This document shows, piece after piece, positions 1 to 28,859 of a stretch of DNA of 28,859 nt. The notes under the pieces were generated by a model. It ran no database searches. It was not told the origin of the DNA and was given only the letters and a program-made list of their open reading frames with translations. Positions within the stretch are counted from its first letter, which is position 1; each line of letters opens with the position of its first letter. The stretch lies in the IMG/VR virus record IMGVR_UViG_3300045988_070385. One strand, written 5' to 3'. The position numbers were made by a program, and so were the translations under genes. Source of the DNA: a virus.

Positions 1-55
1 ACGTCGTTGGGGTACTCCGAAGTATTGAGCGTCAAGCACTCGCCATGCCCCCCCC
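1..55. repeat. 55-nt terminal overlap, identical to 28805..28859 (circular closure of the assembly)
   Basis: Window start and end match base for base, and both end with the C8 run. The overlap lies inside a single reading frame (C5-MTase), which points to a circular or permuted molecule rather than a biological terminal repeat. Confidence 0.9.
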
Positions 56-475
56 TCCACCGCGAGCACCCCAGAGTTTTGAAACGGAATTAAGCAATGT
101 TGCAAAGTCTCTGCCACCATTGGAAGAGAGTACACCTGGAACGTTTTCCCAGACAATCCATTCCGGGTCAATTTCTGTGCAAGCTCGGAGATATTCGAGC
201 ATGAGTTGGCCGCGCTGATCATTGAGCCCTTTTCGTTCTCCGGCGATTGAGAACGATTGGCAGGGGCTTCCTCCGACCACAATGTTAGCTGTTCCATGGT
301 ATTTATTCCAATCTACTTTAGTCACGTCTCCCAAATTTGGAATATTGGGGAAGTTTTTTGCTAGGACTTTTGAGGGGGTCTTATCAAATTCGCAGGATGC
401 TATAGGCTCCCAGCCTAATGGCTTCCACGCGACGCTCGCGGCTTCGATACCGCTAAAAAGGCTTATGTATTTCAT
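32..475 (-). CDS. DNA (cytosine-5)-methyltransferase, N-terminal segment (motifs I-VI); frame broken at the G8 tract (48..55 on +)
   Basis: Contains FSGIE (motif I), GGSPCQSFS (motif IV, catalytic PCQ) and WENVPG (motif VI). SD GAAAGGGAAT precedes the ATG at 475. After the G run the frame reads GGGGGMASA-stop, while the +1 frame continues AWRVLDAQYFGVPQRRKR. Confidence 0.85.
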   Translation of the reverse strand: MKYISLFSGIEAASVAWKPLGWEPIASCEFDKTPSKVLAKNFPNIPNLGDVTKVDWNKYHGTANIVVGGSPCQSFSIAGERKGLNDQRGQLMLEYLRACTEIDPEWIVWENVPGVLSSNGGRDFATLLNSVSKLWGARGGGGGMASA

Positions 476-483
476 ATTCCCTT

Positions 484-891
484 TCAGAAGTTTGGTGTGA
501 TTGAGTCCAGAAAATCGTCAAGGTAAAGAATGAAGTCTTCTTGTGTTGAGTCGTGAAGTTGTGGCTGATAATCAGCGTGTAACCATTGAATGCCACTGGA
601 CATTTTCATCCACTTAATACCGGCAAGATACACAAGTATCGTATTGTGGACTTTATCAATCGTCCAGTCTGATGGGGCCACAACATCCATCATGTAACTT
701 TTAGATTGTGCTCCGCTTCTCTGCCGGTTTTCTAAGCCTTTCCATGCTGATAGCCATACTCTGTAGCGTGCTATTTTTTGGTTGTCTTGCACGGTTATTG
801 CGGTTTCGAATATTGCCGTGTCTTTCCCTTTGTCGCATTCCACGACGGAATGCATGTCATATGGTGGGATGTCGTTGAATAGTGTCAACAT
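484..891 (-). CDS. hypothetical protein (135 aa), first gene after hairpin H1
   Basis: Long ORF in the operon orientation with its ATG 21 nt downstream of hairpin H1. No motif recognised. Confidence 0.6.
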   Translation of the reverse strand: MLTLFNDIPPYDMHSVVECDKGKDTAIFETAITVQDNQKIARYRVWLSAWKGLENRQRSGAQSKSYMMDVVAPSDWTIDKVHNTILVYLAGIKWMKMSSGIQWLHADYQPQLHDSTQEDFILYLDDFLDSITPNF

Positions 892-912
892 TGTTGTTTC
901 TTTCGGTTGATT

Positions 913-934
913 GCCCCGCCCTTGCGGGCGGGGC
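913..934 (-). repeat. conserved GC hairpin H1 (GCCCCGCCC-GCAA-GGGCGGGGC on the sense strand), copy 1 of 4
   Basis: The 22-nt core is identical to 23110..23131, 26167..26188 and 27246..27267. It forms 9 consecutive G:C pairs with a GNRA-type loop on the minus-strand RNA and has no U tract after it. It lies 11 nt after the stop at 946 and 21 nt before the ATG at 891. Confidence 0.85.
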
Positions 935-945
935 GAGGGCGGTTG

Positions 946-1200
946 TCACCAAGTCTGCGCGAACTGCTCGACCTGCTCGGCCGTGAACGTCCTAGACGGG
1001 TTGTAAAACTCATCGCCCGGCTTGTGGAAGATATATTCGTCATACATTGCGTGGCCTTCATCGTCCACGGCTTGGTCGCGGCTGATAGGCTCGCAGTAGT
1101 GGAGTTCATAGTTGAGGCCGTCAAGCTTGTAGCCTTCGTTCCCCCAGCAGTGGAGAAGGTCTGCGTAGCTGTCTGTCCTGGTGAAGCTGTTGCTGGTCAT
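946..1200 (-). CDS. cassette small ORF 1, acidic 84-aa hypothetical protein
   Basis: The ATG directly follows promoter/UTR module A (AAAGGACAACAAAATG). The ORF is followed by hairpin H1. Confidence 0.6.
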   Translation of the reverse strand: MTSNSFTRTDSYADLLHCWGNEGYKLDGLNYELHYCEPISRDQAVDDEGHAMYDEYIFHKPGDEFYNPSRTFTAEQVEQFAQTW

Positions 1201-1261
1201 TTTGTTGTCCTTTCGTTTGTTTGGTAATTACATAATACAACAGTTTTGGCTACGACACGCC
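1201..1261 (-). promoter_or_regulatory. conserved promoter/5'UTR module, copy A
   Basis: Minus strand reads CGGCGTGTCG-N14-GTATTATGTAATTACCAAACAAACGAAAGGACAACAAA-ATG. The -10-like TATTAT is at 1232..1237 (+ coordinates) and the SD is GAAAGGA. Confidence 0.6.
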
Positions 1262-2053
1262 GGACTCAATCTGAAAGCCGAAGAGGTCAGTTTGCGACTG
1301 CATCGCTTGGGCGAGACTCCGAACGTTCCGTTCCGCATTCGTTGCGGGCTTGCGCGCCTGAGGCGGGTCGGGACGGTATTCATCGTTCCACCGTTCCCCA
1401 TTGAGCCATGTCGCGAAATTCGGGATAAACCTGGTTTCGACATTGGCGCACTGTGCGGCGAATGCCTGCACCTTGGCCATGAGGAAAGCGCTGTTCATGC
1501 CTACTTTCGCTTTACGCCACGCCTTATATGCGGCCATCTTGGCGACATGCTTCGGGTAGATCGCCCACAGTTGTTCGAATGCGTTCGGGTATTCTTCGCG
1601 CTTATGTGGCGCGGGTTCTACCGGTGCGGGTTCGCGTGCGGGTTCTACCGTGGTAGTCGATTCTGGAGCTTGGTAAAGCGTTTTATCAAGCATGTCAGGT
1701 TGTAGTGGCTTAATAGATTCCTCGTCCATCACGACATAGTAGACGTTGCTCGTATTACCCCCATTATCAAGCTTTCGCTTGCTGATGACAATGAGCCCCT
1801 TTTCCTCAAGCCCTTTCAGAGCCTTTATCACGGTTGGCTTGCTGAGCATACTCGCGGTGCTGAGTGTTGCTAGCGAGGGGAAGCACTTGCCGTTATCGTC
1901 TGTCCTGTCTGCCAGTTCCAAATAGATCAGCTTCTCGTGGGCGTTAGAGAAGTGCTTGTTTCGCATTACCCAATGGCGCACAGACATAAAACCTTGATTG
2001 TTTGTCATAATTTTTAGTTTACTCTGGTTTGCGGAAAATTGCAAGTTGGGCAT
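1250..2053 (-). CDS. replisome organizer / replication initiator-like protein with N-terminal winged HTH
   Basis: The N-terminal part (LIYLELADRTDDNGKCFPSLATLSTASMLSKPTVIKALKGLEEKGLI) resembles a wHTH. A Pro/Glu/Ala linker follows, then a C-terminal part (FEQLWAIYPKHV...FATWLNGERW) typical of phage DnaD/organizer-like proteins. The start is uncertain: ATG 2053, 2008 or 1987. Confidence 0.6.
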   Translation of the reverse strand: MPNLQFSANQSKLKIMTNNQGFMSVRHWVMRNKHFSNAHEKLIYLELADRTDDNGKCFPSLATLSTASMLSKPTVIKALKGLEEKGLIVISKRKLDNGGNTSNVYYVVMDEESIKPLQPDMLDKTLYQAPESTTTVEPAREPAPVEPAPHKREEYPNAFEQLWAIYPKHVAKMAAYKAWRKAKVGMNSAFLMAKVQAFAAQCANVETRFIPNFATWLNGERWNDEYRPDPPQARKPATNAERNVRSLAQAMQSQTDLFGFQIESGVS

Positions 2054-2246
2054 ATATTCTTAATTGGTTCTTCTTAAAAAGTTGGTTCTCCTTAAATGGT
2101 TATACTTAGGGTCAACGACGTTTACCACCTTTGTAAAAGATTTTTACAAGGGGTCATGCAATGTCGTTTACAAGGTTATTTAATGTCATTTCCTACGCGA
2201 CACAGACAATTAGACAAAGTCCGCCCATTGCGGTATTATCAAAAAT
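2054..2246. promoter_or_regulatory. divergent early control region with operator-like repeats and a rightward promoter
   Basis: Inverted repeat TTGTAAAA-gat-TTTTACAA at 2131..2149. TTTACAAGG occurs at 2143..2151 and 2167..2175, and CGTTTAC at 2119 and 2166. Direct repeats AATTGGTTCTTCTTAA and AGTTGGTTCTCCTTAA lie at 2061..2095. Rightward promoter: TTAGAC (2210..2215), 18 nt, TATTAT (2234..2239). Confidence 0.55.
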
Positions 2247-2426
2247 ATGGAATACAAAACAGCCAAGGAATTAGCCGCCGAATGGCGAGTAACCCCCGAA
2301 TCGGTGCGCCGGTGGGCACGAATCGGAGCAATCGAATGCGTCCGCGTCGGTAAGCTTCTACGTTTCCCCATTGACGCCACACCCGATTTTAATATCATCA
2401 ATAAGAAAGGACTCAAAACCAAGTGA
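2247..2426 (+). CDS. excisionase-family (MerR-like) HTH DNA-binding protein, 59 aa
   Basis: Translated by eye: MEYKTAKELAAEWRVTPESVRRWARIGAIECVRVGKLLRFPIDATPDFNIINKKGLKTK. This fits the HTH_17/excisionase pattern. No SD is present and the -10 ends 7 nt before the ATG, so the mRNA may be leaderless. Confidence 0.6.
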   Translation: MEYKTAKELAAEWRVTPESVRRWARIGAIECVRVGKLLRFPIDATPDFNIINKKGLKTK

Positions 2427-2746
2427 GTAGGCTGACTGCCGAAGGTGAAATTGAATGCGCATTGAAAGCGCACATCACCCAGATGCAGGATTATGACCTT
2501 GCCCCACTGCAAGAACAAATAGAGGCATTCCGGAAACCGAAACGGAAACGTCCACTAACAGCTCAACAGCGTGAGCTGGAACGGGCACGTAAACGCCGAT
2601 ACTATCAAGCACACCGTGAGGAACGGTTACAGCATGACCGCGAACAGTACGCGCGAACCAAAAAAGAATACCCACGAAAATACGAGGAGCGTTTAGCGCA
2701 GATACGCGAATATAAGCGTTCGAAAAGATTGGAGCAAAACAAATGA
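2423..2746 (+). CDS. highly basic, probably coiled-coil hypothetical protein
   Basis: The GTG start overlaps the upstream stop, with AAAGGA 12 nt upstream. The sequence is Arg/Lys/Glu-rich. An alternative start is ATG 2483. Confidence 0.45.
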   Translation: MSRLTAEGEIECALKAHITQMQDYDLAPLQEQIEAFRKPKRKRPLTAQQRELERARKRRYYQAHREERLQHDREQYARTKKEYPRKYEERLAQIREYKRSKRLEQNK

Positions 2747-3180
2747 ACGACCCTATTCTACTGATCGAACACGGACGACTCACCGGCGACCCTGAAATGA
2801 AGACCACGAAGACAGGTAAGCAGATTCTGCAATTCACCGTAGCGGGTAACGGGTCGCACAAGGATAAGCAGACAGGCCAGTATGTGGATGACTGCCAGAT
2901 TTTCATCCGCTGTACCGAGTGGGATATTAACCGCGCTCAAGCCTTGCAAAAAGTGTTGCACAAGGGTAGTGAGGTGCGTTTGGAAACCGCGTTTAATTAC
3001 TCTTGCGGTACTGACCAGAACGGACAGCCACGAGTGTATTTCGACGCTCGATTCCCGAAGATTACCGTGTATCCGCCCCGTCCGCCGAAGACTCAGCAAC
3101 CGCAACAGCAGAACACTGGTAGCCCGTCGAATTTCGACGATTTCGGCAATAGCGACGCTTGGGGTGAAACCGCATTTTGA
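2743..3180 (+). CDS. ssb: single-stranded DNA-binding protein
   Basis: OB-fold N-terminus (ILLIEHGRLTGDPEMKTTKTGKQILQFTVA), a Pro/Gln-rich linker and an acidic/aromatic C-terminal tail (FDDFGNSDAWGETAF). ATGA overlap with the upstream gene and a GGAG SD. Confidence 0.8.
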   Translation: MNDPILLIEHGRLTGDPEMKTTKTGKQILQFTVAGNGSHKDKQTGQYVDDCQIFIRCTEWDINRAQALQKVLHKGSEVRLETAFNYSCGTDQNGQPRVYFDARFPKITVYPPRPPKTQQPQQQNTGSPSNFDDFGNSDAWGETAF

Positions 3181-3602
3181 AAACCAAAACGTTAACGTTT
3201 AACGCGTATGGCATGACTCCCGCGCCCAAGGGTAGTTACCGGTTCGTGCGGGGGCACGCCATTCCCATGAGCAAAAGGGAGAAGCCGTGGCGTAACCTCG
3301 TGTCCGACAATGCGCGCATTGCGATGAAGCGGGAACAATTCACGCAGTTCGGCAAGGATATTCCCGTGTCGGTGCGTATCACGTTTTTCATGCCGCATCC
3401 CAAGACCGTGAAACGTCATATGCCTACCGTCCCGCCCGACCTTGACAAACTGTGCCGTGCCGTATTGGACGCCTTGACGGACGCGGAAGTGTGGGTGGAT
3501 GATAGTCAGGTGGTTGACTTGGGAGCAACCAAAATCTACACGTCCGGTATCCACATCGGCGCACATATCACAGTCGAAGGATTAGCACATGAAGAAGATT
3601 AA
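3177..3602 (+). CDS. rusA: RusA-family Holliday junction resolvase
   Basis: PPDLDKLCRAVLDALTDAEVWVDDSQVV matches the RusA catalytic Asp cluster. N-terminal F.AYG.TPAPKGS motif. The TTG start overlaps the ssb stop. Confidence 0.75.
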   Translation: MKTKTLTFNAYGMTPAPKGSYRFVRGHAIPMSKREKPWRNLVSDNARIAMKREQFTQFGKDIPVSVRITFFMPHPKTVKRHMPTVPPDLDKLCRAVLDALTDAEVWVDDSQVVDLGATKIYTSGIHIGAHITVEGLAHEED

Positions 3603-3726
3603 ACAGAACATCGGCCATATCATTGGCAGTCTAGCGGCCATATTGGTTCTAGCGGCTATCGTAATGATGATGATTCTAGTGTGCGTTCTCCTGGTGAGAA
3701 TCATCCTAAAGGTGATAGGCTTATGA
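3589..3726 (+). CDS. small membrane protein, 45 aa
   Basis: Translated by eye: MKKIKQNIGHIIGSLAAILVLAAIVMMMILVCVLLVRIILKVIGL, with one long hydrophobic span. Its stop overlaps the next ATG (ATGA). Confidence 0.4.
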   Translation: MKKIKQNIGHIIGSLAAILVLAAIVMMMILVCVLLVRIILKVIGL

Positions 3727-3878
3727 GCTTGACGTGGAAGCAGTTGGAAGCGTTGAGTATGCCACGGAATTCAACGCCGATTGATCTAGATGACCCTGAC
3801 ATTAAAGCAATGGTTGCTGAATGCCGGAAGCCACAGGGCGTGCAAACCGAATTGGAGGTGTTTGACGATGGGTGTTAA
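3723..3878 (+). CDS. hypothetical protein, 51 aa
   Basis: ATG preceded by AAAGGTGA and coupled to its neighbours. The ORF-track version (3681) starts at an upstream GTG with no SD. Confidence 0.4.
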   Translation: MSLTWKQLEALSMPRNSTPIDLDDPDIKAMVAECRKPQGVQTELEVFDDGC

Positions 3879-4242
3879 GAAAGGAATGGTCAACAATCCT
3901 ACCGGGAAAGGCGGGTTCGGTGATCATCCCGAGAACGCGTGTAATGGTAGGTGGAGGAAAGAAGACAGCTACACGTACAACGTCAATAAATACGGTCGCA
4001 TGACCGATATAGAACTGCAAGAGGTCATATTGCAGGCGAAGGGCGGGGAGCTTACGCAATTCCAACGTGCCGCATTGCAGACCGTGCTGGACATGCAGAA
4101 GAGGGAAGGTTGGAAGAAGCTAGTGGACACCGTTGACCGTGTTGACGGCAAGGCGTTACAGCCGGTTGAACAGACGGTTAACGGCTATGTTCCACCCACT
4201 ATCAATATCGAGTTTGTCAAGGGTGATGAAGATGGAAAATGA
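3868..4242 (+). CDS. putative terminase small subunit
   Basis: Strong GGAGG SD 9 nt upstream of ATG 3868. The N-terminus MGVKKGMVNNPTGKGGFGDHPENA resembles small-terminase N-termini. Its position upstream of terL supports the call, although the tRNA island lies between them. Confidence 0.4.
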   Translation: MGVKKGMVNNPTGKGGFGDHPENACNGRWRKEDSYTYNVNKYGRMTDIELQEVILQAKGGELTQFQRAALQTVLDMQKREGWKKLVDTVDRVDGKALQPVEQTVNGYVPPTINIEFVKGDEDGK

Positions 4243-4504
4243 TTTTTGGACTGTGCGAGAATGGCTTGAATTTGTCCAGCATCCAGCGGAGGACATGAGT
4301 TATGCAACGGTTCGTTTTGGCCGGTTCTTGTGGGATAATTGGCGACTTACGCGCGGCTCGAAGACTGTCAGCATGGTGAGACGTAATATCAATGGTGTCC
4401 GGTCTGGATTGATGAAAGCGTACCCAAGAGAAGAGAAAGCGTATATACTCCGTCTATACCTTGTGTGGCGTGAGAAAGATTTCAACCGTCGCTATATCAG
4501 CTGA
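4226..4504 (+). CDS. hypothetical protein
   Basis: The ORF overlaps the end of the upstream gene. Start is ATG 4226 or 4232. No motif recognised. Confidence 0.45.
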   Translation: MKMENDFWTVREWLEFVQHPAEDMSYATVRFGRFLWDNWRLTRGSKTVSMVRRNINGVRSGLMKAYPREEKAYILRLYLVWREKDFNRRYIS

Positions 4505-4522
4505 TTTTTACGATACGCTGAG

Positions 4523-4551
4523 TTGCATTATCGTGCAAGACAATGTATATT
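4523..4551 (+). promoter_or_regulatory. candidate promoter for the tRNA island
   Basis: TTGCAT (4523..4528), 17 nt, TATATT (4546..4551), with TG immediately upstream of the -10. Confidence 0.4.
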
Positions 4552-4645
4552 ATTTCTCGGCAAGAAAAGAAATTTAGCCATCTATCTATATATATAATTT
4601 AATTCCCGTCTAGTTTTTTCCTTTCATTTTACGCTAGACGGGGCT

Positions 4646-4730
4646 GGAACGTTGCGCGAGCGGTTTAAGCGGCCACCCTGCTAAGGTGGTAACTGGCAAC
4701 GGTTCGGGGGTTCGAATCCCTCACGTTCCG
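4646..4730 (+). tRNA. tRNA-Ser (anticodon GCT), class II with long variable arm
   Basis: Manual cloverleaf. Acceptor GGAACGT/ACGTTCC; anticodon stem CCACC/GGTGG with loop CTGCTAA; 16-nt variable arm (ACTG-gcaa-CGGT); T arm GGGGG-TTCGAAT-CCCTC; discriminator G. No CCA is encoded. Confidence 0.85.
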
Positions 4731-4915
4731 CAATCCTAACGTTAACCTAGGATAAGCGTTAGGCGGTTGAGTACACTACTCTTGCAGTGACTCAGACGCA
4801 ATATAAAAGGGCGGCTAGTGGGCACGGTCGATAGTGAGGTAACATGTGCTCTCCGGCCAACGGTTGGCGGTCGATAGGATGGCGGCGGTAAGCGCCAATA
4901 TCCAAGCTGACCAAT

Positions 4916-4987
4916 TTTCCCGTGGTGTAATGGGTAGCACGGCAGTCTTTGGAACTGTTTGTTTTGGTTCGAGTCCAGACGGGAGAG
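4916..4987 (+). tRNA. tRNA-Gln (anticodon TTG)
   Basis: Manual cloverleaf. Acceptor TTTCCCG/CGGGAGA (U1:A72, G73, as in bacterial tRNA-Gln); D arm GTGT-AATGGGTA-GCAC; anticodon stem GCAGT/ACTGT with loop CTTTGGA; T arm TTTGG-TTCGAGT-CCAGA. Confidence 0.8.
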
Positions 4988-5041
4988 CGAGACGCGGTAG
5001 AGGTCAGGTGTCTGCCGCGTGCCATCTGCCTAGTAGGTGGA

Positions 5042-5115
5042 AGGGCTGTAGTTCAGTGGTTAGAACGGCTAGCTTCGGTTAGTGTATGTCGCGGGTTCAA
5101 ATCCCGTCAGCCCCC
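5042..5115 (+). tRNA. tRNA-like gene with an aberrant anticodon arm (cUUCGg hairpin in place of a 7-nt loop); pseudo-tRNA or decoy candidate
   Basis: The D arm (GTTC-AGTGGTTA-GAAC) and T arm (GCGGG-TTCAAAT-CCCGT) are canonical. The acceptor AGGGCTG/CAGCCCC has an A1:C72 mismatch. The anticodon arm is 16 nt, not 17, and folds best as GCTAGC-TTCG-GTTAGT. The variable region is 7 nt. Confidence 0.55.
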
Positions 5116-5226
5116 TAGCCGGTACCTAATACCATCACTTGTGTGAAAGGTTATGGAGTGTATCAAAGGTTTTCAGTCTGCGGCACTGACTGACATGAGA
5201 TTGCAATTTACACTTGCGATAATCTC

Positions 5227-6576
5227 ATGACCATTATTTACAGCCCCTCTAATCGCGCGACTAGAGGGGCGTTTCCATATCTACTAAAATTACGTGTTAT
5301 GAAAATTCCAGACGATTACGCTAGTCTTTTTTGGTGGACTCACTCACTCACCCCGCCCGCACGCTATTACGTTTTCGAGGGTGGGCGTAGCTCCGGTAAG
5401 ACCACTACCATATGCCAGTCGCTAGTATTGCGTGGCGCAGTCAAGCCTATTCGAGTCTTGTGTGCTCGTGAGTTCCAAAACTCCATTAACGAATCAGTGA
5501 AGAAGAGTCTAGAGGACTCTATACGCATGTTAGACCTTGGCGGATACACTATCACGAAAGACTCGATAGAGCACGAAAATGGGACTAGTTTCGTTTTCAA
5601 GGGCTTGCATAATGACCCCGAAACCACTGTCAAAGGTTTGGAGGGTATTGACGTTTGTTTTATCGATGAAGCGCAATTTATTTCCAAGCATTCACTGGAT
5701 ATTCTTCTTCCGACTATCCGCAAGGAAAACAGTACAGTCATTTTTGCCATGAACCCGCTGACACCTAAAGACGAGGTTATGCAACGCTTCGTGTGGGATG
5801 CGAACGAGCAGGTGAAAGCGCGAACCATCCACAAGCACGTCACCTATCGAACCGCGCTCAAGGCTGGACTACTGCCGCGGGAAGTGTTGCAACAAGTCCA
5901 AGAGGCTAAAGGGTCTCCCGACTTCGCGCACATCTGGGAGGGCAAACCGACCGATAACGTGCTTAACCGCATCATGTCGTGGCAACAATTGCAGTCCGCA
6001 GAAACCACCATCATGCCTGACGGTGGCATAACCTTTGGTGTTGACGTTGCACGACTTGGAGCCGACAGGACAGCCGTAGCAGTCAATAGGGGCGGCACTA
6101 TTATCGATTTAGTCAGTTGGAACCACACGCGTTTAACGGACTCGGCGCAGACCATTAGACAACTGGCAGACCGATACAATCCAGTCGCCATTAATATTGA
6201 TGACTGTGGTGTTGGCGGTGGTCTAACCGACATGCTTATTGCTGACGGATTACCCATTCAGCCGATTAATTCCGCGTCACGAGCTAAAGACAACACGAAA
6301 TATCCCAACATCAATAGCGAAATGTGGTTTACTTTCGCTGAGAAACTAGTAGCCGGTGACATACATTTCATTCATTCACTGCCTGATAAAAACGACTTGT
6401 TCGAAGAATTAAGCACGCGTGAATGGAAACTCACGACGAAGAATCAACGCCAAGTGCAAGCGAAAGCGGATTACAAGGCGGCAAATAATGTTGGCTCACC
6501 TGACCTTGCGGACGCTACGCTGTTGAGTGTGTACACGCCGGTTAAGTTGACAAGTTGGGACGTTGAAGTATTATAG
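5227..6576 (+). CDS. terminase large subunit (PBSX/Terminase_3-like)
   Basis: Walker A (FEGGRSSGKTT), Walker B (VCFIDEAQ) and a C-terminal nuclease-type region (GVDVARLGADRTAVAV ... SPDLADA). An alternative start is ATG 5299. Confidence 0.9.
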   Translation: MTIIYSPSNRATRGAFPYLLKLRVMKIPDDYASLFWWTHSLTPPARYYVFEGGRSSGKTTTICQSLVLRGAVKPIRVLCAREFQNSINESVKKSLEDSIRMLDLGGYTITKDSIEHENGTSFVFKGLHNDPETTVKGLEGIDVCFIDEAQFISKHSLDILLPTIRKENSTVIFAMNPLTPKDEVMQRFVWDANEQVKARTIHKHVTYRTALKAGLLPREVLQQVQEAKGSPDFAHIWEGKPTDNVLNRIMSWQQLQSAETTIMPDGGITFGVDVARLGADRTAVAVNRGGTIIDLVSWNHTRLTDSAQTIRQLADRYNPVAINIDDCGVGGGLTDMLIADGLPIQPINSASRAKDNTKYPNINSEMWFTFAEKLVAGDIHFIHSLPDKNDLFEELSTREWKLTTKNQRQVQAKADYKAANNVGSPDLADATLLSVYTPVKLTSWDVEVL

Positions 6577-6631
6577 ATAGAGCCGGTAAAGCTTTGTCCT
6601 TTTTCTTTACCGGTGGTTGGTTGACTGGATT

Positions 6632-6663
6632 AAGCCCCCGCTGAGCGCTCCTTGCGGGGGCTT
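6632..6663 (+). terminator. GC-rich hairpin between terL and portal (weak terminator candidate)
   Basis: AAGCCCCCGC-12 nt-GCGGGGGCTT followed by only TCC. A TATAAT follows at 6670..6675. Confidence 0.3.
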
Positions 6664-6714
6664 TCCTAGTATAATGGGAACCGTTATCAATAAGCCTATT
6701 GAAAGACGGTAACA

Positions 6715-8850
6715 TTGTCTAAACTCGGATATAAAATCAGAAGTTTCTTCACGCGTCCAACGTCCCCCGCTTTGACTGAAGGGTGGACTAGGGTTAGCGG
6801 CAGTGGAACGCAAGTGATTCCACCGTATGACGCTTACGCGCAGATTTTTCCATATTCGAACGTCATTGCGGGGCGTTTCGCAACTATCATCCCTTATGCG
6901 GTTGATGCTCAGGGTGAGCGTATCAACCCGGCGCCACCGGCGCTCAAAGCATTGTACGCGCCTAATGACCAATTCTCTTGCCTTGAATTCCTGAAATTCA
7001 TCGCCAATAGCATTCTCACCCAGTCCCATCTTGATATCCTGATCTGGACGAATCAAGGCGGCTACATTCAACCGGGAGGCAACATTACCACGGACAATAT
7101 CGCTGGTTATACTTTCCTCCCACAAGATAGCAGACAGTGGGATAGCAGTCACACGACTTGGACGCATCGCGTCACCATGACCATTAACGGACGTTTGGAA
7201 ACCCGCACTTTTACCCGGAATGAGACTATCGCGCTCAGCTATTCCGCTCACCCGCTCGACCCGTCGCGTGGCATAAGTCCCGCGCAGACCATCCGCAAGT
7301 GGGCAAACGTTGACGACATGATAGCGGATTACGAGCGTGGCTTCTTCGCCAACGGTGCCGTCCCAGCGGGCATGATGGGTATCGTATCCGCTACCGCCGA
7401 TGATTTCACCCGCACCAAGAATCAGCTTGAGCAAGCATTCCAGGGAGCCGGACGCAATAACGGCGTGGTCTATAACATGATTCCCGTTGACCCGTTGAGT
7501 GGTAAACCGTCCGATACGGGGAAACTTGTGTGGGTTCCTTTCCAGCAGGCTAATAATTCGCTTGACTTGTCCAGCCTTAACGATGTGGTAAACAATCGAC
7601 TTGCAAGCGCTTTGGCCGTGCCGGATATCGTGCGCGGTATCGATAATGGCCAGACCTATGCTAATGCGGAGCAGGCGGAACGCGCGTTCATTGAAAACAC
7701 GTTGAAACCGTTGTGCATGACGGTGTGGGACAAATTCCAGTTCGAACTTGACCGCATTACCGGCGGACTCGGCTACGGCATTAATTTCACTTTGGACATT
7801 CCTGCGCAAACGGACGTGCGCAAGGTACAGGCCGACACTCAGGCCGTGCAGGTCGAGACCCTTATCAAGCTTATCAATGCTGGGGCGAGCGTGGAAACTG
7901 CTGTGAAGGCGTTGCATTTGCCCGACGAGTTCAATGCGTTGGAGTTGGAGCCTGCCGCACCGTCTCTTTTCGTGAAGCCGGAATCCCCGCAGGTTGTGCC
8001 GCAGATTCAGGCATCGAAAGATGATGACGTTAACACGGAACCGGTGAAACCGGACGTGGAAGAATCAACCGTAAGCAAGGCAACTAAGCTAGTCCGCAAA
8101 TACTATCGTAACTTGATTGACCTTAATCTAGCGGCGCATAGTTTCGCTAAGCCAGAAGTGGACAGTGGGGAGATTCAAGCCGAACTCGTAGACGGCCTTT
8201 TCTCGGTCTATGAGTCGGAAATCGTCGCATACGCGAACTCGACAGGCAAGACGATTATTCAAGCCATGCAGGAATTAGCCAAAACTAATCCAGACATTGC
8301 CAAGATTCTTGACGCTTGGACGCCCTCACAGATTGCCCAACTTGTCGGCTGGGAGACATTGCCGGATACGTTTGAAAAGGCGTACCGCAAGCAACTGACC
8401 AAGACTGTGGCCGCTGTGACGGGTACTGCGAATAAGAGCATTGCCAAGGTTATCTCGCAAGGCATCAAGGATAAGCTAGATTACAAGGAACTTGTACATG
8501 AATTGTACGGATTGCTTGACGATGACCGAGCCGAATTGCTGGCCGGGAACGAGTTGAGGAATGCTGAACGCTTGGGCAATCTCTACAGCGCTCAAAATCT
8601 AAGCAAGAAAACCGGCGTGACCTTGAAAAAGGTCTGGCACACTAGCGGTTTGGATGCCGGTAGCGAGCAGAAGCCGTGCCCATTCTGCGAGCATATGAAC
8701 GGCAAAGTGGTTGGCCTTGCGGAAAGCTTCATGGCCGAAGGTGACTCCATTGATATTGATGGTGAAACCTTCACCAATGACTATATCTCGATGACTACCG
8801 CGGCGGCGCACCCTAGGTGTCGTTGCACACAGACTTACGAGGTGGCTTGA
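6715..8850 (+). CDS. portal protein fused to a MuF/SPP1 gp7-like minor head protein domain
   Basis: The N-terminal ~420 aa has portal-like motifs (ERGFFANGAVPAGMMG, ANAEQAERAFIENTLKPL). The C-terminus has the MuF signature (CPFCEHMNGKVV...AAAHPRCRCTQ). TTG start with GAAAGACGG upstream. Confidence 0.8.
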   Translation: MSKLGYKIRSFFTRPTSPALTEGWTRVSGSGTQVIPPYDAYAQIFPYSNVIAGRFATIIPYAVDAQGERINPAPPALKALYAPNDQFSCLEFLKFIANSILTQSHLDILIWTNQGGYIQPGGNITTDNIAGYTFLPQDSRQWDSSHTTWTHRVTMTINGRLETRTFTRNETIALSYSAHPLDPSRGISPAQTIRKWANVDDMIADYERGFFANGAVPAGMMGIVSATADDFTRTKNQLEQAFQGAGRNNGVVYNMIPVDPLSGKPSDTGKLVWVPFQQANNSLDLSSLNDVVNNRLASALAVPDIVRGIDNGQTYANAEQAERAFIENTLKPLCMTVWDKFQFELDRITGGLGYGINFTLDIPAQTDVRKVQADTQAVQVETLIKLINAGASVETAVKALHLPDEFNALELEPAAPSLFVKPESPQVVPQIQASKDDDVNTEPVKPDVEESTVSKATKLVRKYYRNLIDLNLAAHSFAKPEVDSGEIQAELVDGLFSVYESEIVAYANSTGKTIIQAMQELAKTNPDIAKILDAWTPSQIAQLVGWETLPDTFEKAYRKQLTKTVAAVTGTANKSIAKVISQGIKDKLDYKELVHELYGLLDDDRAELLAGNELRNAERLGNLYSAQNLSKKTGVTLKKVWHTSGLDAGSEQKPCPFCEHMNGKVVGLAESFMAEGDSIDIDGETFTNDYISMTTAAAHPRCRCTQTYEVA

Positions 8851-8987
8851 TGGAAATCAAGTGTAAGAAGTGCGGACGTTTCCTAGGTGAGACGGAACAT
8901 AGCGTCCGTCTTATGCTCAAGTGTCCTAACTGCCGCGCCTACCTGTCCTATCACATCACAATGCTTAGTGAGAATCATTCTCATTAA
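8850..8987 (+). CDS. Com-like zinc-ribbon protein, 45 aa
   Basis: Translated by eye: MEIKCKKCGRFLGETEHSVRLMLKCPNCRAYLSYHITMLSENHSH. The two CxxC pairs have the spacing and flanking residues of phage Mu Com (IRCKNC...IRCPRC). The start overlaps the portal stop (TGATG). Confidence 0.55.
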   Translation: MEIKCKKCGRFLGETEHSVRLMLKCPNCRAYLSYHITMLSENHSH

Positions 8988-9051
8988 TAGTGTTAGAATC
9001 AGTGTAGAGCAATAAAGCCCCGTAAGGACGCTCCAAACGTAAGGAAAGTGA

Positions 9052-10812
9052 ATGCAACAGACACTCACATGCGACGCGAACACTGTCAGCAGTGACGGCC
9101 ACACGTTGACGTTCCTTGCCAACTCCGGTACGCGCATGACCAATGGCTACACGGTAGACCTTGCAACACTGCAAGCCCCCGTGAACGACGGCCAACTTAA
9201 GCTCGTAACCGACCTGACCGAATCTGACCGACTGACCTTGCCGCTACTGCTCGACCATATGCCGAGCATCACGGCGCAAGTCGGCATCATCGAGAAACTT
9301 TGGTTTGATGATGACGGATTAATGGCTCAGGCTCGACTAAGCGACAATGAGCAAGGCCAGAACGTGCAACAGTTGGCAAGTGAAGGAATGCTAACGAACT
9401 CTTTCAGCATCACAATCGACTTCGACAATGACCCCGACGAAAACGGTGTAATCCATAACGCCGAACTAGTCGAAATCAGCGTGGTCTATCGAGGTGCCGA
9501 CAGTAAAGCCGTATTCCGTAGTCTAAACAATATTGAAGGAAAAATAATGGAACTCAAGAATAATCTCACCAAGGATGAAGCGCAATCCCTGATTGACCAA
9601 ATCACGGACGCTATCAATGGACTGACCGAAAAGAACGACGACAACACCGAGCCAGAAGAGCCGGTACAGTCCAATGAGGCAGAAAATAGCAAGGAGGGTG
9701 ACACCGTGGCTAATGGTCGAACCAATATCATCATCAACAGCGCGGGCGGTGCGCGTCAGTCTCTCGCCAAGACCAGTGACCCGCTGAAGGACTGGCTGAA
9801 GAGCGAGGACGCTACCAAGGCTTACGAGCAGGCGTTGTGGCGTACCGATAATCAGGGTGTGCAGGGCTTTAAGAATGCTTGGCGTGAGGAACTTGCACGC
9901 CACGCCTATGCTGACAATGCTTCTATTGATGAAGCTAGTGTTGGCAAGCTTGTCCCGACAAGCGTTATTACGGAGATTGAAGACGTTCTCAATAAGGCTA
10001 GCGAGCTGTGGCCGCTGTATCGTAAGCTTGATGTGGACAGCTTCACTGTTGGCGCTCAGCTGGCAGGCTTGACCGATGATACTCGCGCTCACGGCTACAA
10101 GGTTGCTGACTATGGTACCTCGAAGAAGACGCAGAAGTTTAATCTTGTGGAACGTAAGCTTGCCGCCGATTTCGTGGTGAAATATGCAGTACTTAACAAG
10201 GGCGATATCCGCCGCACCGACAAGCCCGGCGCACTCGTCAAGTATCTGCTGGCCGAAATGCCGAACTACATTCTGCACGCGATCGACCGTCAGATTATTC
10301 TTGGCGGCTATACCGACCTTGATTTCTTCCGCTCCGTGCAGACCGACGCTAAGGACACTTCCAGCGAGTTCGCGGGGAAGAATTTCGTTCTGAGCGCGGC
10401 CGAGGGTACTCGTGCTAATCTCGTGCTTGATGTGGTTGGCCTTGCATCCAAGATTACCGCCACCGGTACCAAGGTGCTCGTGCTCAGCCCCGATACCAAG
10501 GTGGATATTATCACTGCGGCTGATGGTATTGGCCGTCCGCTCGTCGGCTACGGTAATGATAATCTCGCCGCCTACCTTGGCGTGGATAAGGTTATCACCC
10601 CGGATTGGTGGACTGATGCGGACGACGCTACGACCCGTGCCGTGATTATCGTTCCGGAAGCCTATGGCGTTGTTGGTGACACGTCTATCAGCGCTTTCAC
10701 TAATTTTGCGCTGAAGACTAATGAGCAGGAATACCTGAGTGAAATCTTCGCTGGTGGTGCTCTGACCAAGGTCAAGAGTGCCGGTATTCTGACTCCGAAG
10801 GCTGGCGCCTGA
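9052..10812 (+). CDS. prohead serine protease (HK97/S78-like) fused to a major capsid protein
   Basis: The N-terminal ~165 aa is protease-like (LPLLLDH...QVG, LTNSFSI, EISVVYRGAD). An acidic linker follows, then a ~370-aa HK97-fold-like capsid region. SD AAGGAAAG. A terminator-like hairpin follows the gene. Confidence 0.75.
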   Translation: MQQTLTCDANTVSSDGHTLTFLANSGTRMTNGYTVDLATLQAPVNDGQLKLVTDLTESDRLTLPLLLDHMPSITAQVGIIEKLWFDDDGLMAQARLSDNEQGQNVQQLASEGMLTNSFSITIDFDNDPDENGVIHNAELVEISVVYRGADSKAVFRSLNNIEGKIMELKNNLTKDEAQSLIDQITDAINGLTEKNDDNTEPEEPVQSNEAENSKEGDTVANGRTNIIINSAGGARQSLAKTSDPLKDWLKSEDATKAYEQALWRTDNQGVQGFKNAWREELARHAYADNASIDEASVGKLVPTSVITEIEDVLNKASELWPLYRKLDVDSFTVGAQLAGLTDDTRAHGYKVADYGTSKKTQKFNLVERKLAADFVVKYAVLNKGDIRRTDKPGALVKYLLAEMPNYILHAIDRQIILGGYTDLDFFRSVQTDAKDTSSEFAGKNFVLSAAEGTRANLVLDVVGLASKITATGTKVLVLSPDTKVDIITAADGIGRPLVGYGNDNLAAYLGVDKVITPDWWTDADDATTRAVIIVPEAYGVVGDTSISAFTNFALKTNEQEYLSEIFAGGALTKVKSAGILTPKAGA

Positions 10813-10824
10813 CGATAAGTGACG

Positions 10825-10859
10825 GGGGTAGGGTTACGACTCTACCCCATCTCGTTTTT
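10825..10859 (+). terminator. hairpin plus T run after the capsid gene
   Basis: GGGGTAG-10 nt-CTACCCC, then atctcgTTTTT. The T run is offset from the stem. Confidence 0.45.
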
Positions 10860-10870
10860 AAGGATTAGAT

Positions 10871-11107
10871 ATGACTAACATTTATGCTCACCTTGCGGAC
10901 GGTGACGCGCCAAAGAATCAACATATCACCGAAGTAAGTTTCGTTGATAACTCCGGGAAGAACATTAACTTCAGTGCCCAACTGGATGATACCGGAAACG
11001 CGTTGGCAAATCTTCGTAAGCTTACCAAGTTGCAGAGTGACGCGGGACTGGCTGACGTTATCACCACCGTGAACGCGATTCTTGAAGCCATCAAGTCCAA
11101 TGCGTAA
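10871..11107 (+). CDS. hypothetical head-associated protein, 78 aa
   Basis: AAGGA SD and a position between the capsid and connector genes. No motif recognised. Confidence 0.5.
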   Translation: MTNIYAHLADGDAPKNQHITEVSFVDNSGKNINFSAQLDDTGNALANLRKLTKLQSDAGLADVITTVNAILEAIKSNA

Positions 11108-11120
11108 CAGGTAGAATAGT

Positions 11121-11150
11121 AGGGGTATCCCAATGTGGGGTGCCCCTTTT
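11121..11150 (+). terminator. hairpin plus T-rich tail
   Basis: AGGGGTA...TGCCCCT with an inner CCCA/TGGG pairing, followed by TTTcgTaTaTTT. Confidence 0.4.
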
Positions 11151-11168
11151 CGTATATTTGGAGGAAAA

Positions 11169-11810
11169 ATGTCTTTTATCCCGATTGAGAATATTGGCGG
11201 TGAGAACGCTCGTAAATGGTTGCCGACTATACTGCCCGCATTGCAGAAACTTTTATGTGGCGCAATGGTGTCTCAAGCTACCGGAGCCAACCCAGCTATC
11301 GTGAGTGAAGATGGTCAAACAATTGTTCTAGCCGCATGGTATAGCAGTATTACCAGAGTGACGGTTAACGATAATCCAGTCGCATTCACATTCAATCCGA
11401 CTGTGGGCGACATGGATTACACTACCGGCCAAATCGAACAAATGTACGGCAACACGCTCACCCTCGAAACCAAGGCAGAGCCGGGCACTGTAGTAACCGT
11501 CGCAGGAACATACGGTTTCGATACCCTCCCGGCTAGTCTGCAATCTGTGTTGTCCGGTATGGCCAGTGCAATGCAACGACATGCGGACGAAACGGATGTA
11601 ATCACCAGCAAGAGCATCGAAGACGTTAGCGTGTCCTACCAACGGAACACAGCCACCGACACGCTCACTCAAGCAATCCAACCATATCTAACCGTCATTA
11701 ACATGTGGAGTCTCTGCGATAAGCCGTTAGGCGTCGGAGGTATCGCGACACCCAACACACTGCCAGTAGTGCCGTATTGGATTGGGGACGGTGATGGCCT
11801 TGGATTGTAA
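11169..11810 (+). CDS. putative head-tail connector/adaptor protein
   Basis: Strong GGAGG SD before ATG 11169; the ORF-track start at 11133 lacks one. The function is inferred from position only. Confidence 0.45.
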   Translation: MSFIPIENIGGENARKWLPTILPALQKLLCGAMVSQATGANPAIVSEDGQTIVLAAWYSSITRVTVNDNPVAFTFNPTVGDMDYTTGQIEQMYGNTLTLETKAEPGTVVTVAGTYGFDTLPASLQSVLSGMASAMQRHADETDVITSKSIEDVSVSYQRNTATDTLTQAIQPYLTVINMWSLCDKPLGVGGIATPNTLPVVPYWIGDGDGLGL

Positions 11811-12159
11811 TCCATTCAAACTTTTTCCCGACCAAGTGGAAACCGTCGAACTATGGAAGTATGCGAGCAGTGAACGAAACAACAAGAAGCTAGCGGACGT
11901 ACACGCGATAATCAAACGTTCAACCAACTCCGACGCGTTCGGAGACTATGGTGTACGTATCGCCACTCGCCGATTCCACCTGCAAGCCGAAGACATACCA
12001 GCAGACCTACGCGACCCCGACATGCTATTAGACCTGATAGTCAAAACCAAAAACCGAGCGTTCAAAATCACTCAAGCAAGCCAAGGTGACGACATGACCA
12101 CCGGGGAAACCCGATTCATCACAGTCTACGCGCAACCCTACGGAAGGAGCACACTATGA
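11794..12159 (+). CDS. putative head closure / head-tail joining protein
   Basis: Size, position and overlap with neighbouring genes. Weak resemblance to head-closure proteins. Confidence 0.4.
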   Translation: MALDCNPFKLFPDQVETVELWKYASSERNNKKLADVHAIIKRSTNSDAFGDYGVRIATRRFHLQAEDIPADLRDPDMLLDLIVKTKNRAFKITQASQGDDMTTGETRFITVYAQPYGRSTL

Positions 12160-12500
12160 GCCTACAAGTCACAATCAATAAAAGCGTGTATGAGCAAGGC
12201 CGTCAAGCCATGCGCAACGGGCTAGCCCACATGCTCACAGATATCCACAAGGATGCAGTAACCAACGCGCCAATCGGCAAAGCCCCCGAAGACAAACACC
12301 CCGGACTATTGAAAACTTCAGGCCGTTTCAAACTCCAAGGAATGAAAGGCTATGTCTCCTTCGGTGGAGGCAGAGTCCCATACGCCAAACGCCGAGAATA
12401 CGAAAACCATCGACACCCCGGCACAAGACTCTACCTACATCGTGCAGTAGCTAAAGCCCAAGCACACGCGGACAACTATTTCCAAAGGATACTAAAATGA
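12156..12500 (+). CDS. HK97 gp10-like neck/tail-joining protein
   Basis: APIGKAPEDKHPGLLKTSGRF...VPYAKRREYEN resembles the gp10-family pattern (P..tG.L..S ... YA...E). ATGA coupling with the upstream gene. Confidence 0.5.
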   Translation: MSLQVTINKSVYEQGRQAMRNGLAHMLTDIHKDAVTNAPIGKAPEDKHPGLLKTSGRFKLQGMKGYVSFGGGRVPYAKRREYENHRHPGTRLYLHRAVAKAQAHADNYFQRILK

Positions 12501-12937
12501 TTGAACTGGCAGTAGCATTAGACCTACAAGAACACGGCTTCGGCATCTATGGGGAAACCATCTTCGTAAACGAAAGCCCCATATTAGACACGGGCGCAGT
12601 CAGCAGTAAGGATGGCATCTGGATAACCTCAACCACCGTAAGCAACGGCAACGGGCATTACACTGACCAACTCACCATAAGCACACGCTTCTACGATGTA
12701 ATCCGACAAGGCGAATACCTCCTAAAACTCATGGAATACATCAACACGCAACTAGTAGACCAATGCACGCTAAGCTGTCAACCCGAAAGCCCAATAGTCT
12801 ACAATAAGCTCACCATAAGCCCCGCAAGCAGTATAGACCTAGACGCGGTAGACAGTGAAGGCCATTATGTGAAAAGCATCCACTTCACCATCACCTACCC
12901 ACTCCCAGACTTAAACGGGGTAAAAGTGATAAACTAG
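12497..12937 (+). CDS. putative tail terminator / tail completion protein
   Basis: Lies immediately upstream of the major tail gene. The N-terminal L..L...GFG.YG..IF pattern is seen in such proteins. Confidence 0.4.
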   Translation: MIELAVALDLQEHGFGIYGETIFVNESPILDTGAVSSKDGIWITSTTVSNGNGHYTDQLTISTRFYDVIRQGEYLLKLMEYINTQLVDQCTLSCQPESPIVYNKLTISPASSIDLDAVDSEGHYVKSIHFTITYPLPDLNGVKVIN

Positions 12938-12984
12938 GAACTAAGCAGAAAATGATAATCATTCTCAATAAGGAGTAACACAAT

Positions 12985-13560
12985 ATGGCCACCACAGACT
13001 ACAGTCTAATCGGCAAGAAAACCGTATACATCGGTCAGGAAGAATTTGCGCCCGAACTCGTCGGCTCCGATGGTATCACCATCACACTCACCCCGAACAC
13101 GGTGGATGTGGAGTCTCAAGCCGGAACCATTAGTGTTCCTACCGGAACCTATAGCGAGATCAGCGCCACTATTCCACTCATCATCCCAAACATGGCAGTG
13201 CTTGGCCGCATCTTCCCAAGTCTTGCTACCAAGGGCACGGCAGGAACCAAGGTCACGTTCGGTGCGGGTGAATGCTCCGCCATCACTAGCGAGCCTATCG
13301 TGATTCACAATACTTGTGACGCGGACAGTACGAACGACGTGTATATCCCGGCCGCCCTGATTCAGAACGGTGGCGAGTTCACCATCGGTAGCACGAGTGA
13401 CCCGGTGACTATCGAACTGAACGTTACCATGCTCCCTGACGAGAAGGGTTACGTTAACTTCGGTTGCTCCGACCCGTCGAAGCGCACTAAGTATGACCCG
13501 GAACAGCAGAAGTACGTTGACGTGGCGGACTCGGGAAAAGCTAACACCGTTCAGGAGTAA
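12985..13560 (+). CDS. major tail protein
   Basis: Strong AAGGAG SD and a position just before the chaperone pair and tape measure. Composition is Thr/Ser/Gly/Val-rich, suggesting a beta-rich fold. Confidence 0.6.
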   Translation: MATTDYSLIGKKTVYIGQEEFAPELVGSDGITITLTPNTVDVESQAGTISVPTGTYSEISATIPLIIPNMAVLGRIFPSLATKGTAGTKVTFGAGECSAITSEPIVIHNTCDADSTNDVYIPAALIQNGGEFTIGSTSDPVTIELNVTMLPDEKGYVNFGCSDPSKRTKYDPEQQKYVDVADSGKANTVQE

Positions 13561-13572
13561 GGAGACTAAACC

Positions 13573-13926
13573 ATGTCTGAAATCGTCACTATCGATACTC
13601 GCGAACAAACAGAGGAACACACTTTCAAACTGATTACCTCCAACAATCCCGAAGGCATGGTGTTCACCGTTAACCCGATGGGCGCGGGCACTTACCTCAA
13701 GTTCATGGACAAGGTGAAAACGCTTCAAGCATTGAACGCTCAGGACATGAGCAGTAAGCAATTGCTGAAGATTCAAAACGACTTGTGCAATCTGCTTATC
13801 CCACTCGTCTCCCCGACCGACGAGTTTAAAACGTGGGCTGAGGAGGCGGAACAGAAATACCCGCTAGCATACCAGCAGGTTATGCGTCAGATTATGCGTT
13901 TCGTGTTCGGCAAAACGTATTTCTAA
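13573..13926 (+). CDS. tail assembly chaperone (G-like)
   Basis: Position and size upstream of the tape measure gene. AAGGAG SD. Confidence 0.5.
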   Translation: MSEIVTIDTREQTEEHTFKLITSNNPEGMVFTVNPMGAGTYLKFMDKVKTLQALNAQDMSSKQLLKIQNDLCNLLIPLVSPTDEFKTWAEEAEQKYPLAYQQVMRQIMRFVFGKTYF

Positions 13927-13940
13927 ATTGGGGGTAGTCA

Positions 13941-14288
13941 ATGACGGTGCATAAGGTCATTGACGATTTTACGCCGGAGCAGTTAGCAAAGCTTAAAGCC
14001 ATGAAACAGGCTGAGAGCAAGTCTAAGGCTTCGGCGTTTTTTCGTGATGATGAACTACTACTGGCCGAGTTCGGCAAATATTACGGTTGGCAGGCTGTCC
14101 GAGACGTGCTAGCTGACGAGGTGAGTTACGAGACTTTCATAGCCTTATTGAACGCTGGGCGGAGTCTCGCAATCCGTGACCGCATACTACACGTTAATGA
14201 CATGTATGTTGCGGTTGGAGCGTCACAAGCAAAAAAGGGAGACAAGGTGTTAAAGCAATACGTGAAGCAATTGGAACGGAGTATGTGA
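13941..14288 (+). CDS. second tail assembly chaperone-like protein (T-like, independently initiated)
   Basis: It is in the -1 frame relative to 13573..13926. A TAG at 13935..13937 closes that frame upstream, so it must start at its own ATG. Confidence 0.45.
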   Translation: MTVHKVIDDFTPEQLAKLKAMKQAESKSKASAFFRDDELLLAEFGKYYGWQAVRDVLADEVSYETFIALLNAGRSLAIRDRILHVNDMYVAVGASQAKKGDKVLKQYVKQLERSM

Positions 14289-14289
14289 T

Positions 14290-16689
14290 ATGGCGCAAGC
14301 GGGTGAAATTCGTTTCGATGCCGTTATAGACACTAGCGGCTATGAAAAAGGCGTGAAGGACATCCAGAACGCCACAGACGATATTAAAGAATCAGCGGAG
14401 AAGGCGGACAAGGCCACCGAAGACGTTGGTAAGAACGGTGGTAAGAACGCGCCAAGTATTAAGGACGCGTTCAGTAAAACGTTCGACGGGATTGGTGAAC
14501 TTGCTGACGGGCTAGGGTTGAGTCTGCCTAGCAAGCTTGTGAAAGTCGCGAGTATTGGTGGCGCTCTTGCCGCTGTTGGTGGCGTGTTCAAGACTGGTAT
14601 TGACACGGCTATTAGTCAGATTGATGTGCAAGGCACTTTGGACGCCCAGTTAGGTAAGGGTAGTGTGGCCGCACAGAATGCTGGCAAGGTAGCTGGAGAA
14701 CTCTACCGTCAAGGCTGGGGGGAAAGCTTGGAAGACGTGGCTAATGTCGCGTCTAACGTCAGTTCTGTGATTCGTGGTATCGGTGAGGGTGATTTGAACA
14801 CTGTCACGAAGGCTACGGAAGTGTGGGCGCAAACGTTCGACGCGGACGCGGGCGAAAGCGTGCGTGGCGTAAAAGTGTTGATGGAAAAATTCGGTTTGAG
14901 CGCTCAGGATGCCACCGACCTTATGACCAAAGGTATGCAAAACGGCTTGAACTATACGGACGAACTCGCGGATAATCTGAGCGAGTATGGTGGCCGGTGG
15001 GCTGAAGCCGGAACAAGCGCGCAAGAATATTTCTCACTGCTTCAGGCTGGCGTGGATAGTGGAGCCTACCAATTGGACAAGGTGGGCGACTTCCTGAACG
15101 AATTTCTAACCTCACTTACGGACGGTCGTATAGAGCAGAGTATTGGAGAGTTCTCGAAGGGCACTCAGGACGTTTTCAAAAGTTTCCAGGACGGTAAGGC
15201 CACTGCGGAAGACGTGTTGAATGCGGTCATTGGTGAGATGGGCACCATGACCGATAAAACCAAGGAAGCTAGTCTAGCGTCAACGCTTTGGTCTAGTCTT
15301 GGTGAGGATAACGCGCTTGGCATGATCGAAGCTCTCGGCAACGTGCCTAATTCTTATGAGAATATTAAGGGCGCGACCGATGAGGCGGCAGATAGCACTA
15401 TGGGCATCGGTCAACAGTGGGAAGCGTTCAAACGCACTATGGCCGGTACACTGGGTGACGCGTTCACACCATTTGTTAAGGAATTCCTAGACGGTTTGAC
15501 TGACATGACGGGGAAGTTTACCGACTTCGTGAACAATACCGATTGGAGTGGGTTAGCCAATATTCTGGGTAGTGTTGGTAGTGTTGTCGGCAAGGCGTTC
15601 GAAGCAGTCGGCAATTCAATCCAGCCAGCGCTTGACCTCCTGAAAGCATTTTCCGATTGGTTTAGCGCGAATAGCACGTGGATTGTTTCAACACTTGTTG
15701 GTATCGGTGCCGGTTTTGCCGTGTTCAAGACAGCGCAAATCATTAGTACCGTGGTCGGTTTTCTTCAGTCGTTCAGTCTTGCGGAGACTGCCGCTACGGT
15801 AGCGCAATGGTTGTTTAACGCGGCTATGGCGGCTAATCCGATGGTGTTGGTTATCACGCTATTGGCGGCGCTTGTGGCTGGGTTGGTTTACTTTTTCACG
15901 CAGACTGACGCGGGTAAGCAAGCATGGCAGGACTTCTGTCAGACCATGCAAGACTTGTGGCAAAATCTGTGCGACTTCTTCCAAAACATTTGGGATAACA
16001 TTACTAAGTTTTTCACGGACGCTGGGACGAACATTCAAAACGCGTGGAATGCTGTCACTGATTGGTTTAGCGGTATCCCCGGCAGAATCAAGGGTTTCTT
16101 CAATGATATTGGCGCATGGTTCGGTAGCAAGTTCCAAGAAGTCAAGGACGCTATAGTCAACCGTTTCAACGCGGCTATTGATTTTATCACGGGTATCCCC
16201 GGTAGAATCAAGAACTGTTTCAATGGGTCTGTGAACTGGCTGAAGGACGCTGGCGGCAATATTGTTCGTGGTCTTTGGAATGGTATCAGTGACATGTTCG
16301 GTTGGGTGCGGAGTAATATTCTTGGCTTCGGTGGCAATATCGTCAAGTGGGCTAAGCAAGCGTTGGGTATTCACTCCCCGTCGCGAGTCATGGCCGAAGA
16401 GGTCGGCAAGTATATTCCTTCCGGTATCGAAATGGGTATCAAGGCTAACACTAGTGGTTTGATGGACTCGTTGGACTCGTTGAGTTTGGATATTGTGGAC
16501 GCGGTTAAGGTGCCGACTACTACTACTGCATCACTGCCGGTGTTTGACAGTTCTGCCAGTGGTGTCACGTCTGCGATTCCGCAGACTAGTATTGTTATTC
16601 AGAGTATGCAGGTGCGTTCTGATAATGATATTCGTCTGATTGCTCAGGAATTGAACCGTTTACAGAAGCGTGATATGCGGAGGGCGTGA
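14290..16689 (+). CDS. tail tape measure protein
   Basis: 799 aa, Ala/Gly-rich and helical. It has a central hydrophobic block (WIVSTLVGIGAGFAVF...LVITLLAALVAGLVYFF) and an internal repeat (ITGIPGRIK / FSGIPGRIK). Canonical position in the tail module. Confidence 0.9.
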   Translation: MAQAGEIRFDAVIDTSGYEKGVKDIQNATDDIKESAEKADKATEDVGKNGGKNAPSIKDAFSKTFDGIGELADGLGLSLPSKLVKVASIGGALAAVGGVFKTGIDTAISQIDVQGTLDAQLGKGSVAAQNAGKVAGELYRQGWGESLEDVANVASNVSSVIRGIGEGDLNTVTKATEVWAQTFDADAGESVRGVKVLMEKFGLSAQDATDLMTKGMQNGLNYTDELADNLSEYGGRWAEAGTSAQEYFSLLQAGVDSGAYQLDKVGDFLNEFLTSLTDGRIEQSIGEFSKGTQDVFKSFQDGKATAEDVLNAVIGEMGTMTDKTKEASLASTLWSSLGEDNALGMIEALGNVPNSYENIKGATDEAADSTMGIGQQWEAFKRTMAGTLGDAFTPFVKEFLDGLTDMTGKFTDFVNNTDWSGLANILGSVGSVVGKAFEAVGNSIQPALDLLKAFSDWFSANSTWIVSTLVGIGAGFAVFKTAQIISTVVGFLQSFSLAETAATVAQWLFNAAMAANPMVLVITLLAALVAGLVYFFTQTDAGKQAWQDFCQTMQDLWQNLCDFFQNIWDNITKFFTDAGTNIQNAWNAVTDWFSGIPGRIKGFFNDIGAWFGSKFQEVKDAIVNRFNAAIDFITGIPGRIKNCFNGSVNWLKDAGGNIVRGLWNGISDMFGWVRSNILGFGGNIVKWAKQALGIHSPSRVMAEEVGKYIPSGIEMGIKANTSGLMDSLDSLSLDIVDAVKVPTTTTASLPVFDSSASGVTSAIPQTSIVIQSMQVRSDNDIRLIAQELNRLQKRDMRRA

Positions 16690-16691
16690 GT

Positions 16692-17387
16692 ATGGTTGAT
16701 GTTTACTACAACAATGTGAGCCTTGCCAATCTGTTCGCGGCTGATGGTATGACATTGTGGATTGAGGATATTACAGGCCGTGGTCTGCTGAGTCCTGATG
16801 TTACCGGAGTGGATTATAAGGGTGGTGACGGCGGCAGGTTCGTGAGCCGTCGCCTGCCGGTGCGTGAGATTACCGTCTCTTTCGCCATGTTCGCTTGCAA
16901 TCTGCTTGACATGCAGGCAAAGCTGACCCATTACCTTAATATCGAGCAACCGAGCACTATCCGCTTCAGCGACCAAACCGGATACTATACCGGTATTGTT
17001 TCATCGGTCAGCCTGTCCGACGATAAGCCCACCTATTGCAGAGGCGAGTTCGTGTTTAGTTGCTATAATCCGTACCGTTACGGCGAAGCGCAACAGGTTG
17101 ATTTGGCGGAGACAATCAGCATCGATACAAATTGCACTATCCTGCCAGTCTTAACGTTCACGGCTACCGGCAAGCCGTCAATCACGGTCAACGGCGAAAC
17201 ACTGAGCATCGACAAGACGCTAACGGGTGGCGTGATTGACAGTCAGCATAATCAGGTCATGGACAACGGTAATAACCTGCTTGTGGCCGAAGTGTCCGGC
17301 ATATTCCCCCGCCTGCGTGATGTGAATCACATCGAAACCGAGAACATCAGCGGCGGCCAGTTCCGCTATCTCATGAGGTGGTTATAA
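16692..17387 (+). CDS. distal tail protein (Dit, siphovirus tail component)
   Basis: Follows the tape measure gene. The N-terminal pattern (ITGRGLLSPDVTGVDYKGGDGGRFVSRRLPVREITVSF) is typical of Sipho_tail proteins. GGAGG SD 8 nt before ATG 16692. Confidence 0.65.
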   Translation: MVDVYYNNVSLANLFAADGMTLWIEDITGRGLLSPDVTGVDYKGGDGGRFVSRRLPVREITVSFAMFACNLLDMQAKLTHYLNIEQPSTIRFSDQTGYYTGIVSSVSLSDDKPTYCRGEFVFSCYNPYRYGEAQQVDLAETISIDTNCTILPVLTFTATGKPSITVNGETLSIDKTLTGGVIDSQHNQVMDNGNNLLVAEVSGIFPRLRDVNHIETENISGGQFRYLMRWL

Positions 17388-19178
17388 ATGCAGGCTAGTG
17401 AGGTTGCATATCTTTTCGGCTTGGACGGTAAGCCGATTCGCGCGGTAAACGACGTGTCCGAGTGGACTGTGGACGAGCGTATCGACTCAACAAACCGGCT
17501 TATCGTTGACACGTCGCTGGCCGAAGCACGCGACATCGTGAGCGACATGGAGCTAGTGTTTAATGGTCGGCGGTATGTGGTGACTCAGGTTGACCGGGCG
17601 CGTGGCGATGGTATCGCGGAACTTACCGCGGACGAATGCCAGTCGGAAATGGCCAACATCGAGTTGGAGACTTACAAGTGCGAAAACCTACGCTTCGCGG
17701 ATGCTGTGAGTAAGGTGCTTGAGCCGACCTTGTGGACGGTCGGAACCATCGAAACAGACCGGCGCGTGTACGCCGATTTGCAGGGCAAGAAGGTCACGGA
17801 ACTGTTGCAATGGTTGGCGAATCTTGCCGACCTGCGTTTAGCGTTCGACTCGTACAACCGCGTGGTTGACTTCCTCCGGCCGTTGCCCTCTGAGCCGTCC
17901 CGCGTATTCACGTACGGCGATAATCTGGACGACATCAAAAAGACGGAGACCCCTCCCACGTGTACCGTCCTGCACCCGGTCGGCGCTAACGGCCTGACCG
18001 TGCGCGGCGTCAACAATGACAGCGAACTAGTGGAAGACTTCGGCTGGTACGTGAGTCTTGGCCTGAGTGAGACGGAAGCACGCAAGCGTTACACCAAACG
18101 TCAGGAATGGCAGGATGAACGCTACACGGTAGCCGCCAACCTGCTCGCGGATGCGAGGAAGAAACTTGCTGTTACAGCGTATCCGACTATCTCGTATGAC
18201 CTAACCGCGGTTGATGATATCAAAGGACTTCGCTTGGGGGAGATTGTCGCCGTGTGGGACGAGCCGTTACAGGCAAAGGTGGTCACGAAGGTCTCCGTTA
18301 TCCATCATAGTAGCGGCCATGATGACGATAGCGTGACGTTGGATTATGTTCCGCCGTCCTTCACGATTGCCACGGATACCCTGTCAGGCGACACGGATAA
18401 CACCGAGCAGGAGTCTGTGTTTCAGGCTTTCACGATGGATGATTTCACGCTCGGTAGCACCGCGCAGAGGGTGCTCCCCGTGCAATTGGACGTGTATGCT
18501 GACACGTGGCTTGAGGTGTACGCCTGTCTTAATGTCAAGACCACGACGGCTGGCGAGCTGGACGGGTATTGGCTGTTGAATGGTGAGAGGGCGGGTGCTC
18601 GTATCCAGCAGGCTTGCGAGGTCGGTTGGGTGACGATTGGTTTGCCGTTCTTGATTACTAACGTGTCGGCCAATGATTCGCTGACGCTTGACTTGTACCT
18701 GTCGCATACTGGGGCGGGTAGTATCGCTAAGAACGATGGTCAGGTGTTCATCCGTGCTCGTGGCGCTTATGGTGGCGTGAGCAATAAGCGTCCGGATACG
18801 CGCGTCGTGGATGCCGTCAGCCGTTTCATGGGCTCGTTGCGTAACGTGTCCGATTTGGCTACTGTCTCGTTCCCCGAACTGTACAAGCTTCCTGTATCTG
18901 ATTCCGTTGCGCGTTTCATGGGGCCGTTGCGTAACGTGTCGGATACGCTTCAGCCGTTTGTCTGGCTTTCGGATGATAAGCACACTATAAGCGTGTCTAA
19001 TGCTGATGATGGCGACGTGTTCACGCTTGCGAACGATGATTCGTCTTGGACTGTTGGGATGCCGCCCGTGGTTGACGGGTCTACGAGTCTGGACGTTTCC
19101 GCAGTGTCGGGAGTTCCAGCGGGCACGTACAAGCTGACAATTGTAGAATTGGGTGTAGGCGTTACCGTTACGATTTAG
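17388..19178 (+). CDS. tail-associated protein (Tal / phage minor structural protein N-terminal domain)
   Basis: Follows Dit. N-terminal region FNGRRYVVTQVDRARGDGIAELTADECQSEM. The C-terminus contains a duplicated ARFMGxLRNVSD motif. Confidence 0.65.
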   Translation: MQASEVAYLFGLDGKPIRAVNDVSEWTVDERIDSTNRLIVDTSLAEARDIVSDMELVFNGRRYVVTQVDRARGDGIAELTADECQSEMANIELETYKCENLRFADAVSKVLEPTLWTVGTIETDRRVYADLQGKKVTELLQWLANLADLRLAFDSYNRVVDFLRPLPSEPSRVFTYGDNLDDIKKTETPPTCTVLHPVGANGLTVRGVNNDSELVEDFGWYVSLGLSETEARKRYTKRQEWQDERYTVAANLLADARKKLAVTAYPTISYDLTAVDDIKGLRLGEIVAVWDEPLQAKVVTKVSVIHHSSGHDDDSVTLDYVPPSFTIATDTLSGDTDNTEQESVFQAFTMDDFTLGSTAQRVLPVQLDVYADTWLEVYACLNVKTTTAGELDGYWLLNGERAGARIQQACEVGWVTIGLPFLITNVSANDSLTLDLYLSHTGAGSIAKNDGQVFIRARGAYGGVSNKRPDTRVVDAVSRFMGSLRNVSDLATVSFPELYKLPVSDSVARFMGPLRNVSDTLQPFVWLSDDKHTISVSNADDGDVFTLANDDSSWTVGMPPVVDGSTSLDVSAVSGVPAGTYKLTIVELGVGVTVTI

Positions 19179-19192
19179 GAGGATACAATATA

Positions 19193-20443
19193 ATGGCGGT
19201 TGATTTCGTGTCACGTGTGGACCCTGATTTTAAGGTGCACGGTCACGTGAAGGTGGAAGTACGGAATATTGATGGGAGTCTCGCGCAGTGCGAGGAACAC
19301 GACAATTATGTGAGCCCGTTTGTTTATGGTGCGTTGCGTAAGGTCACGAACAGTCGTTTCATGCAACTGGAGCACGTTGATGCAACTGATACTAAAGTGG
19401 CTACCGACCTTGCCTATATCGGCGGTATCTACATGAGCAAAGGGCTTAACACCGGCCTGACGTTGACGGATTATTCTGGCGTGGCGAACGAGCGCGAGCG
19501 TGTAATCCACGGTAACGCGTTGGCTTTTGGCGGGTATGGTGCGAGCAGTAGCGACACTAATAAGGGTTCGTTCAACCCTCTCGAAAGCTATCAGAAGGCG
19601 AACTCGCAGCGTTTCGTCTATGATTTCGCTACCAATCAGGCGAACGGCTCGTTTCAGAGCGTGTACACCACCATGCAGACCAGTGATTTCGACTACATTT
19701 ACAGCGGCGGACTGCTGTATAAAAATGTGAACTTTAGCAAAGGTATCGTTAACGATGGTAAGACGCTTATTTACCAGTATGCGGGTGGCGTGACTTTTGT
19801 GACAATTGATGAGTTTATCAATTGGATTCAGGGCGGTGCCGCGATTTTTACCGACCATCCTTTACGTGAGTTCAGTGATTTTTCGCGTATCGCGCTCCGG
19901 CATGGCGAGTTATGGTGGACATGTTATGACCTGTACGTGTATCATGCTCCTCTCTCCGATTTGGCGAACCCGACGAAGGTCACGACGGGTAATTATGTGT
20001 ATTCGGTTTGCTGGCATCCTAAGCGTGACACGTTCTTCACCGTCGAAACAGTATCGGGTACGAATAAGCTTGTCGAACGTTCCACGGCTTTCGCACAGCT
20101 TCGCATGTTCACTATCCCAGATACGCCCAGTAGCAATACCGATTTGACCGCCTTGCCTGAAGAGGATTCGATTATCATCGGCGGGCGTGTGTTCGACATT
20201 GACGATAACGCGAACGTACTGCAACCCCGGCAGAAATGGTTTGGCTCTTACGGTACTGCGTATTCGACTTTTCATGGGTGTTTCATGGGTGATTTCCTGC
20301 TCGATAACTATTACCTTGGTCTGGACTTGGGCACGCAGTACTTCAGCCGCGCACGCTTGGATAACCCCGTGACCAAAAACAGTCGGCAGACCATGAAGAT
20401 AACCTATGATTTCACCATGCCTGCTATCGAATGGGACGCGTGA
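19193..20443 (+). CDS. putative receptor-binding / baseplate protein
   Basis: AGGAGG SD and a position as the last structural gene before the lysis cassette. No motif recognised. Confidence 0.4.
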   Translation: MAVDFVSRVDPDFKVHGHVKVEVRNIDGSLAQCEEHDNYVSPFVYGALRKVTNSRFMQLEHVDATDTKVATDLAYIGGIYMSKGLNTGLTLTDYSGVANERERVIHGNALAFGGYGASSSDTNKGSFNPLESYQKANSQRFVYDFATNQANGSFQSVYTTMQTSDFDYIYSGGLLYKNVNFSKGIVNDGKTLIYQYAGGVTFVTIDEFINWIQGGAAIFTDHPLREFSDFSRIALRHGELWWTCYDLYVYHAPLSDLANPTKVTTGNYVYSVCWHPKRDTFFTVETVSGTNKLVERSTAFAQLRMFTIPDTPSSNTDLTALPEEDSIIIGGRVFDIDDNANVLQPRQKWFGSYGTAYSTFHGCFMGDFLLDNYYLGLDLGTQYFSRARLDNPVTKNSRQTMKITYDFTMPAIEWDA

Positions 20444-20742
20444 TGGGGACGGCTGTTATTTGCGCGATTCTCGGCAGTCAGACGGTGACTATTATCGTGC
20501 AATGGGTGTTGAATAGAATCGATGCGAAACGCAACCCATTACGCGAGGGTGTGAAAGAACTCTTGTTCTGCAAGCTGAAACAGTTTGACGAACAGCGGGA
20601 GCATAACGGTTTCGTGCCCATCGCGGACAAGGAAACAGTCGAACGCGTCTACACAGCCTACCATGCTTTAGGTGGTAATGGTGTGGGCACTGAAATAACT
20701 AACAAGATTCGTACTTGCGCAAGCAGTAGGGAGGGAAAATGA
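20443..20742 (+). CDS. N-terminally membrane-anchored protein adjacent to the lysis cassette
   Basis: One N-terminal hydrophobic span (TAVICAILGSQTVTIIVQWVL). Coupled to the genes on both sides. An alternative start is 20431. Confidence 0.45.
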   Translation: MGTAVICAILGSQTVTIIVQWVLNRIDAKRNPLREGVKELLFCKLKQFDEQREHNGFVPIADKETVERVYTAYHALGGNGVGTEITNKIRTCASSREGK

Positions 20743-21977
20743 AACAAAAGCCGAAACATAAGCGGTTTAAGCGGAGCATGGTCAAGCCGGTTGCCGGTTT
20801 GGCGTTGAGTGCGACTATCATGCTTTCGCCTAGCGTGGCGTTGGCGAACATGAATGGAGTGGACGTGAGCGGATGGCAACCCGCGAACATTACGCGCATC
20901 GTTCCAGGTGACTTCATGATTGTGAAGGCCACGGAGGGTGTGAATTTCACTAACTCTCATTGGGTGAGTCAGATCACGGGTGCGATTGAGACGAATAAGG
21001 TTCATGGCCTGTATCATTATGCGGACGGTGGTAACGCGATTGCGGAAGCCGACTATTTCGTGAACACTATCGGCTCGTATGTTGGCCGTTCCATGCTCGT
21101 GTTGGACTGGGAGAGCTACCGTAACGCGTCATGGGGTAACGGTAATTGGGTTCGCGAGTGGGTTAATCGCGTGCATGATCGTACTAGTGTCTGGCCTGTG
21201 GTTTATGTGCAAGCGTCCGCCGTGTGGCAGATTCCGCAAGACGTGCGCGCCCACTGTATGCTGTGGAAAGCTCAGTATGCGAGCAATGCCGTCACTGGCT
21301 ATCAGTCTCAGCCGTGGAATGCTGGCAGTGCTGGCGAGGGTATGTTGCAATACACGTCTCACGGTATGTTGAGTGGCTATAATGGTTTCCTTGACCTTGA
21401 CTTGTTCTTCGGGGATAAGACCGCTTGGGGTCGGATTGCCTGTGGTGAACGTAGTGGGTGCGTGCCTAATTCGTTCGCTAATACTGGCACCATAACGACG
21501 GTCATGCATGACACACCGAACACCACACCTAACGGTGATGTGAATCAGATGGCGAACGACGTTATCGCGGGCAGATACGGTAATGGCGCGACACGCAAGG
21601 CTTTACTGGGCGGCTATTATGATTCGGTCATGAGGATTGTTAATAATCGTCTTGGATGCGGTACGGCTCAATCCTCTGCGCAATGCGTTTACGTCCAGTC
21701 TGGTGATACGTTGAGTTCGATTGCCTCCCGTTATGGTGGCAGTTGGAATGAGTGGACGGGCTACCGTTCCGGTAATCCGAACATCATTTATGCTGGTGAG
21801 CGTGTTTGCCGTCGCGGGTCTAGCGTTTACACTGGGGGAGCACGTCGTTATACCGTCCGGTCTGGTGACACGTTGAGCGGTATCGCGGCGCGATATAAGA
21901 TTAATGTGAGTCAGATTAAGGGCTATCGTTCGGGTAATCCTAACGTGATTTATCCGGGCGAGACCTTGTATTGGTGA
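20739..21977 (+). CDS. endolysin: signal peptide + GH25 muramidase + two LysM repeats
   Basis: Basic N-terminus, hydrophobic core and VALA-N cleavage-like site. GH25 pattern (GVDVSGWQ..., IVKATEG, GLYHY, LDWE, LWKAQY). Two LysM-like repeats (YVQSGDTLSSIASRYG...; YTVRSGDTLSGIAARY...). Confidence 0.9.
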   Translation: MKQKPKHKRFKRSMVKPVAGLALSATIMLSPSVALANMNGVDVSGWQPANITRIVPGDFMIVKATEGVNFTNSHWVSQITGAIETNKVHGLYHYADGGNAIAEADYFVNTIGSYVGRSMLVLDWESYRNASWGNGNWVREWVNRVHDRTSVWPVVYVQASAVWQIPQDVRAHCMLWKAQYASNAVTGYQSQPWNAGSAGEGMLQYTSHGMLSGYNGFLDLDLFFGDKTAWGRIACGERSGCVPNSFANTGTITTVMHDTPNTTPNGDVNQMANDVIAGRYGNGATRKALLGGYYDSVMRIVNNRLGCGTAQSSAQCVYVQSGDTLSSIASRYGGSWNEWTGYRSGNPNIIYAGERVCRRGSSVYTGGARRYTVRSGDTLSGIAARYKINVSQIKGYRSGNPNVIYPGETLYW

Positions 21978-21987
21978 AAGGGTGATT

Positions 21988-22287
21988 ATGGATATTACGC
22001 AGGCTGAGACTATTGCTGTTGCTATCGTCGGTTTGGTCGCTCCCGTGTTCGTGCAGGTTGTTAAACCTATTCTGCCGGATAACATGACCGCCTTGTTTAG
22101 TCTCGCGGTCAGTGTCGTGCTGGGCATGTTGGCTATCGCGGCTGTTGGCGGGTTCAACCACGGTTACACGTGTGGTGTTCTCCTTGTTGCTGTGATTGGT
22201 GTGTCGCAGACGGTTTACACTGCTGTTAATCAGGTGATGGGCGGCAAGCTCGGCAAAACGTTTGTTGACGAAAATAAGTTGGCCTAG
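21988..22287 (+). CDS. holin (three predicted hydrophobic segments)
   Basis: Three hydrophobic stretches, small size, a charged C-terminus and a position directly after the endolysin. SD GAAAGGGTG. Confidence 0.6.
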   Translation: MDITQAETIAVAIVGLVAPVFVQVVKPILPDNMTALFSLAVSVVLGMLAIAAVGGFNHGYTCGVLLVAVIGVSQTVYTAVNQVMGGKLGKTFVDENKLA

Positions 22288-22341
22288 TATAATGTGAAGT
22301 GCTGAAAGTTTTGGCGATTGACTTTTAGTGCTGTCATTGAT

Positions 22342-22383
22342 AAGCCGCACGGTTTCCTTTCACCGTGCGGCTTCTCCTTTTTT
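22342..22383 (+). terminator. Rho-independent terminator at the convergence point of the two arms
   Basis: AAGCCGCACGG-10 nt-CCGTGCGGCTT followed by CTCCTTTTTT. Confidence 0.7.
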
Positions 22384-22723
22384 AAATGTCTTTCAACCCG
22401 CCCCACGTTTGCACTGGGATGCTTTCAGGTCGTGCGAATCCTGAAACGATTAATCCCAGTCGTTCGGCTTCTTTCACGTTCTCATGCACCCAACCGTGGC
22501 AACCGGTGGTACCTGACCCGCAGAGGGTTATGAGGTTCGAACTGGAATGCATTCCAGCATAGGGGTGCGATCGTAAGCGCCGGTGGTGGATGGAGTAGCC
22601 GAAGGGCGTGTATCTTATGTCCCGCCCGCATCTTACACACCGGTAGTGGTCGCGTTCCAACACGAGTTGGCGGGTTTCTTCGGTCGGGTTTTTCTCTTTT
22701 GGTTTGCCTTCTTTCGCTAGCAT
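22382..22723 (-). CDS. HNH endonuclease
   Basis: RDHYRCVRCG...IHHR...NLITLC...CHGWVH (HNH/zinc-finger pattern). GGAG SD before ATG 22723. TAATG overlap with the upstream gene. Confidence 0.85.
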   Translation of the reverse strand: MLAKEGKPKEKNPTEETRQLVLERDHYRCVRCGRDIRYTPFGYSIHHRRLRSHPYAGMHSSSNLITLCGSGTTGCHGWVHENVKEAERLGLIVSGFARPESIPVQTWGGLKDI

Positions 22724-22929
22724 TATTTCTCCGATTGCTCCACGCAAAATTCTGCTAATTGCGCGAGTGCAACCCCCAGCATGGCGTAGCTTTCCTTGCT
22801 GAGGGTTGCGGCTTCACCAATCGTGTAGGTTTGTTTTTCCTTATTGGTGGTGTAGCGTAGTTTTTCTTCCACCATTGAGTCGGCTAGTTCAACGCTGACA
22901 TGCATAATAAATTCTGGCATGTTTTTCAT
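22723..22929 (-). CDS. hypothetical protein, 68 aa
   Basis: ORF with GGGAGGAAACAAAATG upstream. Translationally coupled on both sides. Confidence 0.55.
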   Translation of the reverse strand: MKNMPEFIMHVSVELADSMVEEKLRYTTNKEKQTYTIGEAATLSKESYAMLGVALAQLAEFCVEQSEK

Positions 22930-23087
22930 TTTGTTTCCTCCCTTGGTTGAAATGATGCGACTTGTTCGCCTTCATCATCAAAAATTGTTGCGACGACTCC
23001 GTGTTCCGCTGATTTTCTTGCCGTGGCCACGGCTTGCCTGAATGTGACGCATACATAATCGACGCCGTTGAATCTTACTACATACAT
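22926..23087 (-). CDS. hypothetical protein, 53 aa (first gene after hairpin H4)
   Basis: Translated by eye: MYVVRFNGVDYVCVTFRQAVATARKSAEHGVVATIFDDEGEQVASFQPREETK. GAAAGGAA SD. ATGA overlap with the next gene. Confidence 0.45.
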   Translation of the reverse strand: MYVVRFNGVDYVCVTFRQAVATARKSAEHGVVATIFDDEGEQVASFQPREETK

Positions 23088-23109
23088 GTTTTATTCCTTT
23101 CAGTTGGGT

Positions 23110-23131
23110 GCCCCGCCCTTGCGGGCGGGGC
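23110..23131 (-). repeat. conserved GC hairpin H4, copy 4 of 4
   Basis: The same 22-nt core as H1-H3. It lies 8 nt after the stop at 23140 and 22 nt before the ATG at 23087. Confidence 0.85.
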
Positions 23132-23139
23132 GGGTGGTG

Positions 23140-23376
23140 TCAGTCGCAGAGTTCTTCAATCTGTGCTTTATATGTGGTGTCATAGCTGGTTTCATGGAAC
23201 TTGTTGACACGTCCGAACGTGAAACCGTATTTGCGTTCACATTTGCGACGGATTGAACGGAGAATGTTCTTTGTTTCCACCGCTTCACTGTAGAACGTGT
23301 AGAAGGCGTCAAGTTCCGGGATGTCGATGGTTTGTTTTCCGTCGAAGTAGTTGATGTTGATTGTTGCGGTGGTCAT
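23140..23376 (-). CDS. cassette small ORF 4, 78-aa hypothetical protein
   Basis: The ATG directly follows promoter/UTR module D, and the ORF is followed by hairpin H4. Confidence 0.6.
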   Translation of the reverse strand: MTTATININYFDGKQTIDIPELDAFYTFYSEAVETKNILRSIRRKCERKYGFTFGRVNKFHETSYDTTYKAQIEELCD

Positions 23377-23441
23377 TTTGATTTGTCCTTCCTTGCTTGG
23401 TTGATAGTTTTATAATACATCACTTGGTTATGCGACACGCC
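23377..23441 (-). promoter_or_regulatory. conserved promoter/5'UTR module, copy D
   Basis: Minus strand reads CGGCGTGTCG-N14-GTATTATAAAACTATCAACCAAGCAAGGAAGGACAAATCAAA-ATG. Confidence 0.55.
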
Positions 23442-23707
23442 GAGCGTTCGACAAACACGCCCCAACACATCGGATACTTCAGCGGCACCAATCGGGATAC
23501 GCGATAATCAGCGCCATACCGTACTTCGGCAAGTCGCATGATAAATTGGTGGGCTCGCTCACGACCTTGGGCAACCCTCTTGTCGTACCCACGCTTACGT
23601 TTAACCCAACCGTCGGCGGTACGCTCGTACACCTCCCAGACGACCCCGATTGCGGAGTAGTGCGCCATCACCTTATAGTCATAGGCGTCAACGTTCTTAT
23701 ACTTCAT
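23420..23707 (-). CDS. hypothetical protein, 95 aa
   Basis: Strong AAGGGAGG SD before ATG 23707. The C-terminal ...ERSACRITK is encoded by the conserved promoter-module DNA. Confidence 0.55.
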   Translation of the reverse strand: MKYKNVDAYDYKVMAHYSAIGVVWEVYERTADGWVKRKRGYDKRVAQGRERAHQFIMRLAEVRYGADYRVSRLVPLKYPMCWGVFVERSACRITK

Positions 23708-23718
23708 TGCATCCTCCC

Positions 23719-24048
23719 TTAATACATTTCCGCAATATGACGGGTGAACGCGCATACGCTCACTGCCGTGAGATAGCCACGTAATCCCGTCTTCCTCGCC
23801 ATGAGGAGCCACACGGGGAAAGTGATGAAGGGAGCGAGACACCAACCGCATGTGGCGAGATTTCGTAGACTGTCAGCCTGTAATGCCTCGTGTGTCTGCC
23901 CCTTCGCATCATACTGCGCTTCGATCGTATTGCAGGCTTCCAGCCATGCTCTGCGCGCCTGTTGCAGACCATGCCCGAAACCGTCCGTGAGCTGGACGCA
24001 AGTGTTGAGGTATCCGGCGACTAGTCCGGCCTGCACTGCCTTGTTCAT
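23719..24048 (-). CDS. hypothetical protein with C-terminal hydrophobic segment, 109 aa
   Basis: AAAGGAG SD and ATGA overlap with the upstream small ORF. Hydrophobic stretch CGWCLAPFITFPVWLLM. Confidence 0.5.
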   Translation of the reverse strand: MNKAVQAGLVAGYLNTCVQLTDGFGHGLQQARRAWLEACNTIEAQYDAKGQTHEALQADSLRNLATCGWCLAPFITFPVWLLMARKTGLRGYLTAVSVCAFTRHIAEMY

Positions 24049-24191
24049 TTCTTTGCTCCTTTGCGGTAGGTGTAGAGTGCCGCCAACATGCACGCGACAC
24101 CGATAATATTAATTAAGTTCATGTTTTCGTTCGCGGATAGCACGATTCCGAAGAGAAAGAGTATCGCTACGAATCCGTCTGTTTTCTTCAT
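24045..24191 (-). CDS. small membrane protein, 48 aa (driven by promoter module E)
   Basis: MKKTDGFVAILFLFGIVLSANENMNLINIIGVACMLAALYTYRKGAKK, with two hydrophobic spans. The ATG directly follows module E. Confidence 0.5.
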   Translation of the reverse strand: MKKTDGFVAILFLFGIVLSANENMNLINIIGVACMLAALYTYRKGAKK

Positions 24192-24254
24192 TTTATTGTC
24201 CTTCCTTGTTTGGTTGATAATTACATAATACACTATTTGCGGACACGGCACGCC
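24192..24254 (-). promoter_or_regulatory. conserved promoter/5'UTR module, copy E (variant CGGCGTGCCG)
   Basis: Minus strand reads CGGCGTGCCG-N14-GTATTATGTAATTATCAACCAAACAAGGAAGGACAATAAA-ATG. It lies immediately downstream of a U-tract terminator. Confidence 0.55.
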
Positions 24255-24255
24255 G

Positions 24256-24299
24256 AAAATAAAAAAAGGGAACCAACGAAATTCATTCGTAGATTCCCC
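24256..24299 (-). terminator. Rho-independent terminator (minus strand)
   Basis: Minus strand reads GGGGAATCTACGAATGAATTTCGTTGGTTCCC (GGGAA/TTCCC and ACGAA/TTCGT pairings) followed by TTTTTTTATTTT. It starts 6 nt after the stop at 24305. Confidence 0.7.
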
Positions 24300-24304
24300 T
24301 TTTA

Positions 24305-24586
24305 TCAGCGAGAGCAATACGCTAAGCACTGCACCTCAAGCTCATCCACATAACGATAACACACACCGTCAAACACGAAAAAAGGCGCGCTAGAATACTT
24401 GTGAGCCTTGCGCAGTGTCCAATATCGGCTATTGCCCGGCTGGACGACCATTAGAGCAAGCATCACGCCGGTTTTCTTTTTGATTCGCACCGTCATTTTC
24501 CGTAGTTCGTCAATCAACTCACGGTGTTTGCATCCCGCGCAATCATCAAACACCGCGTAGATCACACGTCGTGAAATGCTCACCAC
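24305..24586 (-). CDS. thioredoxin/glutaredoxin-fold protein (CAGC redox motif)
   Basis: VIYAVFDDCAGCKH (CxxC after a beta-strand) and a later PFFVFDG motif, as in NrdH/glutaredoxin-like proteins. The GTG start overlaps the upstream stop, and a GGAGGTG SD is present. Confidence 0.45.
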   Translation of the reverse strand: MVSISRRVIYAVFDDCAGCKHRELIDELRKMTVRIKKKTGVMLALMVVQPGNSRYWTLRKAHKYSSAPFFVFDGVCYRYVDELEVQCLAYCSR

Positions 24587-25467
24587 TCAACACCTCCCAG
24601 TTTTTGCAGTTCGTCAATGAGATGCAACGTCTGCAATTCTTTTGTCTCCTGTGCTTCGATTTCACTTGCAACACTCCGCCGCTCTACCGCGAACACCTCA
24701 TGTTGCAAACTGCCATAAACCCGGTCGTCAAACATGATGAAGAAAACCGTCTGCAAGTCTGGGTTGACGACGAAATACTGTAACACTTGCGTCTGATACT
24801 GCTCTGGGATGAAGTCGAACTCTCGACGCGGTTCAAGAACCTCCGGGAACAGTTTGAGAGACAACGAATACAATTCGGCTCGTTGGTCGTCTGACGTTTC
24901 CGAATCGTTGAGCATCTGGAACACGCGGAACGGAATTACCGTCTGCAAATGGTATTTCGTGCCCAGGCTTTTCGCTTCGAACGCGAACGTTGGCGGGTAT
25001 GGGATGCCGTTAATGTCGATTTGCGGCTTGGCGTAAGCGTCGGGGCTGACCGCAATTCGGTCATCCGCATTGCTCACCCACATTCCGGCATCGAACTCGA
25101 CAATTTCGGGGGAAATGTCAAGTTTATCGCACGCCATCATGATATTGGTGTTTTCCAATCGGTGGCCGCGTTCCATTGGCGGTTCCCCGTCCGGCTGTTC
25201 CGCAATCATATCGGCAAGCAACTGCCAGAAATCGAGGTTGACTTTCAACCGTTCGTTATCTCGTTTGGCTTGTTCGGCTTTCTCTCTGTATTCTTCGGCC
25301 TTTTCTTCGGTCTTTGCTTTGTCTGCCATGGCTTCGAGCTTGGATACGTCCTTTTGGGCGTAATGTTCGAGGGAGAGTGTTCCGGCTTTGGTGCCAGTGA
25401 TTTTGCCTATTCGCGCGTCTAACCATGCTTGCGTATCCTGTGCTTGGGAAACGTTTAAAATCTTCAT
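24580..25467 (-). CDS. YqaJ-type (lambda Exo-like, PD-(D/E)XK) recombination exonuclease
   Basis: N-terminal W.DARIGKITGTKAG motif, then GHRLEN, VSPDAY and FEAK catalytic-type motifs. SD AAGGAAGGAAAA. Contains a Lys/Glu-rich insertion (KLEAMADKAKTEEKAEEYREKAEQAKRDNERLK). Confidence 0.75.
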   Translation of the reverse strand: MKILNVSQAQDTQAWLDARIGKITGTKAGTLSLEHYAQKDVSKLEAMADKAKTEEKAEEYREKAEQAKRDNERLKVNLDFWQLLADMIAEQPDGEPPMERGHRLENTNIMMACDKLDISPEIVEFDAGMWVSNADDRIAVSPDAYAKPQIDINGIPYPPTFAFEAKSLGTKYHLQTVIPFRVFQMLNDSETSDDQRAELYSLSLKLFPEVLEPRREFDFIPEQYQTQVLQYFVVNPDLQTVFFIMFDDRVYGSLQHEVFAVERRSVASEIEAQETKELQTLHLIDELQKLGGVEW

Positions 25468-25468
25468 T

Positions 25469-25876
25469 TTAGTTTTCCTTCCTTACCGGTAATCCGTCTT
25501 CCGTGGTGGCGAGCATGTATGCTTTCAGCAGTGTGTCCGCTATTTTTTGACGTCGTGCGGGGGGAATACGCCGGAACTTGGTTTCCCAATGCGCGACCTG
25601 ACATTGCCGTACCCCGTACATTTGCGCCATTTCCCTTTGGCTGATACCGAACACGTTGCGTAGATATTTCAACCGTTCGCTATCGTCCAATGAGTCAAGA
25701 TACGTATTCCGATTGTTGACGGTACGCAGGTTATTCTCATGGTCGATGGTGAATAGGTTGCCGTTTTTTGACTGGATCAATTGCGCGTAAATGTCTTCTT
25801 TAATCCTGTATTCTCTGTCCCCGGCGACGGTTTTGAACGTGATGGGCATGGCACCCGGCCATAGCGTGAGTCTCAT
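25469..25876 (-). CDS. XRE-family HTH protein (HTH in the C-terminal half)
   Basis: LRNVFGISQREMAQMYGVRQCQVAHWETKFRRIP matches the Cro/C1-type HTH pattern. AAGAGGA SD and ATGA overlap with the upstream gene. Confidence 0.65.
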   Translation of the reverse strand: MRLTLWPGAMPITFKTVAGDREYRIKEDIYAQLIQSKNGNLFTIDHENNLRTVNNRNTYLDSLDDSERLKYLRNVFGISQREMAQMYGVRQCQVAHWETKFRRIPPARRQKIADTLLKAYMLATTEDGLPVRKEN

Positions 25877-26145
25877 TTATCCTCTTTCTCTTCGTCGTAG
25901 TGGACGTAGGCGATTCCGTTACCAGTTTTGAATTGTCCTCTTACGATGTTTTTGTAAATCGTCGGTTCGATTCCAGCCAAGTAGAGCAAGTCTAGTGCGT
26001 CTTCTCTGGAATTTGGGTAGATTGCGATCTGCGGCGTGTAGTCTTTCAACTCAATGTCCGGCGACTCCGCGGCCACTTCGTCAAGCTGGGCTAGCGTCTC
26101 TCTGAGGAATCTGACGTATTGGCCGAGGGTTATTGTGTCTTTCAT
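25873..26145 (-). CDS. hypothetical protein, 90 aa (first gene after hairpin H3)
   Basis: ATG 26145 is preceded by AAAAGGAATAATA, 21 nt from hairpin H3. The longer ORF-track version runs through the hairpin. Confidence 0.55.
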   Translation of the reverse strand: MKDTITLGQYVRFLRETLAQLDEVAAESPDIELKDYTPQIAIYPNSREDALDLLYLAGIEPTIYKNIVRGQFKTGNGIAYVHYDEEKEDK

Positions 26146-26166
26146 TATTATTCCTTTTCGGTGGGG

Positions 26167-26188
26167 GCCCCGCCCTTGCGGGCGGGGC
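26167..26188 (-). repeat. conserved GC hairpin H3, copy 3 of 4
   Basis: The same 22-nt core as the other copies. It lies 7 nt after the stop at 26196 and 21 nt before the ATG at 26145. Confidence 0.85.
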
Positions 26189-26195
26189 GGGGGGG

Positions 26196-26399
26196 TTATT
26201 CTCCAACGATTTCCGCGAACTTGCCGGTGAGCCACTTGAGATATTCTTTTCTGGTGGCGAATTTGCCGTACGCGTGTGGTGTCTCGCAGTATTCGCCTGT
26301 TGCGTTCTCATTCCACCATGTTTCGACGTCTACCGTGCCGTCCTCGTTGGTGGTGGCCTTGATGTTGTATCCCTTGAAGCAATTGGTTTCGGTGGTCAT
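26196..26399 (-). CDS. cassette small ORF 3, 67-aa hypothetical protein
   Basis: The ATG directly follows module C, and the ORF is followed by hairpin H3. Confidence 0.6.
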   Translation of the reverse strand: MTTETNCFKGYNIKATTNEDGTVDVETWWNENATGEYCETPHAYGKFATRKEYLKWLTGKFAEIVGE

Positions 26400-26460
26400 T
26401 TTGTTTGTCCTTTCGTTTGTTGGTAATTAAATATTACCACATGTGGGGACGCGACACGCC
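26400..26460 (-). promoter_or_regulatory. conserved promoter/5'UTR module, copy C
   Basis: Minus strand reads CGGCGTGTCG-N14-GTAATATTTAATTACCAACAAACGAAAGGACAAACAAA-ATG. The -10 is TAATAT, preceded by TGG. Confidence 0.6.
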
Positions 26461-26463
26461 GGA

Positions 26464-26631
26464 CTAGACCCAAGACATGACAATAAACCCCATTCCAGCA
26501 AGACCGATAAGGAGAGTAGTCAATGTGAGAAGGACCATAAAATTATCCTCCCACTGAAATGCAATCCACAAAGCGACAGCGGAAACAATCGTAAGCTCCA
26601 AGAAACCGACGAATATGGCAATCCTTTTCAC
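26464..26631 (-). CDS. small two-span membrane protein, 55 aa
   Basis: Translated by eye: VKRIAIFVGFLELTIVSAVALWIAFQWEDNFMVLLTLTTLLIGLAGMGFIVMSWV. The GTG start overlaps the ERF stop (GTGA). Confidence 0.4.
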   Translation of the reverse strand: MKRIAIFVGFLELTIVSAVALWIAFQWEDNFMVLLTLTTLLIGLAGMGFIVMSWV

Positions 26632-27224
26632 TTGGCACCACCCTTGCTGATGGCTTCGCGCAAGAGTCTCACGTCATGCTCCGTCAAGTCCTGCGGCCTA
26701 CGCACCTGATGACCGAATTGATCACTCAACGCGTTGACGTAAAAACCGAGATTCGTTCCAGCCGCCTGCGCCAATTGGTTAAGCTCGTTGACTTCCTGTG
26801 CGGTGGCCTTGTGTTCCTGTGGAGTGGCGGAATAGTCGCGCATTGCCGCCCCGTCATCATCCTTGTCCGGGAAAATACCAAGAACAGCATAGAGCGAATA
26901 GCGTCGAGCGTAAGTGACTGCGGAGCCGTTGGCTTGAGGGTCAGGCACGATCAAGAACGGGTACGAGCCAACCGTAATGTTTTCATCTTCGTCGAAAATG
27001 ATTGTTTCAACCTGCCCGTACGACGTGTTTCCAGCCGATACAGCCCAGCGGACTTCTTGCCTGAACGCGCAACCATTTTGTGCGAAAATCGGTTTAATTG
27101 TTTTGAGGATGGTTGCTAAGTTCAAATACTGGTATGTGCGTTTCCCTGCATTGGCAGTGAGGTCGGTCACGAAGTTGGGGACTTCGTTCAGGACTTTCAT
27201 ATATTTTGCGTTTAGGTTGCTCAT
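26628..27224 (-). CDS. ERF-family single-strand annealing protein
   Basis: YQYLNLATILKTIKPIFAQNG ... GSAVTYARRYSLYAVLGIFPDKDDDG is the ERF signature. GAAAGGAA SD before ATG 27224; the ORF-track TTG at 27239 lies inside the SD region. Confidence 0.8.
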   Translation of the reverse strand: MSNLNAKYMKVLNEVPNFVTDLTANAGKRTYQYLNLATILKTIKPIFAQNGCAFRQEVRWAVSAGNTSYGQVETIIFDEDENITVGSYPFLIVPDPQANGSAVTYARRYSLYAVLGIFPDKDDDGAAMRDYSATPQEHKATAQEVNELNQLAQAAGTNLGFYVNALSDQFGHQVRRPQDLTEHDVRLLREAISKGGAK

Positions 27225-27245
27225 TGTGGTTCCTTTCAATTGGGT

Positions 27246-27267
27246 GCCCCGCCCTTGCGGGCGGGGC
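27246..27267 (-). repeat. conserved GC hairpin H2, copy 2 of 4
   Basis: The same 22-nt core as the other copies. It lies 9 nt after the stop at 27277 and 21 nt before the ATG at 27224. Confidence 0.85.
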
Positions 27268-27276
27268 GGGGTGGGT

Positions 27277-27471
27277 TTAGAGTGCGTGTTCCTTGAGTAG
27301 TTCGGTGAACTCGTCGGTGTCTACCTGTTCATAATCGGTGTAGCCGTTCATGTCGCAGATGGTGCGGAGGTCTTTCGCGGCTCCGTAGGTGTCCCAATTA
27401 CCATCATCCTGTCCGCTGTTTTCAAGGTAGCTGATGATGTAGGCTTCTGCTGTACTGAGGTTGATTTCCAT
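27277..27471 (-). CDS. cassette small ORF 2, strongly acidic 64-aa protein
   Basis: MEINLSTAEAYIISYLENSGQDDGNWDTYGAAKDLRTICDMNGYTDYEQVDTDEFTELLKEHAL has 15 Asp/Glu against 3 Lys/Arg. The ATG directly follows module B, and the ORF is followed by hairpin H2. Confidence 0.6.
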   Translation of the reverse strand: MEINLSTAEAYIISYLENSGQDDGNWDTYGAAKDLRTICDMNGYTDYEQVDTDEFTELLKEHAL

Positions 27472-27532
27472 TTTGTTTGTCCTTTCGTTTGTTGGTAATT
27501 ACATAATACATCATTGTTGAGTACGACACGCC
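27472..27532 (-). promoter_or_regulatory. conserved promoter/5'UTR module, copy B
   Basis: Minus strand reads CGGCGTGTCG-N14-GTATTATGTAATTACCAACAAACGAAAGGACAAACAAA-ATG. Confidence 0.6.
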
Positions 27533-27954
27533 GAACGCGGTAGAATCTCGCCCAACCGACTCAACCCCCGCGCGCTCTCAAGACCACGGAACCGTTTAGC
27601 TGATTGCGCGGACTCTTCCAAACCGCGCCCACTCAACCGTTTCCGCCGATACTCCCAACTCGCCTCACCCTCAATGCCCAGTGCGCGCATTTCACGCGTA
27701 ATGTCGGCTTCGGAAGGCTTATGGTCACGTTTCCATCTGCACCAAAACGCATTGAGATCGGCGGGCATGAGATACGGACGCTTCTTCGCATATTCCGGGC
27801 TTGCGAAAAATTGGCGTATGGCTTCTTTCGCCACGTCCAATCGCATGTCCTGCGCTAACGCTTCCGTCCATGCGGCCACCTGGATATCGGTCACAAGACG
27901 ATTATCAAAAGCGCTGGCATAGGTTAGGAGCGCCTGCACCTGCAACTTGTTCAT
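27511..27954 (-). CDS. hypothetical protein, 147 aa
   Basis: AAGGATGG SD and ATGA overlap with the upstream gene. The C-terminal ...PRSACRTQQ is encoded by promoter-module DNA. No confident motif. Confidence 0.55.
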   Translation of the reverse strand: MNKLQVQALLTYASAFDNRLVTDIQVAAWTEALAQDMRLDVAKEAIRQFFASPEYAKKRPYLMPADLNAFWCRWKRDHKPSEADITREMRALGIEGEASWEYRRKRLSGRGLEESAQSAKRFRGLESARGLSRLGEILPRSACRTQQ

Positions 27955-28364
27955 TTCAATCCATCCTTACATTCCGCTTGCATCATTTTCACGATTCGCA
28001 ACATGTTTTGCAAATCACCTTTACGCAGGTATATCCAGAAAAAGCCTTCACGGTAGGTCACAGCGCGCCTAGCAATATCAAACAGGTTGTCCATGTAGAG
28101 ACAGCACTTCCCCACTTGCATGAGATTGTGCGCGTCCAATGGTTCGCCATCGATTTGCAAGCGGCATTTCTCTCCATTGTCGATAGCCCTCTGTAGATAC
28201 CATTCCGCTTTCTGCAAGTCTTCGAGTGGGCGCCCCTTAAGTCGGTGCCGCCACACGTATTTTATCGCGTTACCTACGCAAAAGCTGTGATATTGCGCGA
28301 CTTCAATGCATTCGCAAGGCTTCGTGTTGTCGGCGTAGTGTGCTGGATGATTGATAGTGTTCAT
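27951..28364 (-). CDS. DUF3310 / SaV-like phage protein
   Basis: The N-terminal INHPAHY...CECIEV...GNAIKYVWRHRLKG...DLQKAEWYL matches the DUF3310 pattern as I recall it. AAGGGAG SD and ATGA overlap with the MTase stop. Confidence 0.55.
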   Translation of the reverse strand: MNTINHPAHYADNTKPCECIEVAQYHSFCVGNAIKYVWRHRLKGRPLEDLQKAEWYLQRAIDNGEKCRLQIDGEPLDAHNLMQVGKCCLYMDNLFDIARRAVTYREGFFWIYLRKGDLQNMLRIVKMMQAECKDGLK

Positions 28365-28852
28365 TTTGCTCCCTTTGATATGGTTTCAATTCTTCTCCCA
28401 AGCCAACGCATAACCGGCACTGCCATGGAATTACCTAACACGCCGATTCGCTCACGGTACCTCAGACAGTCAGTCCATCCAGGCGGGAACCCCTGGAGCG
28501 CTTCGCACTCTTCAGCAGTAAGCCGCCTGAAAGGATACACGCCACCCCAAACGTAGGGCGGGTCATTGCGATTATGGCGAAGCAATGTCGGGCAAGCGTC
28601 GCTCATTGTTGGCGCAGAAGATTGCGTGTCTATGCGGCATTGGACTTTATTACTTCCTGACAAGCGTCCCTCAAGCCTGCTGGCTCGGAGAGCTTCGGCC
28701 TTTTGTCCAGCCTTGCAAGTATCCCCCTGCAAGCTTGCACTGTCATAAAGCACGTTGACGGCACGTCTCCAGTCGTGAGTATTGATGACAAGGAAGATTC
28801 TTTTACGTCGTTGGGGTACTCCGAAGTATTGAGCGTCAAGCACTCGCCATGC
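28361..28852 (-). CDS. DNA (cytosine-5)-methyltransferase, C-terminal segment (motifs VIII-X), continues from 32..475 across the circular junction
   Basis: AWRVLDAQYFGVPQRRKRIFLV (motif VIII), a variable target-recognition region, TAEECEALQGFP (motif IX) and LGNSMAVPVMRWLG (motif X). This frame is +1 relative to the N-terminal segment at the G8 tract (28852..28859, equivalent to 48..55). Confidence 0.85.
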   Translation of the reverse strand, partial: AWRVLDAQYFGVPQRRKRIFLVINTHDWRRAVNVLYDSASLQGDTCKAGQKAEALRASRLEGRLSGSNKVQCRIDTQSSAPTMSDACPTLLRHNRNDPPYVWGGVYPFRRLTAEECEALQGFPPGWTDCLRYRERIGVLGNSMAVPVMRWLGRRIETISKGAK

Positions 28853-28859
28853 CCCCCCC
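28805..28859. repeat. 55-nt terminal overlap, identical to 1..55
   Basis: See the feature at 1..55. Confidence 0.9.

Follow-up and report, generated by a model that had tools for sequence, protein, structure and literature searches.

Small early genes swapped among promoter-like/hairpin slots of a gut siphophage, a variant of the T4-like promoter/stem-loop cassettes

Introduction

The promoter-early stem-loops (PeSLs) of T4-like myoviruses (Arbiol et al. 2010, PMC2839356; Comeau et al. 2014, PMC4122927) are the closest known system to the locus described here, the leftward early arm of a small, virulent-looking human-gut siphophage of ~28.8 kb that probably infects Bifidobacterium, a Gram-positive host. 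The arm is a new variant of such cassettes, in which a limited pool of payloads is swapped among slots. In both systems, reiterated modules of early promoter (or promoter-like) sequence, GC stem-loop, Shine–Dalgarno (SD) sequence, and ATG flank small ORFans and give the payload a ready expression context, and the insertion, deletion, and replacement junctions between related genomes fall in the modules. The PeSL is one composite motif of ~100 bp whose stem-loop lies within or beside a consensus sigma70 promoter, and the same motif lies on both sides of the ORF, so that a single crossover excises a mini-circle; here the modules differ, a promoter-like module (P) standing on the left and a hairpin module (H) on the right. 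The promoter-like part here, unlike that of PeSLs, has no sigma70 −35 element, and whereas PeSL stem-loops terminate efficiently, the present hairpin must be read through. PeSLs number ~50 copies in the hyperplastic regions of 170-kb Gram-negative myoviruses, whereas this ~29-kb siphophage of a Gram-positive host has five fixed slots, each heading an operon of core genes.

Integron cassettes are promoterless ORFs with a 3′ palindromic element, placed behind a resident promoter. The present payloads share that layout and, like integron cassettes, form a limited pool that is reshuffled. Morons of lambdoid phages were reportedly described by Juhala and co-workers in 2000. With the morons of temperate phages (Cumby et al. 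2012, PMC3594210), the arm shares extra genes between genes that are adjacent in relatives, promoter-like and hairpin flanks, and horizontal spread; morons, however, are individually different units, each with its own promoter and a real terminator, whereas the boundaries here are identical copies.

The start-associated sequences with extended inverted repeats (SAS/ESAS) of Cluster K mycobacteriophages (Pope et al. 2011, PMC3203893) likewise place, after a conserved inverted repeat, a conserved SD-bearing stretch that lies a few bases upstream of start codons; the copies, found in an actinobacteriophage, recur in a single orientation. ESAS arms, in contrast, are imperfect 17-bp repeats with variable spacers, and they accompany particular gene families from genome to genome; their description reports no shuffling of cassettes (Pope et al. 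2011, PMC3203893), and their sequences are unrelated to the present modules. The 17-bp dyad repeats of Cluster O and the stoperators of Cluster A mycobacteriophages (Cresawn et al. 2015, PMC4351075) also provide many short conserved repeat copies in the non-structural arm, but these are unoriented or protein-binding sites, often intragenic, and lack the pairing with a promoter module and payload seen here. An insertion of gene 14 in Corndog is flanked by a 17-bp direct repeat that is single copy in other genomes and unrelated to the dyad repeats (PMC4351075).

Anatomy of the leftward early arm

The window, by which we mean the whole 28,859-nt stretch of DNA analyzed, is a circular contig: its bases 1–55 equal 28805–28859, and the slot 1 unit therefore spans the contig junction, as a first-pass annotation of the sequence had proposed. 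The early arm covers ~8.5 kb of the minus strand and comprises five units, each headed by a P module of ~65 nt. Repeat and motif counts recovered all of the reiterated elements at the minus-strand positions given by that annotation, with the P modules forming a five-copy family of 61 nt and the hairpin modules a four-copy family of 64 nt.

All slot features lie on the minus strand. In slot 1, the P module (1201–1262) follows a DnaD-like gene; its decamer CGGCGTGTCG (1253–1262) and −10-like block (1223–1237) are succeeded by a leader and SD and by the ATG (1198–1200) of payload D (946–1200; 84 aa), an ORFan. The H module (889–945; hairpin 913–934) then carries the SD-like GAAAGAAA ahead of backbone gene g135 (ATG 889–891). 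The slot 2 P module (27472–27533; decamer 27524–27533; −10-like block 27494–27508) overlaps the 3′ end of g147 and precedes payload A (27277–27471; 64 aa; a predicted three-helix bundle), an H module with GAAAGGAA (27222–27276; hairpin 27246–27267), and the ERF gene (ATG 27222–27224). Slot 3 follows a 55-aa membrane ORF; its P module (26400–26461; decamer 26452–26461) has a TAATAT variant of the −10-like block (26422–26436), and payload B (26196–26399; 67 aa) is followed by an H module with AAAAGGAA (26143–26195; hairpin 26167–26188) and by g90 (ATG 26143–26145). In slot 5, the P module (23377–23442; decamer 23433–23442), whose −10 block is of the type TATTATAAAACTATC (23403–23417), overlaps the 3′ end of g95 and is succeeded by payload C (23140–23376; 78 aa), an H module with GAAAGGAA (23085–23139; hairpin 23110–23131), and g53 (ATG 23085–23087).

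The slot 4 P module (24192–24255), with the decamer variant CGGCGTGCCG (24246–24255), is fused directly to K48, a 48-aa membrane ORF (24045–24191) that in relatives comes after payload and hairpin. The first-pass annotation had this fifth module driving the ORF; module and terminator are indeed there, but K48 is a backbone gene rather than a payload, so the slot is empty. The terminator (24256–24303) is a canonical intrinsic one, with a stem-loop and U tract (dG −20.4 kcal/mol, z −4.9); it closes the YqaJ–g93 block directly upstream of the slot 4 P module and is kept in relatives.

The four window payloads, at 64, 67, 78, and 84 aa, fall within the annotated range of 64 to 84 aa and, as had been stated, are mutually unrelated, no homology among them being detectable. 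They have no matches in Pfam, PHROG, or PDB, or by fold, which leaves the anti-defence or host-takeover role suggested at first pass conjectural; their net charges are −12 (payload A), −4, −1, and −11 (payload D). The observation made from the sequence at first pass is confirmed, and its interpretation is partly supported.

The promoter-like module

Each P module consists of CGGCGTGTCG, a 13-nt variable spacer, TGTATTATGTAATTACC, a CA-rich leader, an SD, and the ATG. In the window, CGGCGTGTCG is exact in four of the five modules and has one mismatch in the fifth; the −10-like TAWTATDTAAYTAYC occurs six times at two or fewer mismatches, against 0.46 expected, and five of these occurrences are the P modules. 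Across 79 distinct copies, the decamer is invariant, TGTATTATGTAATTACC is near-invariant, and the 13-nt spacer is constant in length but variable in sequence. The gap from the decamer to the TATTAT/TAATAT hexamer is 15 nt (14–16 nt in variant copies), and distant variants retain only the decamer and TAATAT/TATAAT 14–16 nt downstream. The leader of ~35 nt is CA-rich and unstructured, with GAAAGGA as its SD. No conserved RNA fold was found in P (−1.3 kcal/mol), which points to a DNA-level element.

The slot 4 copy starts right where a canonical U-tract terminator ends, so transcription of the genes that follow must begin anew; this position, together with the two blocks at fixed spacing and the −10-like TATTAT, suggests that P is most likely a promoter. 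A sigma70 scan of the window did not call the P modules and revealed no TTGACA-like −35 in them, and P may therefore require an extra factor, or may not be a promoter; the vegetative promoters of B. breve are canonical (PMC5746004). An XRE/HTH_3 regulator (25469–25876, minus strand) and a 59-aa HTH_17/MerR-like regulator encoded by the first rightward gene (2247–2426, plus strand) are conceivable candidates for a factor acting on P.

The missing −35 would also suit a module that acts in the RNA of one long early transcript, with P furnishing an AU-rich processing site and a translation-enhancing leader. The decamer lies inside the 3′ end of the upstream ORF in slots 1, 2, and 5 and two bases past the upstream stop in slot 3, and with such a location, in or directly past the upstream ORF, it would be transcribed in every slot; UGUAUUAUGUAAUUACC is moreover AU-rich and unstructured. 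This reading nonetheless appears improbable, given the slot 4 copy behind a strong canonical terminator, the conservation of two blocks around a variable spacer of fixed length, and the fact that what distant variants retain is precisely the decamer and, at 14–16 nt, a TATAAT-like hexamer.

The hairpin module

The four minus-strand hairpins of the window are identical over 22 nt, GCCCCGCCC-GCAA-GGGCGGGGC, with a perfect 9-bp, all-GC stem and a GNRA loop, and contribute about −23.5 kcal/mol. The hairpin GCCCCGCCCGCAAGGGCGGGGC has four exact occurrences, all on the minus strand, compared with 0.00 expected in shuffles. From the payload stop to the hairpin are 7–11 nt, and from the hairpin to the next ATG 21–22 nt. 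The first of these distances agrees with the first-pass annotation, but the C-richness it ascribed to that stretch is not kept in relatives and tracks the payload; the stretch after the hairpin does not. Similarly, GAAAGGAA is present in three of the four hairpin modules to which it had been assigned, the fourth having GAAAGAAA. Among 66 distinct hairpin copies, 96.5% of cells are paired, and the variation amounts to three compensatory double changes and seven G·U-type single changes. With a stem that scarcely varies, covariation is thin, and recognition at the DNA level, or no more than frequent copying, could account for the conservation.

A terminator scan of the minus strand did not call the hairpins, which have no T run. 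The hairpin cannot serve as an efficient terminator, since the backbone blocks begin 21–22 nt on, with no room for a promoter; transcription from P must accordingly read through H. From its sequence and position, we read H as an attenuator or RNA stabilizer, not a terminator.

Classical morons, in which P, ORF, and H form an autonomous unit, H terminates, and the backbone is transcribed separately, would present the same layout of promoter-like module, small ORF, and GC hairpin, and would leave the flanking genes adjacent in related genomes, as in empty slots. Some transcript 3′ ends in B. breve, too, coincide with GC stem-loops that have no poly-T (PMC5746004). H, however, lacks a U tract while the phage has a canonical U-tract terminator 1 kb away, and the 21–22 nt between H and the backbone block hold only an SD and no promoter of the block's own. 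Morons are often deviant in composition, whereas payload GC (0.46–0.56) is not distinct from that of the backbone (0.50 ± 0.04); they are typically expressed from the prophage, whereas the ORFs scanned yielded no integrase or lysogeny module. We therefore consider autonomous morons unlikely.

The near-invariance of the hairpin sequence, although any GC stem would fold, could alternatively reflect a structure-specific recombination site, an attC analog processed by a phage enzyme in an integron-like system. The right-hand junction lies in or at the 22-nt hairpin, the hairpin loop is inverted in one relative, ORF F and its hairpin entered an unrelated phage as a unit, and the cassettes are promoterless behind a resident promoter. 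Yet no tyrosine or serine recombinase, and none of the IntI type, was found among the ORFs scanned; the perfect stem lacks the extrahelical, bulged bases that define attC, and the G·U-type variants favor a sense-strand RNA role. Some payloads have no H, payload D moved without one, the left-hand junctions lie in ordinary sequence homology, and five separate single-cassette slots contrast with the one array of an integron. With junctions compatible with plain short-homology recombination, an integron-like mechanism seems quite doubtful.

Payload exchange among relatives and beyond

About 35–40 related genomes of ~30 kb, recovered from human-gut metagenomes, have one five-slot backbone in common (its genes and slots were mapped on about 25 IMG/VR and about 20 ENA/Logan contigs). 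The occupants mapped belong to about a dozen small ORFan families, eight of which (A, B, B*, C*, D, D*, E, and G) are each found in two or three different slots. An occupied slot holds one payload, rarely two, and the hairpin follows most payloads but is absent after some (H114, I115); where slots are empty, the flanking genes are adjacent. Payload A occupies slot 2 in the window and in L046, which is the window's own genome, and slot 3 in all other mapped genomes; in slot 3 carriers of the identical 64-aa payload, ERF is 76% and m55 58–65% identical. Payload B occupies slot 3 here, whereas most relatives carry it in slot 4 and one has it in slot 5. Boundaries and backbone are thus kept while the ORFs differ, in line with the cassette system and payload swapping first proposed, and the converse pattern, in which diverged boundaries always enclose the same ORFs, is not what the relatives show. 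Similarity between slots extends from the decamer up to the next ATG, and the sequence of the P spacer goes mostly with the slot.

The data come entirely from metagenomic contigs, and assemblers can be led astray by repeats; the reiteration might then be an assembly artifact, or else a vertically inherited local duplication of regulatory DNA, with no exchange in either case. An independent MEGAHIT contig, built at k = 127, which exceeds the module length, reproduces the arrangement of the window with 100% identical proteins, and the common arrangement is also present on a 59.7-kb contig with broken ORFs that is long-read-like in appearance. These independent assemblies exclude an artifact. P modules from different slots seldom share an exact match of at least 55 nt (4 of 3975 pairs), and many of the arrangements were each seen in several contigs drawn from different studies. 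Duplication or artifact without exchange is already contradicted and retains a negligible probability.

We estimate a probability of about 70% for the reading as a whole, in which the five P-headed units are transcription units started at P, H acts in the RNA, and payloads are swapped by short-homology recombination at P and H. The anatomy, the slot architecture, the shuffling of payloads, the extent of the shared sequence, and the spread to unrelated phages are observed; the promoter activity of P, the RNA role of H, and the enzymes at work are inferences. Each unit is headed by one copy of the same putative promoter-plus-leader module, and the backbone genes of the unit begin only after an insertion slot; an empty slot is P fused to the backbone gene, and a filled one contains one payload, rarely two, mostly then H, with a fresh SD for the backbone gene. 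In the RNA, H would most likely be a pause site or partial attenuator and/or a 3′-end protector, in keeping with the B. breve 3′ ends cited above; it would keep payload expression high compared with that of the following block and insulate the translation starts. The reiterated P and H modules, with only ~20–65 nt of identity, would provide the points at which homologous or annealing-type recombination crosses over, with the ERF, YqaJ, and RusA functions of the phage itself as plausible agents. Crossover stretches of only ~22–25 nt are short for classical homologous recombination, and the backbone-encoded ERF-family single-strand annealing protein (26628–27224, minus strand; PF04404, 1.4e-17) is a candidate catalyst of exchange at such short homologies. 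A YqaJ-like exonuclease (24580–25467, minus strand; PF09588, 1.2e-06) is also in the backbone, and the presence of both genes makes an ERF/YqaJ role plausible; the window further encodes a RusA Holliday-junction resolvase (3177–3602, plus strand) and an SSB (2743–3180). About a dozen payload families are moved among five slots and between genomes in this way, and a leader/SD–ORF–hairpin–SD unit can also land before a gene of an unrelated phage, as one such cassette has.

An unrelated 47-kb phage carries payload D at 95% identity, there without P or H; with H114 and I115 also lacking the hairpin, the modules are not required for transfer. Payload F, with its hairpin and SD, is 97% identical in an unrelated contig, where a different promoter stands ahead of it.

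Five slots in one backbone draw on a small pool of ORFs

Relatives were retrieved by the GC hairpin and by the pattern of P, the ~65-nt promoter-like module that heads each insertion point. They form three sets: about 25 IMG/VR contigs of 24-31 kb with roughly 85% nucleotide identity, 38 stretches from human-gut metagenomes of many studies, and a set of ENA and Logan contigs. The sets overlap slightly (contigs of 29,997 and 27,935 nt occur in two of them), and we estimate that they represent ~35-40 distinct genomes. All relatives share one backbone with five insertion points, or slots, in the order DnaD, slot 1, g135 to g147, slot 2, ERF and m55, slot 3, g90, g135b, YqaJ and g93, slot 4, K48 (a 48-aa membrane ORF), g109 and g95, slot 5, and g53, g68 and g121. 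The first-pass annotation had read the reiterated modules as a cassette system, with boundaries kept and ORFs replaced; across the related genomes the backbone is indeed kept, and the ORFs between the modules both differ and change slot.

These small ORFans (payloads) belong to about a dozen families, and a second batch of 48 loci added none. Payload A lies in slot 2 of the window and in slot 3 of all other mapped genomes except L046, which is the window's own genome. Payload B is found in slots 3, 4, and 5, B* in slots 1 and 4, C* in slots 2 and 5, D in slots 1 and 2, D* in slots 1 and 4, E in slots 1, 2, and 5, and G in slots 2, 4, and 5. A slot may also carry two ORFs, or none, in which case P is joined directly to the backbone gene. 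Such empty slots lie between g93 and K48 in the window, DnaD and g135 in L006 and L047, and g147 and ERF in L033. K48, previously counted as a fifth payload, is not one: in relatives it comes after a payload and a hairpin, and slot 4 of the window is empty. The payload A protein is exactly identical in slot 3 of genomes whose ERF (76%), m55 (58-65%), and g90 (80-90%) have diverged from those of the window, and its nucleotide differences are all synonymous. Payload A is therefore a real, constrained gene that moved recently relative to the backbone.

Limits of the exchanged unit

Copies of the same payload in different slots are alike from the invariant decamer of P to the ATG that follows the hairpin, and unrelated beyond. 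By gapped alignment, chosen since the leader has indels, similarity reaches at most ~67 nt upstream of the payload ATG and at most ~29 nt past the hairpin in all pairs of different slots. The modules themselves are mosaic: the P spacer is mostly slot-specific and the ten bases preceding the hairpin are payload-specific, whereas those after it are not. Together with the similarity limits, this mosaicism places the crossovers inside stretches of ~20-65 nt. One genome carries identical 67-nt P modules in two slots, a sign of homogenization by copying. The five-slot architecture, the shuffling of a small pool of payloads, and the boundaries of the moving unit are thus direct observations on the genomes.

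Repeated modules could also generate such arrangements as assembly chimeras, an explanation that we reject. The window arrangement (D, A, B, empty, C) recurs, with proteins 100% identical, in an independent human-gut contig assembled at k=127, which exceeds the length of either module; only 4 of 3975 pairs of P modules from different slots share an exact match of at least 55 nt; and a 59.7-kb contig also argues against chimerism. That contig, which carries payload A, was considered as a prophage and rejected, the 20 kb of it that were examined containing only phage genes.

The P module as a candidate promoter

Five P modules and four hairpins lie on the minus strand at the positions originally assigned to them. 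The −10-like block occurs six times in the window (0.46 expected), five of them within P modules. In an alignment of 79 distinct P copies from the window and its relatives, the decamer CGGCGTGTCG is invariant, the following 13 nt are fixed in length and variable in sequence, and TGTATTATGTAATTACC, which includes TATTAT and the 8-bp palindrome GTAATTAC, is nearly invariant. A CA-rich leader ending in AAGGA then precedes the ATG by 8-10 nt. In more distant variants, all that remains is the decamer, with TAATAT or TATAAT 14-16 nt downstream of it, which identifies this pair of blocks as the functional core. P has no conserved RNA structure, and a folded form of the module was rejected.

In slots 1, 2, and 5, the decamer overlaps the final codons of the gene upstream; in slot 3, it lies two bases past that gene's stop codon. 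P accordingly provides the C-terminal tails and stop codons of g147, g95, and the DnaD-like gene, whose last codons it encodes (window 27511-27533, 23420-23442, and 1250-1262); g147 and g95 end in ...SACR.. and the DnaD-like protein in ..SGVS.

In slot 4, P starts directly after a canonical stem-loop and U-tract terminator (dG −20.4 kcal/mol, z −4.9) that is conserved in relatives. This strong terminator is the best argument that P restarts transcription, and we infer that P is the promoter and leader of each unit. Vegetative promoters of the sigma70/SigA type combine a TTGACA-like −35 with a TATAAT-like −10, 16-18 bp apart. In P, the −10-like TATTAT/TAATAT is present and conserved, whereas the −35 position reads GCGTGT, with no TTGACA-like element, and the conserved upstream block is the decamer; a sigma70 scan called no P copy. 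Bifidobacterium breve has the canonical vegetative consensus TTGACA-17-TATAAT, to which the −10 contributes most (PMC5746004). P may be a −10-driven promoter aided by a decamer-binding factor, for which the two small phage HTH proteins, a 59-aa HTH_17/MerR-like protein (2247-2426, plus strand) and an XRE/HTH_3 regulator (25469-25876, minus strand), would be candidates.

The hairpin is apparently read through

The 22-nt hairpin that follows each payload (H) has four exact copies in the window, where none is expected. Its stem of nine G-C pairs, closed by a GCAA loop, contributes approximately −23.5 kcal/mol. Across 66 distinct copies, 96.5% of cells are paired, three pairs each show one compensatory double change, and seven cells show single changes of the G.U type, which would be A.C mismatches if read on the other strand. 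Folding of H in the sense-strand RNA has modest support from these comparisons; covariation is little informative because the stem is otherwise nearly invariant. The loop variants ACGC, ACAA, ACAC, and GCGT are tolerated.

An intrinsic terminator consists of a GC stem-loop with an immediate U tract. No U tract follows the H stem, whose tails are ACCCAAUUGA, CCCCACCGAA, ACCCAACUGA, and AAUCAACCGA, and a terminator scan called none on the minus strand. The first gene of each backbone block begins 21-22 nt past the stem with only an SD between, so that ERF and the g90-to-g93 block, which includes YqaJ, need read-through of H. Thus, H cannot be an efficient terminator while the backbone genes are expressed. 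We infer that it is a read-through RNA hairpin supplying a fresh SD, its likeliest roles being pausing or partial attenuation, and 3′-end protection of the payload message. In B. breve, GC stem-loops without poly-T coincide with transcript ends (PMC5746004). A G-quadruplex in the G-rich complement of the C-run and hairpin was also rejected, since relatives do not conserve the C-run.

Two relatives carry unusual hairpins. Near 8118 of L034 (oriented), the loop is inverted, TTGC for GCAA, as if the palindrome had flipped. Near 13 of L028 (oriented), complementary flanks, including part of the SD region, lengthen the stem to 21 bp.

Payload proteins

The four window payloads (64, 67, 78, and 84 aa; net charges −12, −4, −1, and −11) are mutually unrelated, in agreement with the first-pass annotation. 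Ten payloads gave no Pfam or PHROG match, and payloads A-D gave none in a PDB sequence search. AlphaFold2 confidently predicts a three-helix bundle for payload A (pLDDT 94) and a small alpha/beta fold for payload D (pLDDT 79); Foldseek searches of both models against PDB and BFVD returned no significant match, the best being an unnamed viral protein at E 0.06. The strong acidity of several payloads, such as A, D, and D*, is compatible with DNA mimicry or anti-defense roles without being evidence for them. Payload GC (0.46-0.56) is not distinct from that of the backbone (0.50 ± 0.04).

Payloads in unrelated and distant phages

Payload F occurs in an otherwise unrelated 18.7-kb contig (L019, IMG/VR 3300045988_005064, 10480-10830) together with its leader, the identical hairpin, and the SD, a stretch of ~345 nt that is ~97% identical and whose similarity stops exactly at the ATG of the next gene. 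There it lies behind a promoter of the extended −10 type, TGGTATGAT, with a T-rich upstream region. An unrelated phage of ~47 kb, represented by four ENA contigs of up to 47 kb (L056-L059; two from bovine metagenomes, two from others), carries payload D with 95% nucleotide identity. The junctions fall at the ORF ends, neither P nor H is present, and the transferred copy has lost its stop codon and gained 11 residues. Genes of this phage include a DNA_pol3_beta_2-like protein of 706-728 aa, a dUTPase, and a metallophosphatase.

Three tandem D paralogs, 92, 81, and 68% identical and each preceded by a P-like module, lie at 2100-3800 of a more distant phage contig (L055; GCA_900526155.1, UMDI01059395.1). 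A 217-aa pentapeptide-repeat protein is encoded within the same cluster of small genes. The distant relative L042 (IMG/VR 3300045988_043167), with ERF 49% and YqaJ 47% identical, has at 3381-8388 a promoter-like module of its own in four copies, whose palindrome is TGATATAT..ATATATCA; two of these copies continue into an SD-ATG leader, one of which ends in the same AACGAAAGGACAAACAAAATG as the window.

Genome organization and probable host

The window is ~28.8 kb, assembled as a circle, and the contig is taken as circular because bases 1-55 recur at 28805-28859. The rightward genes encode SSB, RusA, three tRNAs, the large terminase, portal, a protease/capsid fusion, tail proteins, and an endolysin with GH25, CW_7, and LysM domains. 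The leftward arm runs from ~2053 across the circular junction to ~22382 and encodes a DnaD-like/HTH_36 protein, a C5 methylase, a DUF3310 protein, the ERF annealing protein, the XRE regulator, the YqaJ exonuclease, and many small ORFs. The large terminase shares 52% identity with its counterpart in BlindBasel1 and BlindUri1, cultured phages of Bifidobacterium asteroides, relatives of the endolysin (48-58% identical) occur only in Bifidobacterium genomes, and every related contig with an origin on record comes from a human-gut metagenome. By this homology, the host is very probably a human-gut Bifidobacterium. GenBank phages gave no nucleotide match to the window, and none of 185,579 species genomes contains the P pattern, so that neither a prophage form nor a host copy is indicated. 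The repeats are missing from BlindBasel1, which is thus not directly usable as an experimental model.

Relation to known systems and mechanism of exchange

Integron systems have an IntI-type tyrosine recombinase beside the cassette site, and the 3′ end of each cassette is attC, an imperfect palindrome of 57-141 bp with conserved extrahelical bases. The phage resembles them in that the hairpin traveled with its ORF in one inter-phage transfer, but H is a 22-nt element with a perfect 9-bp stem and a 4-nt loop, and a Pfam/PHROGs scan of the ORFs, covering the structural arm in part, found no integrase domain. As with morons, the genes flanking an insertion are adjacent in related phages, at the empty slots; unlike morons, the payloads are not autonomous units with their own factor-independent terminator, since no U tract follows H and no other promoter serves the backbone genes downstream, and the nucleotide composition of the payloads is not deviant. 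The SAS/ESAS repeats of Cluster K mycobacteriophages likewise share some features and, like morons and integron cassettes, differ in a defining property.

T4-like phages have the nearest described system, the PeSL cassettes. In these, an early promoter of sigma70 consensus lies together with a stem-loop in one composite motif, within ~100 bp between genes, the promoter is strong in reporter assays, the stem-loop is an efficient terminator/attenuator, and excised mini-circles hold an ORF and one chimeric motif (PMC2839356, PMC4122927). In both systems, reiterated regulatory modules beside ORFans serve as recombination points and expression signals, and the insertion, deletion, and replacement junctions between related genomes fall in these motifs. 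Here, however, the payload separates the two elements, with the promoter-like module on one side and the hairpin on the other, and the two flanks differ; the candidate promoter lacks a TTGACA-like −35 and is not of sigma70 consensus; the hairpin, with no U tract and the next gene 21-22 nt downstream, is apparently read through; and phage type and host differ. The window system is not a PeSL member in the strict sense.

Exchange would proceed by recombination at short identical stretches. Annealing systems of the Red/RecET type work with tens of bases, which makes the phage's ERF annealing protein, YqaJ exonuclease, SSB, and RusA candidate enzymes; template switching at the stable hairpin would be an alternative. 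A stronger proposal is that the hairpin is the recognition structure of a dedicated cassette exchange in a virulent phage, an integron-like function without an integrase, with ORF-hairpin units captured behind resident promoters by ERF/YqaJ/RusA or by template switching at a stalled hairpin. We consider this unlikely; if true, these gut phages would have a portable, population-wide accessory pool, possibly anti-defense, from which unrelated phages could also receive genes.

Until now, the documented cases of module-mediated accessory-gene shuffling came from large T4-like phages that infect Gram-negative bacteria. The same process, in a very clean form with five slots, operates in small phages of a Gram-positive gut commensal, and the exchanged unit, SD-ORF-hairpin-SD, is delimited to the base. 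Anything between P and H is then a simple finder rule for the accessory pool of these uncultured phages, and such genes are natural first candidates for host-takeover or anti-defense functions. The promoter-like module, the leader, and the read-through hairpin with its SD may also offer compact, naturally portable expression parts for Bifidobacterium, which has few genetic tools.

Additional features of the genome

A divergent control region at 2054-2246 separates the DnaD-like gene, read leftward, from the 59-aa HTH_17 gene, read rightward. Its repeated CCTTGTAAA motifs and its palindrome CCTTGTAAAAATCTTTTACAAAGG are likely operators, and a P-like TGTGTCG-N15-TAAATA lies near 2216-2180 on the minus strand. 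At 22342-22373 (plus strand), where the endolysin/holin end converges on the last leftward gene, a 12-bp stem-loop with a T run is probably the terminator dividing the two arms. The long ORFs on the minus strand at 20658-22157, which overlap the endolysin gene, probably do not represent genes. The IMG/VR relatives all fall under one sample number, 3300045988, with >66,000 contig indices, and two of them match in size ENA human-gut contigs of different studies; this entry looks like a compendium of gut viral genomes and not a single metagenome. Rfam matched only three tRNAs in the window, with no match at P or H. These genes lie at 4646-5115 (plus strand) of the 28.8-kb phage and comprise tRNA-Ser(GCT), tRNA-Gln(TTG), and a third (5042-5115, plus strand) that is a tRNA by Rfam and to which ARAGORN assigns an abnormal anticodon loop ('tc', type unknown).

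Follow-up and report, generated by a model that had tools for sequence, protein, structure and literature searches.

The analyzed window, a stretch of viral DNA of 28,859 nt (IMG/VR record IMGVR_UViG_3300045988_070385), represents a circularly assembled complete phage genome of ~28.8 kb and of human-gut metagenomic origin, since its bases 1-55 recur at positions 28805-28859. The genome encodes siphovirus-type tail proteins, an endolysin of the Gram-positive type with GH25, CW_7, and LysM domains, and a set of replication and early genes, including a replication initiator, an Erf annealase, a YqaJ/RecE-like exonuclease, an HTH protein, an HNH nuclease, SSB, and RusA. The genes for the Erf-family single-strand annealing protein (26628..27224), its likely partner, the YqaJ/RecE-like exonuclease (24580..25467; both on the minus strand), and the HTH protein (25469-25876) lie in the early region; no integrase or other site-specific recombinase was seen in the window. 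An identical Erf gene is present on a 28.9 kb human-gut metagenome contig, and the phage lineage is common in such metagenomes, with one cluster of a family-specific protein comprising 587 member sequences. The nearest isolated phages are those of Bifidobacterium asteroides (52% identity for the large terminase TerL, ~34% for the endolysin), which points to a Gram-positive, perhaps actinobacterial, host; no repeats of the hairpin type described below were found in these isolated phages.

Hairpin copies and the repeated early unit

A whole-window scan revealed four exact copies of the 22-mer GCCCCGCCCTTGCGGGCGGGGC: HP1 (27246..27267) between orf64 and the Erf gene, HP2 (26167..26188) between orf67 and a 90-aa ORF (MKDTITL...), HP4 (23110..23131) between orf78 and a 53-aa ORF (MYVVRF...), and HP5 (913..934) between orf84 and a 135-aa ORF (MLTLFN...). 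All copies are in the sense (minus) orientation relative to the adjoining genes, which are on the minus strand. The window contains no further copies even with up to 3 mismatches, and the number of matches expected by chance is 0 (100 dinucleotide shuffles). The sense RNA, GCCCCGCCC-GCAA-GGGCGGGGC, forms 9 G:C pairs closed by a GCAA loop. When folded together with its flanks, every copy retains the 9-bp stem in the centroid structure (~-23.5 kcal/mol), and the start region with the GAAAGGAA Shine-Dalgarno sequence and the ATG is unpaired in the same centroids. The hairpins begin 7-11 nt after the stop codon of the upstream ORF and end 21, 21, 22, and 21 nt before the next ATG. The scan and the folding thus confirm the original prediction of four identical all-G:C hairpins with a GCAA loop at a distance of 21-22 nt from the next start codon.

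The flanks of the window copies are C-rich on the 5' side and contain (A/C)CC..GAAAGGAA on the 3' side. The tails immediately following the stem (ACCCAAUUG, CCCCACCGA, ACCCAACUG, and AAUCAACCG) have no U-rich tract of 7-9 nt. A search of the window with the Rfam covariance models matched only three tRNAs (E values up to 1), so that the hairpins belong to none of these families, and a literature search for the 22-mer yielded no paper. A G-quadruplex or i-motif formed by the C-run and the 3' arm (plus strand GGGCGGGGCGGGGTGGG) was ruled out, as the C-rich flank is not conserved among relatives. A terminator acting on the plus strand was likewise ruled out, there being no plus-strand T tract and only weak matches inside the palindrome.

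The 22-mer had also been suspected to be a REP-like element of the host. A scan of 185,579 species genomes, with one genome per species and therefore possibly lacking the true host of the phage, identified 45 matches, each single-copy in its genome and scattered across taxa, and none of them with the phage flanks. A host repeat of the REP/BIME type was rejected on these grounds. In many of the bacterial matches, a T run directly follows the 22-mer, as in ordinary terminators.

The original prediction did not include a key element of the context, namely five near-identical promoter-like elements, with each hairpin placed behind the first ORF downstream of one of them. This second repeat family of the window, further referred to as P, is ~65 nt long, is found on the same strand as the hairpins, and consists of CGGCGTGTCG, ~15 variable nt, and TGTATTATGTAATTACCAAC..GAAAGGAC..ATG, a layout suggestive of a promoter-like element joined to a 5'UTR and a Shine-Dalgarno sequence. 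The minus-strand copies are P1 (27472..27535), P2 (26400..26463), P3 (24192..24256), P4 (23377..23443), and P5 (1201..1263). In four of the five copies, P is followed by a single small ORF of 64-84 aa, the hairpin, and the start region; P3, located directly downstream of a canonical terminator (24256..24299), is the sole copy in the window with neither small ORF nor hairpin. The invariant CGGCGTGTCG occupies the place expected for a -35 element and is unlike TTGACA, and the -10 region is TGTATTATGTAATTA; a factor of the phage or of its host may bind to the upstream block.

The repeated unit is thus ordered as P, one small variable ORF, the hairpin, and a conserved translation-initiation region. 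The four minus-strand small ORFs, orf64 (27277..27471), orf67 (26196..26399), orf78 (23140..23376), and orf84 (946..1200), match neither Pfam nor PHROG families. Their origin as paralogs, with the repeat arising by gene duplication, was ruled out: the ORFs are unrelated, with a 27% identity equal to that of random sequences and no family matches. The translation-initiation region after HP1 (27225..27245) consists of ACCCAATTGAAAGGAACCACA followed by ATG, and equivalent minus-strand regions follow the other hairpins (26146-26166, 23088-23109, and 892-912). This post-hairpin region (ACC..GAAAGGAA..ATG) resembles the 5'UTR that follows P (ACCAAC..GAAAGGAC). Regarding the downstream genes, which had been described as Erf and a methyltransferase operon, Erf is indeed the first gene downstream of HP1, whereas the methyltransferase gene is located two genes downstream of the hairpin at 913.

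Both structures originally described as classical U-tract terminators were re-examined, and one of them holds for the early genes. The terminator at 24256..24299 has a minus-strand stem followed by UUUUUUUAUUUU; it ends the P2 unit directly upstream of P3. The element at 22342-22383 is a 12-bp stem between the convergent late (plus strand) and early (minus strand) gene blocks; the stem is flanked by an A tract at one end and by a T tract at the opposite end. Since the T tract is present on the plus strand only, this element ends the late operon; read on the minus strand, the stem is followed by AUCAAUG, with no U tail.

The hairpin family and mosaic junctions in related phages

Exact matches to the 22-mer were present in 35 stretches of IMG/VR contigs, which are mostly ~30 kb long and originate from one sample series. 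A covariance model built from the hairpin and its flanks identified 91 instances, which were reduced to 79 non-redundant contexts in ~28 related contigs. All 79 are in the sense orientation between a stop codon and an ATG. The distance from the stop codon to the hairpin varies between 5 and 24 nt (mostly 6-14), and that from the hairpin to the ATG is 20-25 nt in 77 contexts. P was found in 81 distinct contexts, and in almost all hairpin copies from the relatives the hairpin is located 250-375 nt downstream of P with one small ORF in between. The family is tight, with 86-92% identity for the exonuclease and at least 62% for homologs of the 135-aa protein (orf135); no more distant relatives with a different hairpin at the equivalent site were found.

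Sequences downstream of the stem are uniformly poor in T: the first 10 nt contain between 0 and 3 T residues in all 79 contexts, with the tail reading ACC(A/C)A... Canonical stems followed by a T tract are located directly upstream of P, in the same direction, in 30 of the 81 P contexts, which places the hairpin inside units bounded by P and a terminator. The proposal that the hairpins form a class distinct from the U-tract terminators was therefore upheld: a T tract accompanies none of the 79 hairpins.

The stem and the loop differ in conservation. Stem variants are mainly single mismatches or U.G wobbles, three stem pairs show compensatory changes from G:C to A:U, and 97% of the alignment cells are paired. 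Only 3 of 500 column shuffles match these pairing and compensation values, although the close relatedness within the family precludes strong covariation statistics. A GCAA loop is present in 63 of the 79 contexts, and the loop is ACGC, GCGU, ACAA, ACAC, AAGC, CCAA, or UUGC in the remaining 16. This pattern supports a helix that is maintained around a loop that is apparently free to vary; a GNRA loop is not required, because the loop varies and even flips among relatives. The wobble variants U.G and C.A are about equally common, wobbles thus being nearly as frequent in the antisense as in the sense reading, and so they are no proof of the sense RNA being the active form. Moreover, arm-to-arm template switching within the palindrome could produce the apparently compensatory changes in the absence of selection.

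The loops GCGU/ACGC and UUGC/GCAA are reverse complements found at equivalent loci, which means that the loop was inverted in place. Such inversions at orthologous sites (GCAA/UUGC and ACGC/GCGU) were observed at L034:5982-6003 and for L029:1428-1449 vs. L006:2556-2577; they are the hallmark of a template switch inside a perfect palindrome. The hairpin also coincides with the ends of several related contigs, which stop at or within it (L028:11603-11668, L030:1-32, and L008:4205-4233), one of them with a fold-back extension TTCCAATTGGGT-hairpin-ACCCAATTGGAA; the repeat or palindrome has probably led to breaks in the assembly or to chimeras at these ends. An unrelated phage on an 81 kb IMG/VR contig (L024:3432-3500) carries the 22-mer and, after a further 22 nt, another hairpin resembling it, GACCCCGCCCGCAATGCGGGCGGGGTC, whose tail is T-rich; this is probably a tandem terminator in an unrelated context.

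Alignment (blastn) of the early region of the window with the relatives demonstrated that blocks of homology begin or end at the hairpins and at P. The segment 26188-24203 of the window aligns to positions 5214-7208 of contig L001, beginning with the first base of the hairpin. The block comprising P1, orf64, and HP1 (27536-27221) is 90% identical to L001 4943-5262, where a different operon follows downstream. In relatives, P, an orf67-like ORF, and the hairpin are found ahead of the gene that follows P3 in the window. Conversely, L111 and L006 have orf135 immediately after the P that succeeds the replication gene, whereas the window contains an additional small ORF and hairpin at this site. 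Since P stays when the small ORF and hairpin are absent, the unit that is gained or lost is the ORF, the hairpin, and the start region, bordered by two similar start regions.

Across the 79 contexts, ~11 families of upstream ORFs occur in many-to-many combinations with ~6 downstream genes. The pairwise identity of the 22-mer is 92-96% irrespective of whether the 100-nt flanks are homologous (~90%) or unrelated (27%). Because each flank travels with its own gene, the sequence shared at a junction is limited to the hairpin, ACC, and the Shine-Dalgarno region, a core of ~22-26 nt. The minimal pairing segment of Red-beta is 23-27 bp, and Rad52-like recombinases recombine short diverged homologies, Erf/Exo pairs performing no worse than Red in this respect (PMC3945230). 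Cassette exchange is best explained by short-homology recombination. The suggested role of the hairpin as a recombination boundary is supported as a fact of genome comparison, the homology blocks breaking exactly at the hairpin, but this is not proof of a selected function.

Candidate functions of the hairpin

Among the roles proposed originally, that of an RNA stabilizer or processing element fits best. In our preferred reading, to which we assign a probability of roughly 40%, the hairpin would act between cistrons as a barrier to RNA decay and as an insulator, so that the mRNA of the promoter-proximal ORF would have a separate fate. An early unit would be composed of P, a small accessory ORF, the hairpin, a standard translation-initiation region, the core genes, and a canonical terminator. 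RNA polymerase is predicted to read through the hairpin because of the missing U tract, and in the resulting transcript the 9-bp G:C stem may block 3'->5' exonucleases entering from the distal part of the mRNA, so that a short RNA of the first ORF, extending from P to the hairpin, would accumulate. The stem may also keep decay or pairing begun in the variable upstream ORF away from the start region of the next gene. Its position is just outside the footprints of both terminating and initiating ribosomes. Such shielding of the start region would also explain why the exchange of cassettes is harmless. As a by-product, the common core of ~22-26 nt, together with the P and start-region sequences, would provide homology for crossovers, by which Erf and the exonuclease, or template switching at the palindrome, might reassort, gain, or lose the cassettes of ORF, hairpin, and start region.

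The location of a stable hairpin with no U tract after the promoter-proximal cistron, inside a longer unit, corresponds to that of an mRNA decay terminator. Protective 3' structures in intergenic regions are known to stabilize the 5'-most gene of an operon, e.g., in malEFG and puf (PMC5927463). On the other hand, a decay barrier does not need a particular stem sequence, yet the paralogous copies are 92% identical. This identity may reflect either common descent with recombination or recognition by a factor. In addition, the presence of the hairpin only after the first cistron is explained by the history of the cassettes and not by the decay model itself. A bolder version, which we consider possible though rather doubtful, regards the entire early region as a gene-cassette system operating with no integrase. 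Here, promoterless cassettes (small ORF, G:C hairpin, and standard start region) would be captured, lost, and reassorted downstream of five standardized promoters via Erf/exonuclease or template switching, and the hairpin would additionally insulate the cassette mRNA from the core genes.

The hairpin could instead stop a fraction of RNA polymerases as an attenuator with no U tract, either alone or together with NusG, NusA, Rho, or a phage factor, so that the first ORF would be expressed as an immediate-early mini-transcript and the distal genes would become delayed-early. This reading fits the placement of the hairpin behind the first ORF of each promoter, with a parallel in lambda, where tR1 and tL1 follow cro and N, and the stem is very stable. 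The host is also probably Gram-positive and possibly actinobacterial, and terminators with no U tail have been proposed in actinobacteria (background in PMC3993855). However, hairpins lacking a U tract cause no termination by mycobacterial RNAP in vitro, even when NusA and NusG are supplied (PMC3993855), and such a tract is missing from each of the 79 copies, whereas the same phages carry canonical stem and U-tract terminators in the same direction. We therefore regard an attenuator as unlikely, and the original suggestion of a U-tract-less terminator isolating each small ORF is weakened by these in vitro data, by the lack of the tract, and by the internal position of the hairpin within terminator-bounded units.

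The sharp homology breaks at the hairpin and P, the many-to-many combinations of upstream and downstream genes, and the presence or absence of the cassette (P3 of the window vs. L001; L111 and L006 at the site between the replication gene and orf135) would also be expected if the primary selected function were that of a recombination linker. In that case, the palindrome, P, and the start region would be kept so that co-infecting relatives can swap promoterless ORF-hairpin cassettes; the phage encodes both Erf and a YqaJ-like exonuclease, and a core of ~26 nt is close to the pairing segment of Red-beta cited above (PMC3945230). We consider such a primary role more doubtful still, since selection acts only weakly on the prospect of future exchange, crossovers would come to fall at any functional element that is conserved, and a perfect all-G:C hairpin kept clear of ribosome footprints suggests structure and not homology alone; moreover, a site-specific recombinase is not seen in the window. 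Recognition of the DNA duplex is a further alternative: a dimeric phage or host protein might occupy the two 9-bp half-sites, leaving the 4-bp center free, and, as at the stoperators of mycobacteriophage L5, prevent elongation from proceeding into the distal genes. This would account for conserved arms around a central 4 bp that varies and even inverts, for the location of the copies in short intergenic gaps downstream of promoters, and for the conservation of one specific stem sequence across paralogous loci, and the early region does encode an HTH protein. But a half-site of 100% G:C in a genome of 50% GC is the outcome expected of selection for hairpin stability, the 22-mer has arisen independently in unrelated bacteria as the stem of terminators, the three symmetrical (compensatory) changes have no rationale in protein binding, and the spacing respects ribosome footprints on both sides. 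With the binding protein itself hypothetical, a roadblock of this kind appears improbable.

The least probable of the considered alternatives, to which we give very little credence, is a nut/boxB-like or put-like RNA site loading an antiterminator onto RNA polymerase, a role suggested originally by the GNRA loop. The GCAA loop of most copies (63/79) and the similar position of lambda nutR after the first gene favor it. Yet the loops at orthologous sites include ACGC, its inverse GCGU, ACAC, AAGC, and the flipped UUGC, and the stem has 9 bp and not 5. There is no boxA-like motif shared upstream, the flanks differing by locus (ACCACCCC, AAACCAAACCACA, ATACTTATACTA, etc.), no Rfam family matches, and most units have no terminator before their end. 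Thus, neither the conserved boxA-like motif nor the short stem with a conserved GNRA-like loop that characterize a lambda-type nut site (boxA and boxB) was found at the hairpin, and the replacement and flipping of loops in relatives disfavors N/boxB-like recognition.

Comparison with known systems and implications

Functionally, the closest systems are the intercistronic protective stem-loops, represented by the malE-malF REP of E. coli and the puf hairpin of Rhodobacter (surveyed in PMC5927463). As in these operons, a G:C-rich hairpin with no U tract follows the promoter-proximal gene of a polycistronic unit, and the 5' segment is expected to be stabilized relative to the distal genes, here as a prediction from the sequence. 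Unlike them, the phage hairpin is a single 22-mer with 4-6 copies per phage genome and is not a host REP; furthermore, it is coupled to a recurring promoter and to a standard start region, and coincides with gene-shuffling junctions.

With respect to the genome pattern, the SAS/ESAS repeats of cluster K mycobacteriophages are the closest, although as an analogy only. SAS is a 13 bp sequence, GGGATAGGAGCCC, located 3-8 bp before the start codon and accompanied in some cases by 17-bp imperfect inverted repeats; the ESAS arms are 17 bp long, imperfect, and separated by spacers of 4-13 nt (PMC3203893), and the function of SAS/ESAS is still unknown (PMC3203893, PMC12699233). Both they and the phage hairpin are repeated elements of the non-structural half of an actinophage-like genome, in one orientation and at a fixed short distance upstream of start codons, and the ESAS inverted repeat is likewise found just upstream of a conserved motif containing a Shine-Dalgarno sequence. 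The differences are that the sequences have no similarity, that the phage motif is GAAAGGAA preceded by 9 perfect G:C pairs with a 4-nt loop, and that the hairpin occurs only in the gap that succeeds the promoter-proximal ORF. The hairpin is accordingly not a member of the SAS/ESAS repeats.

Canonical intrinsic terminators share with the hairpin the same kind of stem-loop, and the identical 22-mer serves with a T tract in many bacteria. The phage copies combine the G:C-rich stem-loop of such terminators with none of their U-rich tracts (0/79), and are intra-operonic, 21-25 nt from the next ATG. Morons of lambdoid phages are units of a promoter, a gene, and a terminator. Similarly to morons, the phage cassettes have a small accessory ORF located between an upstream promoter and a downstream hairpin, and vary in their presence among relatives; unlike morons, the unit that is gained or lost excludes P, which stays when the cassette is absent, and the hairpin lacks the U tract of a factor-independent terminator, so that the cassettes do not qualify as morons. 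An integron gene cassette is a promoterless ORF with an attC hairpin inserted beside the promoter Pc. The phage system resembles it in that a promoterless small ORF and a hairpin-forming repeat are located directly downstream of a resident promoter and in that cassettes reassort, but it has no integrase, no attC architecture, and at most about one cassette per promoter.

The new feature, as compared with these systems, is the coupling of one standard promoter, one hairpin, and one start region into reassorting early-gene cassettes. If the decay-barrier and insulator reading is correct, the phages use a simple, standardized design of early operons, with one type of promoter, one insulating hairpin, and one start region, in which small accessory genes can be swapped with no disturbance to the expression of essential neighbors. 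An RNA-level element would then be linked to the precise breakpoints of phage mosaicism; such a sharp definition of breakpoints is rare. With its 22 nt, the hairpin would also be a compact natural part for insulating operons in Gram-positive or actinobacterial hosts, and would allow the long-standing question of the role of U-tract-less hairpins in such bacteria to be addressed in a concrete case. Should the entire early region function as a cassette system, it would be a plug-and-play array providing for a fast turnover of host-takeover or anti-defense genes in a gut phage lineage.

The gene for the cytosine-5 DNA methyltransferase is split in the window into two ORFs (32-475 and 28361-28843) by a frameshift in a G8 homopolymer of the sense strand (G/C run 47-55 = 28851-28859). 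The relative L111 has G7 at this place and an intact methyltransferase gene of 306 aa, and in several relatives, e.g., L001, the entire gene is missing. The frameshift is due to phase variation or, alternatively, to an error of assembly or sequencing at the point of circularization. Three tRNA genes are located on the plus strand just 5' of the terminase gene (4646-5115); they are Ser(GCT), Gln(TTG), and a third tRNA to which ARAGORN assigns an irregular anticodon loop.

Follow-up and report, generated by a model that had tools for sequence, protein, structure and literature searches.

The 28,859-nt window (the whole stretch of viral DNA analysed here) carries five leftward sites that very probably function as promoters, and comparison of their sequences makes it fairly probable that they belong to one portable cassette, in which a −10 element of the sigma-A type is paired with a noncanonical 10-mer that is read by a component of the host. 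The five sites, numbered P1 to P5 by coordinate (Table 1), would be copies of a single expression cassette working as follows. The 10-mer, CGGCGTGTCG at P5, would span about −37 to −28, in place of a −35 hexamer, and would recruit the host RNA polymerase through a component that pre-exists in the uninfected cell. Transcription would start ∼7 nt downstream of the −10, and the short unstructured leader with its strong Shine-Dalgarno (SD) sequence would favor efficient translation of a small orphan protein. A GC-rich hairpin behind the small ORF would then attenuate transcription or stabilize the 3′ end, so that this ORF is expressed far above the replication and recombination genes behind it. 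The 10-mer could be read by a host activator that binds DNA and contacts RNA polymerase, or else through an alternative recognition mode or sigma factor of the host enzyme, whereas a phage-encoded protein is an unlikely reader.

Table 1. Coordinates of the promoters, leaders, first ORFs, hairpins, and associated elements in the window
Feature	Coordinates	Strand	Details
GC hairpin, cassette 1	913..934	−	
Cassette 1 first ORF	946..1200	−	84 aa, orphan
P1 promoter	1232..1262	−	10-mer 1253-1262; GTATTAT 1232-1238; 10-mer in last codons of DnaD-like replication initiator ORF 1250-2053
Canonical-type promoter TTAGAC-18-TATTAT	2210..2239	+	G at −13; −10 ends 7 nt before HTH_17 ATG
Canonical-type promoter TTGCAT-17-TATATT	4523..4551	+	upstream of three tRNA genes
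GC hairpin, cassette 2	23110..23131	−	
Cassette 2 first ORF	23140..23376	−	78 aa, orphan
P2 promoter	23412..23442	−	10-mer 23433-23442; GTATTAT 23412-23418; 10-mer inside end of ORF 23420-23851
ORF behind P3	24045..24191	−	48 aa, membrane-like
P3 promoter	24225..24255	−	10-mer CGGCGTGCCG 24246-24255; GTATTAT 24225-24231; drives (putatively) ORF 24045-24191; without GC hairpin
Intrinsic terminator	24256..24303	−	long stem, U7AUUUU tail, −23.5 kcal/mol, z = −5.5; abuts P3 10-mer
GC hairpin, cassette 4	26167..26188	−	then SD + ATG at 26145
Cassette 4 first ORF	26196..26399	−	67 aa, orphan
P4 promoter	26431..26461	−	10-mer 26452-26461; GTAATAT 26431-26437; starts 2 nt past stop of ORF 26464-26631
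GC hairpin, cassette 5	27246..27267	−	then SD + start of ERF gene
Cassette 5 first ORF	27277..27471	−	64 aa, acidic; no Pfam/PHROGs family
P5 leader	27472..27502	−	31 nt, A/C-rich; SD AAAGGA; MFE 0; ends at ATG of ORF 27277-27471
P5 promoter	27503..27533	−	10-mer CGGCGTGTCG 27524-27533; 14-nt spacer; GTATTAT 27503-27509; 10-mer within last codons of ORF 27511-27954

The window is a circular assembly of ∼28,804 bp, since bases 1-55 are identical to bases 28805-28859. Its rightward arm (∼2247-22533) encodes a small HTH_17 protein, SSB, and RusA; the structural proteins, namely TerL, a portal-MuF fusion, a protease-capsid fusion, the tape measure, and tail proteins; and a GH25-LysM-Cpl7 lysin. 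The leftward arm, running from 2053 down across the junction to ∼22382, encodes a DnaD-like replication initiator, a split C5 cytosine methylase, a DUF3310 protein, ERF, a YqaJ exonuclease, an XRE protein, an HNH nuclease, and many small orphan ORFs. Neither an integrase nor an immunity repressor was detected among the window proteins scanned against Pfam and PHROGs. The methylase lies in two minus-strand ORFs (32-475 and 28361-28843), of which the N-terminal one covers positions 1-132 of the 324 in the Pfam model and the C-terminal one covers positions 269-323, leaving the middle of the domain model unaccounted for. Its break falls at a G8/C8 run (homopolymer 47-55 = 28851-28859) that coincides with the assembly overlap, and the split could represent a frameshift, a phase-variable tract, or an assembly error; only three related loci have the gene. 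Rfam returned three tRNAs and nothing else in the window (4646-4731, 4916-4988, and 5042-5115), comprising tRNA-Ser (GCT), tRNA-Gln (TTG), and a third to which Rfam gives 45.7 bits and ARAGORN an abnormal two-base anticodon (tc).

The host is probably Bifidobacterium, to judge from the lysin and TerL similarities: the nearest isolated phages are those of Bifidobacterium asteroides (TerL identity of 52%), and the closest cellular homologs of the lysin come from B. adolescentis, B. dentium, and B. longum. Two contigs from MAGs labelled Acutalibacteraceae are caveats for this assignment. One of 29,897 bp (P0003), with a lysin 92% identical to that of the window, is probably a mis-binned phage genome; the other, of 15,727 bp (L097), has a motif match without the leader, apparently by chance. 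The lysin cluster of this phage family has 1,360 member sequences in public data, a size from which the family appears to be abundant there. No match to GenBank phages was obtained by BLAST with the 6.8-kb leftward arm, and the 73-nt module gave chance matches only (E ≥ 0.2). The motif has no homolog in BlindBasel1, the nearest isolated phage, which has no repeated module. A literature search for the 10-mer string returned only primers and unrelated sequences.

Within the window, the pattern CGGCGTGYCG-N14-GTAWTAT has five exact matches, all on the minus strand, against 0.31 matches expected at up to three mismatches (100 shuffles, none of which reached six). The five leftward copies with a 14-nt gap that were claimed in a preliminary description are thus borne out in each case (5/5), although the ranges given there omit the last base on the upstream side: the 10-mers run to 1262, 23442, 24255, 26461, and 27533. 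Pairwise identity among the copies is 96% in the 10-mer, 46% in the spacer, and 94% in the −10 heptamer. Their alignment contains three conserved blocks, namely (i) the 10-mer, (ii) GTAWTAT, and (iii) a leader of the form GTAATTACCAAC..AAAGGA..AAAATG, and conservation extends down to the ATG; upstream of the 10-mer, the five aligned copies show no similarity. An ATG with an SD sequence lies 29-36 nt downstream of each copy, the promoters are co-oriented with the genes, and the leaders are A/C-rich and predicted to be fully unstructured. The −10 of all five sites is a TAWWWT hexamer with a preceding G, which is of the sigma-70/sigma-A type TAnnnT. As the preliminary description had stated, the 10-mer is unlike TTGACA: the hexamers at 16-, 17-, and 18-nt spacers read CGTGTC, GCGTGT, and GGCGTG, respectively, and a consensus promoter scan called none of the five sites.

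The proposal that the 10-mer lies inside the ends of the preceding ORFs holds for P1, P2, and P5, whereas P4 starts 2 nt past a stop codon and P3 follows a terminator. Likewise, the 10-mer does force the peptide tails ...ERSACRITK (ORF 23420-23851), ...PRSACRTQQ (ORF 27511-27954), and ...ESGVS (ORF 1250-2053) on the upstream proteins. At P3, transcription must restart, since the site abuts a canonical terminator; in the relatives, too, U-tract terminators directly abut many copies of the module. Other readings of the 10-mer were rejected: as part of an upstream hairpin or terminator its pairing is inconsistent across contexts, and as a palindromic operator it has only 6 of 10 self-complementary positions. 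In the window's clade, the predicted start region (27495-27502 and its equivalents) carries a perfect 8-bp palindrome, GTAATTAC, which doubles as another −10-like heptamer right behind GTATTAT and is absent from P2 and from other clades. This palindrome may be a clade-specific operator; as a core element it was set aside, being kept in the window's clade only.

The two rightward candidates with canonical-type −35 boxes (Table 1) are as previously described, and the HTH_17 transcript looks leaderless because the TATTAT of its promoter ends 7 nt before the ATG. A degenerate sixth copy of the module, proposed at 2198-2206, did not withstand analysis: it matches at 6 of 10 and 3 of 7 positions (eight mismatches over 17 positions), is missed at up to three mismatches, and lies in a stretch kept in only one near-identical relative. 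The divergent control region (2054-2246) also contains two direct repeats, TTAAG(G/A)AGAACCAA(C/T), just upstream of the DnaD-like gene, as well as TTTACAAGG repeats and an inverted repeat at ∼2130-2176. These repeats may be operators or origin iterons; within the region, only 2057-2116 is kept in several relatives.

A scan of IMG/VR yielded 73 related viral loci; most are contigs of ∼30 kb that come from a single metagenome, and a locus carries at most five copies of the module. The exact 10-mer is present in 114 of the 124 unique copies from these loci, and when we anchored on the −10 and leader alone, to avoid circularity, it stood at N14 in 88 of 98 unique copies, with a one-mismatch form in seven more. 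Across the 124 unique full modules, the spacer takes 56 different sequences with a mean identity of 47%, its length being 14 nt in 111 copies and 13 nt in the other 13, while the leader ranges in length from 21 to 40. GTATAAT occurs in 12 modules, with a 13-nt spacer in all of these that were examined, and the −10 variants (TATTAT, TAATAT, TATAAT, and TATATT) keep the A at −11 and the T at −7, always with a G before. A pair of near-invariant blocks whose distance stays fixed while the intervening sequence mutates freely is what marks a bipartite protein-recognition site, and on this comparative evidence, the module is a bipartite promoter and more than mere duplication.

This pattern bears directly on the reading in which the 10-mer has no role in transcription and is kept either as a homology block for cassette recombination or as the target of a recombination or homing enzyme, its spacing being simply inherited. 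Crossovers clearly fall in the promoter region, and the phage encodes the recombination proteins ERF and YqaJ together with an HNH nuclease. However, the spacer has diverged into its many variants without change of length, while the leader length varies, which indicates selection on the two blocks and their distance, not on homology as such. Moreover, the 10-mer is kept where it encodes the C termini of three unrelated proteins and in the terminal repeats of a phi29-like genome (see below). We regard an exclusively recombinational role as very improbable.

Recombination at the module nevertheless has clear traces, which are best seen together with a second repeat family. This family, GCCCCGCCC-GCAA-GGGCGGGGC, follows the first small ORF behind P1, P2, P4, and P5 and precedes the SD and ATG of the next gene. 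The four copies are identical 22-nt hairpins whose loop on the transcript strand is of the GNRA type (GCAA), and each closes its cassette on the downstream side. The preliminary description had left the promoters unconnected to these hairpins and had thus overlooked the promoter-ORF-hairpin cassette and its reshuffling. Their 9-bp stem (∼−22 kcal/mol) is followed by ACCCAA... and not by the U-tract of an intrinsic terminator, and true U-tract terminators are present in the same phages. In the relatives, the stem carries compensatory changes (GCCCCACCC...GGGTGGGGC and GCCACGCCC...GGGCGTGGC), whereas the loops are variable. In B. breve, transcript ends are often located at GC stem-loops without U-tracts (PMC5746004). 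We infer that the hairpin acts as an attenuator or as a 3′-end stabilizer.

Among the relatives, 78 of 131 unique first ORFs have the hairpin after them, and the small ORFs behind the promoter fall into at least nine unrelated families of 60-115 aa; the first ORFs of the window have no match in Pfam or PHROGs. The 3′ end of the 147-aa gene that forms the context of P5 has seven different ORF families behind it in different genomes, single ORF families stand behind up to four different upstream contexts, and spacer alleles are reassorted among relatives. Further, among the relatives there are promoters cut short and joined to ORF ends, as well as 10-mers in tandem, and such remnants point to past crossovers. 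As shown by this comparison of sequences, the ∼65-bp promoter-leader doubles as a homologous recombination joint, at which small-ORF cassettes are exchanged, lost, and moved both within the family and between unrelated phages.

The arrangement recalls the PeSL cassettes of T4-type phages, which comprise an early promoter, a GC-rich stem-loop, an SD, and a start codon (Arbiol et al. 2010, PMC2839356; Comeau et al. 2014, PMC4122927). In both systems, repeated elements flank small orphan ORFs, relatives differ by ORF insertion, deletion, or replacement, and crossovers fall in the element; of the PeSL hallmarks, we found here the repeated promoter, stem-loop, SD, and ATG, the small orphan ORFs, and the gain, loss, and replacement of cassettes at the element. 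The two differ in that (i) here the ORF stands between an upstream promoter and a downstream stem-loop, whereas PeSL is one intergenic motif; (ii) the −35 is sigma-70-like in PeSL and a noncanonical 10-mer here; and (iii) the present carriers are ∼29-kb siphoviruses and phi29-like podoviruses with a probable actinobacterial host, without sequence homology to PeSL. The morons of lambdoid phages (discussed in PMC2839356) are promoter-gene-terminator units that have neither promoter nor terminator in common and whose movement is attributed to illegitimate recombination. They resemble the present cassettes as autonomous small transcription units between essential genes, but here all units have the same flanks.

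Carriers unrelated to the window bear on the question of what reads the 10-mer. The contig IMGVR_UViG_3300045988_003160 (L015 and L066) is a complete 17,757-bp genome of a phi29-like podovirus, with genes for Phi29_MCP, the connector, the tail knob, and DNA_pol_B_2 (a PolB of the protein-primed type), and it has perfect inverted terminal repeats of 119 bp (L015, 1-119; L066, 13665-13783). These repeats hold the 10-mer, N14, GTATTAT, and a homologous leader, positioned 57 nt from each end and pointing inward, and the genome has no protein in common with the window at a blastp E ≤ 0.01. In a second phi29-like contig (L002), the module lies 74 nt from the contig end. A lineage of phages with an SNF2 helicase (L031, L047, and L069) carries one copy of the module, with only weak lysin and ERF similarity to the window. 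In protein-primed phages such as phi29, the promoters in the terminal repeats should fire first, so that the reader must already be present in the cell; and because phages without common proteins share the element on what are expected to be their earliest promoters, a host-encoded reader is probable.

The preliminary description had suggested a dedicated factor acting on the leftward modules, with a phage activator among the options; a dedicated phage factor is not supported, given the occurrence of the same module in the phi29-like genome and in the SNF2-helicase lineage. On such a reading, the 10-mer would be the site of a phage activator or of sigma appropriation, like a MotA box, and the five promoters would form a "middle" class that is switched on by the early HTH_17 protein (2247-2426) or by the XRE protein (25469-25876). 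T4 middle promoters combine a MotA box at −30 with a sigma-70 −10 and depend on sigma appropriation by AsiA and MotA. The likeness is real, in that the 10-mer stands at the MotA-box position as a conserved non-TTGACA element of ∼9-10 bp that replaces the −35 hexamer and is paired with a good −10; the window also encodes two small HTH proteins, one of them behind a canonical, leaderless-looking promoter, and the 10-mer and canonical promoter classes coexist in one genome. However, Pfam and PHROGs scans of the window proteins examined revealed no sigma-, MotA-, or AsiA-like protein, and, in a further difference from T4, the element is common to phages without shared proteins and sits on the expected earliest promoters, including those in the phi29-like terminal repeats. 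The window's own HTH proteins do not travel with the motif outside the window's clade: the XRE protein has no tblastn or tblastx match in the motif-bearing clade B locus L045, a locus that spans the interval from YqaJ to ERF, within which the window has its XRE gene, and the HTH_17 protein is found in six loci only.

Further evidence comes from the rightward tRNA promoter of L054 (minus strand, offset ∼7040), the ortholog of 4523-4551, where CGGCGTGTTT-N14-GTATATT replaces TTGCAT-17-TATATT and homology with the window resumes at the −10. From this swap, a near-consensus 10-mer (8/10) and a canonical −35 appear to be interchangeable, and the element is not limited to leftward genes, contrary to the idea of a factor dedicated to them; a 10-mer standing in for a canonical −35 also tells against a phage activator. 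Two considerations temper the argument from phage distribution: each phage lineage may have an analogous factor, as small phage DNA-binding proteins can diverge past blastp detection, and the cross-phage occurrences are not independent inventions, because the cassette spreads horizontally. Taken as a whole, a phage-encoded activator seems unlikely to us.

We therefore return to a reader supplied by the host. The window's two TTGnnn-type promoters share with the five sites a G at −13 and a TAWWWT −10 (TTAGAC-18-gTATTAT and TTGCAT-17-gTATATT), and since these −10 features are common to both, the 10-mer class and the canonical class probably use the same sigma, differing only at the −35. A separate DNA-binding factor is hinted at by the clade B ERF promoter (L045 and L046), in which the 10-mer is followed by 24 nt containing TTGACG-17-TAATAT and is thus displaced upstream by exactly 10 bp, or one helical turn, from its usual position; as this is a single lineage, the hint in favor of such a factor over a sigma contact is a weak one. 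Among the points against the main reading, ten near-invariant bases exceed what a contact by sigma region 4 normally needs. Pho boxes offer a precedent, for there the PhoB site replaces the −35 and recruits RNA polymerase through sigma region 4. They are built from 11-bp direct repeats, whereas the 10-mer, although similarly placed at the −35 position beside a normal −10, is a single 10-bp word without repeat periodicity. An OmpR/PhoB-type direct-repeat reading was rejected, as the spacers lack an 11-bp periodic repeat. The promoters described in B. breve are canonical (TATAAT/TTGACA with a 17-bp spacer; PMC5746004).

A negative role was also considered, in which the 10-mer would be a repressor operator (stoperator-like, for early shut-off by the phage, or read by a host repressor) placed over the −35 region of promoters that depend on the −10 only. 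The stoperators of cluster A mycobacteriophages are scattered, stand at no fixed distance to a −10, and need the immunity repressor of a temperate phage; the start-associated sequences (SAS) of cluster K adjoin start codons and are not bipartite promoters. The 10-mer shares with stoperators an asymmetric conserved word in one orientation relative to transcription, and the module resembles SAS in that its conservation reaches into the ribosome site and start codon. A −10-only promoter is conceivable, given that the −10 provides most of the promoter strength in B. breve (PMC5746004). The stoperator-like role that had been raised is rejected: every exact 10-mer in the window belongs to one of the five promoters and stands at a fixed spacing, with 1-mismatch matches elsewhere at chance level, and the integrase and immunity repressor of a temperate phage were not detected among the window proteins scanned. 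Unrelated phages would, moreover, each need a repressor with identical specificity, little would be gained by keeping a host repressor site on the earliest promoters, and the swap for a canonical −35 in L054 suggests that the element acts positively. A repressor operator is, in our assessment, quite improbable.

The cellular genomes provide an observation that counts against a host role for the motif. In 185,579 species representatives searched with the exact 17-base pattern only, and thus as a weak negative, the motif was never found in a promoter-like context; the 53 singleton matches are about the number expected by chance, and none has the phage leader or comes from Bifidobacterium. Several of these matches look like coding sequences of HTH regulators. 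The same species genomes contain no prophage copy of the module. The matches also include one orthologous tRNA-adjacent locus at which many Pasteurellaceae (Haemophilus and Rodentibacter; a subset of L079-L127) keep the exact 31-nt pattern; lacking the leader, this match appears to be coincidental and unrelated to the phage module.

Repeated early promoters, promoter/stem-loop cassettes in phages, and the replacement of a −35 by another word (as in T4 middle promoters) are already known. What is new is the 10-mer itself, the fact that siphoviruses, phi29-like podoviruses, and an SNF2-helicase lineage with a probable Bifidobacterium host have it in common, and the host reader that this sharing implies. 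A wider proposal, which we advance only tentatively, is that these phages have exposed an undescribed mode of RNA polymerase recruitment in Bifidobacterium, in which a novel host activator, or else another sigma specificity, acts at −37 to −28. This mode would be exploited by no fewer than three unrelated phage lineages, with the promoter-ORF-hairpin unit serving as a mobile cassette that carries candidate host-takeover or anti-defence genes between them.

Were a host component to read the 10-mer, this word would open direct access to an undescribed piece of Bifidobacterium transcription and would provide a compact, strong, and portable promoter-leader for a genus in which genetic tools are scarce. 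If the host is Bifidobacterium, the 17,757-bp genome would be that of a phi29-like phage of that genus. Further, at least nine families of small phage proteins, probably made very early and highly expressed, are marked out by the cassettes, and such properties are typical of host-takeover and anti-defence factors. Finally, the shuffling of the cassettes carries the PeSL idea, that regulatory repeats act as linkers in recombination, beyond T4-like myoviruses to small siphoviruses and to phi29-like podoviruses of what is probably a Gram-positive gut bacterium.

Follow-up and report, generated by a model that had tools for sequence, protein, structure and literature searches.

A C5 cytosine methyltransferase gene lies on the minus strand across the junction of the circular virus contig analysed here, and its reading frame is broken at a run of eight G residues. 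Is this break an error of sequencing or assembly, the mark of a dying gene, a recoding site, the border between two subunits, or one position of a switch? We favor the last answer and give it a probability of roughly 0.7: to judge from sequence, the G run would make this orphan methyltransferase a hypermutable contingency locus that is OFF in the window, by which we mean the whole stretch of 28,859 nucleotides analysed. All the evidence presented below comes from metagenome assemblies, and the tract lengths are those of the assembly consensus.

The window is a circular siphovirus genome of 28,804 bp plus a 55-bp assembler overlap. Its left end (1..55) and its right end (28805..28859) form an exact direct repeat. 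No longer sequence is shared by the two ends, and the 55 bp therefore represent a k=55 overlap that closes a circle of 28,804 bp. The homopolymer, which reads C8 on the plus strand and G8 on the minus strand, where it contributes to a series of four glycine codons, constitutes the final 8 bases of that overlap (48..55 = 28852..28859), and the right copy terminates on the last C of the tract. The sequence-only reading had located the frameshift exactly at the assembly junction; the position is right, but this junction is simply the k=55 overlap at which the circle closes. A MEGAHIT contig (L018, k127) of 28,931 bp, that is 28,804 + 127, is 100% identical to the window across the 18.2 kb that were fetched, G8 included, and a Logan contig from run ERR912060 (PRJEB9576) is 100% identical to the window over 11.6 kb, also with G8. 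Both contigs, which stem from run ERR912060, continue through G8 without a break at the tract. The Logan and ENA assemblies of this run derive from the same reads, and they were reached via a separately called C-terminal ORF of 246 aa (P0137), the 147-aa product having no record in the assembly index.

In the G8 reading, the N-terminal part of the methylase (32..475, minus strand; 147 aa) matches PF00145 with an E value of 3.1e-33, covers profile positions 1-132, and alone scores 116 bits. It contains motifs I, IV (PCQ), and VI (ENV), followed by GGGGGMASA and a TGA stop at 34..32, so that the translation of this ORF (475->32) ends in GARGGGGGMASA-stop. The C-terminal part lies in another frame (28361..28851, minus strand; PF00145 E 3.1e-12). 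Motif VIII (AWRVLDAQYFGVPQRRKR) is encoded here, as are motif IX, motif X (GNSMAVPV), and the target-recognition region, and the stop lies at 28363..28361; alone this part scores 47 bits against the C-terminal end of PF00145, the ORF called by the program begins at GTG 28843, and the protein is 96% identical to intact relatives in this part. A methylase split in this manner, on the minus strand, in different frames and contiguous across the circular junction, is what the sequence-only reading had described, and all its coordinates and frame statements proved correct. The same is true of its prediction that a run of G7 or G10 gives an intact enzyme. In silico, G7 and G10 are in frame and produce ORFs of 305 aa and 306 aa, whereas the other lengths are out of frame, G6 and G9 leading to products of 215 and 216 aa and G8 and G11 to products of 147 and 148 aa.

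Once repaired, the ORF is a clear member of PF00145 (169.8 bits for a curated cut-off of 22; E 1.4e-49). Its motifs follow the canonical order, namely, FSGIEA (I), GGSPCQSFS (IV), WENVPG (VI), GVPQRRKR (VIII), RRLTAEECEALQGFP (IX), and GNSMAVPV (X), and align to those of M.HaeIII and M.HhaI (E 1e-22). Motif I is the SGIEA variant, which is common to the homologues. For the target-recognition region, the PDB offers no characterised protein that is closely related, and site-avoidance statistics on the phage genome report avoided sites, not methylated ones. The upstream neighbour (484..891, minus strand; 135 aa), which has no PHROG or Pfam match, is found at the same position in relatives and is no recognisable nuclease. 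Downstream, the start of a DUF3310-type gene (27951..28364, minus strand; 137 aa; PHROG 'nucleotide kinase'/DUF3310, with PF11753 in relatives) overlaps the methylase stop (ATGA). The early module around the methylase also includes a replication initiator, ERF, a YqaJ-type exonuclease, and SSB/RusA. Family searches recognised no nuclease among the neighbours, although an unrecognisable one may be present, and a Type II R-M system was rejected; the earlier designation of the enzyme as an orphan stands, as far as it is testable.

The tract is the longest homopolymer in the genome. About 1.4 runs of eight or more are expected in 28.8 kb from base composition, and one such run is within chance; what goes beyond chance is the length polymorphism described below and the cut of the contig at the tract. 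That the circle is opened at precisely this point, the last base of the tract, would be a coincidence of about 1 in 28,804. This cut would fit a branch of the assembly graph at that point, and it is our only hint of elevated switching within the population. The sequence-only reading had seen in it a possible sign of tract-length heterogeneity. The coincidence is indeed exact, but if a graph branch lies behind it, the k=55 junction-vertex geometry would fit a mixture of G8 and at least G9, not one of G8 and the ON length G7.

This last point also bears on the possibility, raised by the same reading, that G8 is a consensus error of sequencing or assembly and that the true tract is G7 in an intact gene. 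Illumina data are indel-prone at homopolymers, a contig cut exactly at the tract implies that the reads disagreed there, and a systematic error would be shared by the matching assemblies, since they share one run. However, besides a geometry that speaks against a G7 and G8 mixture, the k=55 window, the MEGAHIT k127 contig, and the Logan contig all have G8, the last two crossing the tract. Moreover, at least three other samples also yield G8 as consensus, G6 and G9 are found in still others, and other homopolymers do not show such indels. G8 is probably not a consensus error, and an intact G7 gene hidden behind it seems very unlikely to us.

The sequence-only reading had proposed a comparison of tract length in related phages, and this comparison returned G6, G7, G8, and G9. 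At the corresponding site, the run of relatives at 90-96% identity either has one of these lengths or is interrupted. Sequencing runs in which relatives occur include ERR9588905, SRR12907717, ERR4561604, SRR11070426, and ERR11564083. Read from DNA, the run is G6 in L008; G7 in L005/L006, L009, and L021; G8, besides the window, in L001/L002, L010/L016, and L017; and G9 in L007 and L022. As a control, none of the other coding homopolymers of six or more in the window varies in length among the relatives, and only two intergenic runs do. A protein census yielded an in-frame cluster of about 65 distinct sequences and at least 19 out-of-frame products, 12 of which are in the G6-type register, four in the G9-type, and three, the window included, in the G8-type; a further 16 census members are C-terminal half-ORFs that were called separately. 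In at least four lineages, ON and OFF alleles are 0-1 residue apart across the first ~140 aa. P0123 (G7) and P0152 (G9), which come from different samples, have identical N-termini and DNA that is 97% identical. L009 (G7) and L010 (G8) were both recovered from one IMG metagenome (3300045988), and their differing C-termini identify them as different strains. Because the tract takes lengths of 6, 7, 8, and 9 among near-identical phages, the gene appears to switch by replication slippage. Fitch parsimony on 35 sequences gave 14 state changes, at least nine of them between ON and OFF, with a mean of 16 after shuffling, on a protein tree built from ~140 residues with few differences. Recombination could move tract states between lineages, yet it cannot generate four lengths.

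A neutral mutational hotspot would account for these data as well: the methylase would be dispensable in many hosts, and its repeated knock-outs by slippage would become frequent by drift, without any selected switching or bet-hedging. About one fifth of the distinct sequences are out of frame, and tracts of G7-G9, which are at the short end of the range for tracts known to phase-vary, mutate at only moderate speed. In addition, L003/L004 combine an interrupted tract with two further frameshifts (extra +G insertions), which shows that the gene can simply die. This pair is the exception, however, as the tract is the sole lesion in all other OFF alleles examined. When the tract is reset to G7, an ORF of 303-306 aa is obtained for the window and for L001/L002, L007, L008, L010, and L017, and OFF alleles that are intact apart from the tract should thus be able to revert. 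The dN/dS ratio is 0.09-0.17 for the N-terminal part of the window and 0.14-0.47 downstream of the shift versus relatives, OFF-OFF pairs included; by this measure, the region 3' of the shift is under purifying selection, also between OFF alleles, which argues against decay. Furthermore, OFF alleles are found at scattered tips of the tree beside ON alleles and not in old clades, and most relatives keep a pure G run even though synonymous GGN codons could interrupt it. We therefore regard neutral decay as unlikely. Slipped-strand variation, one of the three explanations that the sequence-only reading had listed without a choice, is the one borne out by the comparison, with G6, G7, G8, and G9 on near-identical backgrounds and, L003/L004 excepted, the tract as the only lesion in OFF alleles. 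The locus thus combines a frame-altering tract inside an ORF, ON and OFF alleles interspersed on near-identical backgrounds, and OFF alleles that are otherwise intact, as in a contingency locus.

Another way to obtain a full-length enzyme from G8 would be recoding, either by +1 ribosomal frameshifting (GGG_GGG_G) or by transcriptional slippage, as the sequence-only reading had also suggested. A G run allows perfect +1 re-pairing of tRNA-Gly, and GGAGG is found immediately 5' of the run; the +1 shift of prfB is stimulated by such an SD-like element. Long homopolymers also allow RNA polymerase to slip, but efficient transcriptional slippage is known from A/T runs of nine or more. The relatives give little room for either mechanism: most are in frame with G7, and both out-of-frame registers (G6/G9 and G8) exist, which implies that there is no conserved shift site and no single rescue mechanism. 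The run is not followed by a slow or stop codon, and no downstream RNA structure was detected (z +0.86). A gene with programmed frameshifting or slippage was rejected for its non-conserved shift site and its lack of RNA structure, and recoding of the G8 allele itself is highly improbable.

One could also imagine that the two halves encoded by G8 are made separately, the C-terminal half being translated from GTG 28843, and reassemble into an active methylase. M.AquI naturally consists of two subunits, and for other C5 methyltransferases, complementation between separated halves is known. In the window, GTG 28843 overlaps the stop of the N-terminal half (GTGCTTGA), and an SD-like G-rich stretch (GGAGGGGGGGG) lies 8 nt upstream of it. 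Nevertheless, no register other than G8 has this overlap of GTG and TGA, and G8 is not the common state of the relatives, and the cut falls in the strand before motif VIII, whereas M.AquI is split in its variable region. Conservation of the GTG/TGA overlap is uninformative, as these bases encode the conserved AWRVLDA strand. An M.AquI-type split methylase was rejected as a general state, a single ORF of 305 aa being the commonest one, and a functional split in the window is hardly credible.

We come back to the contingency locus. G residues would be gained or lost when strands slip and mispair as the phage DNA is replicated. With G7 (or G10), the frame would be kept and the full enzyme of 305 (or 306) aa made, corresponding to the ON state, whereas G6 or G9 would give the 215- or 216-aa product and G8, as in the window, the 147-aa product. 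The latter retains the motifs for AdoMet binding and for the catalytic Cys, whereas the target-recognition region and motifs VIII, IX, and X are missing, and for this reason it should be unable to methylate DNA (OFF). The glycine loop encoded by the tract falls opposite a gap when aligned to M.HhaI and M.HaeIII, which suggests that a change in its length is tolerated; in distant homologues (~55% identity), PDGGA replaces the GARGGGG loop. Switching may be frequent and reversible inside one population. The resulting progeny could then be a mix in which methylated genomes would resist the cognate restriction enzyme of a host, and unmethylated genomes would either be invisible to 5mC-dependent Type IV restriction or be spared the cost of methylation. 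This rationale follows the logic shown experimentally for the A run of the T2 agt gene. It is possible, and we put it forward only tentatively, that a very common human gut-phage lineage switches its own cytosine methylation and releases mixed bursts that hedge between methylation-sensitive and methylation-dependent restriction; the dozens of gut metagenomes concerned might then provide the first evidence from natural populations for epigenetic phase variation in phages.

Loci of this kind are already known, with T2 agt, the G8 run of BPP-1 bpm, and bacterial phase-variable methyltransferases as precedents. In agt, which encodes an alpha-glucosyltransferase, a gain or loss of one base in an A run (bases 288-296) toggles modification, with evasion of restriction of the modified versus the unmodified base as the proposed pay-off, and this work determined both the rates of switching and the phenotypes (Gomez, Barrick & Waters, bioRxiv 10.1101/2025.10.21.683753). 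Our locus resembles agt in that the homopolymer is part of a gene by which a phage modifies its own DNA. However, T2, a large virulent coliphage, brings its own polymerase, glucosylates hmC, and has an A run, whereas we describe a C5 methyltransferase with a G run in a small uncultivated gut siphovirus, known from natural polymorphism among metagenomes. Bordetella phage BPP-1 is similar in that a G8 run occurs in a phage-encoded orphan DNA methylase, and we verified in its sequence that the run in bpm is the only homopolymer of eight or more in the genome. The same preprint records this polyG tract as 'not studied further' (bioRxiv 10.1101/2025.10.21.683753). BPP-1 differs from our phage as a temperate podovirus, and the product of bpm, by its annotation an adenine methylase, belongs to an unrelated fold class. 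Campylobacter Fletchervirus phages have hypermutable polyG tracts of 7-11 in phage genes, which likewise yield mixed progeny; there, however, the genes are those of receptor-binding proteins, and what changes is adsorption to the host and not the modification of DNA (Sorensen et al. 2021, Cell Rep 35:109214).

In bacteria, phasevarions rely on Type III mod, Type I hsd, and Type IIG cj0031 genes, the last with a polyG tract (PMC4889913, PMC4209511). As in our gene, a simple-sequence repeat lies in the methyltransferase ORF, where it leads to stochastic ON/OFF methylation. However, these genes are chromosomal and usually part of R-M systems, and their switching reprogrammes host expression, whereas our gene is a phage orphan with no detectable integrase and no implied regulon, and its C5/PF00145 family sets it apart from most phasevarion enzymes. 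The sequence-only reading had spoken of a phasevarion signature; the host regulon contained in that word goes beyond what the sequences show. Given that no integrase was found, the locus is better called a phage contingency locus than a phasevarion. Other phage orphan C5 methyltransferases (for example, those annotated in Bcep22, ZF40, and Akkermansia phage Chantilly, and the C5 domain of P1 Dmt) are 34-49% identical to ours and have in common with it the family, the motif order 'SGIEAA...PCQ...ENV...QRR...GNS', and a location in an early replication/recombination module. To our knowledge, no variable G run has been reported in any of these four methyltransferases.

Methyltransferase phase variation is a textbook bacterial strategy. 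Experimental proof that a phage switches its own DNA-modification gene is recent and comes from T2 agt in a 2025 preprint (bioRxiv 10.1101/2025.10.21.683753). In literature searches, with most subscription journals outside their scope, we found no paper on a phage-encoded phase-variable C5 methyltransferase. If our reading is correct, this locus would offer a directly testable gut case of phage epigenetic bet-hedging, for which nature has already sampled ON and OFF states in many people. It would also be a caution for annotators, as 'frameshifted' phage methylases might be live switches and not pseudogenes or errors, and homopolymer cut points in contigs could serve to flag contingency loci.

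Finally, the phage belongs to an uncultivated group that is highly prevalent in the human gut, its endolysin cluster counting 1,360 member sequences. It has no close relative in culture: when 25 kb of the window were compared by megablast with 50,697 GenBank phages, there was no match, and the nearest TerL proteins, from Bifidobacterium asteroides phages, are only 52% identical. Neither the window nor the relatives' gene tables contained a recognisable integrase or recombinase, and the contigs, ~29 kb in length, are free circles; the phage may nonetheless be capable of lysogeny or of a plasmid-like state. Acutalibacteraceae and Bifidobacterium are candidate hosts. An Acutalibacteraceae MAG includes a near-copy of the endolysin among its binned sequences, the next named lysins being those of Bifidobacterium (46-48%), and a distant homologue of the methylase is located in a Clostridium sp. 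CAG:138 MAG.

The window begins and ends with the same 55 bases, and comparison of the ends found no longer shared stretch, so the contig is a 28,804-bp circle with a k=55 overlap. This overlap closes with a C8 run on the plus strand (48..55 = 28852..28859), or G8 on the minus strand, inside a C5 methyltransferase gene. A 147-aa minus-strand ORF (475->32) carries motifs I (FSGIEA), IV (GGSPCQSFS), and VI (WENVPG) and ends in ...LWGARGGGGGMASA-stop. The C-terminal part (28851->28361, minus strand) lies in another frame, with motif VIII (AWRVLDAQYFGVPQRRKR), a variable region, and motifs IX (RRLTAEECEALQGFP) and X (GNSMAVPV). Pfam PF00145 matches the N half (E 3e-33), the C half (E 3e-12), and the repaired protein (E 1.4e-49). 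The sequence-only reading had described this split gene, and its coordinates, frames, and motifs were all correct when rechecked by translation and Pfam. It had also predicted an intact enzyme from G7 or G10, and in silico these tracts give intact products of 305 and 306 aa (ON), whereas G6 and G9 give 215 and 216 aa and G8 and G11 give 147 and 148 aa. Aligned with M.HhaI and M.HaeIII, the tract glycines form a four-residue insertion opposite a gap in both enzymes, after the post-motif-VI helix and before the strand preceding motif VIII, and such a loop would be expected to tolerate one glycine more or less. The tract is the longest homopolymer in the whole genome, followed by one A7 and one G7. 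By our own arithmetic from base composition, about 1.4 runs of at least eight are expected by chance in 28.8 kb; a single one is within chance, and the tract by itself proves nothing.

The C-terminal ORF of the window, called separately, is on record as protein P0137, which led to two further assemblies from a human gut metagenome (run ERR912060 of PRJEB9576), one a MEGAHIT k127 contig 28,931 bp long (28,804 + 127), the other a 24,466-bp Logan contig. Over the stretches fetched, 18.2 kb and 11.6 kb respectively, each matches the window at 100% identity, which suggests that the window comes from the same phage population. Each contains G8 and continues through the tract unbroken. With the window (k=55), MEGAHIT k127, and Logan assemblies agreeing on G8, a plain slip in the consensus, one of the options first raised, is unlikely; the three may share the same reads, so their agreement is not fully independent of a systematic sequencing artefact, and we regard an erroneous G8 as quite improbable overall. 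The two ends of a circular contig share one vertex in a de Bruijn graph with k=55, and this vertex is arbitrary if the circle is unbranched. The overlap coordinates confirm the earlier remark that the end of the contig coincides with the final C of the tract. The chance of this is about 1 in 28,804, rising to a few in 10,000 when equivalent coincidences are counted. The vertex at the eighth C is where a C8-then-T path diverges from a C9-or-more path; a C7 versus C8 difference would branch one base earlier than the observed cut. We infer that some reads in the window assembly had a longer run, G9 (OFF) or G10 (ON), which could be real variants or homopolymer errors.

A search with the repaired protein retrieved a tight clade (90-96% identity). 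Full-length proteins of 305-309 aa (...GARGGGGAWRV...) form a cluster of 65 distinct sequences, next to 12 sequences of 215 aa in the G6 register (...GGGGHGECL...), four of 216 aa in the G9 class (...GGGGGHGECL...), and three of 147-150 aa in the G8 class (...GGGGGMASA), the window included; 16 more are C-terminal half-ORFs called from an upstream out-of-frame ATG. The comparison of tract length in related phages that had been proposed agreed with these product classes and found G6 (locus L008), G7 (L005/L006, L009, and L021), G8 (L001/L002, L010/L016, and L017), and G9 (L007 and L022) at the same site, with almost identical flanks in the DNA fetched. Several of these states were found in both Logan and ENA assemblies. 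L009 (G7, ON) and L010 (G8, OFF) are related strains from one metagenome, 3300045988, that differ elsewhere too, so they represent strain co-occurrence, not proof of within-clone switching. Distant homologues (~55% identity) have ...ELWPDGGAAWRV... at the tract site, without a G run.

The window carries an OFF allele, and we consider its locus to be, most likely, a phage contingency locus. Setting the tract to G7 restores an ORF of 303-306 aa in all OFF alleles with DNA (window, L001/L002, L007, L008, L010, and L017). Between the window and its relatives, dN/dS is 0.09-0.17 in the N-terminal part and 0.14-0.47 in codons 146-250 downstream of the shift, OFF-versus-OFF comparisons included, and these low downstream values indicate that this half was translated for most of its history. 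Neutral decay at a mutational hotspot, which agrees with the allele of relatives L003/L004, fits poorly with such intact, selected OFF alleles, and we hold it to be unlikely. In L003/L004 (L003:10001-10930), synonymous changes interrupt the run (GGGGGCGGTGGGG), which is in frame at that site, but two extra single-G insertions at short G runs downstream (GG->GGG and GGG->GGGG) disrupt the gene, leaving a dead, "locked" allele.

The contingency reading is also consistent with how ON and OFF alleles are distributed. In at least four lineages they are 0-1 residue apart over the first ~140 aa; proteins P0123 (ON) and P0152 (G9) do not differ there, and P0127 and P0160, another ON/OFF example, have rare substitutions in common. 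On a neighbour-joining tree of 35 N-terminal sequences, which is weakly resolved, the tract state changes 14 times, at least nine of them between ON and OFF, against a shuffled mean of 16, so the state is almost uncorrelated with ancestry. Recombination could contribute to this pattern; it cannot create four tract lengths. The window's 15 other homopolymers of at least six served as a control and were traced through the relatives; none within genes changed length. The only two that did are intergenic: T6 at 22378..22383, flanked by genes that converge or diverge, is one base longer (T7) in relative L001, and A7 at 24261 is the T7 tail of an intrinsic-terminator-like hairpin (GGGAATCTACGAA...TTCGTTGGTTCCC; 24230..24300, minus strand) and reaches A10 in L003. 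Slippage at such an intergenic terminator tail is harmless. The second-longest G/C homopolymer, G7 at 26189..26195 (plus strand; inside the minus-strand ORF 25873..26235), is interrupted by substitutions in relatives (runs of 3-4), its length unchanged. The combined results look like a contingency locus rather than an old pseudogene, but fall short of proving selection for switching.

Two other routes to a functional G8 allele were considered. Recoding, which would yield the full enzyme and had been listed as an option, is not supported: there is no conserved shift site, the RNA structure test found no stimulatory structure (z +0.86), and one mechanism could not serve both out-of-frame registers, all of which makes it highly improbable. 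A split enzyme, its C half restarted at the GTG at 28843 that overlaps the N-half stop, is feasible in the G8 register only, which is not the usual state, and its probability is close to negligible.

The proposed mechanism is slipped-strand mispairing at the G run while the phage replicates; it would change the frame, in line with the observed frames, polymorphism, and intact OFF alleles, at a presumed rate and with presumed reversibility within populations. The product of the G8 allele would be confined to the AdoMet/catalytic half, lacking motif VIII, the target-recognition region, and motifs IX-X, and is predicted to be inactive; a change of the tract back to G7, or to G10, would restore the presumably active enzyme. 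By analogy with T2 agt, the putative benefit is likely a mixed progeny, in which methylated genomes would survive hosts with the cognate restriction enzyme and unmethylated genomes would survive 5mC-dependent Type IV restriction or be spared the cost of methylation.

The working principle is that of bacterial SSR phase-variable methyltransferases, such as the polyG Type IIG cj0031 (PMC4889913). Of the slipped-strand option in the sequence-only reading, the variation itself is supported by the G6-G9 polymorphism and the intact OFF alleles; its host phasevarion part is not, because neither a host regulon nor lysogeny is evident. The closest parallels come from phages: T2 agt, the BPP-1 methylase, and Fletchervirus receptor-binding genes. 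The A-run of T2 agt is a contingency locus, and the polyG tract of the BPP-1 methylase has been called unstudied (bioRxiv 10.1101/2025.10.21.683753). In Bordetella phage BPP-1 (L020), we located G8 at 29922..29929, position 585 of the adenine-methylase gene bpm; by direct count it is the only homopolymer of at least eight in the 42.5-kb genome, so this unrelated phage methylase offers a parallel. Fletchervirus has its polyG tracts in receptor-binding genes, whereas the window phage has one in a methylase. Our literature search, of incomplete coverage, turned up no phage C5 methyltransferase described as having a variable tract.

The genome is that of a small siphovirus, with terminase, portal, protease-capsid fusion, tape measure, and Sipho_tail/Prophage_tail proteins and a GH25-CW_7-LysM endolysin (20739..21977). 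The apparent fusion of prohead protease (Peptidase_S78) and major capsid protein (L_lactis_ph-MCP) is a 586-aa ORF (9052..10812), judged from Pfam matches on the relatives' syntenic gene. A 436-aa ORF (6607..7917, minus strand) antisense to the portal gene (6715..8850, plus strand) is most likely spurious. The methylase lies in the early module (replication initiator, SSB, RusA, ERF, YqaJ-type exonuclease, HTH regulator, and DUF3310), flanked by a function-unassigned 135-aa protein and the DUF3310 gene. Family searches of the gene content detected neither a nuclease partner nor an integrase, so the methylase is an orphan, as had been proposed, and the phage is probably not integrating. A search of GenBank phages found no cultured close relative; TerL is 52% identical to that of Bifidobacterium asteroides phages. 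A close copy of the endolysin was binned with an Acutalibacteraceae MAG; among named lysins, those of Bifidobacterium come next (46-48%). The 90%-identity cluster of the endolysin counts 1,360 member sequences, which implies that phages of this group are very common in gut metagenomes. In the circular genome (1..28804), GATC is strongly avoided (20 observed, 93 expected), as are GGNCC (6), GGWCC (2), and CCWGG (11), which suggests host restriction pressure on the phage and does not reveal the methylase target. That target may be among the sites that are not avoided, GCGC (140), CGCG (178), ACGT (140), and CCGG (113).
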